Assembly (NCBI GenBank): GCA_964584065.1 | Contig: CAZOYK010000001.1 | Coordinates: 1 to 60,540, forward strand | Source: an uncultured Anaerolineaceae bacterium | GTDB taxonomy: Bacteria > Chloroflexota > Anaerolineae > Anaerolineales > Anaerolineaceae | Direction of reading: 5' to 3' | DNA: 60,540 nucleotides | Shown: positions 1-60,540 of the stretch, piece after piece | Layout of the letters: the number at the start of each line of letters is the position of its first letter | Numbering within the stretch: the first letter of the stretch is position 1 | The notes under the pieces: model-generated | What the model saw: only the letters and a program-made list of their open reading frames with translations | Databases searched by the model: none | What the model was told of the DNA's origin: nothing | Made by a program: the position numbers and the translations under genes

Positions 1-37
1 ATTCAATTATCATGCTTTTCTGAGACTTAATATACAA

Positions 38-367
38 GGGCGAGATTGAGGGCACTCTGAACGGTGATAAGGACGAATATATCGTGCCCTCAATCCGCCT
101 TTGACTTAGTTCCGGGTGGCAATTTTTCTTGAGTTGTTGAGGGTATGTAGGCGGATTGGAAGCACATCAAGGTCTCTGCATCATGAGTTGTGTGGTACTT
201 CCAACCACGCCCTACGACATGCTATTGGCACTTAGCTACGCCCTACGCTGTAACATGAAAGACTCGCCTGGTCCTTGTATCTTGGTGGGTTGGCTATAGT
301 GAGGTATCCGTAGTGTAAATGCTTAGTGACGCCAATCCACCCTACGCCCTTCCAATCACGCCCTACG
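38..367. repeat. Cluster of REPIN-like inverted-repeat doublets (unit GGCG-N-GATTGRRRGCAC, also read as CGTAGGGCGTG)
   Basis: Hairpin A arms 39-55 and 84-99 (GGCGAGATTGAGGGCAC ... GTGCCCTCAATCCGCC). Hairpin B arms 150-165 and 195-215. Extra CACGCCCTACG units at 233-248 and 332-367. The same two-hairpin composite recurs at 28692-28920. Confidence 0.7.
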
Positions 368-468
368 ACAGACTGCGGGAACTTTGTCTCGCCCAATGCA
401 GTTTTTTGATAAGCAAGTGCTTGGTTGAAGCATGATAAAATTCATTCATCAGCCTTAAGGAGCTCACC

Positions 469-729
469 ATGACTGAACACGTTGCCCCCAATTATTCACG
501 CGAAGAACACATTCGCGCCCTGATCGAGCAGATCAGCGCTTACATCGAGCAATTTCACCATGGCTCAGTAGAATTGGTCAGCGTTGAGGGCGATATCGTC
601 AAAGTGCGCCTCGGCGGCGCCTGTTCGGAGTGCGAGCTTTCCACTCAGACCCTGCAGGGCTGGGTCGCCGGCACCATCCGCCAGTTCTTTCCGGATGCAA
701 TTGTTGTTGCTGACAAGAAATCAGAATAA
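469..729 (+). CDS. NifU-like (Nfu C-terminal domain) Fe-S cluster scaffold protein
   Basis: 86-aa ORF with AAGGAG RBS at 456-461. Has the GSVELVSVEGDIVKVRLGGACSECELS block with the CxxC pair typical of NifU C-terminal domains. Confidence 0.75.
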   Translation: MTEHVAPNYSREEHIRALIEQISAYIEQFHHGSVELVSVEGDIVKVRLGGACSECELSTQTLQGWVAGTIRQFFPDAIVVADKKSE

Positions 730-903
730 TTTTCCAAAGCTAAAACAACATCACTTTCCGGTAATTAGGAATTTATTTTTGATTCGTCTTGATTTGTTTG
801 AATCAATTTCAACATTTTATAACTGAGGTCCTAACTACAATCAAGATCGTCTGCCTTTATCCCAGTTTTTTTACTAAGTTTGTGGATTCTTGTGCCCGCT
901 TAA

Positions 904-2430
904 TTAATTTGTGCACTTCGGCATGGTTTCAGGATATTCTGTAAATTCGTAAGGCTGTGGTTGCGTTGAAAGGTAAGATTTATTTTCAAGTATCGGTAAA
1001 TCCGCGCTGAAAACAAGGTTGAATATATGTCTGAAACTGTTCACTAATGAGGTGTCTTCTGGTATGTTGGCAGCCAACTCATCAGGAAGATAGTAAGCGC
1101 TTAATATACCCAGACGATTGGCACTATCAGCTCCATGATCCCCTACGATGACAATGACAGGCGGATTGTCTGAAGATTTCAAAATATTCTTTATGATCGG
1201 CATAATCGCGTTGTCGACATATTGAACGTGGTTGGAGTAATAGCTTAAATAATCCTCCCAGGGAAGCGGTGTTACCCAAGGGAGTGGAGGTGGATTTTCG
1301 ATCAAGCTCCCATCAGCATTAAAAACATACGGAGCATGTGGAATATTAATGTGCGTGAAAACAAATTTCGGCCCTCTATCAGGGATAATTTCATTGAGTT
1401 TTTCCTGAATAAACAGCTGTTGTCGTACGTCATCAGCATAAAGATAATCAAGCGGCACAAAACTGTCTGATTGGACATGCTTAGCCATGATTTGTAGTAA
1501 TGGTTTGGCCACAGTGGTTTCACTGACCATACTTTCAAAACTATTAACAATTACTGCCTGGCTGAAATTTGATATGCTGTCAGCGTCTGTAGCTATGTAG
1601 TGACTGGCATCCTCCCAGGCCAATGGCTGATAGGACACGAGGTTATATGTACTGTATCCGATTTCCTCAAGGCTTCGCCGTAGACTGCTCTGTTTGATCA
1701 GTTCAAATAACAGAGTCCGATCTGTTTTTGGGGGCTGAAGCTCGGGGGCTAAAGTTGATATGTAGTCCATATTTAACATGGATGACATTGATAAAGGTGT
1801 ATAGGCGTAATTACTCATGGCGCAGTCAAGCACATTAAAGCCCATAGCTTCCAGCTCATTAGTGAAGGCAGAATTGTCGAGGTCAAATGTTTCCAAAAGT
1901 ACATCGGAGCGCAAATGGGAATCCAGCACAATTAAATAAACATCAGGTGGTGTTTCCGGGAGAGTGAGCTGCTGAGTGGAAAGCATTTGTTGTGCTTCTT
2001 GATTGGCTTTTTGTTGATTAAGGCCAAAAGAGATGATTTGAAAAAGTGGGGTGATGAGCAAAAACAAGGCAACCAAGTTTAGTACCAGTGAGAGCCTTCC
2101 GTCGACTTTAACAAGTTTGATCATGAGCACACAGCCAACCAGCCAAATCAACCCCCACACAATCAAACCAGAATTCTCTTTAAAAACATAGCCATAGCTA
2201 AAAAAGAAAATAATAGACCAGAGGCTAAGCAAACCTGCCAGAGGGGTTTTGCGTGTTATCAGCCAGAATGTTAGAAAAAGAATGATGCCAATGCCTGCTG
2301 CAATAAGAAGCGATCTGAGACCTGCCTTGAAATAAACTTCCCGAATATTGACGCCCAAGGCTGCAAGAACTGGGAAAATGGCGAAAATGACTGGATAAAA
2401 AGGGAATTCACCGAGAGTTGTACGCTTCAT
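904..2430 (-). CDS. Membrane-anchored sulfatase-like (alkaline-phosphatase superfamily, LTA-synthase/PEtN-transferase-like) enzyme
   Basis: About 160 aa of N-terminal hydrophobic helices, then a sulfatase-type core (YLIVLDSHLRSD metal-site motif, VIVIVGDHGA near the C-terminus). The gene is visibly AT-richer than its neighbours. Confidence 0.65.
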   Translation of the reverse strand: MKRTTLGEFPFYPVIFAIFPVLAALGVNIREVYFKAGLRSLLIAAGIGIILFLTFWLITRKTPLAGLLSLWSIIFFFSYGYVFKENSGLIVWGLIWLVGCVLMIKLVKVDGRLSLVLNLVALFLLITPLFQIISFGLNQQKANQEAQQMLSTQQLTLPETPPDVYLIVLDSHLRSDVLLETFDLDNSAFTNELEAMGFNVLDCAMSNYAYTPLSMSSMLNMDYISTLAPELQPPKTDRTLLFELIKQSSLRRSLEEIGYSTYNLVSYQPLAWEDASHYIATDADSISNFSQAVIVNSFESMVSETTVAKPLLQIMAKHVQSDSFVPLDYLYADDVRQQLFIQEKLNEIIPDRGPKFVFTHINIPHAPYVFNADGSLIENPPPLPWVTPLPWEDYLSYYSNHVQYVDNAIMPIIKNILKSSDNPPVIVIVGDHGADSANRLGILSAYYLPDELAANIPEDTSLVNSFRHIFNLVFSADLPILENKSYLSTQPQPYEFTEYPETMPKCTN

Positions 2431-2597
2431 GATCGATGATTATAACATTTCTGTTTTACCCATTTAGGCAGGTCAACGGAAAAATGACATGGAGAAATCA
2501 GGATAAATAATAGGTATATTTTGATGTGAGCATCATACTCCGTTGCTCATTCGCTTTATCAAATACGACGCACATAATTAATGGACCTAAATTAAAA

Positions 2598-3479
2598 CTA
2601 CCCCAATTCCCGGTAAGTGGGTGCGCTTGGGGCAAAAATTTCGCGCTGAACGGTCTCGAGCAAAGTTTCGCCTTTCAGATCTTCAACTGTATAACAAACC
2701 GCTTCCATCTTGTCTGCCAGGTCCTGCGCCAGGCCACTATCGAAGACTTTCTGCTCCATGTTGATCACCACGCTGTGGATCTTTTCGTTGGCAAACATGC
2801 CAGCCAGTTCCGCGATTTCTTCCGCCACTGGTCGCCCGGGGGCAAGTGGCACATTCCCCGCGCCATCCGTCAGAACGATCAGCAGTGGTTGCACGTCCGG
2901 GTGCAGGATCTTTTCGCGCTTGATGACTTCGTAGGCCATCTGCAGCCCTGCTGAGAGCGGCGTCTTGCCGCCAACCGGAATGTTTTCAAGCGCGCGCTGA
3001 GCCAGCAATACCGAGTTGGTTGGCGCGAGCACCAGCGTGGCGCGGTCCTTCTGGAAAACGACCAATCCCACGCGATCGCGGCGCTGGTAGGCGTCCGTCA
3101 CCAGGGATAAAATCGCCCCCTTGGTAGCCTGCATGCGCTCCGAGACCGCCATCGACCACGAGCCATCCACAAGGAACAGGATCAGATTGGCGGTCTTCCT
3201 GACCCGAACTTTTTTCTGAAAATCTGCTGATCGCACCGCAAATGCCACGTCACGTTCGGCACGCAAGCTTTCACGCTGGCTCTGGAACGGTGCGGCTGCG
3301 CGGATGGTGGCGTCGAACGCCACATCGGAGGTGTCATCAGGCGCGGCTTGCGCCTGGATGTAGCGTCCACGCTTGGTTTTTGATCGGGTTTGGGAGCGTC
3401 TGCCGCCCTGCTTGCGGACCATTTCGTCCAGGGGAGTGTCCAGTTGGCGCGGCTCAAAAGTTTCGCCAGGCTTCACCAC
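2598..3479 (-). CDS. von Willebrand factor A domain protein (ChlD/BchD C-terminal-half-like)
   Basis: MIDAS motif DxSxS in LILFLVDGSWSM, basic N-terminal linker, and VWA-length C-terminus. Lies directly downstream of a ChlI-like ATPase. Confidence 0.8.
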   Translation of the reverse strand: MVKPGETFEPRQLDTPLDEMVRKQGGRRSQTRSKTKRGRYIQAQAAPDDTSDVAFDATIRAAAPFQSQRESLRAERDVAFAVRSADFQKKVRVRKTANLILFLVDGSWSMAVSERMQATKGAILSLVTDAYQRRDRVGLVVFQKDRATLVLAPTNSVLLAQRALENIPVGGKTPLSAGLQMAYEVIKREKILHPDVQPLLIVLTDGAGNVPLAPGRPVAEEIAELAGMFANEKIHSVVINMEQKVFDSGLAQDLADKMEAVCYTVEDLKGETLLETVQREIFAPSAPTYRELG

Positions 3480-3574
3480 CTTGCCGCCCTCCCACCATTG
3501 GGCGTTTATCTCAGTGAAGATCTGCTGCTGCCCCTCCCCAACAACGGGGAGCTCATCGTCGTCTCCCTTGTTGT

Positions 3575-4705
3575 CTAAGGAGTCGGGTTCCGGGGGTCCG
3601 TCAGTTTTTTTTTAGATTCTTCGGCTGTGTCGGGTTTTTCTTCCTCTTCGCCGCCGACGATCGTGGTTTGCATTTTCAAGTCAGCCAGCTTCGCCTCAAG
3701 CGCCTGCACCCCAACTGCACTCTTGCGGAACGGACCTGCCTTAACTCTGTGCGGCAGTGCCAGCTCAGCAGCCATGGCAATATCCCGCGGCGTGATGCGC
3801 GTGCGCCCTTCGAAGGCAGCTTGGGCTCGGGCAGCTTTGAGGATCACCAGGTCCGACCGATGCCCGTCCACTTCCATCTCGGAGGTCAGGTCGGCAATGA
3901 TCAGCAGGTCGCGCTGGGTGTAGCGCACCTCATCCACCAATTCGCGCGCCATCTCAATTTGCTCTGAGAGTTCCAGCTCCTTTGGCAGCCAGACCTCGCG
4001 AAAAGCCTCCGGATCAGCCTCAAAAGCGATATTGCGGCGCATGATCTCCACACGCTGGGCCTTATCCAGGATGCCGCGGATCTCAACCGAAAACGCAAAC
4101 CGATCCAAAAGCTGGGGACGCAGGTCGCCCTCCTCAGGGTTCATCGTGCCAACCAGAATGAAACGCGCTGGATGGCTGAAGGAGATGCCTTCCCGTTCCA
4201 CCATGTTCACGCCCATTGCCGCCGAGTCGAGCAGGATATCCACCACGTGATCATCCAGCAGGTTGACTTCGTCGATGTAGAGCAGACCGCGGTTGGCGGC
4301 TGCCAGCACACCGGGCTCAAAATGGCGCTCTCCTTTTTGAATAGCCCGTTCGATGTCGAGCGTGCCAACCACGCGGTCTTCAGTGGCTGAAACTGGCAGG
4401 TTGATGAAAGGCGTTTCGCGGATTTCCGTAGGCATCGGATCCTCACCCGCCACAAAGCGCTCACGGCATTCCGTGCACCAGGTGGTGGGCTTGGCAGGGT
4501 CACAACCAAAGCGGCAGTCGCTGACTACCCGCATAGGCGGCAACAAAGCCGCCAGGGCTCTCGCCGCGGTGGACTTGGCCGTGCCGCGTTCGCCGCGAAT
4601 CAGCACGCCTCCAATGCGGGGATCGACGGCGTTCAGGATCAGCGAGCGGAGCATCCGCTCCTGGCCGACTACTGCTGTGAAGGGAAAGATTACGCGTTCG
4701 TTCAT
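3575..4705 (-). CDS. ChlI/BchI-type AAA+ ATPase (Mg-chelatase subunit I family) with Cys-rich insert
   Basis: FPFTAVVGQERM, Walker A GERGTAKST, Walker B YIDEVNLLDDH. Insert CRFGCDPAKPTTWCTEC. Start set to ATG 4705 (AGGAG 6 nt upstream, TATAAT at 4727-4732) instead of ORF-track 4741, which lies inside that -10 region. Confidence 0.85.
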   Translation of the reverse strand: MNERVIFPFTAVVGQERMLRSLILNAVDPRIGGVLIRGERGTAKSTAARALAALLPPMRVVSDCRFGCDPAKPTTWCTECRERFVAGEDPMPTEIRETPFINLPVSATEDRVVGTLDIERAIQKGERHFEPGVLAAANRGLLYIDEVNLLDDHVVDILLDSAAMGVNMVEREGISFSHPARFILVGTMNPEEGDLRPQLLDRFAFSVEIRGILDKAQRVEIMRRNIAFEADPEAFREVWLPKELELSEQIEMARELVDEVRYTQRDLLIIADLTSEMEVDGHRSDLVILKAARAQAAFEGRTRITPRDIAMAAELALPHRVKAGPFRKSAVGVQALEAKLADLKMQTTIVGGEEEEKPDTAEESKKKLTDPRNPTP

Positions 4706-4914
4706 ATGTGTCTCCTGCAAGCATGGATTATAGCACGCCACACCTCAATCGCGGTGTTTGTGTCAAATTCAGGAGAGACGATCTGGTTTTCCCATAAAAC
4801 CTTCATTCAGGACAGAAAAGAGTCAAATTGGCTCCCTTTTCGGCCTTTTTGAGAGTTCCTGATAGTTTAATTTGGCTAAACTGAAACCCGTAAGCTTAAC
4901 TTAAGGAGTCAAAC

Positions 4915-5316
4915 ATGGAAGTTCCACGCCACTGGCGTTTGAAGAAACAACGATACGCACTGCAGGGCGAAGTCTGCCCCCACTGCGATGCCAAGATTTT
5001 TCCACCCCGCGATGTCTGCCCTGAATGCGGCGGCGAAGCCAAAACACCCTTCACCTTCAGCGGTCAGGGTGAGGTTTATTCCTTCACCAGCTACAGCAAC
5101 GCTCCTGCTGGCTTTGAAGAACAAGCTCCCTACACCATTGCCATGGTCAAATTGAATGAGGGTCCGGTTGTGACCGCCCAACTGACCGATCTCGGCGCTG
5201 AGCCCGTGCGCATCGGCATGCCGGTTGAGATGGTCACGCGCAAGATCCGCAACGACAGCTCCGACCGCGGCATGATCGTCTATGGCTACAAATTCCGCCC
5301 GGTGATGCAGGGATAG
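4915..5316 (+). CDS. DUF35-type Zn-ribbon / OB-fold protein (intact copy; target of repeated insertions)
   Basis: 133 aa with AAGGAG RBS at 4903. CPHC..CPEC rubredoxin-like ribbon followed by an OB-fold-length C-terminus. Confidence 0.8.
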
Positions 5317-5340
5317 TCCCTCTATTGAAGCAAATCCAAA

Positions 5341-5369
5341 CCGCCTTCCAAGTCTGGAGGGCGGTTTTT
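5341..5369 (+). terminator. Rho-independent terminator of the DUF35 gene
   Basis: CCGCCTTCCA agtc TGGAGGGCGG forms a 10-bp stem (one G-U) with a 4-nt loop, followed by TTTTT. Confidence 0.85.
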
Positions 5370-5509
5370 GTATTGTTCGTGCCACCTTTGGTCTTGGTCA
5401 AGCGGAATTTACGCAAATACAGCTATCCCCCCATCACATTAGAAAAAGCGACCCGGACTAAGTTGGAGCAGGCGGAAGGAATTGCGAAAGATTGGGCGGA
5501 ATGAGGTAT

Positions 5510-6352
5510 TTACCCTGTTTCCACGTAATTCTTTGCATATTCCAAGAAATTTTCCTTGAACCCTTCCAGCCAGGCTTCGATGAAAGACCGCTGTTCGAAT
5601 AAAGGTAGCAAATCTTCTGCAAGGTCTGATAACCTCATTTCAGCAATCTTTTCGCCCAGTAATTCAATCGCGGAGTGAACCGTATAAGGTTGGTGACCAT
5701 CCTTAGCCAGCTTTTGCTCCAATGGTCTGATTTTCTGCTGCATGAACCATAATAAATCATAAAAATCGCGGCCTTTGATCGCAACCCCTTCACCCTTCTG
5801 AAAATTGCGCTCCAGGCAGGCCAGCATCTTCCCGGCCATCATCGTTTCCAGCGAAAAATGCGCCGCCACAAAACTTCTGCCAAAAAGTAGCACCGGCGTT
5901 TTGCGTATGATAGAAATTTGCTTGTGCTGGCTGACCTCCACTTTTAGGTGCAGCGGTTCGTTGGCATGCGAGGTCAACCCCAAAGTATAGAGGATCGGAA
6001 ACTTCAAGGTAGTTCGCCGGACGCCCCACTCCCCAATCTGGGTTTTGGCGGTCATATCGTCATATCCGATATTGGAACGGTAGAAAATCAGCAGATCATT
6101 TTCGAGATTGCTCAAATCAATCCCATTGCTGTTATCCAGGTCAATATCTTCCGAAAGACGGTTCAGGCCGTAGATCACATGCAAACAGGTGCCACCATAA
6201 AAATTGAGCTTGCGGTAGACCGGGTGATTGTAGAGAAAATCAAGGGTATACGCCTGTAGAAATTCCTTAAGGATCACCCGCTTGGTTTCATTGGGCAGCA
6301 AAGGGTCTTTTTGTGACAGAACGTTTTGCATCAATTGAATTAATGTCGCCAT
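5510..6352 (-). CDS. abiEii: AbiEii/AbiGii-family nucleotidyltransferase toxin (type IV TA / abortive infection)
   Basis: 280 aa. FYGGTCLHVIYGLNRLSEDIDLD matches the GGTAL..R.SEDIDF core of the DUF1814/AbiEii fold. Overlaps the upstream antitoxin gene by 13 nt. Confidence 0.8.
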   Translation of the reverse strand: MATLIQLMQNVLSQKDPLLPNETKRVILKEFLQAYTLDFLYNHPVYRKLNFYGGTCLHVIYGLNRLSEDIDLDNSNGIDLSNLENDLLIFYRSNIGYDDMTAKTQIGEWGVRRTTLKFPILYTLGLTSHANEPLHLKVEVSQHKQISIIRKTPVLLFGRSFVAAHFSLETMMAGKMLACLERNFQKGEGVAIKGRDFYDLLWFMQQKIRPLEQKLAKDGHQPYTVHSAIELLGEKIAEMRLSDLAEDLLPLFEQRSFIEAWLEGFKENFLEYAKNYVETG

Positions 6353-6996
6353 ACGGTTTTCCTCAGGTTTTTCAATATCTGCTCCATCTTTTTGCTGTTG
6401 CTGATCTCCACGAAGGTTTCAAATTCAACCTGGTCACTTTCTGAGAAATCCTCAAGGTTAAGACGCAGATCTTCTGCCAGGTTATTGCCAGCCAAACGTC
6501 GACTGCCCTTCCAGGGGCGTAAATAGAGAAAATCAAAAAGTGCCTTTGCCAACGTTGCCTGGGATATTGGAATACCCATGTATTCGGAAAACAGAAAACC
6601 CTGATAGAGTTCCGCTTTGATATTGCGGTATGTAAAAGTCCCCAGTTTGTTTTCGAAAACACGGGTCTGTTTGATCGTGACCGCAGTAACCGGGTACGTA
6701 ATTTCGGTGAGAATTGCGCTTCGCTGCAGTATATATTCCAGGGATAGATAGGACTGGGGGATCAAAATCGCGCTGACCATGGGTGCAAAATCGGCGTCCG
6801 CGCGGTGCAGTTCGAAAAAACGTCGTGTCATGTAGACGCCTCTTTTAAGCTGGATAATTTGTTCAGCTTTCATCCAGCGGTAGAGCGCAGTTTGGATCGT
6901 GCCGGTCGCAACAGATTCATCACCAAGAAGCTGTTTTACCGCTTCAATAGTGAAGTATGGAAAAGATTCAAGAGAGGAAATGATTTTTGTTTTCAT
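6340..6996 (-). CDS. abiEi: AbiEi-family antitoxin / transcriptional autoregulator
   Basis: 218 aa. N-terminal wHTH with the characteristic ...ALYRWMKAEQIIQLKRGVYM motif. Has the operon position and size of AbiEi_4 antitoxins. Confidence 0.75.
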   Translation of the reverse strand: MKTKIISSLESFPYFTIEAVKQLLGDESVATGTIQTALYRWMKAEQIIQLKRGVYMTRRFFELHRADADFAPMVSAILIPQSYLSLEYILQRSAILTEITYPVTAVTIKQTRVFENKLGTFTYRNIKAELYQGFLFSEYMGIPISQATLAKALFDFLYLRPWKGSRRLAGNNLAEDLRLNLEDFSESDQVEFETFVEISNSKKMEQILKNLRKTVWRH

Positions 6997-7031
6997 ATAG
7001 GATAATTGACGCTTTGCGTCTATTATCCTAT
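6997..7031 (-). promoter_or_regulatory. 16-bp inverted repeat (candidate AbiEi operator) abutting the abiEi start codon
   Basis: ATAGGATAATTGACGC ttt GCGTCTATTATCCTAT has one mismatch between arms. It overlaps a GATAAT/TATATA -10-like stretch. Confidence 0.55.
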
Positions 7032-7196
7032 ATATAAGTCAATTATGCAAGTGGGAAAAAATTGTTAAATACATTGCCCCACATCTGGATGCTGTACCGC
7101 TCCGTTTCGAACACCCAGAGGTGTCTATGTTATTGCTTGCCGGAAATTCCGTTTTCGGATAATGGAATTGCAAGGAATTAACTGGATGTGATTGGA

Positions 7197-7512
7197 TCCA
7201 CCCCGCGATGTCTGCCCTGAATGCGGTGGCGAAGCTAAAACACCCTTCACCTTCAGCGGTCAGGGTCAGGTCTGGTCCTTCACCAGCCACAGCAATGCTC
7301 CTGCTGGCTTTGAAGAGCAAGCTCCCTACACCATTGCCATGGTCAAATTGAATGAGGATCCGGTTGTGACCGCCCAACTGACCGATCTCGGCGCTGAGCC
7401 CGTGCGCATCGGCATGCCGGTTGAGATGGTCACGCGCAAGATCCGCAACGACAGCTCCGACCGCGGCATGATCGTCTATGGCTACAAATTCCGCCCGGTG
7501 ATGCAGGGATAG
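7197..7512 (+). pseudogene. Ghost copy 2: 3' fragment of the DUF35 gene (codons ~30-133), lacking the first CxxC and native start
   Basis: Aligns base-for-base with 5001-5316 (about 10 mismatches by eye, clustered in the first ~170 nt). Homology starts abruptly at TCCACCCCGCGATG. Confidence 0.85.
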
Positions 7513-7536
7513 TCCCTCTATTGAAGCAAATCCAAA

Positions 7537-7565
7537 CCGCCTTCCAAGTCTGGAGGGCAGTTTTT
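7537..7565 (+). terminator. Duplicated DUF35 terminator (copy 2)
   Basis: Same hairpin as 5341-5369 with one change (GGGCAG), followed by TTTTT. Confidence 0.75.
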
Positions 7566-7980
7566 GGTTTGGTAAATCTGAAGGTTCCCTTTACCTGATA
7601 AATAAACATCGAGCTGCCATGGGTATCACTAATGCCCGTTTTGAGTCACCAGGTTCATATGTTTATCGATGGTTATTCTAAGATAAAACTGCACTAACTG
7701 GTTTGATGGGCATTGAATTTTGGATTCTTTTTTCGTATACTGTTAATTAATTATCCGGCTTTTTTGCTCATAAAGATAGTAGCCATTTATCAACACCTAA
7801 GAACTATCACGCACTCATTAAACATTATGCCAGCCTAATCGAATAATTTTCAATGCGATAAGTGGTCGTTGCGCTTGATCACTATCGTTTGGAATCATTA
7901 TTTTGGCTCAATGCGCATTGCTTGATTCATGGCATGCGCTTGACTACCTGTTTATCACCTCTTGAAAGGAGCGTCCAAAA

Positions 7981-10467
7981 ATGATAAAGAAAACATTTCT
8001 GATAATTGTGTTGTTGAGTTTGCTGCTTGTAGCGCCTGGCAAGCCGGTAGTAAGTCAAACCGCTACAGCCGGAGAGAATGATCCTTTGCGTACAATTGAC
8101 CTAAGTCACTTTGAACAACAGGCAGCCGCTTCTAGCGCTGTCACGCCTGCGCCGGCTGTGGATGAAGCCTTAGGGCTGCCGCCTGAGCAAGCCCAACCCA
8201 TGTTGGAAAGCGATCCGCTATCTTTTGAAATTAACTCGGGTAGGTTTGTGTATGATGATTTTAACCGCATAGATGGTGCCATAGGTGCGGGCTGGACGGT
8301 GCATAATGGTTATTGTAATATTGCCAGTAATTCAGCTGTGTGTGGTGGAGTATCTTTACCGGGTCGGGCTACCTTCAACGGTGTATCTACCGATGGTAAC
8401 ATGGCAGAAATGGATGTGGCAGTCTCAGGCACAAGCCTGCAGTATGCTGGGCTGCTGCTGAACTATGGTGCGGGCGTCAACAATCTTTTTATTAAAGTGC
8501 AGCAACAAGCTCCTTTCGAAGGAAAATTCACCCACGCCGCCTGTTACACTGGTAGCGGTGGAATCGGTTTTGGTTTGAATTTCTTTGAACTCACATCCCC
8601 TTTTATGAGCGCTCATATGAGCGCCAGGCGTGTGGGAGATACGGTTACGCTCGTTTTCTCCAACGTGGATGGGAGCACACAGCCCACGCAAACCTATACC
8701 TGCACCGGGGCACCTCCACCGGAAGGTAGCGGCATAGGCATTCTGGGTTATAACGCTATTGCCCGGATGGATAATTTTGGCGTCTCAAATAAACACATTC
8801 TTTTGGTGGATGATGATTGGGATTTTGATGAGACAGTGCCAAATGATGGTGGACGTCCTTACTACACCACTGCCCTGGATATATTGGGGTACTCTTACGC
8901 AGTTTGGGATACGGTCACCCAGGGTTCTCCCACGACAGCAGACATGCTTCCTTATGATGCCGTCATCTGGTTCACCGGTTATGCCTGGGAGGAGACAGTC
9001 TTACCCAGTGACGAGTTAGCTCTTGCTGGGTATCTTGAAGCTGGCGGTGTGCTAATCCTTTCTTCGCTGGATTATATTTATTCAGCTGGCACCGTTACAC
9101 CCTTCATGAGAGACTATCTGGGGATTTCCTCATATGATGAAGATGTTACTGAATTAGATCCCGTAGGTACTCCTGACAGTCCGATTGGAGTCGAGTTGGG
9201 ACCATATACCTTGGTGCGCCCGGATACCTGGGCGGCTTATTGGCCAGGAGTCGGCTATGAAGGACCTTACACCGATTACGTTTACCCCACACCCGAAAAT
9301 TCAGCGCCTTTCAAATTTTGGACCTCAGGTGTGACCAACAGCAGTGCTTTTGACGGAGGACACTTCCGCACAGTCTTCCTCGCCTGGCCCTTTGAATGGG
9401 TAGGTTTTGTCCTGGATCGGGCTGAGATTCTCGGCAGTATGCTTGAATGGGGACATTGGGTTGCCAAATCAGACGCCTGCTTTGATCTGACTCGTTTTGA
9501 TGCTGAATATTTCCCACGCACAGGCTTGGTATACGTTTTAGGTGGGCGTTCAGGAATTGATACGGATGGAAATATTTATGCCTATAACCCATCGACGGGT
9601 GCTTGCATAGACACGGGGGCTGATATGCCCATCCCAATCTCAAATTTCACGACCAATTTGATCAATGACGGCAGCAAAGATTTGCTGTGTACCTTTGGTG
9701 GACGTGAAGCAGGGGGTTCTAACACTCTCGCTGTCCAATGTTACGATCCCCTTGCTAACACTGCCTCTGTGGTGGCAAATTTACCAGCCGCTTACACTGG
9801 CTATGTGCCTGGGGCTCAGGTTGTTTACAACAACCGCGTTTATATTTTCGGTGGATTCAACTCCTATGCAGCCCCGTATGATCTCGCCCGCACTGACCGT
9901 TACAATCCTATAACCAAATCCTTTACCCAGCTCGGCAACCTTAGCCTGGCACGCAGCTATATTTATGCGGCAGAAGTAGCTGGCAAGATCTATGCTTTTG
10001 GCGGTACGATCAGTGATCCAGGAGGTTTGTTGGCACAAACGCGAGCGGAAGTGATGGCAGATCCTGAAGGTGCAGGCACCTGGAATGATGCTGCCGTACC
10101 GGACTTGCCTTCACCGATGGGCGAAGGTCGGGCATTTGGCTTTGATTCAGCAGACGGTATCGACAGGCTGACTGATAAGATCGTTTTTGTTGGCGGCGGC
10201 GATTGGCCGAATGAAACCGGTGATGGTTGGACGTATGATACCCTGACCCACACTTACGATGTGAGTTTTCCCGATTTGCAGGAGTTCAGACGCGACCATG
10301 CGGGTGTCTATGTCCCCCTCGATTCTTCCAACCAGGCTGACGGACTGCCAGGTTTATGGGTAATTGGCGGTCATAGTGGATCTGACGCTCCGCCTTATGC
10401 TGGAGTGGAGTACTTCCCACTCAACTACAACTTCCTCTATGCCTTTCTCCCGTTAGTCCTGAAGTAG
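7981..10467 (+). CDS. Secreted multidomain protein: signal peptide, lectin/LamG-like domain, flavodoxin-like spacer domain, six-bladed Kelch-type propeller
   Basis: GAAAGGAG RBS. N-terminal MIKKTFLIIVLLSLLLVAPG signal peptide. Six spaced x-GG blades (VYVLGGRSG, CTFGGREAG, VYIFGGFNS, IYAFGGTIS, IVFVGGGDW, LWVIGGHSG). Confidence 0.65.
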   Translation: MIKKTFLIIVLLSLLLVAPGKPVVSQTATAGENDPLRTIDLSHFEQQAAASSAVTPAPAVDEALGLPPEQAQPMLESDPLSFEINSGRFVYDDFNRIDGAIGAGWTVHNGYCNIASNSAVCGGVSLPGRATFNGVSTDGNMAEMDVAVSGTSLQYAGLLLNYGAGVNNLFIKVQQQAPFEGKFTHAACYTGSGGIGFGLNFFELTSPFMSAHMSARRVGDTVTLVFSNVDGSTQPTQTYTCTGAPPPEGSGIGILGYNAIARMDNFGVSNKHILLVDDDWDFDETVPNDGGRPYYTTALDILGYSYAVWDTVTQGSPTTADMLPYDAVIWFTGYAWEETVLPSDELALAGYLEAGGVLILSSLDYIYSAGTVTPFMRDYLGISSYDEDVTELDPVGTPDSPIGVELGPYTLVRPDTWAAYWPGVGYEGPYTDYVYPTPENSAPFKFWTSGVTNSSAFDGGHFRTVFLAWPFEWVGFVLDRAEILGSMLEWGHWVAKSDACFDLTRFDAEYFPRTGLVYVLGGRSGIDTDGNIYAYNPSTGACIDTGADMPIPISNFTTNLINDGSKDLLCTFGGREAGGSNTLAVQCYDPLANTASVVANLPAAYTGYVPGAQVVYNNRVYIFGGFNSYAAPYDLARTDRYNPITKSFTQLGNLSLARSYIYAAEVAGKIYAFGGTISDPGGLLAQTRAEVMADPEGAGTWNDAAVPDLPSPMGEGRAFGFDSADGIDRLTDKIVFVGGGDWPNETGDGWTYDTLTHTYDVSFPDLQEFRRDHAGVYVPLDSSNQADGLPGLWVIGGHSGSDAPPYAGVEYFPLNYNFLYAFLPLVLK

Positions 10468-10486
10468 GACAGTTGGCTGTGATTTA

Positions 10487-10549
10487 CCTCTCCCTTCAAA
10501 AGACACCAGGACGGAATCTGTTTGGTAAAAAAGGGAGAGGTTTTCTTTT
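10487..10549 (+). terminator. Long-stem terminator after the Kelch protein gene
   Basis: CCTCTCCCTT (10487-10496) pairs with AAGGGAGAGG (10531-10540) over a partly self-pairing loop, followed by TTTTCTTTT. Confidence 0.55.
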
Positions 10550-10863
10550 AACCATTGCTAACTCATCATGATTTCCTGACCATATTCCTCGCAAGATCGT
10601 CAATCTGAGAGACAAATTGAAGTCATGTTCCTATCACATTCAAGTTTTATCGGAACACATCTCCTTTTTCCTGTTTGATGATCATACAGTTGAGGCCACG
10701 ATGGTTAACTATTTTTGCCATTTGATGGCATTAGAACTCGTCCAACAAATTCTGATATCAACCAGGGTCTTCTATATCAAACAGGGGGGGTGGATTCAAC
10801 AATTCACGAAATAAACGAATTGAAAATCACCTTATTCCTATGGAGTAGCAATCTGAGCACAAA

Positions 10864-10926
10864 GACAGCTCCGACCACGGCATGATCGTCTATGGCTATA
10901 AATTCCGCCCGGTGATGCAGGGTTAA
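10864..10926 (+). pseudogene. Ghost copy 3: last ~20 codons of the DUF35 gene with its own TAA stop
   Basis: GACAGCTCCGACCACGGCATGATCGTCTATGGCTATAAATTCCGCCCGGTGATGCAGGG differs at 3 positions from 5243-5312. A diverged terminator (GTGCCTTCCA..TGGAGGGTAC TTTT) follows at 10947-10973. Confidence 0.75.
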
Positions 10927-11354
10927 ACGAACACTTGATAACCAGAGTGCCTTCCATTTTGGAGGGTACTTTTGATTCACGCAGTATTTGTTTCTCAGTA
11001 ATTTCATTATGGGGGAAGTGCTGCTTCACGCTAAAACAGGAACAAGTGACCCGCTTGTAAGGTGCTTTGCCAATCTTGGGACGCCAAGATTCTCTCTTGG
11101 AGCGCGAGGACATCGCCAAAACATTCTTTCTGCGCATCCCAGCTGGTTAGGATGTCTTTGTCGGAGGTGATCAGCGGCTTCCCGGAAGACCTTTCTCAAC
11201 GCGACTGGACACCCGTGGGGAGAGGCGCATTAAAAATTGTGGGTTTTGGCAGTCTGAATTCACTGGCAGTTATTTGACTTTGACAAAAGCTGCTTGGCCT
11301 TAATCGCTTATTATGATTGCATTATTCCAAATCAATCCAAAAAGAGGTCTTCCT

Positions 11355-11555
11355 ATGAAACGCAATATGTCCAATCTTGACCGCATTATCCGTGCCATCA
11401 TCGCCGTCCTGTTTGCCTATCTTTATTTTGGTGGAGTCGTCACAGGCACGTTTGGCATTATCCTGGTGGTGCTCGGCGCAATCCTGCTGATAACATCCGT
11501 CCTTGGCTTCTGCCCGCTATATGTACTCCTTAAAATGAGTACCTTGAAGGACTAA
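11355..11555 (+). CDS. DUF2892 (YgaP-like) small membrane protein
   Basis: Start moved to ATG 11355 (AAGAGG RBS). N-terminal NLDRIIRAIIAV and C-terminal GFCPLY motifs flank two TM helices, as in DUF2892. Confidence 0.65.
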   Translation: MKRNMSNLDRIIRAIIAVLFAYLYFGGVVTGTFGIILVVLGAILLITSVLGFCPLYVLLKMSTLKD

Positions 11556-11768
11556 ACCTGGCATTTCTACAGGGAGGATGAGTAATCATTCGCTTTTGAT
11601 TTTTTAAACCTATTGGCTTACAGATAAAGTTGTTGCATATTTCCGTGTTCGCTGGCTCGAACAACGGCTTGTTTGAAACGTCAATGTAAGGAACCCGGAA
11701 AATATTCAAAGCATCCTAAAAGATATATGGCTTGCCAAAAAATTGTTGTGAATTAGGGAATCACAAAA

Positions 11769-11907
11769 CCAGCTGACCGAACTTGCCGCTGAGCCTGAGC
11801 GCATCGGCATGCCGGTGGAGATGGTCACGCGCAAAATCCGCAACTATGGCTCCGACCGCGGCATGATCGTCTATGGCTACAAGTTCCGCCCGGTAATGCA
11901 GGGATAG
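11769..11907 (+). pseudogene. Ghost copy 4: last ~45 codons of the DUF35 gene
   Basis: Aligns with 5178-5316 at roughly 90% identity by eye. Keeps the TAG stop and the 3' UTR. Confidence 0.8.
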
Positions 11908-11931
11908 TCCCTCTATTGAAGCAAATCCAAA

Positions 11932-11961
11932 CCGCCTTCCAAGTCTGGAGGGCGGTTTTTT
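11932..11961 (+). terminator. Duplicated DUF35 terminator (copy 4)
   Basis: Identical stem-loop CCGCCTTCCA agtc TGGAGGGCGG followed by TTTTTT. Confidence 0.8.
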
Positions 11962-12213
11962 GTTTTGGGGCGTATAATTTTTCTTGTTACATACATGAGT
12001 AGAAAAACATTAAGAGACAATAGTTAGATTAAGAAAGAAAAATGATAGTTGACACGAATTTCAATTTTTACTCCGACTCAAAGGGTCGTGATCCTGACAG
12101 CGCCAGTCCAACTCTCAATAAATACCATAGAATAGCCGGAAAAGGCCCTCTGACATTAAAAAAGAAGGTTTCCGCGCCACCTTGCTGCCATTGCTGACAT
12201 TACATTCGGCGGA

Positions 12214-12603
12214 TTGCTGGCGCTTGGGATTTGCTATTTGCTCTTCTTACTGACCAATCATCTCGCGAGATACCTGGTTGCTTTCATCAACCTCTCCTCC
12301 ATGCCGCCCTTCATCGTTCGCAGAGTTTTTGCTTTGGTGCTTATGGCTCTATATTTGGTTGTGCTTCGCGCCAAACTCTCTGATCTCGCCAAATCCACCC
12401 TCCTTGTCGGTCCAATGGGGATCCTTTTTTCGACCGCGATGATCACCCTCTATCAAACGCCAGCGTGGGCGATCGCGGTCACAGTTGTTATCACAGCTGT
12501 CAGCATCTTTCTGCTACACAGAAGTATGAAGCCCTGGTTTTATTATTATGCTATCGCGATCGCCTTGCTTGTTTCCATTGCCTTAGCCTGGCCGCGGGCT
12601 TGA
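12214..12603 (+). CDS. Hypothetical 4-TM membrane protein
   Basis: 129-aa ORF that is strongly hydrophobic throughout. Has a TTG start and no recognisable family. Confidence 0.35.
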   Translation: MLALGICYLLFLLTNHLARYLVAFINLSSMPPFIVRRVFALVLMALYLVVLRAKLSDLAKSTLLVGPMGILFSTAMITLYQTPAWAIAVTVVITAVSIFLLHRSMKPWFYYYAIAIALLVSIALAWPRA

Positions 12604-12803
12604 GAGATCAGGTTGTCGCTCCACAAAAAAAGAATAGGGAGGATATGTGTAATGACTTCAAGTTTCTACCGCGAATGAAGTTTGGGTATAATTTCGGGGA
12701 AATCCATGCTTTCTGGTGTGACAGTCACATTGCCTGTTTTTGAAGCATGTTTTTCATCACGATTCATTGGATTGAATGATATATTAAATGGTGAGATTTT
12801 TCT

Positions 12804-13757
12804 TTGCGTGAGGCTGATTTGCAAAAGTATTTTAAAGAATATCAATGGTCCAACATCAATGCCATGCTGCGCAACCTTAAGTCAAGCCCGGAAATCTGCA
12901 CGGACGATTTTAATGACCAATTGGTCATAATTACCGGGGCGACCTCAGGCATTGGTTATGCGGCCGCAAAAAAATACGCCTCTCACGGCGCTGAACTGCT
13001 CTGCATCAATCGGAATGAACAAAAGTCAAAAGAGACGTGTGATGCGATTCAAAGCCAGTATGGCACCAGTTGCACCTATTGGATTGCGGATCTCTCACGG
13101 CTTGCTGAAGTCCATTCCGTGGGAAAGAAACTGGCCGCACTTGAGAGGGACATTGACGTGCTGATCCACAACGCGGGTGTCTATAACACAAAGAAGATCA
13201 TCACAGCGGATAACCTGGAAGCAAGCTTCCAAACGAACTACCTGAGCACATTCATTTTGAATCATTACCTCAAGGAAAAATTCATCAAGCAGAAAAGCGG
13301 ACGCATCCTGTTCGTCAACTCTGAAGCCCACCGGTTCGCCGCCTGGGGTCTGCACCTGGATGATCTTACCTGGGAAAAGCACGCCTATTCGGGGCTGAAA
13401 GCTTACGGCGCCGCGAAGTTGGCGCAGTTACTCTCGATGATCAAGCTCAACGAGGCATTCCTTGGGTCAGGGGCAACGGTAAACGCTATGCACCCGGGCA
13501 ACGTCAAGACGAACAGCGGGCAAAACAACGGTCCCATCTACAAGTTTTTCAAGCGGATCTTTATTGATCGCTCAGCGCAGTCTGCCAACATTGCCGCTGA
13601 AGCGCTCTATTTTTTGGGCGTTTCCAAAAGCCTGGAGAAGGTTTCGGGTAAATTTTTCAATCTCACAACCGAAGAAGAGCCAGCTCCCCCGGCGTGGGAT
13701 AAGGATGCCGCCGAAGAACTTTGGACACTCAGCTGCAAGTTAGGTGGAGTGAAATGA
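12804..13757 (+). CDS. Short-chain dehydrogenase/reductase (retinol-dehydrogenase-like classical SDR)
   Basis: ITGATSGIGYAAA, IHNAGV and the catalytic YGAAK. The TTG start at 12804 is uncertain; ATG 12864 is an alternative. Confidence 0.8.
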   Translation: MREADLQKYFKEYQWSNINAMLRNLKSSPEICTDDFNDQLVIITGATSGIGYAAAKKYASHGAELLCINRNEQKSKETCDAIQSQYGTSCTYWIADLSRLAEVHSVGKKLAALERDIDVLIHNAGVYNTKKIITADNLEASFQTNYLSTFILNHYLKEKFIKQKSGRILFVNSEAHRFAAWGLHLDDLTWEKHAYSGLKAYGAAKLAQLLSMIKLNEAFLGSGATVNAMHPGNVKTNSGQNNGPIYKFFKRIFIDRSAQSANIAAEALYFLGVSKSLEKVSGKFFNLTTEEEPAPPAWDKDAAEELWTLSCKLGGVK

Positions 13758-15373
13758 CAGAAGAAAAATCAAAAGTCGTGATTGTTGGAGCAGGTATGGC
13801 AGGGCTCACAGCCGCCGCTTATCTCTTGAGGGAAAACTATGACGTTTTGATCCTGGATAAGAATGATAAGTGCGGCGGCTTGCTGCGGACCTTCCAGTCA
13901 AACGGGTTTTCCTTCGATTCAGGTCCGCGGGCTTTTGTAAATTCCGGCATCATGAAACCGATCCTGAAAGACCTGAAGATCGATTGGGAGGTCCTCGAAA
14001 ACAAAATCTCGATCGGTGTTGAAGACCATATCGTTCGATTCAATTCAATCGATTCTTTACAAGAATATAAAAAGATGCTAATCAGCCTCTACCCTGAGAG
14101 CGTCGATGATATCGAAAAGATCATCCCAATTCTCTATCGACTATCGGAATATACCAAGGTTTTGTACGAATTTGATAATCCCAACCTCACCACCAACCTG
14201 ATGGCCGATAAAAAATTCCTGATCAAAAAATTACTTCCCTGGACCTTCAAGTTCCTCAACGCGCTCAGGCAGTTCAACAAATTCAAGATGCCCATGGAAG
14301 TTTTCATGGCGCGCCTGACCAAAAATCAATCTTTAGCCGACATCATTCTCCAGCACTTCTTCAGGAAGACTCCCACCTATTTCGCCTTGGGTTATTTTCA
14401 TGTTTACATGGACTATTTCTACCCCAAGGGTGGCACAGCCGCGGTGGTTGATCTGCTGAAAAACAGAATATTGGAAAAGGGTGGCGAAATCAGGCTGAAC
14501 ACCCAGATTGTCTCGGTCAACCCATCCGAAAAGACGGTGACCGACTCGTCAGGCGAAAGTTATGCTTACGATGACCTGATCTGGGCGGCAGACCTCAAAA
14601 CCCTCTATCGCAATCTCAATCCTGAGGGGTTGGATGCGGAAATCACCGCGAACGTGAAAGCAGAAACCGAGCGCATTCTGGCGGCAAGAGGCGCTGAATC
14701 CGTCTTTATTTACTTCCTTGCGGCAGATCGCCCAATGTCCTACTTCCAGTCCAGAGGTGGGGAGCACATGTTCTATACCCCCTCCAGGCAAGGTTTGGGC
14801 CAAACCACCCGCCTCGAAAGAGAAGCCCTCGTCAGGGACTTTAACGCAAAATCCAAGGCTGAGGTATTCGCCTGGCTGGAACAATACTGCGATCTAAATA
14901 CCTATGAAGTCTCCATCCCTGCCCTGCGCGACGCCACCATGGCGCCGGAAGGCAAAACCGGCCTGATGATCAGCTGCCTGCTGGACTACGACGTGGTTGA
15001 GAAGATTGAGCAAGCCGGCTGGTATGACGAATTCAAAGAAACCCTCGAGAAGCGTATCCTCAGCAATTTCTCTGAAACCGTCTACCCGGGCTTAGCTGAG
15101 GATATCCTTTTCAAGTTCTCTTCAACACCGCTGACGATCAAACAGGTGGCCGGGAGTTCGGAAGGGGCCATAACCGGCTGGTCATTTGAGTCGGATGTGC
15201 CGGTCGTCAACAAATTAACGAACCTTCCAAAATCCGTTCTGACACCGATCCCCGGGATTCTCCAGGCAGGGCAGTGGGCGTATTCCCCCGCGGGCGTGCC
15301 CATCGCGATGATGACGGGCTGGTATGCGACACAAAAGATTTTAAAAGACGCAAAGAAATCCCGGGGTAAATAA
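13754..15373 (+). CDS. FAD-dependent oxidoreductase, phytoene-desaturase/RetSat-like family
   Basis: VVIVGAGMAGLTAAAYL...LDKNDKCGG dinucleotide motif with CrtI-like length. Start set to ATG 13754 (GGTGGAG RBS, ATGA overlap with the SDR stop). Confidence 0.8.
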   Translation: MTEEKSKVVIVGAGMAGLTAAAYLLRENYDVLILDKNDKCGGLLRTFQSNGFSFDSGPRAFVNSGIMKPILKDLKIDWEVLENKISIGVEDHIVRFNSIDSLQEYKKMLISLYPESVDDIEKIIPILYRLSEYTKVLYEFDNPNLTTNLMADKKFLIKKLLPWTFKFLNALRQFNKFKMPMEVFMARLTKNQSLADIILQHFFRKTPTYFALGYFHVYMDYFYPKGGTAAVVDLLKNRILEKGGEIRLNTQIVSVNPSEKTVTDSSGESYAYDDLIWAADLKTLYRNLNPEGLDAEITANVKAETERILAARGAESVFIYFLAADRPMSYFQSRGGEHMFYTPSRQGLGQTTRLEREALVRDFNAKSKAEVFAWLEQYCDLNTYEVSIPALRDATMAPEGKTGLMISCLLDYDVVEKIEQAGWYDEFKETLEKRILSNFSETVYPGLAEDILFKFSSTPLTIKQVAGSSEGAITGWSFESDVPVVNKLTNLPKSVLTPIPGILQAGQWAYSPAGVPIAMMTGWYATQKILKDAKKSRGK

Positions 15374-15472
15374 CCGGGGATCTACATAGAATAAGGATCT
15401 TGTAACCACTGCCAAACCGTAAATGCAGGATGCCCAACCCAACAATGGGGCAAACAGGAGCTTGATATAAGC

Positions 15473-15988
15473 GTGAACGCATTAACGATAGTGACGATTG
15501 GCTTTCTGATGATGGAGGCTTCGAATGTCATCATGCTCTATTTTTTCCCGGACTCAAGATATGCCAACAGCGTGGGTGTGTTCAAAGCCTGGGAAAAATC
15601 AAAACAAGACCCCGAACTGCATAATTTTGTGAAATACCTGGTCAACTGGGTTGCAGGCACCAAGTTAATCGTCATCCTGCTGTTGATCGTGATCCTTCTA
15701 ACCGCGCGCGAACATACCCTGATCTTTACCGGCGCTGCAATGGTCCTCTCGATCGCCTCGTTCTTTTGGCGTCTCTTCCCGCTCATTCGAGCAATGGATC
15801 GAAATGACCAGATCGAACCCAAAAATTACTCCACCACCTTAGGGTGGATGATATGTGGTTTTTTTCATGGTATTCCTCGCGGCGGTGATCATCACAATCC
15901 TAACTTCAAAATAAGCGGTCTAATTCCGGCTTTAAAGAACCGACATGCTGATTGTCATTTCGCAAATTATCAGTACGGAATAAAATAA
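15473..15988 (+). CDS. Hypothetical multi-TM membrane protein, probably frameshifted at a T7 run (15859-15865)
   Basis: Hydrophobic up to residue ~128, then a non-membrane tail. Removing one T gives ...GWMICGFFMVFLAAVIITILTSK with a stop at 15912-15914. Confidence 0.45.
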   Translation: MNALTIVTIGFLMMEASNVIMLYFFPDSRYANSVGVFKAWEKSKQDPELHNFVKYLVNWVAGTKLIVILLLIVILLTAREHTLIFTGAAMVLSIASFFWRLFPLIRAMDRNDQIEPKNYSTTLGWMICGFFHGIPRGGDHHNPNFKISGLIPALKNRHADCHFANYQYGIK

Positions 15989-16067
15989 AAGAGTCAGTCG
16001 GCAGTCCTAAAAAAGATGCGTTCTTTTTTCATAAAGAATGGCAAGACAGTATCAGGAATAAAGCTTC

Positions 16068-16913
16068 ATGAAATTGATCGACATCATCCATCGCCAGCCC
16101 AACCCTCAACCCTGGTTTGAAGGGGAGAAAATTCCCTGGAATGACCCGACCTTCAGCAAACGGATGCTGAATGAACATCTATCCCAGGCGCACGATGCCG
16201 CCAGCCGCCGCTCAGAAACCATCGACGCGCAGGTGGATTGGATCCACCAGGCTGTGCTCAAAGGGCTCCCTTCGCGCATCCTCGACCTGGGATGTGGACC
16301 CGGGCTCTACACTGCCCGCTTAGCTGGCTTGGGTCACACTTGCACAGGCATTGACTTTTCGCCTGCCTCCATTGCCTATGCCAAAGAGCAGGCCATTGCC
16401 CGTAATTTGCGCTGCCAGTATTTCGAGGCAGACATTCGATCAGCTGAGTATGGCAGTGGATATGACCTTGTTATGTCCATTTTTGGAGAATTCAACGTGT
16501 TCCGACCAGAAGACGCGAGAGTAATCCTGCAGAAATCATTCGCTGCTTTGAAGGCGGGTGGTTACCTTTTGCTTGAACCCCACACCTTCGAGAAAGTGCG
16601 GGAATTGGGTAATCAGTCACGTTCCTGGCATGCTGCGGAAAGTGGTTTGTTTGGGGATGAACCATACCTGTACTTACAGGAGAATATCTGGGCTGAAGAA
16701 GCCAGGGTGGCGATCCAACGTTATTACATCTTGGATGTCAATTCCGCTGAAGTGACATTCCATTCATCCAGTATGCAAGCTTATACCGACCAAGAATATC
16801 GCTCCCTGCTGGTTGATTGTGGATTTGTTGAAGCAACAATTCTGGGCTCGATCAGCGGCAGTGGCAATAGTTTCGCCGGGCTGCTTGGAATTCTCGCTCG
16901 AAAGCCGGCTTGA
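16068..16913 (+). CDS. Class I SAM-dependent methyltransferase
   Basis: Motif I ILDLGCGPGLYTARLAG and post-I acidic DF. 281 aa. Confidence 0.8.
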   Translation: MKLIDIIHRQPNPQPWFEGEKIPWNDPTFSKRMLNEHLSQAHDAASRRSETIDAQVDWIHQAVLKGLPSRILDLGCGPGLYTARLAGLGHTCTGIDFSPASIAYAKEQAIARNLRCQYFEADIRSAEYGSGYDLVMSIFGEFNVFRPEDARVILQKSFAALKAGGYLLLEPHTFEKVRELGNQSRSWHAAESGLFGDEPYLYLQENIWAEEARVAIQRYYILDVNSAEVTFHSSSMQAYTDQEYRSLLVDCGFVEATILGSISGSGNSFAGLLGILARKPA

Positions 16914-16988
16914 GGGTTTGATTAGACCCACTGAGTGGTTCTTTCTACTGGTGTCTGTTGTCATCTTGTCTTTTATGAATGATTAATC

Positions 16989-17027
16989 AAAAAACCGGAG
17001 AGCACAATCAGTGCCATCCGGTTTTTT
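16989..17027. terminator. Bidirectional terminator between convergent genes
   Basis: AAAAAA CCGGAGAGCAC aatca GTGCCATCCGG TTTTTT. The A-run and T-run flank an 11-bp stem with a 2x2 internal mismatch. Confidence 0.75.
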
Positions 17028-17068
17028 AAGTCTGACTTTCTTAACCTATTGCGAATGATTCCCAGGCT

Positions 17069-18559
17069 TCATGGGGTGATCAATGGTTCGAAACGGATGA
17101 AATCATAGTAAGCATCAAACTCATCGTCCTTATACCGAGAACTCCCCCCGCCTGCACTCAAAAAGAGTTTATCACCAGCTGCGTACCCTTCGGTTTTTCC
17201 CAGGTAGATCCAATCGACGCCATTTTCTGAATAATAAAAGGTGTATTTCAAACCTGCCATATCAAGCCGCAAGTAAACCGGACCTGAAAAACGGATTTGA
17301 TCAGAAAAAATTGCCTCATAATAGTAATCATAAGGGCAACTATCATCAAAACAAGCCCAGGCATACACAGAACGACCGCTATCGCTTTCAAGGGTTATTC
17401 CTAATTTAATCGTATAACCATTCGTTTCATAGGAGTTAGGCGTAAGACCCATGCCTACATTCTGGCCTTCACGGTACATATCGCCGTCTACACGTGTGAT
17501 GATGGAGATGTTTGTGTGAGTCAGTGGATAGATGAAGATATTCTTTGGGATGTAATTTTCGTCATCAAATTCCTGGTAACGTCCGGAAATGTGCAGCCAG
17601 CCCGGTTTATCGGTGAGGTCCCAGCGGGTGGGGTCTGCACGCTCAACGCGCATATTCAGAGGAAGACCCGCTGATTCTTCAAATTGTGTACTTAATTCTT
17701 CCAGGATCGGTCTCAACGCCATCGATGTTGCCTGTATGGCTTCCTGCTGTCTCTGCTCTTCAAGCGCAGTCTGGGTTGCCTGGGTAATTGCCTGTTGTGT
17801 GCTTGTGTAAGCTGTTTGGGTAGCACTCTCCGCCATTTGTGTGCTCTGCTGTTGAAGTTCCAGCGCTTCATTGGTTGCCTGCTGCATGTATTGGAGGGCT
17901 TGTTGTGTCTTTAGTTGCATACTTTCGTAGGCTTCTTGCGTCTTCTGCTGCATGTACTGATACGCTTCGTTTGTCTCAGATACTGCAACTTCAGTCCCTT
18001 CCCGGTTTAATTCTTCTGCCCTGGCGGTTTCAGTTGGATTAGGAAGAATTTCGTTTGTGTCGAGGACGTAAGTAAGGATGAGGTTCTGACCTGGTTCAAG
18101 GTCTTTTATGCCGTACGAGCGTCGATATTGATCGATTTTGCCGCTCGAAAGGCTTTCGATTGATAAAAAGTAGAGTTGGGTATCTTTTCCCCATATTTCA
18201 ACAGGCACAGAGGACTCATTCCGCCAGCCCTCATTAATGAGCTGTTCTTCCAAATCAGAGTATATTGCTGCATACTCTTCATCACTCATTCTCAAGTCCA
18301 GGCTGTTCTTATAAAGGGTAAACTCGTATCCAAAATTGTCCACCACCAACCTTTCTACGTCAGACGGACTGATTGGAATAACTGTTGCCTTTTTATGCAC
18401 TGGGAAATCACTTAGTTTGGGTGCAACTTGTGTTACGGGGGTTGATGTAGGGGCACATGCATGGGCCATTAGAACGATAATGAGAATACACGAAAATATC
18501 ATGAAAACCGATTTCTTATTCACAACTCCTCCTCTATTTAAAGAAAAACCGTTAATCAT
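17069..18559 (-). CDS. Secreted hypothetical protein with Gln-rich hendecad repeats and a C-terminal beta-sandwich (ConA-like) region
   Basis: Signal-like MIFSCILIIVLMAHACA. Seven 11-residue repeats (EAYQYMQQKTQ / EAYESMQLKTQ / ...) at aa ~198-277. AT-richer than its flanks. Confidence 0.55.
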   Translation of the reverse strand: MINGFSLNRGGVVNKKSVFMIFSCILIIVLMAHACAPTSTPVTQVAPKLSDFPVHKKATVIPISPSDVERLVVDNFGYEFTLYKNSLDLRMSDEEYAAIYSDLEEQLINEGWRNESSVPVEIWGKDTQLYFLSIESLSSGKIDQYRRSYGIKDLEPGQNLILTYVLDTNEILPNPTETARAEELNREGTEVAVSETNEAYQYMQQKTQEAYESMQLKTQQALQYMQQATNEALELQQQSTQMAESATQTAYTSTQQAITQATQTALEEQRQQEAIQATSMALRPILEELSTQFEESAGLPLNMRVERADPTRWDLTDKPGWLHISGRYQEFDDENYIPKNIFIYPLTHTNISIITRVDGDMYREGQNVGMGLTPNSYETNGYTIKLGITLESDSGRSVYAWACFDDSCPYDYYYEAIFSDQIRFSGPVYLRLDMAGLKYTFYYSENGVDWIYLGKTEGYAAGDKLFLSAGGGSSRYKDDEFDAYYDFIRFEPLITP

Positions 18560-18755
18560 TTAATTAATACCATAGATTGGTTCTTTGAACTATAAAAAGA
18601 TCTCAATCGTAAGAGAGACTGCTCAAGTCGCCCTAATAGAAGACGCGTTAATACAAGGCCTTTTTGCGTTATTGAAGGATATAATTGACCATGACATTCT
18701 GCATTCCTGCAAATTTGTGTGAATTTACGCTCTATGAACCCTATGTGAGGTAAGT

Positions 18756-19454
18756 ATGGAATCTGAGAAGAAAACATCGATTGTTCGTATCGCAGTCATG
18801 CTGCTCTTGGTGATGGTTTTATTTCCCCTGCTTCCGATGATCATTTCTGGGAGGTGGGACTGGTGGCAAGCCTGGGTGATGGGGCTGCTATTCATTCTGA
18901 GCTTCATCGTCAGCCGTGCCATCGCCGCCAAAAAGACCCCGGACATCCTCAAGGAGCGCGCAGACTACGCAACCCAGGGTAATACCCAATCCTGGGATAA
19001 GTGGCTCTCCCCAATCATGGCATTTGGCAGCGTTTTCGTCCTGCTGGCTGCTGGATTGGATGAGCTGTTTGATTGGTCTCCTGACCTTGCTTTCGGATTG
19101 GAATTGCTTGGCCTCGCGCTGATCCTGACCGGCTATGTTTTCGGCTCTTTTGCCTTTGTTGAGAACGCCTTTTTTTCTGGCACTGTCCGCCTGCAACCAG
19201 AACGGGGTCAGACCGTCGTATCCACTGGACCATACGCTTGGGTGCGGCACCCGGGCTACCTCGGCAGCCTGATCGCCAGCCTTGGCATGCCCTTGCTGCT
19301 CGACTCTTTATGGGCTTTCGTGCCTGTGGTCATTTTTGGCTCTTTCTTCGTCCTGCGCACCAGTCTTGAAGATCGCTTCCTGCAAGAAAACCTATCAGGT
19401 TACAGTGAATACGCAAACAAGGTTCACTACCGCCTGTTTCCCGGGATTTGGTGA
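18756..19454 (+). CDS. Isoprenylcysteine carboxyl methyltransferase (ICMT/PEMT) family membrane methyltransferase
   Basis: Multi-TM with the C-terminal signature GPYAWVRHPGYLGSLI ... LEDRFL...YSEY. Confidence 0.8.
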   Translation: MESEKKTSIVRIAVMLLLVMVLFPLLPMIISGRWDWWQAWVMGLLFILSFIVSRAIAAKKTPDILKERADYATQGNTQSWDKWLSPIMAFGSVFVLLAAGLDELFDWSPDLAFGLELLGLALILTGYVFGSFAFVENAFFSGTVRLQPERGQTVVSTGPYAWVRHPGYLGSLIASLGMPLLLDSLWAFVPVVIFGSFFVLRTSLEDRFLQENLSGYSEYANKVHYRLFPGIW

Positions 19455-19562
19455 AATCTGATTTGGCGGTTGATGCTGCTGGTGTGTTTGCGCATTAATT
19501 CTTAACGCTCTGATATCATTGCCCTGTACGTAATAAACCTCATAATTAGAAAGGGAAATACT

Positions 19563-20036
19563 ATGCCCCGCGTATCACTCAACCAACCCGCACCCAATTT
19601 CACCCTCCCCGATTTTTCCGGGAAGGACTTCACCCTGTCTGACCTGAAAGGTCAAAAAATCGTTTTGTTGGTGTTCAACCGCACCTTTGCCTGACCATTC
19701 TGCCAAAAGCATATGGCGCAGTTGCGTCATGACCACACAGAATTTGTATCCCGCGATGTTGCCGTTGTAGTTGTTGGTCCTGAAGATGCCCAGGGCTTTT
19801 CAGACTATTGGCAAAAAGAAAACCTGCCTTTCATTGGGCTGCCTGACCCTAAAGCCAGCGTATTGAAGCTCTACGGCCAGGAGGTGAACCTCTTCAAACT
19901 GGGGCGCATGCCCGCCCAGGTGCTGATCGACAAGGAAGGCATCGCGCGCTTTGTTCATTATGGACACAGCATGAGCGATATCCCCAGCAACGAGGAGATT
20001 TTGGGGCTCGTGGATGAAATCAACCAGGCAAAATAA
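19563..20036 (+). CDS. Peroxiredoxin-like (PRX_like2/AhpC-TSA redoxin) protein with in-frame TGA at the first Cys of the CxxC motif; candidate selenoprotein (U-P-F-C)
   Basis: ATG 19563 reads MPRVSLNQPAPNFTLPDFSGKDFTLSDLKGQKIVLLVFNRTFA-TGA(19692-19694)-PFCQKHMAQL. This continues in frame into ORF-track 19713-20036 and gives a complete thioredoxin-fold redoxin. Confidence 0.6.
19712..19731 (+). promoter_or_regulatory. Candidate bacterial SECIS hairpin downstream of the TGA
   Basis: UAUGGCGC [AGUU] GCGUCAUG forms an 8-bp stem (2 G-U) with an apical loop containing GU. The loop starts 28 nt after the UGA. Confidence 0.4.
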
Positions 20037-20126
20037 TGCCACTTTGGAGCAAAACTATTGAAAAAACGGGGGTTGTAAATGGTTGTATAATCCAACTATC
20101 ATTCGTTCAAATGAAAAAGGAGAATC

Positions 20127-20408
20127 ATGGACAATTTATTACCCCTCATTTTGCAGTTAGCTGGCGGAGCAGCCGGCGGTAATCTCATCGCCAAACTGCT
20201 CAAGAATCTCGACCTCGGTCCAATCGGCAACACCATCATCGGTCTTATCGGCGGTTTTGGCGGCGGGCAGTTGGCAGGTCTTTTGGGCGCCTCCACTGGC
20301 GGCACCGACATCGCTGCGATATTGGGCAGCCTGCTGGGTGGCGGCGTTGGCGGCGGTGCTCTGACCGCGATTGTTGGGCTCATTAAGGGCTTCATCGCAA
20401 AAAAGTAG
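20127..20408 (+). CDS. Glycine-zipper small membrane protein
   Basis: AAGGAG RBS at 20117-20122. 93 aa of GxxxG-rich helices (IIGLIGGFGGGQLAGLLG). A strong terminator follows. The long antisense Pro-rich ORF is its mirror image. Confidence 0.6.
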   Translation: MDNLLPLILQLAGGAAGGNLIAKLLKNLDLGPIGNTIIGLIGGFGGGQLAGLLGASTGGTDIAAILGSLLGGGVGGGALTAIVGLIKGFIAKK

Positions 20409-20421
20409 CTGCAAGATAAAG

Positions 20422-20458
20422 AAAGAGGCTGTCCACCAAAATGACAGCCTCTTTTTGT
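20422..20458 (+). terminator. Rho-independent terminator
   Basis: AAAGAGGCTGTC caccaaaat GACAGCCTCTTT followed by a T-run. Confidence 0.8.
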
Positions 20459-20514
20459 TCTCTTTTTCGACATAGCAAAAACGTGCCAAACAGCACGGGT
20501 TGTGAGTAGACAGC

Positions 20515-21600
20515 ATGGAATCAGAAAGCTTTTTATTCGTTGGGGGTGAGTTTTACTACGACGACCAGTGGAAAACTGACCTATCAAGCTTCCCGTCCGA
20601 GGGCACAATCTTCCTGAACGGCGGGAAAGCCTGCCTGACCGTCATCTGCGATTACCTGCGCGACCGCGGCATCCGCCGCGTGCTTTTACCGGCTTACCTT
20701 TGCCCAACCATTGTTGACACAATTGAATCATGCGGTTTAAGCTGCGATTACTACAACATTTCCCCATCTTTCACGATCGACACCACTGATCTCGAACGCC
20801 AGCTCCACGACAAGCAGGCGGTCTACTTCATCAACTACTTTGGCTTCTCCCCCAGCCCTGATATTCAAAATTACCTGTCCGGGCTGCGACAGGCTGGAAG
20901 AATCGTGATCGAGGATAATGCCCAGGCGGGATTTTTGACTCAGACCATCGGTGATTTCGCTTTCAACAGCATGCGCAAACTCTGCCCATTTGATGGCGGC
21001 TACCTGAAAAGCAGCCACGAGCTCGAGCCTTACCTGGCAGCCTACACCGGCAGAGAAAACCATCGTCTGCCGCTGATTCGTCAATACCGCAGCCAGTTAA
21101 AAGCATACTTATTTGAAGATATCGGCGACCGTGAGACGCTTGAGGAATTATTCTCACGGGCGGAGTCGTATTACGCGCGTGATGGAGTGGTTTTAGGGGA
21201 TGAGCAGGAACGCCAACAGATCGAACATCTCGATTGGGCAGCCATCAAACAGGTTCGTCGCCAAAACTACACCAGTCTCTTGAGCTTAATTTCCAGAAAT
21301 CAGCTAATCTCCCCCATCTTTCCTGCCCTGCAGCCAGACAATATGCCCCTGGGTTTGCCAGTCTATGTCAGGAATGGTTTACGAGACGAATTGAATGAGT
21401 ATTTAGGTGAGAATGGGATTGGTCTGACCATCCATTGGGAAGACCTGCTCGTTGACCCCCGTCTGAACGGCAACGCGCTTGCGGTGGAAATGACCAGAAA
21501 TATCCTCACCCTGGCAATCGACCAATACACCAGCCCCAAGCAACTGGAGTATCTTTCTCAAAAACTGGTTGAATTTGCTGCAACAAGAAACCTTGCTTGA
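20515..21600 (+). CDS. PLP-dependent aminotransferase-like protein, distant DegT/DnrJ/EryC1/StrS family
   Basis: 361 aa. LPAYLCPTIVDTI, IEDNAQA and a candidate PLP-lysine context in FNSMRKLCP. The family assignment is tentative. Confidence 0.5.
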   Translation: MESESFLFVGGEFYYDDQWKTDLSSFPSEGTIFLNGGKACLTVICDYLRDRGIRRVLLPAYLCPTIVDTIESCGLSCDYYNISPSFTIDTTDLERQLHDKQAVYFINYFGFSPSPDIQNYLSGLRQAGRIVIEDNAQAGFLTQTIGDFAFNSMRKLCPFDGGYLKSSHELEPYLAAYTGRENHRLPLIRQYRSQLKAYLFEDIGDRETLEELFSRAESYYARDGVVLGDEQERQQIEHLDWAAIKQVRRQNYTSLLSLISRNQLISPIFPALQPDNMPLGLPVYVRNGLRDELNEYLGENGIGLTIHWEDLLVDPRLNGNALAVEMTRNILTLAIDQYTSPKQLEYLSQKLVEFAATRNLA

Positions 21601-21719
21601 TTTTATAAGTCCGCAAAATCAATCTGCAACTAACGGCTATTTGACCGCCCAAACGAGATTTCGCGCAACAAAAAAAGGCTGCCCTTTTCTTGGACAGCCT
21701 CTGATTAAATCTTCATTCT

Positions 21720-23132
21720 TTAGGGGAGGGTATTGTTCGCGGCAAAATCATCTCCCAGTACCACCACAATGTGGGTGGGAGCGTTGGGGTCATAGGCATA
21801 GAAGATCCGGTAGGGTTCAGTCACAGCCAGGAATTCAACCAGATGATGCAGGGTGTAGGGCTTGGCACCATAAAAAGTGACGGTGGAGTAGGCGCTATAG
21901 GCGGCATTGCCCTGTTCAACCACGTTTATGCCCTGGCTCTTGAGGTATTCTGAAGTTCTCTCAGCCAAGCCTTCTGTGCTCGAGCCATTCATAATTGAGA
22001 CCGTCGCACCTTCTTCCGCCAAAACGTTCAATAGCGTGTCAGGGTCCTGCACGTCAATCGCCCCACCCCCTCCAAAAACGCTATCGCGCAGTTCGCGAAT
22101 GCGATCAGGGATCGGTCGTAAAATTGCCAATCCGTCCGGGGAAGTGCCAGATGACACGTCCTGCCAGCCGATGGCAGTATGCACAATCTGATCGCGCGGG
22201 ATGTCATTGAGCACTTTTATTCCAAGCCGCATCACCTGGTCCAGATCCAGGTTGGTGCGGATGCCCTGGGAGAGGCTGGCATAGAGTTCTGGCGAGCGCT
22301 GGATAAGCTTGGGCAGCATATCAAATTCCAGGATGCGGTCGCGAATCGCCAGGATAACCTGCTGCTGCCGCTGTGAGCGGGAAATATCGCCGCCAGTTGG
22401 CTCGCGGTAGCGCACGTACGCCAGCGCCAGATCGCCCGGGAGCGTATAGGTGCCCGGTTCCAGCCATTGTGAGAATTTTGTGTCAACGATGTTTAGCTGA
22501 ACTCTCTCTGTGGAGGTGATCTTGACGCCGTCAATCTGATCGATGAAGCTAACAAAAGCCTCGAAATCAATCTGGGCATAATAATGAACCGGAACACCGA
22601 GCAAGTTCTCAACGGTCTTTGCCGCCAGCGCCGGACCGCCGCCAGGCAGCTGGAAACTTTCGCCAATGCTGTATGCGGTGTTGATCTTGCCGTAATTCGA
22701 GCCGGGGATCTTTACCCACAGGTCGCGCGGAATGGAGAGCATGCCGGCAGTGTTGTTGACCGGATCGAGCGTGAAAAGGATCATGGTGTCGGTCAGTGGG
22801 TTGGCAGCGTCGGGGCTGCGGGCGTCGATGCCCATCACCAAAAGGTTAACCCGGGTTTTGCCATCCCAGGCTTCGGGCATGATAAACGTGTCGAGCGGCG
22901 GAGCTTCCGGGGTTAAGGTGATCCCGGGCTCAAGCGTGAGATCCGGGTCAGCAGTGGGATCGTCCGTGATTGGTGCGCCGCCGGGATTGAAGATGGTTGC
23001 CCTGGCAACAAAATCACTGGTAAAGCGGAAGAGGAAATATCCTCCAACCAAGCCTAAAACCACTAATGTGATTAACACAACCAGGGACTTCCCGCGGGGA
23101 AGTTCCCACCGTTTCTTATCAGTATTTTTCAT
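21720..23132 (-). CDS. LCP (LytR-CpsA-Psr) family glycopolymer-to-cell-wall transferase with C-terminal LytR_C domain
   Basis: N-terminal TM helix. NLLVMGIDARS..TDTMILFTLDP..MLSIPRDLWVKIPG..KINTAY core. Confidence 0.9.
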   Translation of the reverse strand: MKNTDKKRWELPRGKSLVVLITLVVLGLVGGYFLFRFTSDFVARATIFNPGGAPITDDPTADPDLTLEPGITLTPEAPPLDTFIMPEAWDGKTRVNLLVMGIDARSPDAANPLTDTMILFTLDPVNNTAGMLSIPRDLWVKIPGSNYGKINTAYSIGESFQLPGGGPALAAKTVENLLGVPVHYYAQIDFEAFVSFIDQIDGVKITSTERVQLNIVDTKFSQWLEPGTYTLPGDLALAYVRYREPTGGDISRSQRQQQVILAIRDRILEFDMLPKLIQRSPELYASLSQGIRTNLDLDQVMRLGIKVLNDIPRDQIVHTAIGWQDVSSGTSPDGLAILRPIPDRIRELRDSVFGGGGAIDVQDPDTLLNVLAEEGATVSIMNGSSTEGLAERTSEYLKSQGINVVEQGNAAYSAYSTVTFYGAKPYTLHHLVEFLAVTEPYRIFYAYDPNAPTHIVVVLGDDFAANNTLP

Positions 23133-23159
23133 AAGTCCTTTATTTTGGCGAGGCTCCGC

Positions 23160-23411
23160 TTATCCCGGCATGGGAGGAGGCACTGGCAGGTCTTCCTTCT
23201 TGGTATCGCGCCACTTATCGCCTTCATCGATGCGCATGATCAAAATACCATCCCAAATAGGGTACTTTCGACCGCAATCCTGGCAGATCAGCCAATAGTC
23301 GCCATACATTTCCAGGGTACCGGCATTCTCTTTTACGCAAACCGGACAAGCCAGTTTGTCGAACAATTCTTTACTGATCACATCAGCCTCCATCATATGC
23401 CTTCGGAACAT
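23160..23411 (-). CDS. Trm112/UPF0434-family zinc-ribbon protein
   Basis: LACPVC ... LICQDCGRKYPIWDGILIM motif. ATG 23396 is an alternative start. Confidence 0.75.
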   Translation of the reverse strand: MFRRHMMEADVISKELFDKLACPVCVKENAGTLEMYGDYWLICQDCGRKYPIWDGILIMRIDEGDKWRDTKKEDLPVPPPMPG

Positions 23412-23457
23412 GCTTCCGACGGCGGATAAATTTTACCATAGGGCAGCTTTGGCTCGC

Positions 23458-25338
23458 CTAATCTTGATGCTCACCTATATCCGTTCCCGGACCATAATTA
23501 TACCCATCGGGCCAGGGAACGTAGGTGGTATGAACATAGTCGGTGAAATAAAGCGCCCCGTCTTTGTAGACGTTCCGCTGCACCGAAACACTCGCGCCAT
23601 TAACTGCCCAGTCCACCTGCTTGATTTCGCCGGTTGGCAGGGTGGGATCCTCGCGATAGACCGGTTCGGGAGGCGGCGTGACGTTGGTGACGCCCGTAGT
23701 GCTCCAATCTACGCTGCGTCCATCGCTGGTGGAATAAAACTTCCAGGTGAGCGAGTAGTCGGTGGCGTAGGTCTCCATCAGAATCCAGTAAGGCGTATCG
23801 TTGCGAAACTTGAAGTCCACAACAGGCACATAAACAGTTGCGTCCAATCCCGCCAAATTTGTGTCCACCCAGCCGTTGGCATTCTGCTCGTAATAGCTGA
23901 CGCGATAGGCGTGCGGGTAACGCTCCACAATCGGGAAGCCGGCAAAGAACGCCGTCCGGAAGAGCGTAGTGCTCACCTGGCAGACACCGCCGCCGACTCC
24001 CCGAACGGATTGATCGCCAACAATGATAATGGCTTCGGCATAACCGTTTTCAAGGCTGATGTCGGTCAGATATTTTGCCATCGAGAAAACTTCGCCCGGC
24101 GCAACCATAACGCCGTGGAAGCTGGCTGCGGCTGTGCGAATGTTTTGGAGGCGATCCGCGGTCGAACCATAGAAGTAAGAATGCCCCTCGTAAACAAGTT
24201 CAGTGATCCCCAGGCTGGCAGCTGTTGAGTCATCTCTGACAGCCGGGTCAACATCCTGCATGACCAAAGTAGCCTCGTGCTGCCCTGATTGAAGCTGCTG
24301 GATGATCTGGTCAACGCTTTGCTCAAGGTCAAGACCTTTACCAATAACGGCATTCTGAATGACCTCGATTTCCCTGCGTTCGTCGTCGAAATACATGCGC
24401 GCATTCACGGGTTCAACGCGTAAGGAGGGGGCAATGCTGCTGAGATAATTGAGCAGAGACTGGCGATTGAGGCTGAGTTGGTAACCGGCTGTGCCAGCAT
24501 CGTAAATTCGTTCGAGTTGAAGCAGGCTGGCAAGATCCTTGGCTTTGATCACCCATGGTCCTGCGCCAGCGTTTGGATCGGCAGGTTGGATGGTGAAATC
24601 CTGGCTGAGAATGCTCCTGGCAAGGTCAGCGGTAGCCTTTACCTCCATGATGACAGGGGCGGTTTCTTCAATAACCAGAGGAATCGTGCCGCTGGTTTGG
24701 GTCAGAAAGAAGGGCTCAAGCTTTTTTAACGTGGCTGGGATGTCGACCTTGCGCCCAACCTGACCTTCACTAACTTTCACTTCCGTACCTTCCAGCGTGA
24801 TTGCAGCTTCAATCATCGGCTTGTCAATCTGCCTGGCGATCTCCTGCAAGATTGCGTGCGCTTCGCGATGGTCGTAGACTACGCTCGGATCGATGTTTAC
24901 GCCCGACTTCATGGCAAAAAACTGACTGCTAAGGTCTGCCAACAATCCCTGCCCCCGACCCACCTGGTAAGCTTGCTCAACGGCGCTGATCGGTTCAAAG
25001 GTGTAACCCAGCTGACCGGGATTGAATGCCCAGCGGGAGTCCCCATCGGTAAAAAAGATCTGCCCTTGTTTGGGATACGTAAGGCTTGTGTTAAGTTTGA
25101 CAACAGCCTGACCAATCGTGAGACCGGAAAGGTCAGTGCCGTTTACTGACACGCCGGGGAAAATGGCGTTTTCGTGTTTGGCTTCAAAGCCAAACATGAT
25201 CGCAAAAATTGCTGCCAGCGCCAGGAGAATGCCAAATATCAGAACAAAACCAATTTGTCTGTTCATGTTTGCCCGCCTGGCGGGCATTGCAGGCGCGGGT
25301 GCTACCGGAATTGGAGTGGTGTCTTCTGTCATGATCAT
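23458..25338 (-). CDS. VanW-family cell-wall-associated protein (TM anchor, PG-binding-like repeats, VanW domain)
   Basis: N-terminal TM helix (IGFVLIFGILLALAAIFAIMF). VanW core GGGVCQVSTTLFRTAFFAGFPIVERYPHAYRVSYYE. Confidence 0.85.
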   Translation of the reverse strand: MIMTEDTTPIPVAPAPAMPARRANMNRQIGFVLIFGILLALAAIFAIMFGFEAKHENAIFPGVSVNGTDLSGLTIGQAVVKLNTSLTYPKQGQIFFTDGDSRWAFNPGQLGYTFEPISAVEQAYQVGRGQGLLADLSSQFFAMKSGVNIDPSVVYDHREAHAILQEIARQIDKPMIEAAITLEGTEVKVSEGQVGRKVDIPATLKKLEPFFLTQTSGTIPLVIEETAPVIMEVKATADLARSILSQDFTIQPADPNAGAGPWVIKAKDLASLLQLERIYDAGTAGYQLSLNRQSLLNYLSSIAPSLRVEPVNARMYFDDERREIEVIQNAVIGKGLDLEQSVDQIIQQLQSGQHEATLVMQDVDPAVRDDSTAASLGITELVYEGHSYFYGSTADRLQNIRTAAASFHGVMVAPGEVFSMAKYLTDISLENGYAEAIIIVGDQSVRGVGGGVCQVSTTLFRTAFFAGFPIVERYPHAYRVSYYEQNANGWVDTNLAGLDATVYVPVVDFKFRNDTPYWILMETYATDYSLTWKFYSTSDGRSVDWSTTGVTNVTPPPEPVYREDPTLPTGEIKQVDWAVNGASVSVQRNVYKDGALYFTDYVHTTYVPWPDGYNYGPGTDIGEHQD

Positions 25339-25543
25339 CCCAGATTATAGTTTAGGCAGTTAAGGTTAAGCAACCTGAGGCTGCAGGTTTTGTACCTGTT
25401 AACAGACGCTGGGATCACGATTTGGTTCCCTCGCCAGATCTCGAAGCATGCGCTAAACACAGGCACAAATCCCAAACAAACAACAATAATTGAAAGCTGG
25501 AATATAATGGGGCAAGAAGTCAGAAAAAGTCGTAAAAATATTC

Positions 25544-26140
25544 ATGAACAAAATCACTCTCAAGCACATCCTGCCGGCCGTTCTTAGCTGCAGCCTGCTT
25601 CTTTGCTTTCTCAGCCCCGTTTTTGCCAGTAACCTTTTGCAGGAAGCCACACCCGAGGTGCAGCAGCAGCCCACCGCCTTATCCACCCTGCCGGTGGAAC
25701 TTTACTCCCAGACTGCCACGCCGGGCTTGGATGGCGGTATTCGCCACACGGTGCTCGACGGGCAATTCCTGATCACTATCGCAGAGATGTACGGCATTAC
25801 ATTAAACGAGCTGCTCACAAAAAACAATCTGACTGAAGAATCGCTCATCCTGCCAGGGGACATGCTGATCATCCGTGAAGGCGGCGAAATTAACCTTGGT
25901 CAACCCACCAGTACGCCCGAAACACCAGCCCTGATGCTTGCTCCTGAACCCACCCAAACCCCCACCGCTACGCTTGCCCTGGTCCTGGCAGAGCTCACGC
26001 CGGAGCCAACGCCCATGGAAGACCCGGGCGTATTCAATCGCATCATGAGCAGTGACGCCAAGTTTTTGGCATTAGGGGTGTTGGGATTGGTGATTTTTGG
26101 GGTAGTCTTGCTGGTGATCAGTTCACGCCGCATCCAATAA
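25544..26140 (+). CDS. LysM-domain protein with signal peptide, Pro/Thr linker and C-terminal TM anchor
   Basis: LysM HTVLDGQFLITIAEMYGITLNELLTKNNL...LPGDMLII and a PT-rich spacer. Terminal FLALGVLGLVIFGVVLLVI. Confidence 0.8.
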   Translation: MNKITLKHILPAVLSCSLLLCFLSPVFASNLLQEATPEVQQQPTALSTLPVELYSQTATPGLDGGIRHTVLDGQFLITIAEMYGITLNELLTKNNLTEESLILPGDMLIIREGGEINLGQPTSTPETPALMLAPEPTQTPTATLALVLAELTPEPTPMEDPGVFNRIMSSDAKFLALGVLGLVIFGVVLLVISSRRIQ

Positions 26141-26145
26141 TCAGT

Positions 26146-27567
26146 TCAAACAACAAGATGCGCGCCGTCTACTGCATGGCAGATTTCGATTGGTGTTTCG
26201 CGCCCGCTTTTTTCCAATACAGCCGCTCTTAACCAGCTTACAAAGTCTTCCAGCCCATCCCGAGCCACAAGGTTGACCGTGCAGCCGCCAAAACCTGCGC
26301 CTGTCAGCCTGGCGCCATAGCACGCCGGATGGCTGCCAGCCAGGTCCACCAGCAAGTCCAGTTCAGGACAGCTGACGCCATACAAATCGCGCAGGGAAGC
26401 GTGGGTGGCAAGCATCAGCTTGCCAAAACCGACGCTATCGCCTTCTGAGATGCAGCCAATGGCTTGTTCTACGCGCGCCATCTCCCCCACAACGTGCAAA
26501 GCCCGATTCGCAACCCGCGCAGGCAACTCAGCCAGGTGGGCTTGCAGGAACTCAGGAGTCACATCCCGCAGCGAATTCAGGCTGCTGCACCAGACTCGCA
26601 GGCGCTCGACAGCTTCCTGGCAATCTGCTCGCAGACTATTGTAAGTTGAGGAAGCCAGGCTGCGCCGAACGCCGCTATCGGTAATCACGATGGCAACATC
26701 CTTTGGCAGCGAAAGGGTCTGCCAGGCAAGACTGCGTGTGTCCAATGCCATTGCGTGCCCCGCCACTCCGAACGCGCAGGCAAATTGATCCATCAGCCCG
26801 GATTTGACCCCTACATATTCGTTTTCAGCTTTCTGGCAAAGCTTTACCAGCTCCATTTTCGGGATATCCCACTCGCCAGCTGTCTGCCAGGCAAGTGCGA
26901 AGCCAACTTGCACCGCAGCTGAAGAGCTAAGGCCTGCGCCAATGGGGATTTCGGAGCTGTATCGGACCGCCAACCCTCTCATCGGAAGACCCGCTTGCTG
27001 CAGTGCCCAGGCTACTCCGGCGGGATACAGCGCAAAACCGGGTAATGGCTGACCACTGAGGTCCATTTTTTCTGGTAAGTCTTTCAGAGAAAAAACAACT
27101 TCCGCTTTAAGATCAGCAGCCTGCAGGCGCACCACCGGTTCATTTAAAACGTCCACCCGTAGTGTCACGTAGCGGTCGATTGCCACTGGCAGGACCACGC
27201 CATCGTTGTAATCCACGTGCTCTCCCAGCAGGTTGACCCTCGCCGGAGATTGGATCACAAAACTGTTTGGGTTTACGGTTTGGTTGTGCAGATTTGCCAG
27301 TAATTCAGGCAATATGTTGCGTGAAGTGTCAGAAACCAAAGCCTCTTTTTTGGGATGTTTCAATCGTTTGATGTGTATTTCCCGTTTAAGTGCCGTGCTG
27401 TGGTCGGGCATTTCTTCGACATACACCAGTTTGGAGGGACCGTTCATGCGAGTGTATTTTGCCCCCAAGCCGGCATTATGCTGCTTTAGACGCCTGAAGG
27501 GATCCGTGCTCCAGCCCGTATAGTACCTGCCATTGGCGCACTCGAGCATGTAGCAATAGTAGGGCAT
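26146..27567 (-). CDS. galK: Fusion protein: N-terminal GIY-YIG (UPF0213/YhbQ-like) domain + galactokinase (GHMP kinase)
   Basis: aa 1-80 YYCYMLECANGRYYTGWSTD..RLKQHN..KYTR. aa ~105-473 SPARVNLLGEHVDYNDG, GAGLSSSAA, GARLTGAGFGGC. One uninterrupted ORF with no internal Met near the junction. Confidence 0.8.
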   Translation of the reverse strand: MPYYCYMLECANGRYYTGWSTDPFRRLKQHNAGLGAKYTRMNGPSKLVYVEEMPDHSTALKREIHIKRLKHPKKEALVSDTSRNILPELLANLHNQTVNPNSFVIQSPARVNLLGEHVDYNDGVVLPVAIDRYVTLRVDVLNEPVVRLQAADLKAEVVFSLKDLPEKMDLSGQPLPGFALYPAGVAWALQQAGLPMRGLAVRYSSEIPIGAGLSSSAAVQVGFALAWQTAGEWDIPKMELVKLCQKAENEYVGVKSGLMDQFACAFGVAGHAMALDTRSLAWQTLSLPKDVAIVITDSGVRRSLASSTYNSLRADCQEAVERLRVWCSSLNSLRDVTPEFLQAHLAELPARVANRALHVVGEMARVEQAIGCISEGDSVGFGKLMLATHASLRDLYGVSCPELDLLVDLAGSHPACYGARLTGAGFGGCTVNLVARDGLEDFVSWLRAAVLEKSGRETPIEICHAVDGAHLVV

Positions 27568-27574
27568 GGTGCGT

Positions 27575-28216
27575 CTACCGGTTGATCAGGAAGCGCGCGA
27601 TTGCCATGACGGGTTCGTGCACAAGCTTTCCGATCAGGTCAAAGCCTAAACGCGGTCCGATAAACACTAAGAAAAGCAGAATATAGGGGCTGTAGCGACG
27701 TATGCCAGCAAGAACTGGCTGCCACGACCGGGGTAAAAAGTATGAAAGCACCTTTTCGCCGTCCAATGGCGCCAACGGCAGCAAGTTAAACAGGAAAAGC
27801 GTGATGTTTACCAAGACAAATATCAGCAGAAAATATCCGAGGGATGGAAATATGGCGCCTGAGGGTTGGCCAATATCCACCAAACTGAAGCGCAGAGGGA
27901 TCGCAGCTGCAAGCGCCAGCAGCAAATTGCTCAGCGGACCCGCCAGGGATACCCACATAACGCCCGCAGGGTTATTGCGGCGGATGGCTGCAGGGTTGAT
28001 CGGCACAGGTTTAGCCCAGCCAAAGCCAGCAACGATCAGCATCAGCGTGCCAAAGGGGTCCAGGTGGCTGAGCGGGTTGAGCGTCAGGCGACCTGCGTCC
28101 ATGGCGGTATAGTCGCCAAAGCGGGTAGCCGTCCAGGCATGCGCGTATTCGTGCAAGGTAAACGCAATTATCAGCGTAATAACTCTGGCTATGATGATAG
28201 GTGGGTCAAAACTCAT
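27575..28216 (-). CDS. Site-2 protease family (peptidase M50) membrane metalloprotease
   Basis: HEYAHAW (HExxH) in the first TM region, a downstream LAPLDG motif, and a polytopic profile. Confidence 0.85.
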
Positions 28217-28260
28217 TTATGCTCCAGGGTCTTGAATGGGTTACCCTTCTGCGATGGCGG

Positions 28261-28286
28261 GATTATAACATGCGAGTGTTATAATC
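28261..28286. promoter_or_regulatory. Perfect 10-bp inverted repeat giving an extended -10 (TGTTATAAT) on both strands of a divergent intergenic region
   Basis: GATTATAACA tgcgag TGTTATAATC. The plus-strand -10 ends 6 nt before the DUF951 ATG (28292). The minus-strand copy lies ~45 nt upstream of the M50 ATG, which has a GGAG RBS. Confidence 0.5.
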
Positions 28287-28291
28287 CCGTT

Positions 28292-28501
28292 ATGCTGTCT
28301 GATATACAACTTGGAGATAAGGTGACATTGCGCAAGGAGCACCCATGCGGTGGCTTCGAGTGGGAAGTGGTGCGGCTTGGGGCGGATATTGGGCTGGTTT
28401 GCCTGACATGCAAGCGCCGCGTGATGCTGAGCCGGCGCGAATTGAACCGCCGTCTGAAAAAGCACACTCCAAAAGTTGATTCGAACGAAAGCACCTCCTG
28501 A
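28292..28501 (+). CDS. DUF951 family small protein
   Basis: 69 aa. [51 protein letters not shown] matches the DUF951 pattern (HPCG..W...R.GADI...C..C.R). The long ORF-track N-terminal extension is antisense to the M50 gene. Confidence 0.75.
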
Positions 28502-28570
28502 CAATCAAATTAACACTCCGCAATTAATTACAATCAAATCACCGCTCCGTCATAGTCCGCATATATCGTC

Positions 28571-28683
28571 GTCATCGCGAGGGAGCGAAGCAACCGATCG
28601 TGCCGGCGTCCACGCCGCGCATGGTAATTGACCGCAGGTCTCCAACAAAAAATCTAGAAGGCAGATCGCACGCTTCGCATACC
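28571..28683. repeat. Family-B intergenic repeat (GTCATCGCGAGGGAGCGAAGC... / CCGATCGTGCCGG...GACCGCAGGTCTCCA)
   Basis: 28571-28606 is inverted relative to 28660-28683 and to 28954-28983 (GGCAGATCGCCGCGCTTCGCTCGCGATGAC). Related copies lie at 33816-33947, 34036-34133 and 60485-60501. Confidence 0.65.
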
Positions 28684-28691
28684 TAGTTTTT

Positions 28692-28920
28692 CGTAGGGCG
28701 TGACAAAGTACCCGTAGGGCGTGACAAAGTGGCCGTAGGGCGTGATTGAGGGCACCGTGGACCTTGTTATGGACGAATGTATCGTGCCCTCAATCCGCCG
28801 ACATGGGTGATCCAAGTGGCACGGGTAGATTTTTCAATTAACCAATTGTGTGATGGCGGATTGGAAGCACTCCAAGATATCCCCAAGATAAAGTGCGCAG
28901 TGCTTCCAAGCTCGCCCTAC
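28692..28920. repeat. Second REPIN-like cluster: three tandem CGTAGGGCGTGA units plus hairpins A and B
   Basis: Units at 28692, 28713 and 28733. Hairpin A arms 28739-28755 and 28784-28799. Hairpin B arms 28855-28870 and 28900-28920. Stems are identical to those at 39-215 while the loops differ. Confidence 0.7.
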
Positions 28921-29082
28921 AAGTGAGATCTATAAGTATGAGAATCAATAACAGGCAGATCGCCGCGCTTCGCTCGCGATGACGTGCTCGGATGTTATCA
29001 AGTCTGTTGACTCGTGAAACGCATACGAAAATCATGATTTCTCAAATTTTCGATCAATGCTAAGGTATAATCTTTTGTTAAG

Positions 29083-29583
29083 ATGCCAATACTTTTACCG
29101 CATGCTTTTGAAGTCTTTTCGCATAGTCCCGAGCAAACACGGCGGGTTGGCATTCGCCTCGGCAGCTTACTTCAAGCGGGTGATATCGTCTGCCTCGAGG
29201 GCGACCTGGGTTCCGGCAAGACCACTCTGGTCCAGGGCATCGCCCAGGGGTGGGGCTCGCCCAGCAAGGTTACCAGCCCAACCTACGTCATCGTCAATGA
29301 ATATGCCCGTCCGGGCGGCAATACGCTTTTCCATTGCGACGCATACCGCCTGCAGCCCGATAATCCCCTCGACAGCGCCATTCTCGACCTGGACCGCGTG
29401 CTCGCAGGTGGGGTGTTGGTGATGGAGTGGGCAGAACGCATGAAGTCCAGCCTTCCCAAAGAAAACCTGTGGATCCAGATGGACTGGATCAATGAAGATC
29501 AGCGCCATCTGATCCTGACCCCGCATGGACGCCGCTACGAATCCATTCTCAAAAAGTTGCAGCAAGCTTTGTTTGGAGGCTAA
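29083..29583 (+). CDS. tsaE: tRNA t6A37 biosynthesis ATPase TsaE
   Basis: GDIVCLEGDLGSGKTTLVQGI P-loop and VTSPTYVIVNEY motif. Confidence 0.9.
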   Translation: MPILLPHAFEVFSHSPEQTRRVGIRLGSLLQAGDIVCLEGDLGSGKTTLVQGIAQGWGSPSKVTSPTYVIVNEYARPGGNTLFHCDAYRLQPDNPLDSAILDLDRVLAGGVLVMEWAERMKSSLPKENLWIQMDWINEDQRHLILTPHGRRYESILKKLQQALFGG

Positions 29584-29585
29584 TT

Positions 29586-30257
29586 ATGTTACTGGCAATT
29601 GACACTTCCACCGAATGGATTGGCATCGCCCTATTTAATGGCACCAACGTGCTTGCCGAACAAATTTGGCGCAGCAAAAACTATCACACTGTTGAGTTGA
29701 TCCCTGCCATCAAAGAAATGCTCACCAAAACCCAAATCAAGGCCAGCAGTCTGACGGGTGTGGGTGTGGCGCTTGGTCCGGGGTCTTTTACTGGTTTGAG
29801 AATCGGGCTCAGTGCGGCCAAGGGCATCGCCCTGGGGCAGAATTTGCCCGTGGCAGGTATTCCCTCGCTCGAAATCCTCGCCGCGGCTCAACCCGGCTTG
29901 CGCCGACCGATGTTAGCCTTCCTTGAGGTTGGTCGCGGGCGCTACGCCTATGTGCGCTATCAATACAAACAGGGCTCCTGGCAAGCTCTTACCGACATCG
30001 CCGTGAACGATATTCGCGCAATGGCTGCCACCATCAAATCTCCAACCTACGTGGTGGGGGATATGGACGCCGAGCAGCGCCAGATCCTGGGGCGCAAGTG
30101 GAAAACCGCCCGCCTGGCAGCCCCCAGCCTTTGCCTGCGCCGTCCAGCCGTATTGGCAGAGCTTGCCTGGGCTAAGATACAAGCAGGTCATGCTGATGAT
30201 GCCGCCAGCCTTGCGCCAATTTATGTTCATACGCTGAGCAATGTTCCCGATCTATGA
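29586..30257 (+). CDS. tsaB: tRNA t6A37 biosynthesis protein TsaB
   Basis: MLLAIDTSTEWIGIAL, GPGSFTGLRIG. Follows tsaE with a 2-nt gap. Confidence 0.9.
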   Translation: MLLAIDTSTEWIGIALFNGTNVLAEQIWRSKNYHTVELIPAIKEMLTKTQIKASSLTGVGVALGPGSFTGLRIGLSAAKGIALGQNLPVAGIPSLEILAAAQPGLRRPMLAFLEVGRGRYAYVRYQYKQGSWQALTDIAVNDIRAMAATIKSPTYVVGDMDAEQRQILGRKWKTARLAAPSLCLRRPAVLAELAWAKIQAGHADDAASLAPIYVHTLSNVPDL

Positions 30258-30763
30258 GCCCGCATGTTGATGCCAGCCATATCAGGCTGCGGAGCATGCA
30301 TTCGGATGATATTCCGCAAGTTGCGGCTCTCGACCAGCTCTCCTTTTCGGATCCCTGGCCAAAGGGATCTTTTGAATACGAACTAAAAGCAAACGACTAT
30401 AGTCTGTGCCTGGTCGCTGAAGACCCGGGCGCGATGGATGGGCAGAACATCGTGGGGGCTCTGGTTATCTGGCTGATTGTGGATGAAGCGCATATTGCCA
30501 CCATCGCCGTCCACCCAGACTACCGCCACCGCGGCATTGGGCGCCGGCTGCTGGCGGAAGGTCTGCTGCAAGCGGCTGACCGGGGTGCGGTGAAGTCTTT
30601 GCTGGAGGTACGCTCAGGCAACAATGAGGCTCTCCACCTTTATTATGGCTTTGGTTTCAAGGCTGTCGGCTTGAGACCCAATTATTACCCTGCCGGGCAA
30701 GAGGACGCTCTCTTGTTGGATCTTGACCCACTGGACGGGGAATATCTAAGAAATTTGATATAA
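30254..30763 (+). CDS. rimI: Ribosomal-protein-alanine N-acetyltransferase (GNAT)
   Basis: IAVHPDYRHRGIGRRLL acetyl-CoA motif. 4-nt overlap with tsaB, the canonical tsaE-tsaB-rimI order. Confidence 0.85.
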   Translation: MSPHVDASHIRLRSMHSDDIPQVAALDQLSFSDPWPKGSFEYELKANDYSLCLVAEDPGAMDGQNIVGALVIWLIVDEAHIATIAVHPDYRHRGIGRRLLAEGLLQAADRGAVKSLLEVRSGNNEALHLYYGFGFKAVGLRPNYYPAGQEDALLLDLDPLDGEYLRNLI

Positions 30764-30818
30764 GCATTTTCGTCTTAATTGCCTGCTCCTGAGGTAGAAT
30801 CTGTCACTGGAAACTATT

Positions 30819-31499
30819 ATGTCTGAAACAAAGCGAATAAATGCCATACGGGATGAAATCCTCCACTGCCAGAAGTGCCCGCTTGCCAAGGGGCGCAAAA
30901 ACGCTGTGCCCGGAGAGGGACCTTCTTCGGTGGATATCATGTTCATTGGCGAGGGACCCGGTTATCACGAAAACCAGCAAGGCAAACCCTTTGTGGGGCA
31001 GGCTGGCGCGTTTCTTGATGAATTACTGGCTGCCGCGGATTTAAAACGTGAAGACGTCTTCATCACCAATGTGGTCAAATGCCGTCCGCCAAGCAATCGC
31101 GACCCCATGCCCGAAGAGCTCGCTGCCTGCGCGCATTACCTTGACGAACAAATCGCCCTGCTTGATCCCAAGGTGATCGTCACCCTGGGAAGGTTTTCGA
31201 TGGCGAAGTTCATCGAAAATGGCAAGATCAGCCAGATCCATGGTAAAGCTCATAAAGTTGGCAAGCGGTTGGTCGTGACGATGTACCACCCCGCAGCAGC
31301 GCTTCATCAACCCGCATTAAGACCCACTTTGGTTGAGGATTTCAAGAAATTACCTCAACTGCTGGGTAAAGAAGCGACTGTTGTCCAGCCCAAAGTTGAA
31401 GCGGCTATCCAACCCAACTTGGAAGCCTTCGTCCCTGAGACAAAATCAGTAAAAAAGCAAGAAAAGCCTGATCTCCCCGAACAGTTAAGTCTGTTTTAA
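30819..31499 (+). CDS. udg: Family 4 uracil-DNA glycosylase (Fe-S type)
   Basis: CQKCPLAKGRKNAVPGEG, IMFIGEGPGYHENQQGKPFVGQAG, HPAA near the C-terminus. Confidence 0.85.
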   Translation: MSETKRINAIRDEILHCQKCPLAKGRKNAVPGEGPSSVDIMFIGEGPGYHENQQGKPFVGQAGAFLDELLAAADLKREDVFITNVVKCRPPSNRDPMPEELAACAHYLDEQIALLDPKVIVTLGRFSMAKFIENGKISQIHGKAHKVGKRLVVTMYHPAAALHQPALRPTLVEDFKKLPQLLGKEATVVQPKVEAAIQPNLEAFVPETKSVKKQEKPDLPEQLSLF

Positions 31500-32831
31500 A
31501 TGAAAGGTAAGGAATTGATGGTCAAAGATGAATTGATTCAGGATATTCAGAAAAAACGTGCAAATATTGCCGTGATAGGTTTGGGCTATGTGGGGTTACC
31601 ACTGGCTGTGACTTTCGCTAACGCCGGCTTCAGCGTGACGGGCATTGATCCCATCCAGGAAAAAGTGGACATGATCAACCGCGGTGAAAGTTACATTTCT
31701 GATATCAGCAACGCGCAGTTGCGCAAGCATATCGATAATGGTCGCATCCGTGCCACAACCGAATATGCAACCCTCAGCGAGATTGACGCTGTCTCCATCT
31801 GCGTGCCGACGCCGCTGCGTAAAACCGGCGATCCTGATATGTCCTTTATCGCTCAAGCCAGCGAAGACATCGCCCCTTACCTGCACCGCAGCATGATCAT
31901 CGTGCTCGAATCCAGCACCTATCCCGGAACAACCCGCGAATTTGTTCTGCCGAAACTAACCGCCAATACCGACCTCAAGGTGGGCACGGACTTCTTCCTG
32001 GCTTTCTCTCCTGAACGCGTTGACCCCGGGCGCACGGATTTCACCACCTATAACACTCCCAAGGTCGTTGGCGGCATCACCCAGGCTTGCACGGATGTTG
32101 CCGTGGCGTGGTACCAGCAGGCGCTTGAAAAAGTTGTGCCCGTTTCCACCACTGAAGTGGCAGAAATGGCAAAACTGCTCGAGAACACCTTCCGAATGAT
32201 CAATATTTCGATGGTCAACGAGCTGGCGCAGATGTGTGAGCGCTTGGACGTGGACGTGTGGGAGGTGATTGACGCCGCCGCCACCAAGCCATTCGGCTTC
32301 ATGAAGTTCACCCCCGGACCCGGTCTGGGTGGGCACTGCATCCCGGTGGACCCACTATATCTTTCCTGGAAGATGAAAACCCTCAACTACACCGCGCGCT
32401 TCATTGAACTTGCTTCAGAGATCAACACCAGCATGCCGCGATACGTGGTCACCCGCATTCAGGATGCCCTGAACCGCTATAAAAAACCGCTCAACGGGAG
32501 CAAGATTCTGATACTGGGCGTTTCCTATAAGCCCAACATCAACGATATGCGCGAATCACCCGCCCTCGATATCATCCACCTCCTGCGTGAGAAAGGTGCC
32601 GTCGTCGCCTACTATGATCCTTACGTCCCTGAGATTGAGATTGAAGGCGTTCAGATGTATTCAGAAAAAGAGCTTTCAACCTTCCTCGAGAAGTCTGATT
32701 TGGTAGCCATTATTACAAACCATGAGAAATTTGACTACAAACTGATTCTCGAGAAGTCGCAGCTGATCTTTGATGCCCGTAATGCCATGAAAGATATAGC
32801 GAAAAACGACCTGAAAGTGATCAAGCTGTAA
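31500..32831 (+). CDS. Nucleotide-sugar 6-dehydrogenase (UDP-GlcNAc/ManNAc/Glc dehydrogenase family)
   Basis: IAVIGLGYVGLPLA NAD motif and catalytic-Cys block GGHCIPVDP. ATG 31518 (AAGGA RBS) is an alternative start. Confidence 0.85.
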   Translation: MKGKELMVKDELIQDIQKKRANIAVIGLGYVGLPLAVTFANAGFSVTGIDPIQEKVDMINRGESYISDISNAQLRKHIDNGRIRATTEYATLSEIDAVSICVPTPLRKTGDPDMSFIAQASEDIAPYLHRSMIIVLESSTYPGTTREFVLPKLTANTDLKVGTDFFLAFSPERVDPGRTDFTTYNTPKVVGGITQACTDVAVAWYQQALEKVVPVSTTEVAEMAKLLENTFRMINISMVNELAQMCERLDVDVWEVIDAAATKPFGFMKFTPGPGLGGHCIPVDPLYLSWKMKTLNYTARFIELASEINTSMPRYVVTRIQDALNRYKKPLNGSKILILGVSYKPNINDMRESPALDIIHLLREKGAVVAYYDPYVPEIEIEGVQMYSEKELSTFLEKSDLVAIITNHEKFDYKLILEKSQLIFDARNAMKDIAKNDLKVIKL

Positions 32832-33808
32832 TGAGTGTTTACGTCGTCACCGGCGCGGCAGGCTTCATCGGCTCGGTTGTTGCCACAGAAATGCTACGCC
32901 AGGGACATACCGTCTATGGGATTGACAACCTCAACCATGTATATGACGTCCGAGTGAAGGAACACCGCCTGCAGGCGCTTTTGCCCCAGGAGAATTTTCA
33001 CTTCATTCGCGATGACATCACCAACCGTGATTTTATTGCCAGGCTGGCTGCCATGGTGCCAACGGCAGATGCGGTCATCAACCTGGCGGCCATTGCTGGC
33101 GTGCGCGCCAGCACCACCGACCCCTGGAGCTATCTCAACACTAACACCCTCGGCAACCTGAATATGCTCGAGTATGCCCGCCACCAAGGCGTGCCCAAGT
33201 TCATCCTGGCGTCCACCTCCAGCCTGTATGGCAACGAAGGCAAACCGCCACACGCCGAGACCGCCCCCACCGAGCATCCCCTTGCGCCCTATGCCGCCAG
33301 CAAAAAAGGCGCTGAGGCTTTTGCCTACTCCTATCACCACCTCTACGGCCTCGATGTCAGCGTTTTGCGCTACTTCACGGTTTACGGTCCTGCCGGCAGA
33401 CCAGACATGGTCATGTTCCGCTTCTGCCAATGGATCGCTGAGGGAAAGTCCGTCACGATTACCGGCGATGGCGAACAATCGCGCGGATTTACCTACGTGG
33501 ACGACATCGCCCGCGGCACGCTGCTGGCGCTTAAGCCGGTCGGCTTTGATGTTTTCAACCTCGGAGGTCACGAGGTGATCACCATCAACCAGCTTTTGCA
33601 CAAACTCGAAGCGCTTCTGGGCAAAAGAGGGAACATCACCTATATCCCCTCCCATCCGGCGGATGTGTTCGAAAACGTGGCGGACGTCAGCAAAGCCCGC
33701 CGTGAACTTGGCTGGGAGCCCCAGGTGCCGTTGGATGAAGGGCTGAAACGCCTGGTGGATTGGTACATCGCAAATCGCGCCTGGGCAAAAGACGTCGAAA
33801 CCCCCTGA
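32831..33808 (+). CDS. Extended-SDR NAD-dependent sugar epimerase/dehydratase (uronate 4-epimerase-like)
   Basis: VTGAAGFIGS, YAASKKGAE. 1-nt stop/start overlap with the dehydrogenase gene. Confidence 0.8.
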   Translation: MSVYVVTGAAGFIGSVVATEMLRQGHTVYGIDNLNHVYDVRVKEHRLQALLPQENFHFIRDDITNRDFIARLAAMVPTADAVINLAAIAGVRASTTDPWSYLNTNTLGNLNMLEYARHQGVPKFILASTSSLYGNEGKPPHAETAPTEHPLAPYAASKKGAEAFAYSYHHLYGLDVSVLRYFTVYGPAGRPDMVMFRFCQWIAEGKSVTITGDGEQSRGFTYVDDIARGTLLALKPVGFDVFNLGGHEVITINQLLHKLEALLGKRGNITYIPSHPADVFENVADVSKARRELGWEPQVPLDEGLKRLVDWYIANRAWAKDVETP

Positions 33809-33815
33809 TCATTCC

Positions 33816-34133
33816 GTTATCGCGAGGGAGCTTGCGATCATGGCGATCTGCCTGTAAATGTGTGAATCCGCCGTAGGTCGAAATGAGTCTCACTCCCGAT
33901 CGTGCCGGTCTCCCGACTGATCACGGGGTCTGACCGCCAGGTCTCCAGCAGGCGATCTGCATGTGGGCGTGTTAATCAGCTGTGGGTCGGCTCATTGTGG
34001 TCGAAGAGTATGCAGTTTTCAAGCCGACATTTCCTGTCATTCTGAGCCTTCTTTGCGAAGAATCTAATTGTTGGAGAGTAGATCCCTCACTTTCCCGTCA
34101 TCACGAGGGAGCTTGCGAACGTGACGATTTGCC
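33816..34133. repeat. Family-B intergenic repeat cluster
   Basis: Direct copies GTTATCGCGAGGGAGCTTGCGATCATGGCGATCTGCC (33816-33852) and GTCATCACGAGGGAGCTTGCGAACGTGACGATTTGCC (34097-34133). Variant GTCATTCTGAGCCTTCTTTGCGAAGAATC (34036-34064). CCGATCGTGCCGG..GACCGCCAGGTCTCCA (33896-33947). Confidence 0.65.
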
Positions 34134-34270
34134 TCTTATTCCACTATAAAGAGCCTCAGTGACTCTACATTCTCCCAATCATTTCGCGTCATCTTAAATA
34201 TTGGTTACAATTAGGTTGTTCTCTTTGACTGCACCCTGTCACGTCAACACAGGGCAAGAAAGGAGTTGAC

Positions 34271-35506
34271 ATGAAACGCTACCCCTGGCAAACAACCATC
34301 CTACTGGCTGTTGTGATTATTTTGCTGCTTTCCTCCTGCAGCGGGCTGTCCGTCCGCGTGCCAGCATTTCCGACGGCTAAAGATCCATCTCCAATCGCCC
34401 CCGAACCAAGCCTTGAATTATTGCCCACATTTGAGGCTGCGCCTCAGGATGCCATCCTGGAGTGGTCTGATAAACTGAGCGATGATTATTGCCAACCTGG
34501 AAGTTCCGGTCGTTTTAGCAGCCTTGTATACAACTCTGGTGCCTACTACAGTGTGCAAAGCGGCGACTCGCGCAGTGTCTGGCGTTATCTACCAGATGAA
34601 ACAAGCGGAGGCATAATCGCTGAATCCTTGGCTGAAGACGGAAAATTTATTGAGGCACTGCGAGTCAATGAGCAGTGGCTGGTGATGTTGATATTTGACC
34701 ACCCCATGCACGTACAGGGCTGGCGTGTGGAAGTGCTGAACCTGGAAACGAATGAGCACGTGCGCCTGGTCGACAACATTGAAGCCAACGAGAATATTGT
34801 CTATCTCGACATGGAACTTCAGGGAGATATGCTCTACTTCCTGACCCACACTGTGACCGAGGACAGCTCCAGGCAGCTTTCCAACATCCTTGCCTTTAAT
34901 CTGGCTGAAGGTACTCAAGAAATCCTGCTGAATTTGGAATCCGACCTGATCTACAACCAGCTGGCAGCTTCCGAAAAGTACCTGATGATCAGCCAAAGCG
35001 TCAACGGCAAAACATCAGACGAGGTTTATCCTATTTTGTTCTACAGCTTTGAGAGCAAACAGATTGAGGATTTGATGGAGATTTCAGGCTCACATCCGCT
35101 GATGGACTGGCCGCTTGCAGCCTGGTCTGAGCAGGGTCCAAATCAACTGCCTGAGATCTTTAAGGTCTTTGATTTCGAAAGCGGGCTTTCGTGGCCTTTG
35201 CTGGTCCAGGGCGAGCAGCCGTGCAATTTTGATCTGAACAAAAAATACCTGGTGTGGATAGATCCATCTGAGCCGACCAGCGCCTTCCCGACCGTATTTT
35301 TGATGTCGCTGGATGACGGTCACAAGATCACTCTCAGCACAGAAGGTCAGGAACTTATGCCCCAATTCCCCCAGGTCAGAGACGATCAGTTGATCTTTGG
35401 CCTGGTCAGAGATTTTGGAACGCTGGACGCCCAGGGCATGATCTGCGCCATCCCACTTGAGGATCTGCAAGCGCTTGCTCAGCCGGTAGCCGAACCCGCG
35501 CCATGA
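34271..35506 (+). CDS. Hypothetical lipoprotein (possible beta-propeller)
   Basis: Signal peptide with lipobox LLLSSC|SG. 411 aa with no recognisable catalytic motifs. Confidence 0.6.
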   Translation: MKRYPWQTTILLAVVIILLLSSCSGLSVRVPAFPTAKDPSPIAPEPSLELLPTFEAAPQDAILEWSDKLSDDYCQPGSSGRFSSLVYNSGAYYSVQSGDSRSVWRYLPDETSGGIIAESLAEDGKFIEALRVNEQWLVMLIFDHPMHVQGWRVEVLNLETNEHVRLVDNIEANENIVYLDMELQGDMLYFLTHTVTEDSSRQLSNILAFNLAEGTQEILLNLESDLIYNQLAASEKYLMISQSVNGKTSDEVYPILFYSFESKQIEDLMEISGSHPLMDWPLAAWSEQGPNQLPEIFKVFDFESGLSWPLLVQGEQPCNFDLNKKYLVWIDPSEPTSAFPTVFLMSLDDGHKITLSTEGQELMPQFPQVRDDQLIFGLVRDFGTLDAQGMICAIPLEDLQALAQPVAEPAP

Positions 35507-35620
35507 AACCCTTAGGGTGAAACAAAATAGAAGCCCCGGTTATCATTGGGGCATTGTTAATCCCTATTATACCCATTTGACATCCTCACCAATCCGTTTA
35601 TAATTCAATTTCTGAATTAT

Positions 35621-37934
<2,314 letters not shown>

Positions 37935-37935
<1 letters not shown>

Positions 37936-39224
37936 TGATGGACAGCGACTTATCCATTTTGGTTCGCGGCATTGGCAAGCGTTATAAGATCGGCGCTGCC
38001 CAGCAGCGCACCGACACCCTGCGCGACCTGATCACCGCCCAGGCGGCACGCATTGGCAGCACTCTGCGCGGCAAACGGCATCAATCGAATGACGCGGATC
38101 ACATCTGGGCTCTGCGGGACGTCAATTTTGAGGTCAAACGCGGGCAAGCCCTGGGCATCATCGGGCGCAACGGCGCCGGCAAGAGCACCTTGCTCAAAGT
38201 GCTCTCACGCGTGACCGACCCAACCGAAGGCTATGGTGAACTGCGCGGTCGCGTTGGCTCGCTGCTGGAGGTGGGCACCGGTTTTCACCCGGAGCTGACC
38301 GGGCGAGAGAACATTTTCCTCAACGGTGCCATTCTCGGCATGCATAAAAAAGAAATCGAAGCCCGTTTCGACGAAATCGTGGCTTTTTCGGAAGTTGAAA
38401 AGTTCATCGACACGCCCGTCAAACGCTACTCATCTGGCATGTACCTGCGCCTGGCTTTCGCCGTGGCTGCCCACCTGGAGCCTGAGATTCTGGTGGTGGA
38501 TGAAGTGCTGGCTGTTGGCGATGCCGACTTCCAGCGCAAGTGCCTCGGAAAGATGGGCGATGTTGCCAATTCCGGGCGCACGGTCCTGTTCGTCAGTCAC
38601 AACATGTCGGCAATTTTGCGCCTTACCCAGGACTCGATCGTGCTCGACAAGGGCAAGGTGCTCCTGCAGGCGCCATCCTCGGAAGCGGTGGATTTCTACC
38701 TCAACCGCGGTCTTTCCAAGCTGGGCGAACGCTTCTGGGAGGAGGACGAGGTACCGGCATCCAGCGCGCCATTCCGACCGCTGGCAATCCGCATCCTTGA
38801 CAAATCCGGTCAGGTCTCAGACTCCGTGCGTAGCGTCGAACCGATCCGCATCGAGATCGATTATGAACTCACTGAGGATGTCACTGGTTTGCGCGTCGGA
38901 TATTATCTCTTCACCACCCGCGGTGAGCCCGTTTTCACCAGTTTCGATATCGACTCAGAGGAACTTTTTAAGGAATACACCGCCCGTCCAAAGGGCGTTT
39001 ACACCAGCCGCTGCACCATCCCACCTGACACGCTCAACGAAGGGCGCTTCCTGTTGGGAGTCAATGCCAGCTCTTACGGAATCCGGCGCTACTTCCAGGA
39101 TGACCAGGCGCTTTCGTTCTCCGTGGACGCTTCCGGCGCCCCGGGCACCCACTGGCCTGAGCCCCGTCCGGGTCCTGTTCGTCCCGTGCTCGGTTGGGAA
39201 ATTGAGCAGAAAGGCCGCGCGTAA
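37935..39224 (+). CDS. wzt: ABC exporter ATPase with C-terminal glycan-binding-type extension
   Basis: Walker A GRNGAGKST, signature YSSGMYLRLAFA, Walker B ILVVDEVLAVGD, plus a ~180-aa tail. TAATG overlap with wzm. Confidence 0.85.
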
Positions 39225-40888
39225 TGAAAAAGCTCCTGAAAAATCTGCTCGGAAAACTGCCTTTTGCGGCTGAAGCCTATTGGATCTACGAGGGCTCCAA
39301 AAAGCCCTGGAACGCCCATTATGAGCTTGCCGGACTGCAGGAAGTGCTGCCGCAAGCTGTGGCTGAAGTAAAACAATTTGGGCTGAAAGCTGACCCGCCA
39401 GAAAGGGTTTGTATTTTCGCCACGCTGCACTACTGGATTGAGCAGGCGGGCCTGGTGGCGCTGGCGCTTGCCGGGCAGGGGCACCAGGTGGAACTGGCTT
39501 ATTTGCCCTACGCCGAGTGGGATAAACCCATTTCCGATTTTGACCTGCGCATGCAGCATCTCTACAGCCAACAAGTTCTTTTACCAGCGGGCGACGTGAT
39601 GGGTATTGTGCCCCTGTTGGATTTCTCCTCCTATCTCAACAATTCAGATGAAAAAGTGAAGTTATCAGACTATCCTCCTGAGTTATATGAGATCGTGCGG
39701 CAGGTCTCGGACTACGACACCCAGTACACGCTGCAGGTGGAAGAAACTGACACCAAAAGCAAGCTCTACAAGCTCCGTCTGCAGCGCAACACCCAGGCAG
39801 CCATGGCGCTCCATGATTGGCTGGCGGCAACTCAACCGGACGTCTTGGTTCTGCCCAACGGTACGATTCTGGAAATGGGTGTAGCCTATCAAATCGCCCG
39901 CATGCTCGGCATCCGCACGGTCACATTTGAATTCGCCGACCAACGCGAACGCATCTGGCTGGCGCAGGACGACGAGATCATGAGCCACCATACCGATGAG
40001 CTCTGGCAGGGCCTGGGCGGGCAACCGCTCCCCGAAGCTGCGCGTAATGCAGTCGGAGACCTCACCTTTGCGCGTAAAAACGCCAAACTGTGGGGGGACT
40101 TCGCCCGCCAATGGCAGCAAACCGCTGCCCGCGGAGGCTCAGAAGTGCGCCATGCCCTGGGGCTGGACGAACGCCCCGTGGCACTGCTGGCAACCAATGT
40201 GCTTGGCGACAGCCTCACGCTCGGGCGCCAGCGCATCTCGGGCACCATGGCTGAGATGATCGTCGGCACCATTCGCTGGTTTCTGGGTCACCCGGAAGTC
40301 CAGCTGGTGATCCGCGTCCATCCCGGTGAGCTCAAAACCCACGGCACCTCGATGGTGGACGTGATTGAAAAGAACTTCCCCAGGCTGCCCGAGCACATCC
40401 ACCTGGTGCGCCCTGGCGACGAGACCAACACCTACGACCTGGTGGAGACGGCTGACTTTGGCATTGTCTACACCACCACCGTCGGCTTGGAAACGGCGAT
40501 GACCGGACTGCCCGTGGTGGTCACCGGCAAGACCCACTACGCCGAAAAAGGCTTCACGTTCGATCCCGCCAGCTGGCAGGATTACGAAAACATCCTCTCC
40601 AAGCTCGCAGCTGACCCCAACGCCATGCGCCTGAGCCAGAAACAGGTGGAACAAGCCTGGCTTTATGCTTACCTATTCTTCTTTGAGTTCTCGCTGCCCT
40701 TCCCCTGGCATTTGCTGTGGCTGCATGAGGACTTTGAAGCCCGCCCGATGCGTTTTGTGCTCTCGCCCGAAGGTCAGCGGCTCTACGCTCAGACCTTTGG
40801 CTACTTGCTGGGCGAGCCGCTGGACTGGGCAGCCCGCGGACTGGCAAGATTGCCTTCACTTTCCCAACAAGAGGAGACTCACCAATGA
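39224..40888 (+). CDS. KpsS/KpsC-like (capsule-synthesis family) HP-motif GT-B transferase, paralog 1
   Basis: VIRVHPGE ... VYTTTVGLETAMTGLPVVVTGKTHY matches the HP / STvGlEa pattern of the capsule polysaccharide biosynthesis family. Paralogous to 55579-57201. Confidence 0.6.
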   Translation: MKKLLKNLLGKLPFAAEAYWIYEGSKKPWNAHYELAGLQEVLPQAVAEVKQFGLKADPPERVCIFATLHYWIEQAGLVALALAGQGHQVELAYLPYAEWDKPISDFDLRMQHLYSQQVLLPAGDVMGIVPLLDFSSYLNNSDEKVKLSDYPPELYEIVRQVSDYDTQYTLQVEETDTKSKLYKLRLQRNTQAAMALHDWLAATQPDVLVLPNGTILEMGVAYQIARMLGIRTVTFEFADQRERIWLAQDDEIMSHHTDELWQGLGGQPLPEAARNAVGDLTFARKNAKLWGDFARQWQQTAARGGSEVRHALGLDERPVALLATNVLGDSLTLGRQRISGTMAEMIVGTIRWFLGHPEVQLVIRVHPGELKTHGTSMVDVIEKNFPRLPEHIHLVRPGDETNTYDLVETADFGIVYTTTVGLETAMTGLPVVVTGKTHYAEKGFTFDPASWQDYENILSKLAADPNAMRLSQKQVEQAWLYAYLFFFEFSLPFPWHLLWLHEDFEARPMRFVLSPEGQRLYAQTFGYLLGEPLDWAARGLARLPSLSQQEETHQ

Positions 40889-41742
40889 GTCCTGATTCCG
40901 TCAAAAAAGAAATCGGTCAGTTCTATGACCAGATCGGCTGGCAGCTGGAAGGCGACGTCTACCAAAACGCCCGCTACGAAGACCTGCGCCCGGTTTCATC
41001 CGAGTATATTCACCGCTGCCACATGCGCGTCAAACGCCATCTCGCGCCAACGGGAGACTTCCTGCTGGACGCCGGCTCAGGTCCGGTGCAATATGACGAA
41101 TACCTGACCTATTCGCAGGATTACCGCTACCGGGTCTGCATGGACCTTTCGGTCGTCGCCTTGCAGGAAGCTCGCAAGCGCCTGGGCGATAAGGGTATCT
41201 ACGTCAATGCCGATATCGCCAACCTGCCCTTTAAAGACGATACCTTTGACGGCATCGTGTCATTGCACACCATCCACCACGTGCCGATTGAGGAAAAGGT
41301 TGGCGTTTACAAAGGGCTGCATCGCACCCTCAAGCCTGGTCGCAACATGGTGACCGTGGACGGCTGGGCGGAAGTTCCGCTGGGGAAAGCGATGAACTTC
41401 TTTATGCGCATTGCCAACCGCCTGCGCCGCTGGACGGGCAAGGAGGCCCCAAAGATGCCTCCGGATGTGCAGCCAAACGGGCAAAATGGGAAAGGCGCAA
41501 AACTCCCTGCGGGCACTTATGTGCTCAAAACCAGCGCGAAATGGTTCCACAGTGTTATGAAGGATCAACTCCCCTACGAGATTCGCGTTTGGCGCAGTGT
41601 ATCGGTAAAATTCTTACGTTCAGTGATCCAACCCGAGTGGGGCGGGCGTTTCTGGCTTCAATTGCTGTATCGGCTTGAGGAATGGTTCCCACATACCTTT
41701 GGCGAAAAAGGTCAGTATCCGCTGATCATCATTAAAAAGTAA
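40885..41742 (+). CDS. Class I SAM-dependent methyltransferase
   Basis: LLDAGSGPVQY, ADIANLPFKDDTFDGIVSLHTIHH. ATGA overlap with the upstream gene. Confidence 0.8.
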   Translation: MSPDSVKKEIGQFYDQIGWQLEGDVYQNARYEDLRPVSSEYIHRCHMRVKRHLAPTGDFLLDAGSGPVQYDEYLTYSQDYRYRVCMDLSVVALQEARKRLGDKGIYVNADIANLPFKDDTFDGIVSLHTIHHVPIEEKVGVYKGLHRTLKPGRNMVTVDGWAEVPLGKAMNFFMRIANRLRRWTGKEAPKMPPDVQPNGQNGKGAKLPAGTYVLKTSAKWFHSVMKDQLPYEIRVWRSVSVKFLRSVIQPEWGGRFWLQLLYRLEEWFPHTFGEKGQYPLIIIKK

Positions 41743-41768
41743 AACGCGCCTGGCGCGAAGGAGAAATT

Positions 41769-42782
41769 ATGGATTGGCAGAATAAAGTTGTCCTGGTAAC
41801 CGGCGGCACCGGATCTTTTGGAAAGAAATTTATTCGCCTGATGCTGAACGAATATCATCCCTCAAAAATCATCGTTTTCAGCCGGGATGAGTTAAAACAG
41901 CACGAAATGCGCACCACCGGCGGCTTCGACCACCCGTCAATCCGCTATTTTATTGGCGATGTGCGTGACCGCGAGCGGCTTTCGCGCGCCTTTTACGGCG
42001 TGGACATTGTGGTGCACACCGCCGCGCTAAAGCAGGTGCCTGCCTGCGAGTACAACCCTATGGAAGCCATCAAGACCAACATTCTCGGTTCCAGCAACGT
42101 GATTGAGGCGGCAATTGAGAACAATGTCAGCAAGGTGATGGCGCTTTCCACCGACAAAGCCGTCAATCCGGTCAACCTTTACGGCGCCACCAAGCTTGCC
42201 GCCGAGAAGTTGATGGTCCAGAGCAACGCCTACGCCGGCGGACGCAACACGCGCATCTCCTGCACGCGCTACGGCAACGTGGTAGGCTCGCGAGGATCGG
42301 TCGTGCCCCTGTTCCTCAAACAGCGCCCAACGGGCGTTTTGACCATCACAGATGACCGCATGACCCGCTTCTGGATCTCGCTGGAGCAGGGCGCGCGCTT
42401 TGTGATCCGCTGTATCGAACAGATGCAGGGCGGTGAACTCTTTGTGCCGAAGATCCCCAGCATGAAAATGACGGATCTTGCCAGGGCGATAGCCCCGGAA
42501 GCGGAAATCCGCATCATTGGCATCCGCCCGGGTGAGAAATTGCACGAATCGCTGATCTCCGAAGATGAAGCCCGCACCACGGTGGAGTTGGATGACATGT
42601 ACGTGGTCCAGCCAGCTGGCGAACCGCTCTGGTTTGGTCACGCCTGGACCGAAAAAGGGCGTGCCCTTCCCGAAGGTTTCACCTACACCAGCGCCAACAA
42701 CACCGAGTGGTTGGATGTGGATGGCATCAACGCCATTATCAAACCGATCGAAGCAGAACTGACCGGGGAAGTGAAGAAATAA
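41769..42782 (+). CDS. UDP-GlcNAc 4,6-dehydratase, PseB/FlaA1 type
   Basis: VLVTGGTGSFGKKF, FSRDELKQHEM, HTAALKQVPACEYNPMEAIKTNILGS, LSTDKAVNPVNLYGATK. Near-collinear with the PseB sequences I recall. Confidence 0.85.
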   Translation: MDWQNKVVLVTGGTGSFGKKFIRLMLNEYHPSKIIVFSRDELKQHEMRTTGGFDHPSIRYFIGDVRDRERLSRAFYGVDIVVHTAALKQVPACEYNPMEAIKTNILGSSNVIEAAIENNVSKVMALSTDKAVNPVNLYGATKLAAEKLMVQSNAYAGGRNTRISCTRYGNVVGSRGSVVPLFLKQRPTGVLTITDDRMTRFWISLEQGARFVIRCIEQMQGGELFVPKIPSMKMTDLARAIAPEAEIRIIGIRPGEKLHESLISEDEARTTVELDDMYVVQPAGEPLWFGHAWTEKGRALPEGFTYTSANNTEWLDVDGINAIIKPIEAELTGEVKK

Positions 42783-43702
42783 TGACCGGCCTGCTTGTCA
42801 CCGGCGCCAGCGGAATGCTGGGCGCAAACCTTGCTCTCCTTGCCCTGAAAAGGGGCTATGAGGTTCTAGGCTGGACGAACTCCCGCCTCCTGGTTGACGC
42901 GCCTTTTACCACCCACGCTGTTGACTTCAGCAACCCTCAAGACCTGGCGCAGGCCTTCGAAGCCGCCCAACCGGACGCGCTGATCAACTGTGCCGCGCAG
43001 GCAAACGTGGACGCGGCTGAAAAGCATCCCGAGCACGCGTTTCGCGTCAACTCTGAAGCTGCCGGAGAACTGGCGCTGATGGCCCGGAGTGCCAACGTAC
43101 CGATGATCCAACTTTCCACTGACGCCGTGTTTGATGGAACCAAGGGAAATTACACCGAAACCGACGCCCCCAACCCGCAGAACACTTATGCCAAAAGCAA
43201 GCTGGCTGGCGAACAAGCCGTGGCGGAAGCAAACCCCGAGGCTGCCATTGCCCGCGTAGTTTTCCACGGCTGGTCTCTGACCGGCACGCGCAGCCTGGCT
43301 GAATTTTTCTACAACAACCTTACAGCGGGCAAGCCGGTGACCGGCTTTACCGATATGTTTTTCTCGCCGCTCTACGCCGGGCACCTGGCGGAAGCACTTT
43401 TGGAAATGCTCGAAAAACGCCTGAGCGGCATCTATCACGTCTATTCGCCCGAAAGCCTGAGCAAGTATGATTTTGGCGTGCGCCTGGCGCACGAACTCGG
43501 ATTGGACGAAAACTTGATCAACCCAATTTCCGCCCTCAACTCCGACCTGCTCACCCGCCGTTCGCTCAACCTGAGCATGAACACCAACAAACTCCAGGCT
43601 GCCCTTGGCAAACCCTTACCCAACCAGGCCGAAGGCTTACGCGCCTTGCACGCCGACCTCGATTCTGGTCTGCGCCAAAAATTGCTTTCACTCAACTACT
43701 AA
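42782..43702 (+). CDS. RmlD-substrate-binding-domain NAD(P)H sugar reductase (dTDP-4-dehydrorhamnose-reductase-like)
   Basis: LLVTGASGMLG, YAKSKLAGE. TAATG overlap with the dehydratase. Start trimmed from ORF-track 42707. Confidence 0.75.
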   Translation: MTGLLVTGASGMLGANLALLALKRGYEVLGWTNSRLLVDAPFTTHAVDFSNPQDLAQAFEAAQPDALINCAAQANVDAAEKHPEHAFRVNSEAAGELALMARSANVPMIQLSTDAVFDGTKGNYTETDAPNPQNTYAKSKLAGEQAVAEANPEAAIARVVFHGWSLTGTRSLAEFFYNNLTAGKPVTGFTDMFFSPLYAGHLAEALLEMLEKRLSGIYHVYSPESLSKYDFGVRLAHELGLDENLINPISALNSDLLTRRSLNLSMNTNKLQAALGKPLPNQAEGLRALHADLDSGLRQKLLSLNY

Positions 43703-43713
43703 TCGGAGGACAA

Positions 43714-44778
43714 ATGGAACTCAAAATTGGTAACACCCTGATTGGAGACAATCACCCCACCTGGTTCATCGCCGACATCGCCGCCAATCACGACGGCAGC
43801 CTTGAGCGCGCTCTGCACCTCATTCATCTCGCTGCCGAATCCGGCGCGGATGCCGCCAAGTTCCAGAACTTCCGCGGGCCTGAAATCGTCTCGGATTATG
43901 GCTTCAGCCATATGAACGCGCAGGTCTCGCACCAGGCAAAATGGAAAAAATCTGTCACCCAGGTCTATGACGAAGCCTCGGTGCCTTTCGACTGGACCCC
44001 GATCCTCAAAGAAGAATGCGACAAAGTAGGCATCACTTACTTTTCATCCCCCTACGACTTTGACGCCGTCGACATGCTTGACCCCTTTGTGCCGGCTTAC
44101 AAAATTGGCTCAGGTGACATCACCTGGATTGAAGCCTGTTTGCACATGGCGCACAAGGGCAAACCCGTCCTGCTCGCCACGGGTGCCTCCACCATTGGCG
44201 ACGTGCAGCGGGCGGTTGACGCTATCCTGGCGGTTAACCCACAGCTGGTGCTGATGCAGTGCAACACCAACTACACTGCCGCTGATGGCAACTTCGACAA
44301 CATCCACCTCAACGTCCTCAAGGTTTACCGCCAGATGTGGCCGGACCTCATCCTGGGGCTCAGCGACCATACCCACGGGCATGCAACCGTTCTCGGAGCC
44401 GTGGCTCTTGGCGCGCGCGTGGTTGAGAAACACTTCACCGATGACAACCACCGCGAAGGTCCCGACCATGCCTTTGCCATGAACCCGACCAGTTGGGCCG
44501 AGATGGTTAATGCCACCCGCCAACTGGAACGCGCCATGGGCTCGGCCAACAAGACCATTGCGGAAAACGAGCATGATACGGTCGTGGTGCAGCGCCGCTG
44601 CCTGCGTGCCGCGCAGGATATCAAAGCTGGCCAGACGCTGACGCGTGAGATGATCGACGTTTTACGCCCTGCCACACCCGGCGCGATTATGCCTTATGAT
44701 ATCGAACTGGTTGTGGGGCACATCGCCCGCCAGGACATCCCCTCCGGGCAGGAACTGCGCTGGACGCAGCTTGGATAG
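43714..44778 (+). CDS. NeuB-family nonulosonic acid synthase with C-terminal SAF domain (PseI/LegI/NeuB-like)
   Basis: FIADIAANHDG, AAKFQ, and a SAF tail VLRPATPGAIMPYDIELVVGHIARQDIPSGQELRWTQL. GGAGG RBS. Confidence 0.85.
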   Translation: MELKIGNTLIGDNHPTWFIADIAANHDGSLERALHLIHLAAESGADAAKFQNFRGPEIVSDYGFSHMNAQVSHQAKWKKSVTQVYDEASVPFDWTPILKEECDKVGITYFSSPYDFDAVDMLDPFVPAYKIGSGDITWIEACLHMAHKGKPVLLATGASTIGDVQRAVDAILAVNPQLVLMQCNTNYTAADGNFDNIHLNVLKVYRQMWPDLILGLSDHTHGHATVLGAVALGARVVEKHFTDDNHREGPDHAFAMNPTSWAEMVNATRQLERAMGSANKTIAENEHDTVVVQRRCLRAAQDIKAGQTLTREMIDVLRPATPGAIMPYDIELVVGHIARQDIPSGQELRWTQLG

Positions 44779-44784
44779 GATCTG

Positions 44785-45900
44785 ATGCGCATTTTGTACT
44801 TCACGCGTGCCGATTCTGTGCACGATCAACGGTTTTTGACAGCCCTGGCTGAAAGCGGGCATGAGGGTTTCGTGCTGCGCCTCAACCCCGGGGAATACCC
44901 CACGCCCAGCGGTATTACAGCCCTTGAGTGGAGCGGCACCAAAAACCAGCTGACTGAAAACGACATTCCCCGCCTCACCAAGGAGCTTGGCGACGTGCTC
45001 AAGGCGGTTCAACCCGACCTGGTGCATGCCGGACCCTTGCAGGACCTGGCGTTCCTGGTCGCAAGAACCGGCTTCACACCGCTGTTGAGCATGAGTTGGG
45101 GTTTTGACCTGATGCACGACGTGCTGGTGAGTCCGGATTTTGCCGAAAAAGCACGCTTCGCCCTCGGGCATTCCGTGCGCCTGATCACAGATGCCCACTG
45201 CTCCGCCGCACAGGCAGTACACCTAGGCTTTGACTCCGAGAAAATTTGCCTCTTCCCCTGGGGGGTTGACCTGGCTCACTTCACGCCGGCTGCTGCCCGC
45301 GTCCGCGGCACGGTCTGGCGCGAACGGCATGGCTGGGGCGACAAACGCGTGCTGCTTTGCCTGCGCAGTTGGGAACCCAACTACGGCGTGGATGTCTTGC
45401 TCAGAGCCTTCGTTGAAGCAGCCCAAAAGGATGACAGCTTGCGCCTGATCCTGCTCGGAGACGGCAGCCAGCGTGAAGAATTGCTCTCCATCCTGGAAGA
45501 AGGAGAGGTGACCGACAAGGTCTTGCTGGGCGGTCGCGTACCCAACCAGGACCTGATCACGTTCTATGGAGCGGCTGACATCTACGTCACACCGAGCCAT
45601 GTGGATGGCTCTTCAGTCTCCCTGATGGAAGCCATGGCTTGTGGTCTGCCTTCCATCGCATCTAATATCCCTGCCAACGTCGAGTGGATTGCTGAAGGAC
45701 AAACCGGCTGGTTGTTCCCCGATGGAGATCATCACGCCCTGGCGGAGTTGCTCCTTCAAACCCCCTCGTTCAATTTAAGCTCAGTCGGAAAGCGTGCGCG
45801 CAAGCTTGCCGAAAAGCGCGCTGACTGGCGGCGAAATAAACAATTGCTGTTCCGCTGTTGGGAACAAGCCCTGAGCTCTTCAAAAGGAGGATCTCAATGA
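44785..45900 (+). CDS. GT4-family (GT-B) glycosyltransferase
   Basis: C-terminal VSLMEAMACGLPSIASNIPANVEWIAEGQTGWLF (E-x7-E region). Confidence 0.8.
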   Translation: MRILYFTRADSVHDQRFLTALAESGHEGFVLRLNPGEYPTPSGITALEWSGTKNQLTENDIPRLTKELGDVLKAVQPDLVHAGPLQDLAFLVARTGFTPLLSMSWGFDLMHDVLVSPDFAEKARFALGHSVRLITDAHCSAAQAVHLGFDSEKICLFPWGVDLAHFTPAAARVRGTVWRERHGWGDKRVLLCLRSWEPNYGVDVLLRAFVEAAQKDDSLRLILLGDGSQREELLSILEEGEVTDKVLLGGRVPNQDLITFYGAADIYVTPSHVDGSSVSLMEAMACGLPSIASNIPANVEWIAEGQTGWLFPDGDHHALAELLLQTPSFNLSSVGKRARKLAEKRADWRRNKQLLFRCWEQALSSSKGGSQ

Positions 45901-46538
45901 AAACCAGAATCCCACTAATTCTCCTGGTCCTGACAATTCTGACCATGGCTTGCAGTCTGCCTTCCTTAGGCAAAAAAGACACCCCCATTCCCCCAACGCC
46001 CACCCCCGAGTCTAATATGCAACTCTACTACGGCACCGGCATGCAGATCATGTTGCCAAATTCTTATGTCGCTGAAGATATCGACAGTGCTTTGCCGACG
46101 ATCATTGCCACCATCAAAGATTTTGTGGGAGGTGAATCCGGACCACTTTCAGGTCTGGTAGACAGCATCGAAGGCAATATCGGATGGTATGGCTACGATG
46201 GCGATAACGCCGCAATCTATCCCACCCGCTTGATCATCCTGCGCAACAAGACTTTTTCCAAGTTGCCAGTCAGCATGATCACCCTGGGGCTTGAGCAAGT
46301 CCTTGGTGGCGATTCTGCCCTGGTGGACAGCGACTCGATCAGACTTGGAGGTCGTGAGATAACCCGAATGAGCTATTCCAAGGATTCGTCTGCCTGGGTA
46401 GCTTACCTGTTCAAGGAAGCTGATTACCTTTGGATAACACTGTATATCACCACACCAGCCAATCTTGCTGCCGAAATGGACGACTATGAGCTCAGCGTAG
46501 GGTCCATCCAGATCGACGCCGTCCAGCCGACACCCTGA
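45897..46538 (+). CDS. Hypothetical secreted protein or lipoprotein
   Basis: AAGGAGG RBS and ATGA overlap. MKTRIPLILLVLTILTMAC signal with a possible lipobox Cys. Confidence 0.55.
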   Translation: MKTRIPLILLVLTILTMACSLPSLGKKDTPIPPTPTPESNMQLYYGTGMQIMLPNSYVAEDIDSALPTIIATIKDFVGGESGPLSGLVDSIEGNIGWYGYDGDNAAIYPTRLIILRNKTFSKLPVSMITLGLEQVLGGDSALVDSDSIRLGGREITRMSYSKDSSAWVAYLFKEADYLWITLYITTPANLAAEMDDYELSVGSIQIDAVQPTP

Positions 46539-46547
46539 CGGAGAATC

Positions 46548-47369
46548 GTGAGCGAACCGAAGACTGTTGCGATCATCCAAGCCCGCATGAGCTCCTCGCG
46601 CCTGCCAGGCAAAGTGCTGCGCATGGTTGGCAGCCAGCCAATGCTGGCTCGCGTTCTGGCTCGCGCCAGCCGCGCAAAGCTGGTGGATGCGATAATGGTG
46701 GCAACCACCACGGATCCCAGCGATGAACCGATCGCCGAATTCTGCGAAAGGGCAGGGATTGCCTGCTTCAGGGGCGATCTCTACGACGTGCTCGACCGCT
46801 ATTACCAGGCTGCAAAGCTTTCAGGCGCGAGCGTGGTGGTGAGGCTGACCGCGGATTGCCCGTTCATCGACCCGGAAGAGATCGATCGGACGATCGCGTA
46901 TTTCCACCTGACCTGCGCCGACTTCACCGCAAATCGCCTGCCACCGCCTTTCAGACGCACAACCGCCGTCGGCATGGATACCGAGGTGGTTTCGTTTGCC
47001 GCGCTTGAACGCGCCTGGAACGAAGCTGCAGAACCTTTTGAACGTGAACACGTCATGCCTTATCTGTACGACATGCCCGGTCGCTTCAAAATCAGCGTCG
47101 CCGATTGGGAGAAAGACCTCAGCCACTTGCGCTTCACGGTCGATACTCCCGCAGATCTAGAGGTTGCCAACCAGGTGTATTCTGAATTCAATGACCGTGA
47201 CGATTTCACCCTGCAGGAACTGCTGGATGCCAACGCGCGCCACGCTGAATGGCAAATGCAGGTGGCAGGCGTGAAGCACAAGGACCTTTTTGAAGTTGAC
47301 GAACGTGCGATCAAGCTGGACCAGGGGCAAACAGAAGAAAGAAATGAGCCTCCACATGACGGTGAATAA
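46548..47369 (+). CDS. SpsF/PseF-type cytidylyltransferase (CMP-nonulosonate synthetase candidate 1)
   Basis: VAIIQARMSSSRLPGKVL N-terminus. GTG start with GGAG RBS. 273 aa. Confidence 0.75.
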   Translation: MSEPKTVAIIQARMSSSRLPGKVLRMVGSQPMLARVLARASRAKLVDAIMVATTTDPSDEPIAEFCERAGIACFRGDLYDVLDRYYQAAKLSGASVVVRLTADCPFIDPEEIDRTIAYFHLTCADFTANRLPPPFRRTTAVGMDTEVVSFAALERAWNEAAEPFEREHVMPYLYDMPGRFKISVADWEKDLSHLRFTVDTPADLEVANQVYSEFNDRDDFTLQELLDANARHAEWQMQVAGVKHKDLFEVDERAIKLDQGQTEERNEPPHDGE

Positions 47370-48258
47370 TCCTGTGCCCGATCTCCACTGCCCGCTTTGC
47401 GGTGAATCAAAAGCCAAAGTCATTTTCGAGATGGACTCCTTTGGCTTCAAGGTCAGATACTATCTTTGCCAGACTTGTGGATTTGTTTTCCAAAACCCTG
47501 GCGAGAGTGCGGCTGCAGACCCTGCTTTTTACGCAGAGACCTACCGCAAGCTGTACCAGGCAACCGAAGAGCCCACCGCCAAAGACCTGCGCCAGCAGCG
47601 CCTGCGCGCGGAATACCAGCTCAATCTGATGCAGAATCACGGCGTCTGCCGCTTGTCGCGCGCGTTGGATATCGGCGCGTCTTCCGGTACCTTAATGCAA
47701 ACCATCCACGAGGCTTATGGTGGCGAGATGATCGGCGTGGAACCGGGCAATGCCTACCGCAAGCTGGCAGAAGCGAAGGGTTTCAAACTCTATCCTTCCC
47801 TTGAGGAACTGCAAGCCAATGAAACTGCCGGGTTCGACCTGGTCACCATGATGCATGTGCTCGAGCATCTTGAGGACCCTTTAGGCACACTGAGAGAGAT
47901 TAAAACCCAATTGTTGGAAGATCACGGTTTTTTGCTGGTGGAGGTACCCAACTTTTACGCGCACGAGTCCTACGAACTGGCACATTTGAGCTGCTTTACC
48001 GAACATACCCTGAGCGAAATGCTTAAGCAGGCAGGCTACAAGATCATGTACCTTCGCAAACACGGCTATCCGCGTTCGGAAACGCTTGACCTTTACCTGA
48101 CCGTCCTCGCACGTCCTGAAACCGAACCAGTGGAGCCTTCAGCGATTATCCCTGAACGGAGCGTCGCCCTAAAACGCAGCCTGGGCATGCTTAAGCGGAA
48201 TTTGCTGACCAAACTCATGCCGCGCAAAACCTGGCTGCCCCTGGAGGATGAAGCCTGA
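47344..48258 (+). CDS. Class I SAM-dependent methyltransferase with N-terminal Cys4 ribbon
   Basis: CPLCG..CQTCG, then LDIGASSGTL and DLVTMMHVLEHLEDP. The start (47344 or 47356) overlaps the spsF-like stop. Confidence 0.75.
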   Translation: MSLHMTVNNPVPDLHCPLCGESKAKVIFEMDSFGFKVRYYLCQTCGFVFQNPGESAAADPAFYAETYRKLYQATEEPTAKDLRQQRLRAEYQLNLMQNHGVCRLSRALDIGASSGTLMQTIHEAYGGEMIGVEPGNAYRKLAEAKGFKLYPSLEELQANETAGFDLVTMMHVLEHLEDPLGTLREIKTQLLEDHGFLLVEVPNFYAHESYELAHLSCFTEHTLSEMLKQAGYKIMYLRKHGYPRSETLDLYLTVLARPETEPVEPSAIIPERSVALKRSLGMLKRNLLTKLMPRKTWLPLEDEA

Positions 48259-49211
48259 TGCCACCTGCCCTGACTCTGTTTACGGCTCCCAAGCCCTTCA
48301 CCAACCCGCATATTGCCACTATTCAGCGTAACGCGCTCAAAAGCTGGCAGGTTCTGGGAGAATCGGTTGAAATCGTTCTGATCGGTTCCGACGAGGGCAT
48401 CGCGGAAGCTGCCGCGGAGTTTGGCTTCCGGCATCTGCCGGATGTGCCTGTCAATTCGCTTGGCACGCCGCTCATCAGCGGCATCTTCAAGCTTGGGCGG
48501 GAGGCAAACCAAAGCCCACTGCTGGCTTACGTCAATGCCGACATCATCCTCTTCCCGAATTTTCTGGATGTAGCACAACAAGTCGCGGTGAAACTGCCCA
48601 GGTTTCTCCTGGTTGGGCAGCGTTGGGACCTGGAAGTCACTGAGCTATTAAGCTTCGAGGGCGATTGGGCTGAGCCTCTGCGCACACGCACCTGGCGGGA
48701 TGGCAAACTTCATGAGCGGGCTGGGAGCGATTATTTCGTTTTCCCACGAGAATGTTTCCAACACATCCCGGATTTCACGGTTGGACGCGCGGGTTGGGAT
48801 AACTGGATGATCTTCAAAGCCAGGCAGGAAAACTGGCCGGTGGTGGATTGCACCGTCGATCTCGACATCATCCACCAAAACCACGATTACAGCCATCTGC
48901 CAAATGGAAAGCCGCACTACCGGCTGCCGGAAACGGGTGAGAACATCCGCCTGGCAGGCGGTCGGCGCACAATTTTTGACCTCAACGATGCCTCGCATCG
49001 CCTTGTTCACGGCAAAATCGAAGCTATGCCGCGCGACTGGAAGGGCAAACTGCGCGAGATTCAGAACCGCCCGATGCTCAAAAACAATAATTTTGCGCTG
49101 ACCCAGTTGCTCTTCACCCTGTTTCAGCCGAAGCGAGCCTGGGTTGAGTTCTGGAAAAACCGGGAGATGCAAAAAATTATGCAATCATCCCAAAATTCGG
49201 CATCGAAGTAG
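48258..49211 (+). CDS. Uncharacterised protein, possibly a GT-A-like glycosyltransferase
   Basis: 317 aa with a TGATG overlap. The LFTAPKPF..IQRNALKSW..YVNADIILFPNF pattern suggests a nucleotide-sugar enzyme, but I cannot name a family. Confidence 0.45.
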   Translation: MPPALTLFTAPKPFTNPHIATIQRNALKSWQVLGESVEIVLIGSDEGIAEAAAEFGFRHLPDVPVNSLGTPLISGIFKLGREANQSPLLAYVNADIILFPNFLDVAQQVAVKLPRFLLVGQRWDLEVTELLSFEGDWAEPLRTRTWRDGKLHERAGSDYFVFPRECFQHIPDFTVGRAGWDNWMIFKARQENWPVVDCTVDLDIIHQNHDYSHLPNGKPHYRLPETGENIRLAGGRRTIFDLNDASHRLVHGKIEAMPRDWKGKLREIQNRPMLKNNNFALTQLLFTLFQPKRAWVEFWKNREMQKIMQSSQNSASK

Positions 49212-49222
49212 AGGAGCAACTT

Positions 49223-50179
49223 ATGCGAGTTGGGCAAAATCCTGCAAAAACAGTCAAAGAAGTGGCAAAACCGAAGCGTATCACGGTTGCTGTGCTGAAC
49301 TACATCCCGTTTATGAGCGGCTTCTTCTCGGAAATGTTTGATGTGCTCAAGCTCTGCCTTGGCAGCATCTGGGAAAACACCGATCTTCCCTATGACCTCC
49401 TGGTGTTCGACAACGCCTCCTGCCCGGAAGTGCGCCAATACCTGGTCGAGAAGCAGCAAGAGGGCAAGATCCAGTTCCTGATCCTTTCAGACACCAACCT
49501 GGGCAAGGGCGGCGCGTGGAATATCATGCTGGCTGCCGCTCCGGGGGAAGTGATCGCCTACACCGACAATGACTGCTACTTCTTCCCGGGTTGGCTTTCC
49601 AACTCGCTGAAAGTGCTCGAGACCTACCCCAATGTGGGTATGGTCACCTCCCGCCCGGTTGCGCTGGATCACAAATACAACACAAGTACGATTGCTTGGG
49701 CAGAAAGCCAGAAGGATGTTGAGCTTAAACGAGGGCGATTTTTAGCTTGGGAGGACTTCAGATCTTTTGAGATGAGTCTTGGGGTGAGCGAAGACGAAGT
49801 TGCCAAGCGCTATCAAGACCATGAAGACACTGTTCTTCACTACCATGGACAGCAGGCTTTTGTTGGCGCGTTACATTATCAGTTCCTGGCCAACAAGCAG
49901 GTGTTGAAGGAATTCTTGCCTTTCGATATGGACAAACCGATGGGACAGGTGCGTCAGTTGGACGTGCGGGTTAACGAAGCTGGTTTTTTGCGACTGATGA
50001 CGCCATTGCCATACATGAACAATATGAGCAACCAACTTCCGGCATGGATTAACCCTCGGAAAAAATTACAAACACACGCTAAACAAAAAGGCATCCGACT
50101 TAGAAATCTCAAGTTAATCAAGTGGCCGTTAATGCGTTTATATGATTGGATTTTTAATATTTATTGGAGAGATCGGTAG
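49223..50179 (+). CDS. GT2-family glycosyltransferase
   Basis: ITVAVLNY..., VFDNAS, YTDNDCYFFPGW (DxD). AGGAG RBS. Confidence 0.7.
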   Translation: MRVGQNPAKTVKEVAKPKRITVAVLNYIPFMSGFFSEMFDVLKLCLGSIWENTDLPYDLLVFDNASCPEVRQYLVEKQQEGKIQFLILSDTNLGKGGAWNIMLAAAPGEVIAYTDNDCYFFPGWLSNSLKVLETYPNVGMVTSRPVALDHKYNTSTIAWAESQKDVELKRGRFLAWEDFRSFEMSLGVSEDEVAKRYQDHEDTVLHYHGQQAFVGALHYQFLANKQVLKEFLPFDMDKPMGQVRQLDVRVNEAGFLRLMTPLPYMNNMSNQLPAWINPRKKLQTHAKQKGIRLRNLKLIKWPLMRLYDWIFNIYWRDR

Positions 50180-50181
50180 CC

Positions 50182-51627
50182 ATGACGATAACAAAAAAGA
50201 CGATATTCATTATTGCCGATCACGGCTTGGCAATTATATACTTCTTACAAAGTCGGGTGGTCTCACGTCTGATTGAACAAGGTGTCCGTGTGGTGCTATT
50301 AACACAGGATGAACTGGTAGACCAGATACGTGTCCGGTTTAGCCAACCAGGTTTGATCGTAGAAGGTTCACGCTACGACAGATGCGAACAATTTTCAAAA
50401 AAATACCTGAGCAGCATTCAGTGGTGGCTCAACTTCCTGCGAAGGGTGGGCACATCAAACCAAATCAACACAGAAGCAATGGACAGTTACATCCGCCAGG
50501 TTGGTTTTGAAGCTCGTGGTCGACAGAAGAGGCTATTTCCATTAATGATGAAGGTGGTGAAGCGCCTGCGCCATTCAAAAAGTATGAGGCAACTTCTTGT
50601 CAAGCTACAGATGCTATTCACAACCGATATTTATGGGGATTTGTTTGAAAAATATCAGCCAGAAATGGTTGTTTCCAGTACCTATGGATGGCGGAATGAC
50701 CGCTACATCCTGCGTGAAGCTCACAAGCACGGCATTCTCGCTGGAGCTGTGATTGTTGGGTGGGATAACCCCTCTAGTTACGGCATCCCGGCAGCTCCAC
50801 TTGACTTCATCACTTGTTGGTCTGAGACACAAAAATCGGAGCTCGTTGAAGGTTCGGACTGGGAGCCTTCACGGGTTAACATAGGAGGCATACCCTCCTA
50901 TGATAACTATTTCAGCAGTGAATGGTTGATTCCTCGTGATGAATATTTTGCAAAACATAATCTCGATCCTGATCGAAAATTAATCGGATATGCTTGCAGT
51001 TTTGTTACTTTTTCACCAAATTACCGCAACATCGCCGCCTTGGCAGGATTGGTAACCAAGAATAGTTTGTCTCAACCCTCTCAGCTTCTGGTTCGTTTAC
51101 ACCCTAACCATTATCTGAATGATCCGTTTTACTCTAGCGAACGTGAGAAGATCAAGGCTCTGATAGACAGTCACCCAAACCTGCACCTGGTGGAACCAGT
51201 CGCCTTGGCAGGCGACCTTGGCAATTACTCAGGTGAGGATATGGATGAAAAGACTTCAATGATGGCACATTCGGATGTTTTTACGACTGTGTTTTCTACG
51301 ATGTGCGTGGAATGCGCCATTCATGATCGTCCAATCATTAGTGTTACCCTGGACATTCCTGGTGGTTGGAATAATCCGGGAAAGTTTTCATTAGCGCTGA
51401 CTGAAATTGACCGTTGGCCCACCCACTCTCGCTTTTTGAAAGCTGGGGCGGGCTGTCTGGCTGATAGTGAAGAAATGCTTCATCAGCATTTGGAAGCCTA
51501 TCTGGCTGATGATTCGCTGCATCGCCAGGAACGGGCAAAATTCGTTAAAGATGAAGTTACCTACACAGACGGTTCCGCCGGGGTTCACACAGCCGACTAC
51601 TTATTTTCCTTACTTAAGAAAGACTAA
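50182..51627 (+). CDS. HP-motif GT-B transferase (TagF/KpsS/sialyltransferase-like), family uncertain
   Basis: LVRLHPNHY ... SDVFTTVFSTMCVECAIHDRPIISV. Start ATG 50182 (GGAGAG RBS). Gene is clearly AT-richer than the rest of the operon. Confidence 0.55.
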   Translation: MTITKKTIFIIADHGLAIIYFLQSRVVSRLIEQGVRVVLLTQDELVDQIRVRFSQPGLIVEGSRYDRCEQFSKKYLSSIQWWLNFLRRVGTSNQINTEAMDSYIRQVGFEARGRQKRLFPLMMKVVKRLRHSKSMRQLLVKLQMLFTTDIYGDLFEKYQPEMVVSSTYGWRNDRYILREAHKHGILAGAVIVGWDNPSSYGIPAAPLDFITCWSETQKSELVEGSDWEPSRVNIGGIPSYDNYFSSEWLIPRDEYFAKHNLDPDRKLIGYACSFVTFSPNYRNIAALAGLVTKNSLSQPSQLLVRLHPNHYLNDPFYSSEREKIKALIDSHPNLHLVEPVALAGDLGNYSGEDMDEKTSMMAHSDVFTTVFSTMCVECAIHDRPIISVTLDIPGGWNNPGKFSLALTEIDRWPTHSRFLKAGAGCLADSEEMLHQHLEAYLADDSLHRQERAKFVKDEVTYTDGSAGVHTADYLFSLLKKD

Positions 51628-51628
51628 G

Positions 51629-52621
51629 ATGAAGTTCCTAATTGTTGGTTTAGGTTCGATTGGACGCAGGCATTTCAGTAACTTATTTTCACTGGGTAAA
51701 AAAGATCTACTCCTCTACCGGACTCATAAAGCTACATTGCCGGATATAGATTTTGGCGATATACCCTGCTTCTCTGACTTGGACGCTGCGTTAGCTTTAA
51801 AACCCGATGGCGTCATCGTCGCCAACCCTACCGCGCTGCATTTGGAAGTGGCAATGGCTGCTGCCAGGGCTGGCGCGGCACTCCTGATTGAAAAGCCAGT
51901 ATCCGACAGCCTTGTCGGGCTTGGTGACCTGCAATCTGCGCTAGCTCAAAGCGGGAAACCCGCCATGGTCGGCTTCCATTTCCGCTTTCACCCGGTACTG
52001 AACAAAATAAAGACCCTGCTGGAAAGTGGTCAGCTTGGCAAGCCTCTCTCGGCTCGCTCCCACTGGGGCGAGTATCTGCCTGGCTGGCACCCCTGGGAGG
52101 ACTATCGCCGCTCCTACGCAGCCCGCGCCGATCTTGGCGGAGGCGTGGTGAACACGCTTTCGCATCCTTTGGACTATTTGCGCTGGCTGCTGGGAGAAGT
52201 TGAAGGCGTCAGCGCCTGGATCGGCAAGCTGAGCGAACTTGAACTGGACGTGGAAGACCACGCCGATATCCTGTTGCGCTTTGCCAGCGGGGAGGTTGCC
52301 AGCATGCACCTGGACTATTATCAGCGCCCGCCCTCCCATACGCTTGAGATTACCTGCGAGAATGGCCGCATCTGCTGGGATAACGCCACTGGTGAGGCCC
52401 GGGTTTACCACGCTCAGAGCAGCACAACCGACTTGTTATTACCGCCGGAAGGTTTTGAGCGTAACCAAATGTTCCTGGATGAGATGGCAACCTTTGTGCG
52501 CCTGTGCCAGGGCGAAACCCTGCCGCACTGCACGCTCGCGGATGGCATCCGTGCGCAGGAGCTTGTGCTGGCAGTCAAGCAGTCCGCGGCACAACAAGGC
52601 GCGATGGTCAGGCTTGCCTGA
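51629..52621 (+). CDS. Gfo/Idh/MocA-family NAD(P) sugar oxidoreductase
   Basis: MKFLIVGLGSIGRRH Rossmann start and the LIEKPVS motif. Start trimmed from ORF-track 51467. Confidence 0.8.
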   Translation: MKFLIVGLGSIGRRHFSNLFSLGKKDLLLYRTHKATLPDIDFGDIPCFSDLDAALALKPDGVIVANPTALHLEVAMAAARAGAALLIEKPVSDSLVGLGDLQSALAQSGKPAMVGFHFRFHPVLNKIKTLLESGQLGKPLSARSHWGEYLPGWHPWEDYRRSYAARADLGGGVVNTLSHPLDYLRWLLGEVEGVSAWIGKLSELELDVEDHADILLRFASGEVASMHLDYYQRPPSHTLEITCENGRICWDNATGEARVYHAQSSTTDLLLPPEGFERNQMFLDEMATFVRLCQGETLPHCTLADGIRAQELVLAVKQSAAQQGAMVRLA

Positions 52622-52655
52622 TGGTAGAATTCAAACGTATCAACACGAGGAAACT

Positions 52656-53480
52656 ATGAGCAATATCCTTGAAAAATTTGACCTCCACGGCAGAACAGCC
52701 GTTGTGACTGGAGGAGCCGGCCTGTTGGGGCGGCAGTTTTCGTTAGCGCTTGCCCAGGCTGGCGCGAACGTCCTGGTGGCGGATCTGGCACGATCCGCTG
52801 CGGATGCCCACGCCCTGACCCTGCGCGAGCAAGGCTTGCGCGCTGAAGGCATTGGCGTGGACGTCACCGACCCCAATAGCACCCATGCGATGGTTCAAGC
52901 CGCACAGGAGATCTTTGGCAGCCTTGACGTTTTGGTCAACAGCGCCGCGCTCGATCCCAAGTTTGACCCTGCCAATGCCGGCTCGCAAGGTGCCAACGCT
53001 TTTGAGAGTTATTCGCTGGATTCCTGGCGCCTGGCGTTGGACGTCAATCTGACCGGGATGTTCCTCGCTTCGCAGGCTGCTGTGCAGCCAATGCTCGCGG
53101 CTGGCAAAGGCGTGATCATCAATATTTGTTCCACGTACGGGCTGGCTGGTCCGGATCAGCGCCTCTATGAGCGCCCCGATGGCACCCGGTCGTTCAAGCC
53201 CGCCTACTACTCCGTCACCAAAGCCGGCGTGCTCGGTTTCACGCGCTACCTGGCAGCCTATTATGCCGGCAAGAACATCCGCGTCAACGCCCTGACTCCC
53301 GGTGGGGTTTACAACGGGCACGACGAGATCTTCACGGCGCAGTATTCCGCCCGCACCATCCTGGGGCGCATGGCAAACATCGACGAAATGAGCGCCGCCA
53401 TGCTCTTCCTGTGCTCGGACGCCAGCAGCTACATGACCGGCAGCAACCTGGTGGTCGATGGAGGATGGACGGCATGGTAA
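52656..53480 (+). CDS. SDR-family oxidoreductase
   Basis: VTGGAGLLGRQ, YSVTKAG. GAGGA RBS. The ORF-track N-terminal extension overlaps the previous gene out of frame. Confidence 0.8.
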   Translation: MSNILEKFDLHGRTAVVTGGAGLLGRQFSLALAQAGANVLVADLARSAADAHALTLREQGLRAEGIGVDVTDPNSTHAMVQAAQEIFGSLDVLVNSAALDPKFDPANAGSQGANAFESYSLDSWRLALDVNLTGMFLASQAAVQPMLAAGKGVIINICSTYGLAGPDQRLYERPDGTRSFKPAYYSVTKAGVLGFTRYLAAYYAGKNIRVNALTPGGVYNGHDEIFTAQYSARTILGRMANIDEMSAAMLFLCSDASSYMTGSNLVVDGGWTAW

Positions 53481-54709
53481 ACAAACCCGAAGTGCTGGCA
53501 TTGATCCCAGCAAGGGGCGGTTCAAAGGGCATTCCGCGCAAAAACATCCGCGATTTTGCCGGCGCGCCGCTGATTGCCTACAGCATCGCCGCAGGGCTGC
53601 AGTCGCAGCATGTAACGCGTGTGATCGTCTCGACCGATGATGAAGAAATCGCAACGATTGCCCGCGAGTGGGGCGCTGAAACGCCTTTTTTGCGGCCTGC
53701 GGAGCTCGCCCAGGACGACACCACCGATCTGCCTGTTTTTCAACAGGCGCTTACCTGGTTAGCTGAACACGAAGCCTATACCCCCGATTTCGTGGTGCAA
53801 TTGCGCCCGACCTCGCCCGTGCGCCCGGTTGGTTTGATCGATGAAGCCATTGAGCTGATACTCACCAACCCGCAGGCGGATTGTGTGCGCGGCGTGGTGC
53901 CCAGCGGGCAAAACCCCTTCAAGATGTGGCAGATCGAGCCCGACTCACGCCAACTAAGACCTCTTCTGAATCTGCCAAACATCAAAGAGCCCTATAACGC
54001 TCCCCGCCAGGAATTACCGCAGACTTACTGGCAGACCGGGCATATCGATGTGATTCGCACCAATACCATCCTTGAAAAAGGCTCGCTAACAGGTGAGGTC
54101 ATTTTGCCTGTGCTGATTGACCCTCGCTACACGGTCGATATCGACACTCCCGCGGATATGGCGCGCTACGCCCAGCTGATGCAGAACCCCGAGCTTCATC
54201 CTGTGGATCCGTTAAAAAATCGGCGGTCGTTCCCGACACAACCTAAATTGCTGGTAATGGATTTTGACGGCGTCTTCACAGACGATACCGTCATCACAGA
54301 CCAGGACGGTCGCGAAAGCGTGATCTGCAGCCGCTCAGACGGCTTTGGCCTGGATATGCTGCGCCAGCAAGGCAAAGTGCACGCCATGATCCTCTCGCGG
54401 GAAGAAAACCCGGTGGTCGGCGCCAGGGCGCGCAAGCTGAAACTCGAAGTCTACCAGGGCGTGCAGGACAAAGCCCAGGCAATCCAGCAGCTGATTATAG
54501 AACGCAATTTGACCCAGTCAGAGGTCATTTATATTGGTAATGACCTGAATGACCTGCCTGTATTACCTTTCGTGGGATACTTTGTCTGTCCCCATGACGC
54601 GCACCCTGAAGTGATCCGGCGTGCGGACCTGGTGCTGAGCAATCCCGGTGGTCACGGCGCTATCCGTGAATTGATTGAAATTATCCTTAGGAGCGAAAAT
54701 GAATCGTGA
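53474..54709 (+). CDS. Bifunctional CMP-sugar synthetase (NeuA/KdsB fold) fused to a KdsC/YrbI-type HAD phosphatase (cytidylyltransferase candidate 2)
   Basis: N-terminus LALIPARGGSKGIPRKN (~230 aa). C-terminus LLVMDFDGVFTDD ... GNDLNDLP ... GGHGAIRE. GGAGG RBS 9 nt before ATG 53474. Confidence 0.8.
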   Translation: MVNKPEVLALIPARGGSKGIPRKNIRDFAGAPLIAYSIAAGLQSQHVTRVIVSTDDEEIATIAREWGAETPFLRPAELAQDDTTDLPVFQQALTWLAEHEAYTPDFVVQLRPTSPVRPVGLIDEAIELILTNPQADCVRGVVPSGQNPFKMWQIEPDSRQLRPLLNLPNIKEPYNAPRQELPQTYWQTGHIDVIRTNTILEKGSLTGEVILPVLIDPRYTVDIDTPADMARYAQLMQNPELHPVDPLKNRRSFPTQPKLLVMDFDGVFTDDTVITDQDGRESVICSRSDGFGLDMLRQQGKVHAMILSREENPVVGARARKLKLEVYQGVQDKAQAIQQLIIERNLTQSEVIYIGNDLNDLPVLPFVGYFVCPHDAHPEVIRRADLVLSNPGGHGAIRELIEIILRSENES

Positions 54710-55577
54710 AGTGAGTATTGGCAATCGCAAGGTCGGTGATGGACATCCCGCTTATATTATTGGCGAAATCGGTATCAACCACAACGGCGACATTGAAGTC
54801 GCGAAAAAGCTCATGGAAGTCGCTAAAAAGTCTGGCGTGGATGCGGTAAAATTCCAAAAACGTACACCCGAACTGTGCGTGCCGGAACATCAGCGCAGCC
54901 AGATGCGCGACACCCCCTGGGGCTACATCACTTACCTGGACTATCGCTACAAGGTAGAGTTTGACGAGGAAGATTATGCGGAGATCGATCGCTTTGCCAA
55001 GGAAATCGGCATCGATTGGTTTGCCTCCTCCTGGGATATCCCATCGCTGGAATTCATCGAGCGCTTCAATCCGCCTGCCCACAAACTCCCTTCCGCCCTG
55101 CTGACGGATCTGGAACTCTTGCGGGCTTACCGCGCAACCGGCAAACCGCTGATCGTCTCGACCGGCATGTCCACTCTCGACGAGATCAAGGCTGCCCTGG
55201 AGATCATTGGCGAAGAAAACCTGATCATCTGCCATACCACCAGCAGCTATCCCTGCCCACCAGAGGAGCTCAACCTGCGCATGATCCAAACCCTGCGCGA
55301 CATGACCACGATTTGCCCAATCGGATATTCCGGGCACGAGGTAGGCCTGGTGCCTTCAGCGGTCGCTGTGGCAATGGGAGCCTGCCTGGTGGAGCGCCAC
55401 ATCACGCTTGATCGTGCCATGTGGGGTTCAGATCAGAGCGCTTCGGTGGAGCCGCAAGGGCTCGCCAGCCTGGTGAAGTACATCCGCGTCACGGAGCGTT
55501 CTCTGGGAGATGGCGTCAAACGTGTTTACGACAGTGAGTTGTCTTCTTTGAGCAAGTTAAGGCGGTTTAGCCAGTAA
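54699..55577 (+). CDS. NeuB-family aldolase-type synthase lacking the SAF domain (sugar-phosphate + PEP condensing enzyme candidate)
   Basis: YIIGEIGINHNGD, DAVKFQKR, GYSGHE. Ends after 292 aa. AGGAG RBS and an 11-nt overlap with the upstream gene. Confidence 0.8.
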   Translation: MNREVSIGNRKVGDGHPAYIIGEIGINHNGDIEVAKKLMEVAKKSGVDAVKFQKRTPELCVPEHQRSQMRDTPWGYITYLDYRYKVEFDEEDYAEIDRFAKEIGIDWFASSWDIPSLEFIERFNPPAHKLPSALLTDLELLRAYRATGKPLIVSTGMSTLDEIKAALEIIGEENLIICHTTSSYPCPPEELNLRMIQTLRDMTTICPIGYSGHEVGLVPSAVAVAMGACLVERHITLDRAMWGSDQSASVEPQGLASLVKYIRVTERSLGDGVKRVYDSELSSLSKLRRFSQ

Positions 55578-55578
55578 G

Positions 55579-57201
55579 ATGAAAACCTCTCAGTTTATTA
55601 AGCGTGTAAGTCAGCGCGCGAAGCTTGAATTGGCACATCACGCCAACGATCGCCGTTTTGCAGCCCTTGCAAGCAAGGTGACTGCCAATGCGCCTGAGAA
55701 AACCGCAGCACCCGTTATTTTTTTTGATGCCTCCACGCGCCTGAGTGGAACCAGCCTGAACGCGGCTTTTGCCGCCCTGAGCGCATGGTCACTCGAACTG
55801 AAAGGTAAGCGTATAATCCACTTTGTGTGTCAGCAAGGCCTGGCGCCCTGTGTTTTTGGCACAAAGCGCAACGCTCTGCATCACCATCCTCCTTGCAGAG
55901 CATGTATGCGGCAGTCCGAAGCGCTTTTCGGGCAGTCAGAGGTGGCTTCTTTCGGGTATGACGCAGAAGCGCTCCCCCAGGGTTTGCTTGAGCCCCTTGA
56001 CCTTGACCAGCTAAGCCGTTTCACTTACGCAGACCTGCCCCTTGGCAAGCTTACACTGCCCTCCATGCGCTGGATCCTGCGCAGGCATCACTTGATCGAC
56101 GATGAGCTGACACGCTCCCTTTTCAAAAACTACATCCGCTCGGCTTATTCACTTGCATTGCAGTTTGAAGCGTTGGTTTTGGAGACGCAACCTCAAACGG
56201 TGGTGGTCTTCAATGGCATGCAGTACCCCGAAGCCACTGCCCGCTGGGTGGCGCGCCAGCACGGCATCCGCGTCATCAGCCACGAAGTTGGCATGGGTCC
56301 TTTTAGTGCCTACTTCACCGAAGGGGATGCCACCGCCTACGATCTGGACATCCCTGCGGACTTCCAATTGAACGAAGCCCAAAATCAACGCCTGGATGAC
56401 TATCTGAGCAAGCGCTTCAAAGGGGATTTCCACATGGCAGGGGTCAAGTTCTGGCCGGAAATGAGTGAGCTCACGCCGGACTTCCTGCAAAAAGCAGCCG
56501 GATTCAAGCAGATGGTGCCAGTCTTCACCAACGTGATCTTCGACACCAGCCAACCGCATGCAAACGTGGTCTTTGAAGACATGTTCACCTGGCTCGATTC
56601 CCTGCTGCTCACCGCCCGGTCACATCCTGAAACGTTGTTTGTCATCCGCGCCCATCCGGACGAAGCCCGCGTTGGCAAGGCCAGCGAAGAATCGGTGGCG
56701 GAGTGGGCGCAAGCACGCGGAGTGAGGGACATCCCCAACTTGCACTTCATCCCACCCCAGGAATATGTCAACTCATACGACCTGATCCGAATGGCGAAAT
56801 TTGTGCTGATCTACAACTCCACCATCGGGTTGGAAGCATCCATTCTTGGCGCGGCAGTGCTTTCGGCTGGCAAAGCGCGTTTCACTGCATCCGATGTGGT
56901 ATGGCTGCCGGAAACAAAAGCCGCCTACCAAACCAAACTCGACTCCCTGTTAGACTCAGAAACCGTTGAGCTGCCGTCCCATTTCAAGCGCAATGCCCGC
57001 CGCTTCCTCTACTGGCAGCTTTACCGCTCCTCACTCAGTTTCGAAGACTTTTTGAAACCGGATGGCGTCTGGGCGGGATACGTGACCCTAAAAGACTTCC
57101 CATGGCAGGCGCTGCTGCCCGAAAACTCAGCTACATTACAGACAGTCCATGACGGCATCCTGCACGGCGGGGATTTTATGCTCAAGGAGGACCCCCAATG
57201 A
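55579..57201 (+). CDS. KpsS/KpsC-like HP-motif GT-B transferase, paralog 2
   Basis: VIRAHPDE ... VLIYNSTIGLEASILGAAVLSAGKARF. Same architecture as 39224-40888. Confidence 0.6.
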   Translation: MKTSQFIKRVSQRAKLELAHHANDRRFAALASKVTANAPEKTAAPVIFFDASTRLSGTSLNAAFAALSAWSLELKGKRIIHFVCQQGLAPCVFGTKRNALHHHPPCRACMRQSEALFGQSEVASFGYDAEALPQGLLEPLDLDQLSRFTYADLPLGKLTLPSMRWILRRHHLIDDELTRSLFKNYIRSAYSLALQFEALVLETQPQTVVVFNGMQYPEATARWVARQHGIRVISHEVGMGPFSAYFTEGDATAYDLDIPADFQLNEAQNQRLDDYLSKRFKGDFHMAGVKFWPEMSELTPDFLQKAAGFKQMVPVFTNVIFDTSQPHANVVFEDMFTWLDSLLLTARSHPETLFVIRAHPDEARVGKASEESVAEWAQARGVRDIPNLHFIPPQEYVNSYDLIRMAKFVLIYNSTIGLEASILGAAVLSAGKARFTASDVVWLPETKAAYQTKLDSLLDSETVELPSHFKRNARRFLYWQLYRSSLSFEDFLKPDGVWAGYVTLKDFPWQALLPENSATLQTVHDGILHGGDFMLKEDPQ

Positions 57202-57869
57202 ACCTCGAAAAAATCGTTGCCTTGTTACCCATGCGCCACGATTCCAAGCGTGTGCCCGGGAAGAATTACCGCCTCATGTGCGGCAAACCACTCTACGCCC
57301 ACATCATCGAGACTCTCCTGAGCGTTGAGACGATCAGCCAGGTGGTGGTGGATACCGATTCGCCGCCTGTCATCGAAGGACTGGCGCGGGACTACCCGCA
57401 GGTGAAGGTGCTGCTGCGCCCGGAAGAACTGCGCGCCGATACCACCCCCACCAACGAGATCCTGGTTTACGACACTGCCCAGGTTCCCGCGGACCTCTAC
57501 CTGCAGACCCACAGCACCAATCCACTGCTCAAAGCCGAAACGATCCGACGCGCCATCGAGCAATTGCGCCAGGCTTACCCGGAGTACGATTCCCTTTTCG
57601 GCGTCACCCGCTTGCAAACCCGCCTGTGGGACGAACTTGGGCGTGCGGTAAACCACAACCCTGCGGTGCTTTTGCGCACGCAGGACCTTCCCCCAATCTA
57701 CGAAGAAAATTCCTGCATCTACCTTTTCACCCGCGATACCCTGATTTCGAGGCGCAACCGTCTGGGTGAGAGACCGATGATGTTCGAGATTGATGCCCGC
57801 GAAGCCACGGATATTGACGTGGAGCTGGATTTTGTCATCGCTGAAACGCTGATGGCTCACCAAAAATAA
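57198..57869 (+). CDS. Acylneuraminate-cytidylyltransferase-family enzyme (candidate 3)
   Basis: VALLPMRHDSKRVPGKNYR N-terminus. 223 aa. ATGA overlap. Confidence 0.75.
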   Translation: MNLEKIVALLPMRHDSKRVPGKNYRLMCGKPLYAHIIETLLSVETISQVVVDTDSPPVIEGLARDYPQVKVLLRPEELRADTTPTNEILVYDTAQVPADLYLQTHSTNPLLKAETIRRAIEQLRQAYPEYDSLFGVTRLQTRLWDELGRAVNHNPAVLLRTQDLPPIYEENSCIYLFTRDTLISRRNRLGERPMMFEIDAREATDIDVELDFVIAETLMAHQK

Positions 57870-57885
57870 TAATGAGGTTTTTCGT

Positions 57886-58866
57886 ATGAAGAACGTATTA
57901 GTCTCTGCCCCATACATGCTGCCTTTCATGGATCGGTTTGGTCCTGTCCTGGATCATTTTGGCATCCACCCCATTATCCCGGAAGTGCATGAACGGCTTG
58001 AAGCGGAGGAAATTCTGCGCTATGCCGGTCAGTTCGAGGGCGCCATCTGCGGCGACGACCGCTACAACGCCGATGTCATCAAAGCCTGTCTGCCCGCTCT
58101 TAAAGTGATTTCCAAGTGGGGCACCGGCATTGACTCGATCGACAAAGTAGCTGCTGAAGCCATGGGCGTGCGCGTCATGAACACCCCGAACGCCTTCACC
58201 GTGCCTGTGTCTGAAAGCGTTATGAACAGCATGCTCAATTTCGCCCGCCTTCAGCCCTGGATGGACCACGCTATGAAAAATGGGGTTTGGAACAAAATTC
58301 CCGGGCATACCCTGAGCGAATCAACCCTTGGCGTGGTTGGCGTAGGCAACTGCGGAAAAGCCGTCCTTAGAAGGGCGCGCACCTTTGGCATGAAGTTGCT
58401 GGGGAACGACATCGTTGAGATCGCGCCCGACTTCCTGGTGGAAAACGGCGTGGAGATGACCACCCTCGAGGATCTGCTGCAGCGCGCGGATTACATCAGC
58501 CTCAACACCACCCTGACACCCACTGCCTATCATCTGATCAATGCGGAAACCCTGCGCCTGGTCAAACCCAACGCGGTGCTGATCAACACCTCGCGCGGAC
58601 CAGTGGTGCATGAGGTCGCGCTGATTGAAGCCCTGCAGGATGGACGCCTGCGAGGAGCGGCGCTGGATGTGTTTGAGCAGGAACCTCTGCCGCTGGACAG
58701 CCCGCTGCTGCAGATGGATAACGTCATGCTCTCGCCCCACAACACCAACAGCAGCCCATTTTATTGGGAACGCGTACACTGGAACACCCTGCGTAATTTG
58801 CTGATCGGGCTGGATATTCCGGTGGGCGATATCGCCAGCCTCAAAGCGCTCGAAAAAGGCGCATAA
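57886..58866 (+). CDS. D-isomer-specific 2-hydroxyacid dehydrogenase family protein
   Basis: GVVGVGNCGKAV NAD motif, LINTSRGPVV, DVFEQEPLP, SPHNT. Confidence 0.8.
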   Translation: MKNVLVSAPYMLPFMDRFGPVLDHFGIHPIIPEVHERLEAEEILRYAGQFEGAICGDDRYNADVIKACLPALKVISKWGTGIDSIDKVAAEAMGVRVMNTPNAFTVPVSESVMNSMLNFARLQPWMDHAMKNGVWNKIPGHTLSESTLGVVGVGNCGKAVLRRARTFGMKLLGNDIVEIAPDFLVENGVEMTTLEDLLQRADYISLNTTLTPTAYHLINAETLRLVKPNAVLINTSRGPVVHEVALIEALQDGRLRGAALDVFEQEPLPLDSPLLQMDNVMLSPHNTNSSPFYWERVHWNTLRNLLIGLDIPVGDIASLKALEKGA

Positions 58867-58888
58867 TTCTGACAGAAGAGGACTTACC

Positions 58889-59653
58889 ATGAGCGATTCA
58901 AAGAAAACCATCCTGATCACCGGCGCCGCTGGCGGCGTGGGGCGGGCGACCGTGAAGCTCTTCCACGAACGCGGCTTCCGGGTGATTGGCGTTGACCGAC
59001 AGAGCGTTTACCCGGAATTCCCTGAAGATGGTCTGTTCATCCAGGCAGACATCTCCATTCCCGAGAACCTTGAGAAGATCTTCGTCCAAGCGACCCAATT
59101 CACACCCACTCTGGACGTGCTGGTGAACAATGCCGGCTTCCAGGTGACCAAACCCCTGGTTGAGACGACGGTGGAAGAGTGGGATATGGTGATGGCTTCG
59201 AACCTGCGCTCAGTCTTCCTGGGTGCCAAGCTGGCTTACCCGCTGCTAAAAGCGGAAGGCGGCGGCGCAATCGTGAACGTTTCATCGGTGCATGCCGTGG
59301 CTACCAGCGCTAACATTGCGGCTTATGCTGCCAGCAAAGGCGGACTGCTCGCATTGACCCGAGCCATGGCGATCGAATTCGCGCCGGATAACATCCGCGT
59401 GAACGCCGTGCTGCCCGGGGCAGTCGACACGCCCATGTTGCGTGCCGGTTTCCACCGCGGACGAGATGACGAGGCGTCCGAAGAGAGCCAGCTGGCAGCC
59501 CTGGCAGCCAAAACCGTCAACGGACGCGTAGCGCTGCCCGAAGAAATCGCATCCGTGATCTACTTCCTGGCAGATGCAACCCAGTCCAGCTTTATCACCG
59601 GGCAGGGCTTGCTGGCTGATGGCGGAGCCACCTGCCGCTTGAGCACGGAGTGA
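58889..59653 (+). CDS. SDR-family oxidoreductase
   Basis: ITGAAGGVGRA, NNAG, YAASKGG. Confidence 0.8.
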   Translation: MSDSKKTILITGAAGGVGRATVKLFHERGFRVIGVDRQSVYPEFPEDGLFIQADISIPENLEKIFVQATQFTPTLDVLVNNAGFQVTKPLVETTVEEWDMVMASNLRSVFLGAKLAYPLLKAEGGGAIVNVSSVHAVATSANIAAYAASKGGLLALTRAMAIEFAPDNIRVNAVLPGAVDTPMLRAGFHRGRDDEASEESQLAALAAKTVNGRVALPEEIASVIYFLADATQSSFITGQGLLADGGATCRLSTE

Positions 59654-59655
59654 GC

Positions 59656-60462
59656 ATGAGCCAGCCAAACCCAACCCCTGAATTGTCTTCCCTGGGTCGC
59701 CTTGCCCGCAATGGCTACGACTTCCTCAAGCGCGTTCCTGAGCTCCCTGCCGCTTACCTGCACCCCTGGCGGCGCGAATCCCGCCGCAGGCTGGCACAGT
59801 TGAAGGATAGCCACAAAGGAGAACGCTGTTTCATCGCCGGCAACGGTCCTTCCCTCAAGAACACAGACCTCAGCCGGCTCAAGAACGAGTTCGCCATCGG
59901 TATGAATCGGGTCTTTTTGGCTTCCGAGGAGCTTGGTTTCACCCCGAGCTGCCTGGTGTGCGTCAATGATTTGGTGGTGGAACAATCCGTGCCCGAGTTC
60001 AATGCCCTGCAGATGCCCAAGTTTTTCTCCTGGCGTGCCAGCAAGTGGCTACGGATGGATGACTGGACGCACTTCATCTACACCACCTACACCACACCAA
60101 AATTCTCGACTGATGTACGCAATCGGGTTTGGGAAGGCGCCACGGTGACCAACGTTTGTCTGCAATTGGCTTACCACATGGGTTTTCAGGAAGTGATCCT
60201 GATCGGCGTCGACCACAGCTTCGCCACCAAGGGCAAACCCAATACCACGGTGCAATCCGAAGGCGATGACCCCAACCATTTCTCCGCCGCTTACTTTGGT
60301 AAGGGCTTCCGTTGGCAGCTGCCGGACCTGGAGACCTCCGAAATGGGCTATCGCATGGCTCGCCAGGCTTACGAAAAAGCTGGCAGGCGCGTTTTGGACG
60401 CGACCATCGGCGGCAAACTGGAAATCTTCGAAAAGGTCAACTACGAAAGCTTGTTTGGGTAA
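59656..60462 (+). CDS. DUF115 / MptE-like protein (Maf / Cst-type sialyltransferase-like candidate nonulosonate transferase)
   Basis: CFIAGNGPSLKNTDL ... FAIGMNRVF ... VILIGVDHSF. GTG 59650 is an alternative start. Confidence 0.65.
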   Translation: MSQPNPTPELSSLGRLARNGYDFLKRVPELPAAYLHPWRRESRRRLAQLKDSHKGERCFIAGNGPSLKNTDLSRLKNEFAIGMNRVFLASEELGFTPSCLVCVNDLVVEQSVPEFNALQMPKFFSWRASKWLRMDDWTHFIYTTYTTPKFSTDVRNRVWEGATVTNVCLQLAYHMGFQEVILIGVDHSFATKGKPNTTVQSEGDDPNHFSAAYFGKGFRWQLPDLETSEMGYRMARQAYEKAGRRVLDATIGGKLEIFEKVNYESLFG

Positions 60463-60484
60463 AAACAGATCATTGGGTCAGAAG

Positions 60485-60540
60485 CCGATTGTGCCGGTCT
60501 CTGACCGAGCACAGAAGCCAGCCGGAGGCTTCCTCTTTTA
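60485..60540. repeat. Start of another family-B repeat cluster (truncated by the window end)
   Basis: CCGATTGTGCCGGTCTC at 60485-60501 matches CCGATCGTGCCGGTCTC at 33896-33912 and 28594-28606. Confidence 0.45.

Follow-up and report, generated by a model that had tools for sequence, protein, structure and literature searches.

Arrays of orphaned gene ends produced by C-terminal displacement have been described at Rhs, CDI and T6SS loci (Jackson 2009, Poole 2011 and Koskiniemi 2014, as summarized by Kirchberger 2017, PMC5361080). A similar array follows a DUF35 gene in a wastewater Anaerolineaceae bacterium, of which a stretch of 60.5 kb, referred to below as the window, was analyzed. Like the Rhs, CDI and T6SS arrays, it is recombinase-free and consists of displaced, co-oriented 3′ fragments (here called ghosts) downstream of one intact gene. 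The fragments begin abruptly in conserved coding sequence, the conserved upstream part offers a homology anchor, and in both cases the proposed route is homology-facilitated illegitimate recombination (HFIR), with homologous recombination between repeats reshuffling the modules. In contrast, at Rhs, CDI and T6SS loci the toxin tip of the gene itself varies together with its immunity gene, whereas the DUF35 end is restored nearly unchanged, its cargo consists of unrelated accessory genes, the repeat spans a conserved terminator as well and its site is also that of an integron.

Integrons lie behind ilvD in Xanthomonas, and a cluster of attC sites lacking an integrase is termed a CALIN. Sedentary chromosomal integrons and CALINs occupy a fixed site (Cury et al. 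2016, bioRxiv 10.1101/030866). The DUF35 locus shares with them its fixed, clade-wide position beside a conserved gene and its small, mostly co-oriented, AT-richer cassettes, as well as the cassette types (GNAT, methyltransferase, toxin-antitoxin, DUF) and an intI that is often decayed or lost. However, the window contains neither intI nor attC and so falls outside both definitions, and its inter-cassette repeats are pieces of the neighboring gene plus a simple terminator instead of attC sites. Integration at a 3′ end with a replacement end is known from phage 21/e14 at icd, tRNA/tmRNA islands and tycheposons, where, as here, the gene stays intact, a truncated second copy of its end borders the insert and insertions accrete in tandem at one site. 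These elements rely on an integrase of their own and cross over at a fixed core, whereas breakpoints at the DUF35 locus are scattered and the only integrase is the intI of relatives.

HFIR itself was described in transformable bacteria (de Vries & Wackernagel 2002, Prudhomme 2002 and Meier & Wackernagel 2003, all via PMC5361080). As summarized in that source, it combines one homologous anchor with one microhomology joint and adds foreign DNA beside a conserved gene, which resembles the DUF35 locus, but it is known as a rare event of laboratory crosses, whereas the DUF35 hotspot would need frequent recurrence at one locus throughout a whole family.

The DUF35 gene and its ghost copies

Repeat finding, alignment and pattern searches identified exactly four gene-end copies in the window, including the intact gene and all on the + strand, while 100 shuffles produced no match by chance. 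This agreed with the original prediction of an intact gene and terminator followed by three same-orientation copies of the 3′ end. The features are as follows, with gene positions (q) counted from the initial nucleotide of the DUF35 start codon.

4915–5316, + strand: intact DUF35/ChsH2-type gene, 133 aa, zinc ribbon plus OB fold (Pfam PF01796, 9.7e-20; PF12172, 2e-07)
5338–5369, + strand: terminator hairpin of the intact gene, CCGCCTTCCA-AGTC-TGGAGGGCGG plus T-run (-22.9 kcal/mol, z -5.7)
5510–6996, - strand: gene-proximal cassette with AbiEii toxin (5510–6352) and AbiEi antitoxin (6340–6996), from Pfam
7143–7195, + strand: g0, a degenerate, apparently older short ghost (last ~10 codons plus start of the tail), from alignment with the L094 ghost and gene ends
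7197–7566, + strand: ghost 2, q87–456 (codon 30 to terminator), mosaic
7981–10467, + strand: 828-aa Kelch-repeat protein (Pfam Kelch families) with a hydrophobic, signal-like N-terminus
10860–10973, + strand: ghost 3, q336–401 at 10860–10925, own TAA stop, diverged hairpin at ~10947–10968
11313–11555, + strand: 80-aa YgaP-like transmembrane protein (PF11127, 6.3e-20)
11769–11961, + strand: ghost 4, q264–456, 13 mismatches to the gene over 11769–11960 (q264–455)
11973–11978, + strand: TATAAT box read from the sequence, 10–25 nt past the tail
12042–12197, + strand: truncated DUF6994 gene, ~700 nt deleted relative to strain contig L084
12214–~21600, no strand: continuation of the AT-richer flexible region (composition, Pfam, tblastn against loci; right border approximate)

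DUF35 is a small housekeeping-type protein with at least 71% amino-acid identity across hundreds of Anaerolineaceae genomes (569 relatives in the genome collection and 560 in the metagenome collection). Its terminator hairpin forms the right-hand boundary of all repeats, and in 2.04 Mb of related loci the motif was confined to the 3′ side of DUF35 genes and ghosts. The hairpin is locus-specific and conserved across genera in sequence, not in structure alone; it is a plain 10–13-bp stem. All four hairpins of the window were much more stable than their shuffled counterparts (z -4.2 to -5.7) and were called terminator-like.

Ghost 2 differed from the gene at 11 of 370 nt, with 10 of these mismatches at or before q248, exactly as originally counted. 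Its q87–257 part was 94.2% identical to the gene, which is the distance of another species' gene, and q258–456 was of resident type with a single mismatch. The q157–207 patch (E→Q, Y→W) is that of the full-length functional alleles P0017/L173 and P0028, which argues that ghost 2 stems from a different functional allele and not from random decay. Ghost 3 showed four mismatches to the gene over q336–401 (94% identity), followed by a hairpin that is diverged yet stable and ends near 10973. For ghost 4, where ~14 mismatches had been claimed and 13 were found, the coding part was 90.6% identical to the gene, a divergence as between species' genes, and the tail from q391 onward was identical to the resident tail, although non-coding tails differ by ~20% between species. 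Third codon positions accounted for 18 of the 27 gene/ghost differences, an excess that mutation bias at G+C-rich third positions could partly explain. The window ghosts are mosaics, with older or foreign sequence in the 5′ part and resident-type sequence in the 3′ part.

As predicted, homology started abruptly within the coding sequence and ended a few bases past the T-run, and the window alignment showed no homology continuing upstream of the breakpoints. The window ghosts start at q87, q264 and q336, where no core site and no G|TT-type or other common junction was found; together with related loci, starts were scattered over q87–q376 without a shared motif. The degenerate g0 is homologous to a well-kept short ghost of contig L094 (2529–2606) and ends at the first arm of its own terminator, where ghost 2 is joined with CC[A/G]CC microhomology. 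This sole reconstructable junction is a microhomology join inside the terminator of an older ghost.

Pfam also agreed with the predicted cargo, namely an AbiE pair (AbiEii, PF08843; the AbiEi match lies under the Pfam cut-off), a Kelch protein and a "DUF2892" peptide (YgaP-like_TM, PF11127). The cassettes of the window measure 0.8–3.3 kb and are, as claimed, AT-richer (42–50% G+C vs 56–60% in gene and core). The predicted lack of a recombinase, integrase or transposase in the cassettes held and extended to the ~55 annotated ORFs of the 60.5-kb window. The AbiE block is collinear and 89–93% identical in three other species (L005, L006/L093 and L094), as are the core ChlI and VWA genes, and its linkage to the gene predates all others in the clade, so the last event may have gone in either direction. 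The original view that older ends were pushed distally would therefore hold only if the AbiE block had been re-imported from a relative. Window cargo genes also occur behind DUF35 in other genera, including several genes of 12214–21600 (tblastn against loci), and a YgaP-like homologue lies 1 kb 3′ of DUF35 in L049. The truncated DUF6994 gene is intact in L084 (204 aa). The TATAAT box is repeated after many DUF35 tails and ghosts of other species and is a likely promoter, predicted from sequence, for the next cassette.

A hotspot shared with an integron

Ghosts were present at 38 of 160 related Anaerolineaceae loci, all of them 3′ of the gene and on the + strand: none lay in 0.99 Mb of upstream flank and all lay in 0.94 Mb of downstream flank, without a single inverted or upstream ghost at the 160 loci. 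Cargo differed between species at the DUF35 locus instead of forming one identical array in all relatives. The 3′ end of the DUF35 gene is therefore a recurrent insertion hotspot throughout the family, as had been proposed for the window from its sequence. No strain-level donor/recipient pair or empty site was found among conspecific contigs, which share the same array, and hence no event was caught before and after. The conspecific loci L001 and L002 were 98–100% identical to the window except for a patch of 74–90% identity in the upstream flank that stops ~15 bp short of the DUF35 start codon, indicating that homologous exchange breaks next to the gene.

In relatives, a chromosomal integron occupies this site, with intI and DUF35 in convergent orientation, arrays of attC sites and, behind the final attC, a conserved ghost; this integron was absent from the original prediction. 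L030 encodes intI (TIGR02249, 398.8 bits vs a cut-off of 265) together with four attC sites and a terminal ghost, and intI remnants were found in L047 and L063. Matches to the attC model occurred in 23 loci, all on the + strand and all downstream of DUF35, and the attC sites of relatives are ~130 nt long. In at least 10 loci the R′ box of the terminal attC is immediately followed by the conserved ghost module, which is also repeated within some arrays. The cargo of ghost loci looks like integron cassettes. No recognisable attC (best model match E = 0.58) and no intI were found in the window. The best explanation is that an integron was the original state of the DUF35 hotspot and that the lineage of the window lost intI and recognisable attC sites.

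Origin of the array

Of the three options raised originally (a decayed array, mobilization in trans, or homologous recombination on the shared ends), the last fits best. At about even confidence, we propose that cassettes accreted without a recombinase, through homologous recombination at the gene end and illegitimate joining of the far end, at what is now a decayed integron hotspot. The pathway, order and direction of events that we infer would be as follows. The conserved DUF35 end and its locus-specific terminator would act as portable homology, carried with different downstream genes on donor DNA from related strains or species, whose uptake by natural transformation or another route is assumed. 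Incoming DNA would pair with the resident copy on one side via RecA-type recombination, and a few bases of microhomology would mediate the illegitimate joining of its other side. Each event would leave a truncated, co-oriented gene-end copy beside the cargo, starting at an arbitrary point of the coding sequence and ending at the terminator because conserved sequence stops and variable DNA begins there. Later gene conversion and crossovers between copies may homogenise the 3′ parts and also shuffle, delete and add cassettes. The same mechanism was proposed for orphaned 3′-end arrays at T6SS and Rhs loci, and HFIR was rare where measured (PMC5361080); this measured rarity, set against three or four events in one array and at least one in a quarter of loci, counts against accretion, as do the old AbiE linkage and the array shared by all conspecific contigs. 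The constant right end at the T-run and the conserved hairpin would also fit a site-specific reaction.

Such a reaction, which we consider unlikely, would use the gene end and hairpin as an attI-like or secondary site for a tyrosine recombinase encoded elsewhere, be it the integron integrase of the family or another, with ghost-bounded cassettes excised and inserted like integron cassettes. The integron of relatives, with intI and attC arrays at exactly this locus and the ghost module behind the last R′ box, makes its integrase the relevant candidate for the mobilization in trans suggested earlier. About 20 gene/ghost pairs whose homology stops at the T-run, the cross-genus conservation of the hairpin sequence and the gene end TACAAG|TTCCGCC, loosely similar to the putative attI core TAG|TTAGCCC of L030 and L047, point the same way. 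However, the window lacks attC and integrase, its ghost starts share no junction, the hairpin has no R/L-box architecture and the reconstructed g0/ghost-2 junction is a microhomology join.

That microhomology would also suit in-place duplication by template switching, to which we give a similarly low probability. Here, a fork would stall at the strong terminator, copy ectopic DNA and return inside the gene, yielding cargo and a re-copied gene end without incoming homologous DNA, after which ghosts would decay and be partly re-converted. The fixed right end, variable left ends, co-orientation and resident gene as best match for 34 of 54 ghosts fit this, as does identity to the gene declining with distance in the window (97, 94 and 93%), with similar trends in L006, L027, L055 and L072. 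Conversely, ghost 2 carries the patch of another functional allele, the coding part of ghost 4 diverges like another species' gene with mainly third-position changes, and some ghosts are closer to foreign gene ends than to the resident (that of L015, and those of L045 and L030, which share tails).

Classical integrative elements of the phage 21/e14-at-icd or tRNA-island type, with integrases of their own that were later deleted, are improbable, and the original comparison with tRNA/tmRNA elements carrying a replacement end was not upheld. Their anatomy agrees, with cargo lying between the intact gene and a truncated, co-oriented copy of its end, and the extreme C-termini of DUF35 vary widely between species, as if often replaced. 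Yet single scans of 10 large cargo ORFs, the 25 commonest families (a set made up of multi-member families) of 82 pooled ORFs and the large inserts of L047 (8.6 kb, ghost 94%) and L067 (ghost 96%), which look recent, revealed no integrase other than intI, and the large cargos of L047, L048, L067 and L006 held no recombinase. Moreover, the cassettes are just 0.8–3.3 kb, ghosts are mostly resident-like and their starts have no common core.

An assembly artefact, with strain variants chained via the shared repeat, is hardly conceivable: many public contigs break at or just past the DUF35 gene, so the repeat does trouble assemblers, but eight independent array-spanning contigs from different samples and assemblers, namely L084 in ENA and, from different runs, seven Logan contigs, carry the ghost–cargo junctions at 99.3–99.9% identity, and the copies differ mutually in length and sequence. 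The exact 828-aa Kelch protein was likewise present on eight independent contigs in the same context.

Gene ends, terminator and cargo in the window

Repeat finding, alignment and pattern searches identified three same-strand copies of the DUF35 3' end beyond the intact gene and none elsewhere in the 60.5-kb window, while shuffled sequence gave no matches to the gene-end pattern. In the alignment, homology of these copies (ghosts) starts abruptly within the coding sequence and ends a few bases past the T-run of the 10-13-bp terminator hairpin that lies directly 3' of the DUF35 gene.

Intact DUF35 gene and its ghosts in the window; q, position in the gene (q1, first nucleotide of the DUF35 start codon).
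4915-5316, plus strand: DUF35 gene, 133 aa, ChsH2-type zinc ribbon and OB fold (PF01796, 9.7e-20; PF12172, 2e-07)
7197-7566, plus strand: ghost 2, q87-456, 11 mismatches over 370 nt (10 up to and including q248)
10860-10925, plus strand: ghost 3, q336-401, 4 mismatches, own TAA stop, diverged hairpin to about 10973
11769-11960, plus strand: ghost 4, q264-455, 13 mismatches

The copies and mismatch counts of the original prediction were borne out almost exactly by alignment (11, 4 and 13 mismatches), and the gene-end duplications are 66-370 nt long. All three ghosts are of a long type (class B), with starts (q87, q264 and q336) that have no motif in common with each other or with class B ghosts elsewhere. 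The terminator hairpin, CCTTCCA-N3-5-TGGAGGG with a conserved T.G wobble, is found at 5338-5367, 7539-7558 and 11929-11958 and in tails of related loci (L004-L172). Its sequence is kept across genera. Over 2.04 Mb of related loci, every occurrence lay behind a DUF35 gene or a ghost (46 sites; 24 further matches were those hairpins read on the opposite strand). No Rfam match was obtained within 4700-12300 at E values up to 1, and the window holds no tRNA or tmRNA target. A TATAAT box at 11973-11978, which recurs 10-25 nt past many DUF35 and ghost tails (L009, L026, L039, L068, L094 and others), is possibly a promoter of the first downstream cassette; this candidate was not flagged by a sigma-70-type promoter scan, which demands both hexamers. 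The DUF35 residues after ...YKFRPV vary widely between species (MQG, MAK, MGA, MAGPR, LAGPG and GLGPH, among others; for example window 5296-5316 and proteins P0017, P0028 and P0030), which fits frequent replacement of the extreme gene end.

Between the copies, Pfam upheld the cargo assigned earlier: a minus-strand AbiEii/AbiEi pair, an 828-aa Kelch-repeat protein and an 80-aa YgaP-like membrane protein, all AT-richer than the DUF35 gene and the core genome. As in an AbiE type IV toxin-antitoxin system, a gene for an AbiEii nucleotidyltransferase (PF08843, 3.2e-19) lies beside one for an AbiEi regulator (PF13338, 22.1 bits, just below the cut-off of 25), the two overlapping on the minus strand. 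Behind ghost 4, a DUF6994 gene (12042-12197; breakpoint 12109/12134) is truncated by a ~700-nt deletion, and the strain contig L084 (99.3% identical) carries this gene intact (204 aa; PF22507, 7.1e-77).

A polar hotspot and an integron at related loci

DUF35 is a conserved single-copy gene of the Anaerolineaceae (Chloroflexota), with 569 relatives in a species-representative genome collection and 560 in metagenome contigs, sampled mostly from wastewater, digesters and sediments. The loci of the best 160 relatives (71-98% amino-acid identity) were each aligned with themselves; at least 2 kb of downstream sequence was available for 110 of them. One to four ghosts of the own gene end were present at 38 of the 160 loci. 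All were co-oriented with the gene and fell in the downstream flanks (0.94 Mb), and the upstream flanks (0.99 Mb) had none; minus-strand matches were palindromic terminators only. This bias in position and strand identifies the structure as a family-wide polar hotspot. The predicted insertion hotspot and serial accretion at the DUF35 3' end both stand. Ghost starts are scattered from q87 to q376 across loci, and long ghosts share no junction motif. Many public contigs stop at or shortly past DUF35, as would be expected if a repeat and strain-variable DNA start there. The ghost tails beside a GntR/ABC operon in two MAGs (L045 11091-11260 and L030 8556-8660) are ~90% alike even in non-coding sequence, which may mean that an ancient displaced end has kept its native flank or that the unit has spread horizontally.

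Pooling the cargo between gene and ghosts gave 82 ORFs from 23 loci. Their 25 commonest Pfam families include GNAT acetyltransferases, methyltransferases, MerB, APH-type kinases, ABC transporters, DUF4256, AI-2E transporters and HTH regulators, and look like typical integron-cassette content. The toxin-antitoxin pair, small membrane protein and DUF6994 of the window also look cassette-like; its 2.5-kb Kelch gene does not, nor do 5-9-kb inserts at L047 and L048. The L047 insert (8.6 kb) is large and recent-looking and encodes a two-component system, ferritin, CBS and two AI-2E transporters. Because the pooled scan covered the 25 commonest families only and single recombinases could escape it, targeted cargo scans were made; these found no integrases other than the integron integrase (intI), also in the large, recent-looking inserts of L047, L048 (the isolate Leptolinea tardivitalis YMTK-2, whose ghost is nearly full-length) and L067. 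Several cargo genes of the window lie behind DUF35 in other genera, namely DUF6994 (L015), the YgaP-like gene (L049), orf129 (L008), the amine oxidase pair (L027) and the PEMT-like gene (L034). This recurrence indicates that the AT-richer 5.4-21.6 kb of the window draws on a gene pool tied to the locus.

An integron context at the locus is an addition to the earlier reading. In a Brevefilum MAG (L030, 3641-8657), an integron lies tail-to-tail with DUF35 in the order DUF35 terminator, intI, putative attI, four cassettes and, past the last attC, a ghost with its own terminator. The intI gene scores 398.8 bits against TIGR02249 (cut-off 265) and matches Phage_int_SAM_4 and Phage_integrase, its N-terminal part being frameshifted. 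At the end of every cassette lies an imperfect hairpin of attC type, ~130 nt long (R'' GCCCAAC ... R' GTTGGGC). The putative attI reads ..TCCGTATAATTAATAG|TTAGCCCGC, and an attI-like stretch is kept at L047. Remnants of intI occur in the same place at L063 (10489-10587) and behind a ghost at L047 (13088-14489). A covariance model trained on eight Anaerolineaceae attC sites gave matches beyond its training sites on the plus strand only and downstream of DUF35 only; counted overall, 12 of 80 genome and 11 of 81 metagenome loci had matches (23 loci). At no fewer than ten loci, the attC R' box GTTAGAT is followed by a conserved module, ...TGACACTCTCAC-N9-GCGGACCAAGTCGGATGTACGGGTAT|AAGTTCCGCCC..., which ends in the last ~30-60 nt of the gene. 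The resulting ~80-nt unit, composed of the R' box GTTAGAT, TGACACTCTCAC and diverged last DUF35 codons, is repeated within some arrays.

Copies of the ~80-nt module following attC at related loci.
L026, 5538-5622 and 6394-6466
L035, 11265-11318 and 12943-13001
L072, 5336-5389
L034, 14369-14457
L082, three copies

These post-attC (class A) ghosts could represent an old attI flank, with the integron platform sitting inside a duplicated gene end; modules repeated within one array could be part of bona fide, mobile cassettes. Chloroflexi integrons and intI-less arrays of attC sites (CALINs) are already known (10.1101/030866).

A complete integron requires intI, a tyrosine recombinase gene with the IntI-specific insert, beside the array; L030 has this gene in frameshifted form, and the window gave no tblastn match to the L030 IntI. 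No Phage_integrase, other recombinase or transposase family was found among ~55 annotated ORFs (0.9-60.5 kb), in line with the prediction of cassettes free of a recombinase gene. An integron or CALIN also requires at least two attC sites at cassette 3' ends, such as those downstream of DUF35 at the 23 related loci, whereas none was recognised in the window. The best match there to the eight-site model, which is narrow and could miss very divergent attC, had E = 0.58 with filters off. A box-and-fold scan for R''/R' found nothing in 5300-12000 and scattered matches inside ORFs only (fuzzy attC-end searches were too noisy for use), and a search for the conserved end-of-array module GTTAGATTGACACTCTCAC found nothing in the window. 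We read the window's lineage as having lost intI and recognisable attC.

Mosaic ghosts and the order of events

For all three window ghosts the closest gene is the window's own DUF35, at 97, 94 and 93% identity, falling with distance. Across all loci the resident gene is the best match for 34 of 54 ghosts, and foreign-like ghosts include some at L015, L045 and L094. Ghost 2 is a mosaic: its q87-257 part shows 94.2% identity to the resident gene, a distance equal to that of another species' gene (L006), and q258-456 has a single mismatch. All six differences within q157-207, including E->Q and Y->W (GQVW), are common to full-length alleles of other contigs, P0017/L173 and P0028, which are evidently functional, and only four or five changes are private to ghost 2. 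This patch is thus attributed to another functional allele and not to decay. Ghost 4 shows a comparable split, as its coding part is 90.6% identical to the gene, a species-level divergence, and its non-coding tail does not differ from the resident one at any position from q391 on; orthologous tails differ by ~20% between these species. Such identity in the 3' parts suggests that the copies have undergone gene conversion or crossed over with one another. Third codon positions account for 18 of the 27 gene/ghost differences, to which mutation bias at G+C-rich third positions may contribute. As proof of foreign origin this excess was downgraded, given that only 5-8 of the 11 ghost-4-specific changes could be polarised (P ~0.01 to 0.09) and that G+C-rich third positions may mutate faster.

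A related contig (L094), ~88% identical to the window, carries the gene and AbiE followed by the intergenic DNA seen in the window, then a short ghost in good condition (q376-456, terminator and TATAAT box included) and lastly a weak attC match. In the window, a degenerate remnant of that short ghost (g0, 7143-7195) has a tail that reaches the first terminator arm and is joined to q87 of ghost 2 across CC[A/G]CC microhomology, a junction whose sequence marks it as an illegitimate joint and not a site-specific one. L005, L006/L093 and L094 have a collinear AbiE block at 89-93% identity, as they do neighbouring core genes, and no linkage in the clade is therefore older than that of the gene with AbiE. 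A simple newest-next-to-gene order is at odds with this, and the predicted displacement of older ends to distal positions does not hold in that form. A newest-proximal order can be rescued if a "gene end - AbiE - g0" segment was imported from a relative into a "gene - Kelch ..." genome, with its right end joined at q87; the opposite direction, in which "q87 ... Kelch ..." was appended to g0, yields the same structure. The old AbiE block is accordingly not taken to refute serial order, as it could have been re-imported from a relative, which is allowed by the g0|ghost-2 junction and the mosaic identity of two conspecific contigs, L001 and L002. Both match the window at 98-100% identity outside one homologously replaced patch (3901/4301-4900; 74-90%), which covers the 5' half of ChlI and the ChlI-DUF35 intergenic region and ends ~15 bp upstream of the DUF35 start codon, indicating that homologous exchange with breakpoints beside DUF35 is ongoing. 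In searches for an empty site or donor, an exact-protein look-up of the 80-aa cargo protein gave no match and one of the SDR protein a single 1.5-kb contig; a metagenome scan recovered further species, and no strain of the window's own species with another array turned up.

Mechanism and related systems

Recombinase-free accretion is in our view the most likely mechanism, with confidence evenly balanced. The conserved gene end and terminator would provide homology for RecA-type pairing with DNA of relatives bearing other downstream genes, the other end of the incoming DNA would be joined illegitimately, and each event would leave a truncated co-oriented gene end. The repeats could then convert one another and mediate gain, loss and exchange of cassettes. 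The hotspot would have originated as a chromosomal integron, as it still is in relatives, with the window's lineage now lacking intI and recognisable attC. Homologous recombination on shared ends, already part of the original prediction, is retained.

Site-specific recombination acting in trans on the gene tail is unlikely. It would suit the locus-specific, sequence-conserved hairpin (2.04 Mb surveyed) and the constant right end of the ghosts; under accretion, that end would be fixed simply because the terminator is the limit of conserved sequence. Template switching there would produce ghosts without incoming homologous DNA, and we rate it similarly improbable; the prevalence of resident-like ghosts is compatible with it, and the ghost-2 patch attributed to another allele speaks against it. 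More doubtful still is that the DUF35 end and hairpin form a genuine site, attI-like or secondary, of the Anaerolineaceae integron integrase. In that case mobile cassettes would come in two kinds, attC cassettes and ghost-bounded units, the ghost module past the last attC would record entry of the integron platform into the gene end, and the locus would offer a natural system for the settling of such platforms and their recruitment of chromosomal genes into arrays.

Classical integrative elements whose integrases have since been lost are very unlikely. Elements at icd and tRNA islands likewise have at their far border a direct repeat of the 3' end of the target gene in truncated form. However, they encode an integrase, of which none other than intI was found in the scanned cargo and none at all in the window, and cross over at a fixed core, whereas ghost starts here are scattered. 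The predicted tRNA-island analogy does not stand. Tn7-like homing involves transposase and TnsD-type genes, terminal repeats and a short target duplication; in the window ORFs no transposase family was found, and the duplications measure 66-370 nt. Xer modules (IMEX/pdif) are flanked by 28-bp dif-like sites, and the array repeats, consisting of coding sequence and terminator, are unlike dif. An assembly artefact can practically be discounted because eight contigs from different runs (ENA contig L084 and seven Logan contigs) reproduce the array and span the ghost-cargo junctions at 99.3-99.9% identity.

Returning to accretion, the same process has been put forward for Rhs, CDI and T6SS loci, where orphaned 3' regions lie in strings (PMC5361080). 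There too, an intact gene is followed by co-oriented fragments that start in conserved coding sequence, and no recombinase is involved. Those fragments stem from other functional alleles acquired horizontally; here the ghost-2 patch, ghost 4 and ghosts at L015, L045 and L094 are foreign-like against a resident-like majority. Moreover, the variable part of those loci is the gene's own C-terminal domain with an immunity gene; here the DUF35 end is restored nearly unchanged and the cargo is unrelated. Overall, the structure is kin to orphan 3'-end arrays and to a decayed chromosomal integron hotspot. If accretion is correct, a short conserved gene end with its terminator would suffice as a family-wide landing pad without a dedicated recombinase, and C-terminal displacement, known from polymorphic-toxin loci, would also apply to a small gene of ordinary kind whose cargo is unrelated to it. 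The meeting of an integron with recombinase-free accretion at one site would make the locus a place to study array decay, cassette pools shared between genera and possibly the entry of non-cassette genes into arrays. In practice, DUF35 is exactly where short-read assemblies of these bacteria, abundant in wastewater and digesters, are broken by the repeat, and the locus is a ready marker for strain-level variation in gene content.

Elsewhere in the window, the minus strand at 2598-4741, divergent from DUF35, encodes a ChlI/BchI-like AAA+ ATPase as well as a VWA protein, which jointly match both halves of a putative cobaltochelatase (TIGR02442, under the cut-off), in a neighbourhood common to the closest species only. 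An ORF at 26146-27567 (minus strand) fuses an N-terminal GIY-YIG nuclease domain to a galactokinase/GHMP kinase, and a ~180-nt direct repeat of 70% identity links 37-215 and 28737-28920. The region 31500-60462 is a large co-oriented polysaccharide/nonulosonic-acid biosynthesis cluster of core-like G+C, with two NeuB, three CMP-sugar cytidylyltransferases, Wzm/Wzt ABC exporter components, epimerases and glycosyltransferases.

What the first reader, a model, noticed from the sequence alone, without database searches (positions are those of the whole stretch)
19563..20036. In-frame TGA exactly at the first cysteine of a redoxin CxxC motif: candidate selenoprotein split by the ORF track
Reading from ATG 19563 gives a textbook redoxin N-terminus: APNFTLPDFSGKDFTLSDLKGQKIVLLVFNRTFA, then TGA (19692-19694), then PFCQKHMAQLRHDH... 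This continues in frame into the annotated 107-aa ORF. Relatives in the PRX_like2 / AhpC-TSA redoxin family carry W/A-C-P-F-C at this point, so the stop codon sits where the redox-active Cys belongs (U-P-F-C). Sec/Cys replacement at CxxC sites of thioredoxin-fold proteins is a well-established pattern in bacterial selenoproteomes. An 8-bp hairpin with a GU-containing tetraloop (19712-19731) lies at a plausible bSECIS distance, with the loop starting 28 nt after the UGA.
Basis: partly seen in the sequence, partly recalled or inferred. Interest (0 to 1): 0.65.

Follow-up and report, generated by a model that had tools for sequence, protein, structure and literature searches.

The report
Selenocysteine redoxin gene split by annotation
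This is very probably a real gene for a small selenium-containing redox enzyme whose selenocysteine codon (TGA) is misread as a stop by annotation pipelines, so it is a known kind of thing, but one that public databases get wrong in hundreds of genomes.

Summary
ORF 19563-20036 (+) is one 157-codon AhpC-TSA/Redoxin-fold gene with an in-frame TGA at 19692-19694.

- **Position of the TGA.** It sits at the first position of a U-P-F-C motif. That position aligns with the N-terminal Cys of the CPHC motif in ResA.
- **Conservation.** The TGA is neither an error nor a pseudogene lesion. All 91 distinct orthologue DNA sequences I recovered carry TGA at codon 44. They include all 80 of the species-representative genomes kept (Anaerolineae, Caldilineaceae, Thermoleophilia, Coriobacteriia and one Clostridia).
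- **Translation across the TGA.** Purifying selection acts on both sides of the codon, including the six codons between the TGA and the next ATG.
- **Cys variants.** Natural TGT and TGC forms exist.
- **RNA element.** Synonymous sites are frozen only over ATG-GCG-CAG-TTG-CGY. This stretch forms a GC-rich hairpin with an AGUU loop 25 nt after the UGA, and it meets every criterion of the published bacterial SECIS model.
- **Genetic code.** TGA is otherwise a normal stop codon in this genome.
- **Not shown.** I could not check selA, selB, selD or tRNA-Sec in this genome. Literature shows that cultured Anaerolineae have them.

Verdict: a genuine UxxC selenoprotein and a new member of a known kind (Prx-like/redoxin selenoproteins). 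Gene callers systematically split it, or call the codon as Trp.

The parts
19563..20036 (+). Complete coding sequence of a 157-codon Prx-like/redoxin selenoprotein. It runs from ATG to TAA, with the internal UGA read as Sec.
   Evidence: Searches show a single AhpC-TSA/Redoxin domain spanning residues 7-137. The AlphaFold model of the 86%-identical Cys form P0001 is one compact domain (pLDDT 93.7). All 91 distinct orthologue sequences carry TGA at codon 44, and 90 of them keep the frame open either side (L039 has an extra TAG at codon 31).
19692..19694 (+). In-frame TGA (codon 44), the proposed Sec codon. It is the first position of the U-P-F-C redox motif.
   Evidence: TGA is present in 91 of 91 distinct orthologue sequences. 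It aligns with the N-terminal Cys of the ResA CPHC motif. It is replaced by TGT or TGC in natural variants. In the model it lies at the N-cap of helix 45-56.
19701..19703 (+). TGC (Cys47), the resolving or partner cysteine of the UxxC motif.
   Evidence: Cys47 is invariant in 91 of 91 sequences, and 90 of 91 use TGC. It aligns with the second Cys of the ResA CxxC.
19695..19712 (+). Six codons (P-F-C-Q-K-H) between the TGA and the next ATG. They are translated, which shows read-through rather than re-initiation.
   Evidence: P45, F46, C47 and H50 are 96-100% conserved as amino acids, while P45 uses 4 codons and H50 uses 2. For this stretch pS = 0.535 and pN/pS = 0.26.
19712..19731 (+). bSECIS-like hairpin. 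In the window it is an 8-bp stem with the apical loop AGUU at 19720-19723. The family-wide conserved core is 19714-19729, a 6-bp stem U-G-G-C-G-C / G-C-G-Y-C-A.
   Evidence: -9.4 kcal/mol. RNAalifold recovers the 6-bp helix across 87 sequences, and 98.5% of cells are paired in the 7-pair structure I specified. The stretch ATGGCGCAGTTGCGYC is nucleotide-invariant at synonymous sites. pS is 0.215 here against 0.71-0.76 in the flanks. It meets the four criteria of the bSECIS model quoted.
19549..19556 (+). Shine-Dalgarno-like GAAAGGGA, ending 6 nt before the ATG at 19563.
   Evidence: Read directly from the sequence. Inference only.
19519..19546 (+). Weak sigma-70-like promoter match (TTGCCC, 16 nt, CATAAT).
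   Evidence: 9 of 12 positions match, and the count of such sites is no higher than in shuffled sequence. Weak evidence.

Best explanation
The locus encodes one cytoplasmic thioredoxin-fold protein of about 157 residues, of the Prx-like/redoxin type. Its redox motif is Sec44-Pro-Phe-Cys47.

**Decoding (inferred).** The UGA at 19692-19694 is decoded as selenocysteine by Sec-tRNA(Sec) delivered by SelB. SelB is recruited by the hairpin that begins 20 nt downstream. That hairpin has a GC-rich stem and an AGUU loop, with G and U at loop positions 2 and 3. It is embedded in the codons for M-A-Q-L-R.

**Chemistry (inferred).** Sec44 sits at the N-terminus of the first helix. It is the nucleophile that attacks a peroxide or a disulfide substrate. 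The resulting selenenic acid or mixed selenenylsulfide is resolved by Cys47 into an intramolecular Se-S bond. A thioredoxin-type reductant then reduces that bond.

**Shown here.**
- TGA is conserved at the catalytic column.
- The sequence is translated across the TGA.
- Cys variants exist.
- An overlapping conserved RNA hairpin fits the bSECIS model.
- TGA is a normal stop elsewhere in the window.

**Inferred, not shown.** That the inserted residue is Sec, that SelB binds this hairpin, and what the substrate and reductant are.
For: 1. **Deep conservation of the TGA.** It is present in 13 of 13 distinct close relatives and in 80 of 80 species-representative genomes at 65-96% aa identity, from Chloroflexota, Actinomycetota and one Clostridia MAG. 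That makes 91 of 91 distinct sequences. One of them is the cultured isolate Levilinea saccharolytica KIBI-1 (L055).

2. **Purifying selection on both sides of the TGA.** pN/pS is 0.35 for codons 1-43, 0.26 for codons 45-50 and 0.22 for codons 57-150, with pS near saturation at 0.71-0.76.

3. **Sec/Cys pairing.** TGT is found in L102, and TGC in L104/L105, the latter from independent ENA and JGI samples. The distant homologues ResA (CPHC) and 3hdc (CPYC) place their first Cys at this column.

4. **A conserved RNA element.** Codons 51-55 are frozen at synonymous sites: GCG 88/89, CAG 91/91, TTG 91/91 and CGY only. Other conserved Ala, Gln, Leu and Arg codons in the gene use 2-6 codons. pS is 0.215 here. 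The two variable positions change only between pairing-compatible states: G-C or G-U at the inner pair, and U-G or C-G at the outer pair.

5. **bSECIS model met.** The loop is 4 nt and the stem 6-8 bp. G is at loop position 2 and is followed by U. There are 25 nt between the UGA and the loop. The hairpin energy is -9.4 kcal/mol.

6. **No codon reassignment.** In the window, 17 of 45 long ORFs end in TGA. In 25 of 77 family genes, TGA is also the real terminator.

7. **Structure.** In the high-confidence model, residue 44 sits at the N-cap of helix 45-56, and strands from residues 3-38 are part of the core sheet. The best structural matches are Bcp peroxiredoxins and ResA.

8. **Sec use in related lineages.**
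- Anaerolinea thermophila UNI-1 and Caldilinea aerophila are SelD+, SelA+ and SelB+, with 4 and 3 selenoproteins respectively (PMC5029168 Tables S1/S2).
- tRNA-Sec genes have been reported in Chloroflexi and Actinobacteria (PMC5389517).
- A second TGA-containing gene with a PxxxTxxU motif lies 8 kb from the redoxin gene in Anaerolineae MAG Nak19.
Against: The Sec machinery was not demonstrated for this genome. There is no tRNA-Sec in the window. The window plus 106 loci (1.57 Mb) contain no tRNA-Sec and no selA, selB or selD. The rest of the genome cannot be reached with these tools.

The hairpin shows almost no compensatory covariation because it hardly varies (observed values equal the shuffled ones). 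Its support is frozen synonymous sites, not covariation. The two Cys forms I checked keep the same hairpin nucleotides. No Rfam family matches it. There is no protein-level or selenium-labelling evidence.
Confidence: 0.9

Rival explanations
1. SECIS-dependent read-through that inserts cysteine, not selenocysteine. A tRNA-Sec-like tRNA(Cys), known as tRNAReC or selC*, would be delivered by SelB and read the UGA as Cys, either constitutively or when selenium is scarce.
For: tRNAReC-type tRNAs that decode UGA as Cys in the presence of a SECIS have been reported (Vargas-Rodriguez et al. 2018, as cited in PMC13582414). They occur in 13-17% of the genomes surveyed there. Cys is tolerated at this position in nature.
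Against: In the cases described, tRNAReC-like tRNAs were found in addition to the canonical tRNA-Sec, so this is a side route of the same system. If Cys were the intended residue, a TGC codon would do the job at no cost. Yet TGA is kept in 91 of 91 sequences across three phyla. No tRNA of this type is present in the sequence I hold.
Confidence: 0.04
2. Non-Sec handling of the UGA. Either near-cognate read-through inserts an ordinary amino acid such as Trp, or translation terminates at the UGA and re-initiates at ATG 19713, giving two peptides of 43 aa and 107 aa.
For: Gene callers produce exactly these two ORFs. An ATG lies 18 nt after the TGA. Database proteins show Trp at the column.
Against: In the two cases checked, the Trp is a gene-calling artefact: the DNA is TGA and translates_to_query is 'no'. 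Codons 45-50 lie between the TGA and the ATG. They are conserved as amino acids with free synonymous change, including the invariant Cys47, so they are translated in frame with the upstream part. Splitting at residue 44 would cut the fold at its active site. The column is the catalytic Cys in homologues, which Trp could not replace.
Confidence: 0.03
3. The gene is a nonsense pseudogene, the TGA is an assembly or sequencing error, or the organism uses a genetic code in which TGA is a sense codon.
For: A single sequence with an in-frame stop is compatible with all three. One relative (L039) does look decayed, with an extra TAG at codon 31 plus R40H and R64C.
Against: The identical TGA appears in independent assemblies from NCBI, JGI, ENA and Logan and in 80 of 80 species representatives. 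Purifying selection acts on both sides. TGA ends 17 of 45 long ORFs in the window, and it ends 25 of 77 family genes themselves.
Confidence: 0.01

Closest known systems
Prx-like thiol:disulfide oxidoreductase selenoproteins (PF00578; UxxC or UxxU). First predicted in Geobacter, Syntrophus and Desulfotalea, and listed under 'predicted with high confidence' in the 2026 review PMC13188914.
   Same: Same Pfam domain, with AhpC-TSA scoring above its cut-off. Same UxxC motif with Sec at the N-terminal position. A bSECIS lies directly downstream in the coding region. The hosts are anaerobes.
   Different: Orthology to the exemplar WP_010940744.1 could not be tested. The hosts here are Anaerolineae, Thermoleophilia and Coriobacteriia, not Deltaproteobacteria. 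The family signature (FNR-x-F-x-U-P-F-C-x-x-HMAQLR, GRMPAQ, HYGHSMSDIP) is its own.
'Redoxin family protein' selenoprotein (PF08534; UxxC; exemplar HEU0032618.1), listed in the same review from the GOS study and the Peng et al. 2016 study.
   Same: PF08534 scores above its cut-off (72 bits), and it is the first family listed for the database homologues. The motif is UxxC. The exemplar is a MAG protein.
   Different: I could not retrieve the exemplar sequence, so whether it is the same family is unknown.
ResA/TlpA-type thiol-disulfide oxidoreductases (for example B. subtilis ResA; PDB 1st9, 3c71).
   Same: ResA is the best sequence match among solved structures. U44 and C47 align with the two Cys of its CxxC. 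Foldseek TM-scores are 0.7-0.84.
   Different: ResA is a membrane-anchored, extracytoplasmic Cys protein. The protein here starts directly with the domain (it aligns from residue 2-8 onward to the solved soluble domains; no signal-peptide or TM prediction was run), uses Sec, and scores far below the NCBIfam ResA cut-off (44.8 against 170 bits).
BCP/PrxQ-type peroxiredoxins and the selenoprotein PrxU (NF040737; TxxU motif).
   Same: The best fold match is Sulfolobus Bcp1, 3drn, with TM 0.8. An invariant Arg115 in GRMPAQ aligns with the Arg of 'pARi' in Bcp1 3drn, which I take from my own knowledge to be the conserved catalytic Arg of peroxiredoxins. JGI annotation names the fragments 'peroxiredoxin Q/BCP'.
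   Different: The PxxxT/SxxC motif that defines peroxiredoxins is not kept. There is no Pro at position -7, and Thr at -3 occurs in only 68% of sequences. The motif is a CxxC-type UxxC. The match to NF040737 is only 21 bits against a cut-off of 270.
SelL-related redox protein (NCBIfam NF040769) and eukaryotic SelL (Prx-like2; UxxU).
   Same: NF040769 is the best NCBIfam hit (3.4e-22, residues 8-105). It is also a Prx-like fold with the redox motif at the same place.
   Different: The score is 78.9 bits against a cut-off of 120, and only profile positions 1-99 of 173 are matched. By NCBI's own threshold it is not a member.

Membership tests
Bacterial selenoprotein gene (UGA recoded to Sec) | The in-frame UGA is conserved among orthologues, with coding conservation on both sides. 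| tested here: met
   TGA is present in 91 of 91 distinct sequences. pN/pS is 0.35 upstream and 0.22-0.26 downstream.
Bacterial selenoprotein gene (UGA recoded to Sec) | Sec/Cys pairing: homologues carry Cys at the UGA column. | tested here: met
   TGT in L102 and TGC in L104/L105. ResA CPHC and 3hdc CPYC align at this column.
Bacterial selenoprotein gene (UGA recoded to Sec) | A bSECIS lies downstream of the UGA. The model requires a 3-9 nt loop, a 4-16 bp stem, a G in the first two loop positions, 16-37 nt spacing, and MFE of -7.5 kcal/mol or lower. | tested here: met
   The criteria were taken from PMC13188914 Fig. 2A. Here the loop is AGUU, the stem is 6-8 bp, the spacing is 25 nt and the energy is -9.4 kcal/mol. 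The element is conserved through frozen synonymous sites.
Bacterial selenoprotein gene (UGA recoded to Sec) | selA, selB, selD and tRNA-Sec are present in the same genome. | not testable with these tools
   They are absent from the window and from the 106 fetched loci, which cover only a small part of each genome. Indirect support: Anaerolinea thermophila and Caldilinea aerophila are SelD/SelA/SelB positive.
Bacterial selenoprotein gene (UGA recoded to Sec) | Selenium is demonstrated in the protein by 75Se labelling or mass spectrometry. | not testable with these tools
   This is an experiment.
Pfam AhpC-TSA (PF00578) / Redoxin (PF08534) | The domain score exceeds the gathering cut-off. | tested here: met
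   79.7 bits against a cut-off of 26, and 72.1 bits against 26.6.
Peroxiredoxin proper (Prx) | The active-site motif PxxxT/SxxC, with the peroxidatic Cys. | tested here: not met
   Position -7 is Val37, not Pro. Position -3 is Thr in only 68% of sequences; in the sequences listed the alternatives are mostly Gly, with a few Ala.
Peroxiredoxin proper (Prx) | A conserved catalytic Arg precedes the strand that carries 'xxID'. | tested here: met
   R115 in GRMPAQVLID is invariant. It aligns with the Arg of 'pARi..tfvID' in Bcp1 3drn. That this is the catalytic Arg of peroxiredoxins rests on my own knowledge.
SelL-related redox protein (NF040769) | The score exceeds the NCBIfam cut-off of 120 bits. 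| tested here: not met
   78.9 bits, and the match is partial.
ResA-type thiol-disulfide oxidoreductase (NF002854) | The score exceeds the cut-off of 170 bits. | tested here: not met
   44.8 bits.
Prx-like thiol:disulfide oxidoreductase selenoprotein family (Zhang and Gladyshev) | A PF00578 domain with a UxxC or UxxU motif. | tested here: met
Prx-like thiol:disulfide oxidoreductase selenoprotein family (Zhang and Gladyshev) | Orthology to the exemplar WP_010940744.1. | not tested

The most novel reading that the evidence does not exclude
This redoxin-U gene and its SECIS may have moved as a unit between Chloroflexota, Actinomycetota and Firmicutes. The evidence is 67-76% amino-acid identity across phyla together with a 16-nt SECIS core that is identical at the nucleotide level. 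If so, the hairpin (GGCGC-AGUU-GCGYC) would be an unusually rigid, lineage-spanning SelB recognition code. It might co-transfer with the atypical 8/4-type tRNA-Sec reported in exactly these two phyla. A related reading is that the UGA acts as a selenium-dependent switch between a full-length enzyme and a 43-aa product.
Probability: 0.15. Interest if true: 0.5.

Novelty: new member of a known kind. Interest (0 to 1): 0.35.

Why it matters
**Annotation.** The biological principle is textbook: Sec replaces the nucleophilic Cys of a thioredoxin-fold CxxC motif. The practical value lies in annotation. The genome scan matched this family in at least 587 stretches of species-representative genome sequence. 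In public protein sets it appears in two wrong forms. One is a truncated 105-111 aa 'peroxiredoxin Q/BCP' that lacks its active site. The other, on short contigs, is a full-length protein with a spurious Trp, because the gene caller switched to genetic code 4.

**Ecology.** The carriers include Anaerolineae MAGs and metagenome contigs, some with names pointing to anaerobic reactors and enrichment cultures (for example AnMBR bins), so the gene is a marker of selenium dependence in these lineages.

**Experiment.** One cultured carrier, Levilinea saccharolytica KIBI-1, makes a direct test possible.

**Method.** The sharply frozen synonymous sites make this a clean example of how to detect a bSECIS by comparative analysis when covariation is absent.

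Tried and rejected
- **Trp-column family.** The first protein alignment showed W at the stop column in most full-length homologues. I rejected this reading after looking at the DNA. P0002 (L103) and P0015 (L106) have TGA and do not translate to the database protein under code 11.
- **Covariation support for the hairpin.** This led nowhere because the stem hardly varies. Observed values equal the shuffled ones. I used synonymous-site statistics instead.
- **Single-sequence folding.** The z-score was not significant.
- **Rfam.** There were no hits at gathering thresholds across the window. A permissive search of 19540-19860 gave only chance snoRNA and Xist hits.
- **Sec machinery.** ARAGORN found no tRNA-Sec in the window or in 1.57 Mb of window plus loci. 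This is uninformative, because only about 20 kb per genome was available.
- **Conserved neighbourhood.** The adjacent ICMT/PEMT-like methyltransferase and the other neighbours are shared only with close relatives. No operon partner emerged.
- **Other TGA-interrupted conserved ORFs.** I scanned all loci and the window, giving 4,058 candidates. Only one convincing extra candidate came out, the L068 Prx-Grx fusion. The rest were off-frame echoes of conserved genes.
- **Other copies of the SECIS core.** One occurrence in the window at about 31713 has the loop and inner stem only. I did not examine its reading-frame context, so it remains uninterpreted.
- **tRNAReC.** The mBio 2017 paper on SepRS/SepCysS, which I checked as a lead for UGA-to-Cys recoding in Chloroflexi, contains nothing on it. 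The tRNAReC concept is cited from PMC13582414 instead.
Full report
**1. The observation**

The window sequence from 19563 to 20036 (+) translates as one frame of 157 codons. It is interrupted only by TGA at 19692-19694 and ends with TAA. The mechanical ORF list shows the two halves as 19563-19694 (43 aa) and 19713-20036 (107 aa), in the same frame.

With Cys substituted for the stop, the whole protein matches Pfam AhpC-TSA (2.2e-22, residues 7-129) and Redoxin (5.6e-20, residues 7-137). The domain therefore runs straight across the TGA.

It has 8 pairs and the loop AGUU. On its own it folds at -9.4 kcal/mol. The 81-nt region is not more stable than shuffles (z = 0.67). A GAAAGGGA Shine-Dalgarno-like motif ends 6 nt before the ATG.

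**2. Is the stop real, and is it conserved?**

A protein search found thousands of homologues. Many relatives at 85-98% identity are called as ORFs of 105-111 aa that begin at the same internal Met. I fetched the DNA for eight of these proteins, which gave 21 loci. They come from independent NCBI, JGI, ENA and Logan assemblies and sit in at least three different genomic contexts. All have TGA at codon 44, preceded by an intact and conserved N-terminal part.

A scan of one genome per species returned 587 tBLASTn-confirmed stretches. The 80 best have 65-96% identity. They come from Anaerolineae, Caldilineaceae, Thermoleophilia, Coriobacteriia, one Clostridia MAG, the isolate Levilinea saccharolytica KIBI-1, and a complete MAG chromosome. 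All 80 carry TGA at codon 44.

In total, 91 of 91 distinct sequences have TGA there. Only one, L039, shows signs of decay, with an extra TAG at codon 31.

**3. An apparent contradiction, resolved**

In the first alignment, most full-length database proteins had Trp at the stop column. That would have argued against a Sec/Cys site.

The DNA shows otherwise. P0002 (L103) and P0015 (L106) have TGA. The lookup tool reports that these loci do not translate to the database protein under code 11. These 'W' proteins come from short contigs, where the metagenome gene caller evidently chose a code in which TGA means Trp.

Genuine Cys forms do exist. P0001 has TGT (L102). P0036 has TGC (L104/L105), seen in contigs from separate ENA and JGI samples.

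**4. Translation goes through the TGA**

The mean pairwise synonymous difference is near saturation both upstream (pS 0.71, codons 1-43) and downstream (0.76, codons 57-150). The pN/pS ratios are 0.35 and 0.22.

The six codons between the TGA and the next ATG encode P-F-C-x-x-H. They are conserved as amino acids while their synonymous sites vary: Pro45 uses four codons, His50 uses two, pS is 0.535 and pN/pS is 0.26. This excludes a model of termination followed by re-initiation at ATG 19713.

TGA has not been reassigned. It ends 17 of 45 long ORFs in the window, and it is the true terminator of 25 of 77 genes of this same family.

**5. The RNA element**

Across the 91 sequences, synonymous sites are frozen in one short stretch only. 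The frozen codons are TGC47 (90/91), ATG51, GCG52 (88/89), CAG53 (91/91), TTG54 (91/91) and CGY55 (CGC 60, CGT 31, and no other Arg codon). Conserved Ala, Gln, Leu and Arg codons elsewhere in the gene use two to six codons. For codons 51-56, pS falls to 0.215.

RNAalifold recovers a 6-bp helix, U-G-G-C-G-C / G-C-G-Y-C-A, closed by the loop AGUU. In the 7-pair structure I specified, 98.5% of cells are paired. The variable positions switch only between G-C and G-U, or between U-G and C-G.

There is essentially no compensatory covariation, and the shuffle control is not exceeded. The support is therefore sequence invariance at silent sites, not covariation.

The element meets the four criteria of the bacterial SECIS consensus quoted in the 2026 review PMC13188914:

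| Criterion | Required | Observed |
|---|---|---|
| Apical loop | 3-9 nt | 4 nt |
| Upper stem | 4-16 bp | 6-8 bp |
| G in first two loop positions | yes | G at position 2, followed by U |
| Spacing from UGA to loop | 16-37 nt | 25 nt |
| MFE | -7.5 kcal/mol or lower | -9.4 kcal/mol |

No Rfam family matches it.

The two Cys variants I checked still carry the hairpin nucleotides. This fits recent Sec-to-Cys conversion. PMC13582414 reports the same pattern for Cys-type hydrogenases, where close Cys relatives keep SECIS-like structures. A more diverged Cys form, P0048, reads HAAKLR instead of HMAQLR, which cannot encode the same stem.

**6. What the protein is**

The closest solved sequences are B. 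subtilis ResA and a Geobacter thioredoxin-family protein. Their CPHC and CPYC motifs align with U44-P-F-C47.

I modelled the 86%-identical Cys form P0001 with AlphaFold. The model is a single compact domain (pLDDT 93.7, pTM 0.90). Residues 3-38 contribute strands, and residue 44 sits at the N-cap of helix 45-56. Foldseek places it with Bcp/PrxQ peroxiredoxins (TM about 0.8) and with ResA/TlpA oxidoreductases (TM 0.7-0.84).

The protein carries an invariant Arg115 that aligns with the Arg of 'pARi' in Bcp1 3drn, which I take to be the peroxiredoxin catalytic Arg. It lacks the PxxxT/SxxC motif that defines peroxiredoxins. The best NCBIfam match is 'SelL-related redox protein', at 78.9 bits, below the cut-off of 120.

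The protein is therefore Prx-like, with a thioredoxin-type UxxC centre. The protein starts directly with the domain, aligning from residue 2-8 onward to the solved soluble domains, which suggests a cytoplasmic protein; I ran no signal-peptide or membrane-segment prediction. Its neighbourhood is not conserved beyond close relatives.

**7. Mechanism**

The UGA is read as Sec by SelB carrying Sec-tRNA(Sec), which the downstream hairpin recruits. Sec44 attacks a peroxide or a disulfide. Cys47 resolves the intermediate into a Se-S bond. A thioredoxin-type system reduces that bond.

Shown here:
- conservation of the codon
- translation across it
- Sec/Cys pairing
- a conserved hairpin of bSECIS type

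Inferred:
- the identity of the inserted residue
- SelB binding to the hairpin
- the substrate and the reductant

**8. The gap**

I could not examine the rest of this genome. There is no tRNA-Sec in the window. There is no tRNA-Sec, selA, selB or selD in the window plus 106 loci, a total of 1.57 Mb.

Indirect support comes from three sources.
- Peng et al. 2016 score Anaerolinea thermophila UNI-1 and Caldilinea aerophila as SelD+, SelA+ and SelB+, with 4 and 3 selenoproteins.
- tRNA-Sec genes, of an 8/4 type, have been reported in Chloroflexi and Actinobacteria.
- In Anaerolineae MAG Nak19, a Prx-Grx fusion gene lies 8 kb from the redoxin gene. It has TGA in P-L-A-W-T-P-I-U, the peroxidatic position. 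It also has a downstream hairpin with a G-first loop 29 nt after the UGA.

**9. Rivals**

- **Cys insertion by a tRNAReC-type tRNA through the same SECIS and SelB route (about 0.04).** It cannot be excluded. It is a side branch of the same system, and it would not explain why TGA is kept everywhere.
- **Near-cognate read-through or termination with re-initiation (about 0.03).** Sections 3 and 4 contradict it.
- **Pseudogene, sequencing error or reassigned code (about 0.01).** Sections 2 and 4 refute it.

**10. Comparison with what is known, and novelty**

UxxC selenoproteins with AhpC-TSA or Redoxin domains are established predicted families. They include 'Prx-like thiol:disulfide oxidoreductase' (PF00578; UxxC or UxxU) and 'Redoxin family protein' (PF08534; UxxC). 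I could not retrieve their exemplar sequences, so I cannot say whether this exact orthologous group has already been catalogued.

I rate it a new member of a known kind. A specialist would not find it surprising.

Its value is practical. It is a widespread, well-supported selenoprotein that public pipelines split or mistranslate. It has an unusually invariant SECIS shared across phyla. One carrier is cultured, which allows a direct test.

Confidence that it is a genuine Sec-encoding gene is 0.9. Interest is 0.35.

Noticed in passing
L068:13139-13915 (+), with the TGA at 13274-13276: In Anaerolineae MAG Nak19, 8 kb downstream of its redoxin-U gene, there is a 258-codon peroxiredoxin-glutaredoxin fusion ORF. 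It has an in-frame TGA exactly at the peroxidatic Cys (P-L-A-W-T-P-I-U). A stable hairpin follows (-22.7 kcal/mol), and its apical loop starts with G 29 nt after the UGA. It is probably a second selenoprotein, of the PrxU type (TxxU).
   Followed up: partly
L103:342-821 and L106:63-530 (database proteins P0002 and P0015): Database proteins of this family that show Trp at the Sec column are gene-calling artefacts. The DNA has TGA, and the contigs are short. The caller evidently used a code in which TGA means Trp. On long contigs, the gene is instead split into 43-aa and 105-111-aa ORFs, some of which are named 'peroxiredoxin Q/BCP'.
   Followed up: yes
L039:7315-7779: One Anaerolineae MAG (PPR_0249) has an additional in-frame TAG at codon 31, along with R40H and R64C changes at otherwise invariant residues. 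It looks like a decaying copy or a poor assembly.
   Followed up: partly
L033, L035, L040, L076 and L087 (match regions around 10001-10470): Copies in Thermoleophilia, Coriobacteriia and one Clostridia MAG are 67-76% identical in protein to the Anaerolineae window gene. They carry the same 16-nt SECIS core. That is high for cross-phylum orthologues and suggests horizontal transfer of the gene together with its SECIS.
   Followed up: no
Proteins P0018, P0073 (Arg) and P0072 (Leu): A few full-length database homologues show Arg or Leu at the Sec column. Each is one nucleotide away from TGA (CGA or AGA for Arg; TTA for Leu). I did not check their DNA, so they may be real loss-of-Sec variants or errors.
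   Followed up: no
Family genes in L022-L101: In 25 of 77 family members, TGA is the real terminator of the same gene that uses TGA at codon 44. This is a compact illustration of context-dependent decoding.
   Followed up: yes
window 18756-19454 (+): A 232-aa ICMT/PEMT-family methyltransferase gene lies directly upstream of the selenoprotein gene. It recurs within about 2 kb of the gene in several close relatives (L001, L002, L009-L014, L022, L025-L027), on either side. It is absent in more distant carriers, so a functional link is doubtful.
   Followed up: partly
window around 31713-31726 (+): This is the only other occurrence in the window of the SECIS inner core (GCGCAGTTGCGC). I did not examine its reading-frame context, so it is uninterpreted.
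   Followed up: partly

Follow-up and report, generated by a model that had tools for sequence, protein, structure and literature searches.

A synthetase-phosphatase fusion beside a SAF-less NeuB in an Anaerolineaceae genome suggests a phosphate route to a Kdn-type sugar

Introduction

Why would a bacterium build a phosphatase into a CMP-sugar synthetase and encode the fusion next to a NeuB-family synthase, and which sugar would these genes make? The question is raised by a locus of an uncultured Anaerolineaceae bacterium, contained in a 60,540-nucleotide stretch of DNA that was analysed as a whole (hereafter the window; contig CAZOYK010000001.1, positions 1 to 60,540, assembly GCA_964584065.1). 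A preliminary description of this DNA had proposed a route in which the synthase condenses a sugar phosphate with PEP and the fused phosphatase acts before CMP activation.

Two known systems frame the question. The Kdn pathway of Bacteroides thetaiotaomicron employs the Kdn-9-P synthase BT1714, the Kdn-9-P phosphatase BT1713 and a CMP-Kdn synthetase (PMC6200933). The C-domain of the CMP-sialic acid synthetase CMAS is found in vertebrates and some bacteria, and in the mouse enzyme it is devoid of phosphatase activity and serves tetramerisation (PMC8636478).

Results

Organization of the locus

All genes considered here lie on the forward strand. Genes for a Gfo/Idh/MocA oxidoreductase (51629..52621; 330 aa counted from MKFLIVG) and an SDR oxidoreductase (52656..53480; 274 aa counted from MSNILEK), both assigned from Pfam and gene neighbourhoods, are followed by the fusion gene (53474..54709; 411 aa), a NeuB-family gene (54699..55577; 292 aa) and a gene for a putative CMP-sugar transferase (55579..57201; 540 aa), which has weak matches to BFO_1060 and to surface-polysaccharide families. 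The SDR stop codon overlaps the fusion start by 7 nt and the transferase gene begins 1 nt past the NeuB stop. The overlap between fusion and downstream gene pointed out previously amounts to 11 nt at the fusion stop codon. These overlaps and the 1-nt abutment fit the expectation for a translationally coupled operon. The likely start of NeuB is ATG at 54699, preceded by AGGAG, rather than TTG at 54675.

The fusion protein is real and its architecture is known

The fusion gene is one reading frame without internal stop or frameshift, and searches with Pfam and NCBIfam placed the domain boundaries as anticipated. The N-terminal cytidylyltransferase domain (residues 1 to ~239; 53474..54190) was assigned from PF02348, TIGR03584, PDB and Foldseek matches: CTP_transf_3 is matched at residues 9-144 (Pfam), PseF-like similarity spans residues 8-231 (NCBIfam), and the motifs PARGGSKGIPRKN, QLRPTSP and DIDT are present. 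In the PDB, it is most similar in sequence to A. caviae NeuA/CMP-Pse synthetase (9ftb) and to V. cholerae CMP-Neu5Ac synthetase (6ifd), and its Foldseek TM-scores, normalised to the target, range from 0.86 to 0.92. A linker (residues 240-256; 54191..54241), in which VDPL is conserved in the alignment of fusions, leads to the C-terminal capless (C0) HAD phosphatase domain (residues 257-411; 54242..54706), identified through NCBIfam, alignments and structure 3mmz. Here, the KdsC/YrbI model TIGR01670 matches residues 258-409 with 107.2 bits, the cut-off being 106.95 (NCBIfam). With both domains found, and with the motifs DFDGVFTDD (comprising D263 and D265) and GNDLNDLP where they had been quoted, the earlier reading of the protein as a CMP-sugar synthetase joined to a KdsC/YrbI-type HAD holds.

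A single frame of this kind could in principle result from an assembly error or frameshift joining two genes. However, the 120 best homologues of the fusion are mostly 403-420 aa long and carry the identical two domains, the same 403-420-aa protein was recovered from hundreds of independent assemblies, and the order cytidylyltransferase-HAD is found in 68 of the 150 top clusters (50% identity clusters). The linker is conserved, and the AF2 model (mean pLDDT 92.8) is confident across the domain junction. An artefact, to which we assign practically no probability, was rejected on account of the homologues of equal length, the linker and the junction, and the 411-aa fusion is confirmed to be real and widespread.

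The architecture was already known, a point absent from the preliminary description. In Foldseek searches, both halves of the AF2 model matched solved structures, among them 1qwj (N-domain) and 3ewi (C-domain) of vertebrate CMP-sialic acid synthetase. The layout is that of long-form CMP-sialic acid synthetases, with CTP_transf_3 and a KdsC-like HAD in a single chain, and the vertebrate CMAS/CSS long form shares the order of N-terminal synthetase and C-terminal KdsC-like HAD. Daughtry et al. in 2013 reportedly described KDN9PP orthologues as single-domain proteins or as fusions with the nucleotidyltransferase of the pathway, and these fused proteins are said to have exactly the architecture seen here. 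The fusion is routinely annotated in databases; the literature searched yielded no fused bacterial enzyme that had been characterised biochemically.

The HAD domain carries Kdn-9-P phosphatase markers

The HAD motifs comprise D263/D265 (I), S308 (II), K333 (III) and G355-N356-D357..D360 (IV). Alignment with BT1713 (3e81) equates the catalytic residues D263/D265 with D10/D12, S308 with T54 and K333 with Lys80, and places E310, R318 and K321 at Glu56, Arg64 and Lys67, respectively. According to what Lu et al. are said to have reported in 2009, Glu56 and Lys67, plus Arg64, are the specificity markers of Kdn-9-P phosphatase. The window HAD shares these markers with BT1713 as well as the HAD C0 subfamily ('8KDOP'). 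Among 27 fusions, down to 33% identity, D263, D265, E310, K321, K333, D357 and D360 are invariant, so that the DxD nucleophile, for which a check had been called for, is in place; E310, K321 and R318 show no variation or are conserved to at least 90%, and the N-domain is far more variable than the HAD catalytic residues. The Glu/Arg/Lys markers were present in 30 of 30 fused HADs and in the free BT1713-type HADs.

These residues bear on the possibility that the genes belong to the Kdo pathway, with the domain acting as an ordinary Kdo-8-P phosphatase (KdsC), as might be read from the TIGR01670 match, which barely passes. In proteobacterial-type KdsC (n = 3: E. coli, Pirellulales, Desulfosudaceae), Arg occupies the Glu site and Glu or Thr the Lys site, and the second HADs of three Bacteroidota genomes, presumed to be Kdo-type, have Gly or Gln there, likewise not Glu. 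Glu310 takes the position of KdsC Arg78, the marker Arg of the T-G-R motif, and this motif was not found in the fusion. The fusion HAD is the sole KdsC-type HAD in the host genome, and no Kdo-8-P synthase (KdsA) was detected in this genome, which is 85% complete. In addition, diderm genomes with the fusion retain a separate true KdsC, as seen in Pirellulales and Desulfosudaceae, and the partner gene belongs to the NeuB family, not to KdsA. We consider the Kdo reading extremely improbable and rejected it given the missing KdsA, the Glu in place of the marker Arg and the NeuB-family partner.

The domain also differs from BT1713. It scores 101.7 bits with the Kdn-9-P phosphatase equivalog NF058599, below the cut-off of 180, and 112.9 bits with the KdsC equivalog NF007019, below the cut-off of 208. 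In an unrooted tree, the fused HADs separate from a group of KdsC and free Kdn-9-P-type HADs with a split support of 100/99. A further difference from BT1713 concerns motif IV, which reads GND rather than GDD: Asn356 lies at the site of D125 of E. coli KdsC and D103 of BT1713, an Asp that binds Mg2+. Among 71 fusion cluster representatives, 61 have the Asn form, 7 have GDD and 3 neither motif. GND is also present in the nearest HAD structure, the free-standing S. avermitilis HAD 3mmz (E 1e-35), which was deposited merely as a putative hydrolase.

The replaced ligand would be compatible with a C-terminal HAD that is a non-catalytic oligomerisation platform, in which case the substrate of NeuB would be a free sugar, or dephosphorylation would fall to another phosphatase. 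The vertebrate two-domain enzyme of the same architecture provides a precedent with its C-domain lacking phosphatase activity (PMC8636478), and the modelled C-domain can be laid over the structure of mouse CMAS-CT (3ewi) at a TM-score of 0.91. In contrast to the mouse C-domain, however, the window HAD family strictly conserves the catalytic and sugar-binding residues other than the exchanged Asp, at a level above the conservation of the synthetase domain, and this counts against a platform because a scaffold has no need of catalytic residues. Moreover, the free-standing 3mmz has the GND form, too, and in split loci (see below) free-standing HADs stand in for the fused domain. The inactivity of the mouse C-domain was reportedly traced by Oschlies et al. 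in 2009 to obstruction of the active site by a vertebrate-specific segment. Altogether, we regard a mere platform as unlikely and a phosphatase of the Kdn-9-P type as the better reading.

The partner is a naturally SAF-less NeuB

The downstream gene product belongs to the NeuB family (PF03102, 246.7 bits; Pfam). The two metal-binding His residues H213 and H234, kept in GYSGHE and ERHIT, are conserved, as are the PEP-binding Lys and Glu residues K51, K129 and E232. No Pfam match for a SAF domain was obtained in the window NeuB, and ~12 residues extend beyond the barrel, as in PDB 6ncs. The protein had been described as truncated before the SAF domain: it does lack SAF, but 120 of its 120 closest relatives measure 289-293 aa, and by comparison with these sequences it is naturally SAF-less, not truncated. 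SAF absence was judged by Pfam for the window NeuB and by the length of the C-terminal tail for other NeuBs, since a BLAST SAF probe proved insensitive, missing a Pfam-found SAF in one locus (L043).

SAF-less NeuBs cluster in the tree (support 94/84), and R288 of the window protein is a basic residue specific to these forms. The window NeuB shares 34-37% identity with the SAF-less NeuBs encoded next to BT1713 equivalogs in Bacteroidota, and some members of the same clade lie beside HAD-SIS (phosphosugar isomerase) fusions. In 35 of 37 sampled cases, a KdsC-family HAD was found no more than 7 kb from the SAF-less NeuB. Like R288, this linkage points indirectly to use of a 6-phosphorylated sugar. 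Human Neu5Ac-9-P synthase possesses a SAF domain and hence a missing SAF alone is not diagnostic of a phosphate route; it is the Kdn-9-P phosphatase markers and the linkage of SAF-less NeuBs to KdsC-family HADs that support the phosphorylated intermediate proposed earlier. Each sequence-level check named in the preliminary description turned out favourably for that proposal.

Fusion and SAF-less NeuB form a conserved module

Related loci were located from an alignment of 11 fusion sequences (a subset of the 27), yielding 35 fusion loci from Chloroflexota and 19 from elsewhere. Fusion and SAF-less NeuB occur together in 48 of these 54 loci (Chloroflexota 32/35, non-Chloroflexota 16/19), which represent about ten phyla including archaea. 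In Streptosporangium canum and S. minutum, cytidylyltransferase, HAD and NeuB even form a single 685-aa ORF. In two split loci (L061 and L064), free HADs scoring 185.6 and 182.2 bits pass the NCBIfam Kdn-9-P phosphatase cut-off and adjoin genes for 290-aa SAF-less NeuBs. BT1713/BT1714 were represented by loci with a HAD at or above the BT1713 equivalog cut-off, and these, like the window, have a SAF-less NeuB of ~290 aa. Anaerolineae very commonly carry the module, which extends to many further phyla and to archaea related to methanogens; Actinomycetota that carry it include Microbacterium, Demequinaceae and Streptosporangium. Within the 35 Chloroflexota loci, the SDR gene is kept in 33, the gene for the 540-aa putative transferase in 27 and the Gfo/Idh/MocA gene in 21. 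No kinase, aminotransferase or acetyltransferase was found among the conserved neighbours of fusion loci.

The neighbourhood and the host genome are informative as to the product, which could also be Neu5Ac or another N-acylated sialic acid made from ManNAc-6-P by the phosphate route, as in animals. BT1713-type phosphatases accept Neu5Ac-9-P as well, and CMP-Neu5Ac synthetases are among the best sequence matches of the synthetase domain. A class I mannose-6-P isomerase was found neither in the host genome (85% complete) nor in 20 relatives, searches for a Man-6-P source with PF01238, PF01050 and TIGR00218 being negative or weak; an isomerase of another type may be present. On the other hand, the 85% complete host genome lacks Epimerase_2 (UDP-GlcNAc 2-epimerase family) and NanE as sources of ManNAc or ManNAc-6-P, and the enzymes absent from the conserved neighbours argue in the same direction. 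The module also occurs in Actinomycetota, the phylum of Streptomyces, whose walls contain a Kdn-containing teichulosonic acid (PMC11481543). In S. coelicolor, SCO4879-SCO4881 (NeuE-like, NeuA, NeuB) are part of a PhoP-activated cluster with an implied role in making a cell-wall polymer (PMC3479208), the SCO4880/SCO4881 neuA/neuB pair being likened to the window genes by description, which does not imply the fused or SAF-less form. An N-acylated product appears very unlikely to us.

Discussion

Taken together, the two genes with their three predicted activities probably make a Kdn-type 3-deoxy-nonulosonic acid via a phosphate route and activate it with CMP. The SAF-less NeuB would form a nonulosonate 9-phosphate by condensing PEP and a hexose 6-phosphate, the likeliest candidate being mannose 6-phosphate. 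In the C-terminal HAD of the fusion, Asp263 would act as the nucleophile that removes the 9-phosphate, and the sugar would be contacted by Glu310 and, from a neighbouring subunit, by Arg318 and Lys321. The N-terminal domain would couple the resulting free sugar to CMP. Transfer of the sugar from the CMP-sugar onto a surface glycan is probably the task of the 540-aa protein encoded downstream.

In Chloroflexota, the Gfo/Idh/MocA and SDR pair probably modifies the sugar, for instance by oxidising and re-reducing one hydroxyl, similar to ElaA and ElaC, and consequently the final product may be a Kdn epimer. ElaABC of Acinetobacter baumannii, a triad of Gfo/Idh/MocA protein, CMP-nonulosonate synthetase and SDR, is proposed to act on CMP-legionaminic acid as a C8 epimerase that first oxidises and then re-reduces this position (PMC13656337). 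The window shares the three enzyme classes, adjacent in one overlapping operon, and the likeness is one of enzyme class alone; the predicted nonulosonate differs in not being a 5,7-diamino sugar. The PDB matches of the Gfo/Idh/MocA protein are generic sugar oxidoreductases. That the pair epimerises the CMP-sugar or, in a lineage that yielded no class I mannose-6-P isomerase, provides an unusual hexose 6-phosphate, either of which would lead to display of an undescribed Kdn stereoisomer, is possible but rather doubtful.

The three predicted activities and their order are shared with B. thetaiotaomicron, whose Kdn pathway was reportedly worked out by Wang et al. in 2008 and Lu et al. in 2009; unlike there, phosphatase and synthetase form one chain here. 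Substrate channelling is just one possible reason for this fusion. As a tetramer, the HAD may in addition organise the synthetase, by analogy with mouse CMAS. The design itself is ordinary and already described, and it does not change how such pathways are understood.

The practical value lies in annotation. Databases name the proteins "acylneuraminate cytidylyltransferase" and "N-acetylneuraminate synthase", whereas the evidence, which comes from sequence comparison, points to a bifunctional Kdn-9-P-type phosphatase/CMP-Kdn-type synthetase and a sugar-6-P-using synthase as better names. The Glu/Lys marker residues offer a simple rule to separate this phosphatase from KdsC. Anaerolineae, which are rich in the module, are abundant in sludge and sediments. 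As the module is common in this class and occurs in many phyla and archaea, Kdn-type sugars may be a widespread surface component.

Genetic organization of the synthetase-phosphatase fusion and the downstream NeuB gene

The fusion gene (53474..54709, + strand) is one uninterrupted ORF of 411 aa; its start (ATG) and the stop codon of the SDR gene located upstream overlap by 7 nt. Domain searches with Pfam and NCBIfam bore out the union of a CMP-sugar synthetase with a KdsC-type HAD phosphatase given in the preliminary description, and placed the boundaries at residues 8–231 (CTP_transf_3/PseF-like cytidylyltransferase) and 257–410 (KdsC/YrbI-type HAD). In the AlphaFold2 model, which is confident (mean pLDDT 92.8), the N-terminal half superposes on synthetases of CMP-Neu5Ac, CMP-Pse and CMP-Kdn, and the C-terminal half on the Streptomyces avermitilis HAD protein 3mmz, on structures of KdsC (Kdo-8-P phosphatase) and on the mouse CMP-sialic acid synthetase C-domain. 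The NeuB gene, whose likeliest start is the ATG at 54699 with AGGAG located 5' of it, overlaps the TGA of the fusion by 11 nt and extends to 55577 (+ strand). It encodes a TIM barrel (PF03102, 246.7 bits) in which Pfam detected no SAF domain, and 1 nt past its end a gene for a 540-aa putative transferase starts.

An assembly or frameshift artefact, which had been considered for the fusion, was ruled out by homologues of the same architecture: the best 120 are mostly 403–420 aa long, contain both domains and in many cases bear an Anaerolineaceae name. When 1.8 billion cluster representatives were searched, 30,497 matches were obtained, and among the best 150 of these the synthetase precedes the HAD in 68. 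The reverse order, with the HAD at the N-terminus and the cytidylyltransferase at the C-terminus, was seen in four (P0259, P0272, P0278 and P0306). The NeuB had been described as truncated before the SAF domain. Its best 120 homologues are all 289–293 aa long and contain PF03102 only, so that the absence of SAF holds, but is, judging from these homologues, native and involves no truncation. PDB entry 6ncs represents a solved NeuB-family example of 290 aa. The fusion with its adjoining SAF-less NeuB is therefore confirmed.

The phosphatase domain is linked to SAF-less NeuB across phyla

Scanning prokaryotes at one genome per species gave 80 loci. Full-length fusions are encoded at 35 Chloroflexota loci and at 19 others, the latter from Planctomycetota, Acidobacteriota, Gemmatimonadota, Thermodesulfobacteriota, Cyanobacteriota, Actinomycetota, Kiritimatiellota, Pseudomonadota and two Methanobacteriota archaea; the fusion is also encoded in Brachyspira. 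A SAF-less NeuB (288–301 aa, 52–84% identical to that of the window) is present at 32/35 and 16/19 of these loci, respectively, usually immediately downstream, and the exceptions lie mostly at contig ends. The SAF-less enzymes cluster in a NeuB tree (94/84), away from the SAF-containing ones, and a KdsC-family HAD is found within 7 kb of 35 of 37 SAF-less NeuBs. In Streptosporangium canum and S. minutum, synthetase, HAD and SAF-less NeuB form one 685-aa ORF (L086:6995-9052 and L087:6995-9052). A free HAD adjoins a NeuB 62% identical to the window's in a Lewinellaceae locus, and Bacteroidota loci combine a free HAD of 161–163 aa scoring over the NCBIfam cut-off for Kdn-9-P phosphatase with a SAF-less NeuB of 290 aa and a synthetase of 240 aa. 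At four loci the NeuB of the window clade is adjoined by a HAD fused to a phosphosugar isomerase (SIS) domain.

These HAD-SIS_2 (GmhA-like) fusions (L063:10320-11393, L065, L070 and L071) occur with a SAF-less NeuB and a separate cytidylyltransferase; their HADs carry Ile or Leu in place of Arg318 and read GDA or GDG in motif IV. A Desulfosudaceae protein of 696 aa (L062:6995-9085) unites synthetase, HAD and SAM methyltransferase. Two Chloroflexota loci (L024:2969-3715 and L031:6258-7004) encode an extra lone synthetase paralogue (248 aa, 64% identical) just upstream of the fusion; the former has a second SAF-less NeuB and the latter a more distant NeuB, incomplete at the locus end. Anaerolineales loci L043 (7762-9690), L047, L048 and L054 encode NeuB fused to SAF and AP_endonuc_2 (a xylose-isomerase-like TIM barrel), about 630–640 aa in total, next to a synthetase 53–62% identical to the N-domain of the window fusion. 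These proteins resemble the NeuB fusion of Leptospira (PMC3438082). Close to the C-terminus of NeuB, Arg288 (55560-55562) is a candidate phosphate-binding residue: this position is Arg in 30/30 members of the window clade, Lys in 7/7 of the Bacteroidota-type clade and basic in 0/8 SAF-containing NeuBs, a small control set.

The HAD domain carries the markers of Kdn-9-P phosphatases

The HAD domain was aligned with HMMER to BT1713 (3e81), the characterised Kdn-9-P phosphatase of Bacteroides thetaiotaomicron. D263 and D265 align to D10 and D12 of motif I, confirming the DxD nucleophile, S308 to T54 (motif II) and K333 to Lys80 (motif III). E310 and K321 correspond to Glu56 and Lys67, which according to Lu et al. 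in 2009 are reportedly the markers telling Kdn-9-P from Kdo-8-P phosphatases, and R318 corresponds to Arg64, involved in sugar binding. Among 47 tabulated HAD domains, the Glu/Arg/Lys combination is present in 30/30 fused HADs and in the free-standing HADs of nonulosonate loci. True KdsC proteins (E. coli, one Pirellulales, one Desulfosudaceae) have Arg for the Glu (T-G-R) and Glu or Thr for the Lys. Three Bacteroidota genomes encode a second HAD, presumably a Kdo-8-P phosphatase, in which the Glu is replaced by Gly or Gln.

Across 27 fusions, which diverge to as little as 33% identity, D263, D265, E310, K321, K333, D357 and D360 do not vary, whereas the synthetase half retains just two invariant residues in the same set, a pattern that argues for a working phosphatase. 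In some aligned fusion representatives (P0248, P0270 and P0349) the nucleotide-binding motif PARGGSKG of the synthetase is degenerate, and the HAD catalytic residues are intact. On HMM scores, the fused HAD does not qualify as an equivalog of BT1713 or of KdsC. In the phylogeny, a check proposed in the preliminary description, the fused HADs split at 100/99 from a group of KdsC and free Kdn-9-P-type HADs, the midpoint root serving for drawing only. Motif IV of the fused HAD reads G-N-D-x-x-D, in which Asn356 (54539-54541) replaces the Asp equivalent to E. coli KdsC D125 and BT1713 D103, which we take to be a Mg2+ ligand. GND is found in 61 of 71 fusion representatives, GDD in 7 and neither motif in 3; 3mmz likewise reads GND.

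Genome context and the likely sugar

The host MAG (2.24 Mb, 85% complete) contains two NeuB genes, both inside the window, and the fused HAD is its sole KdsC-type HAD. Neither Kdo-8-P synthase nor Epimerase_2 or NanE, which would supply ManNAc or ManNAc-6-P, was found in this 85% complete genome, and in diderm genomes a true KdsC is encoded separately, alongside the fusion. This context excludes a Kdo role of the module and disfavours Neu5Ac as product. The absence of Epimerase_2/NanE is also relevant to the second NeuB pathway (41769..47369), the SAF-containing one. A neutral hexose-6-P remains as predicted substrate, Man-6-P, which would give Kdn, being the obvious candidate. However, class I mannose-6-P isomerase (TIGR00218) was not found in 21 Anaerolineales genomes, the host and 20 relatives; of the 21, 12 have a completeness of 90% or more.

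Outside Chloroflexota, conservation is limited to the fusion and NeuB pair. Within the 35 Chloroflexota fusion loci, the SDR (52656..53480) is kept in 33, the 540-aa putative transferase in 27 and a Gfo/Idh/MocA oxidoreductase (51629..52621) in 21. The window shares the triad of Gfo/Idh/MocA, CMP-synthetase and SDR with Acinetobacter ElaABC, for which an oxidation followed by re-reduction has been proposed to epimerise CMP-legionaminic acid at C8 (PMC13656337). Since the enzyme classes are the same, the Chloroflexota product may be an epimer of Kdn. Further downstream (57198-59653), a third cytidylyltransferase (223 aa) precedes a D-2-hydroxyacid dehydrogenase and an SDR; the dehydrogenase recurs in 14/35 Chloroflexota fusion loci (65% median identity).

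Relation to known systems

Taken together, the Glu/Arg/Lys markers, the linkage of HAD and NeuB and the genome context, all from sequence comparison, support the phosphorylated-intermediate (Kdn/Neu-9-P-like) route put forward earlier for this module. Orthologues of Kdn-9-P phosphatase are said, in the abstract of Daughtry et al. from 2013, to stand alone or to be fused to the pathway nucleotidyltransferase. The fusion has the two-domain architecture of vertebrate CMAS. The C-domain of mouse CMAS is inactive and serves oligomerisation, and a two-domain synthetase has been stated for "some types of bacteria" (PMC8636478). The phosphate route of synthase, phosphatase and CMP-synthetase is established in B. 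thetaiotaomicron, a haptophyte alga and animals (PMC6200933). Kdn teichulosonic acid occurs in Streptomyces walls (PMC11481543) and a Streptomyces neuA/neuB cluster is activated by PhoP (PMC3479208); Actinomycetota, the phylum of Streptomyces, carry the fusion and NeuB module. The module hence belongs to an already known kind, two-domain architecture and phosphate route both being previously known.
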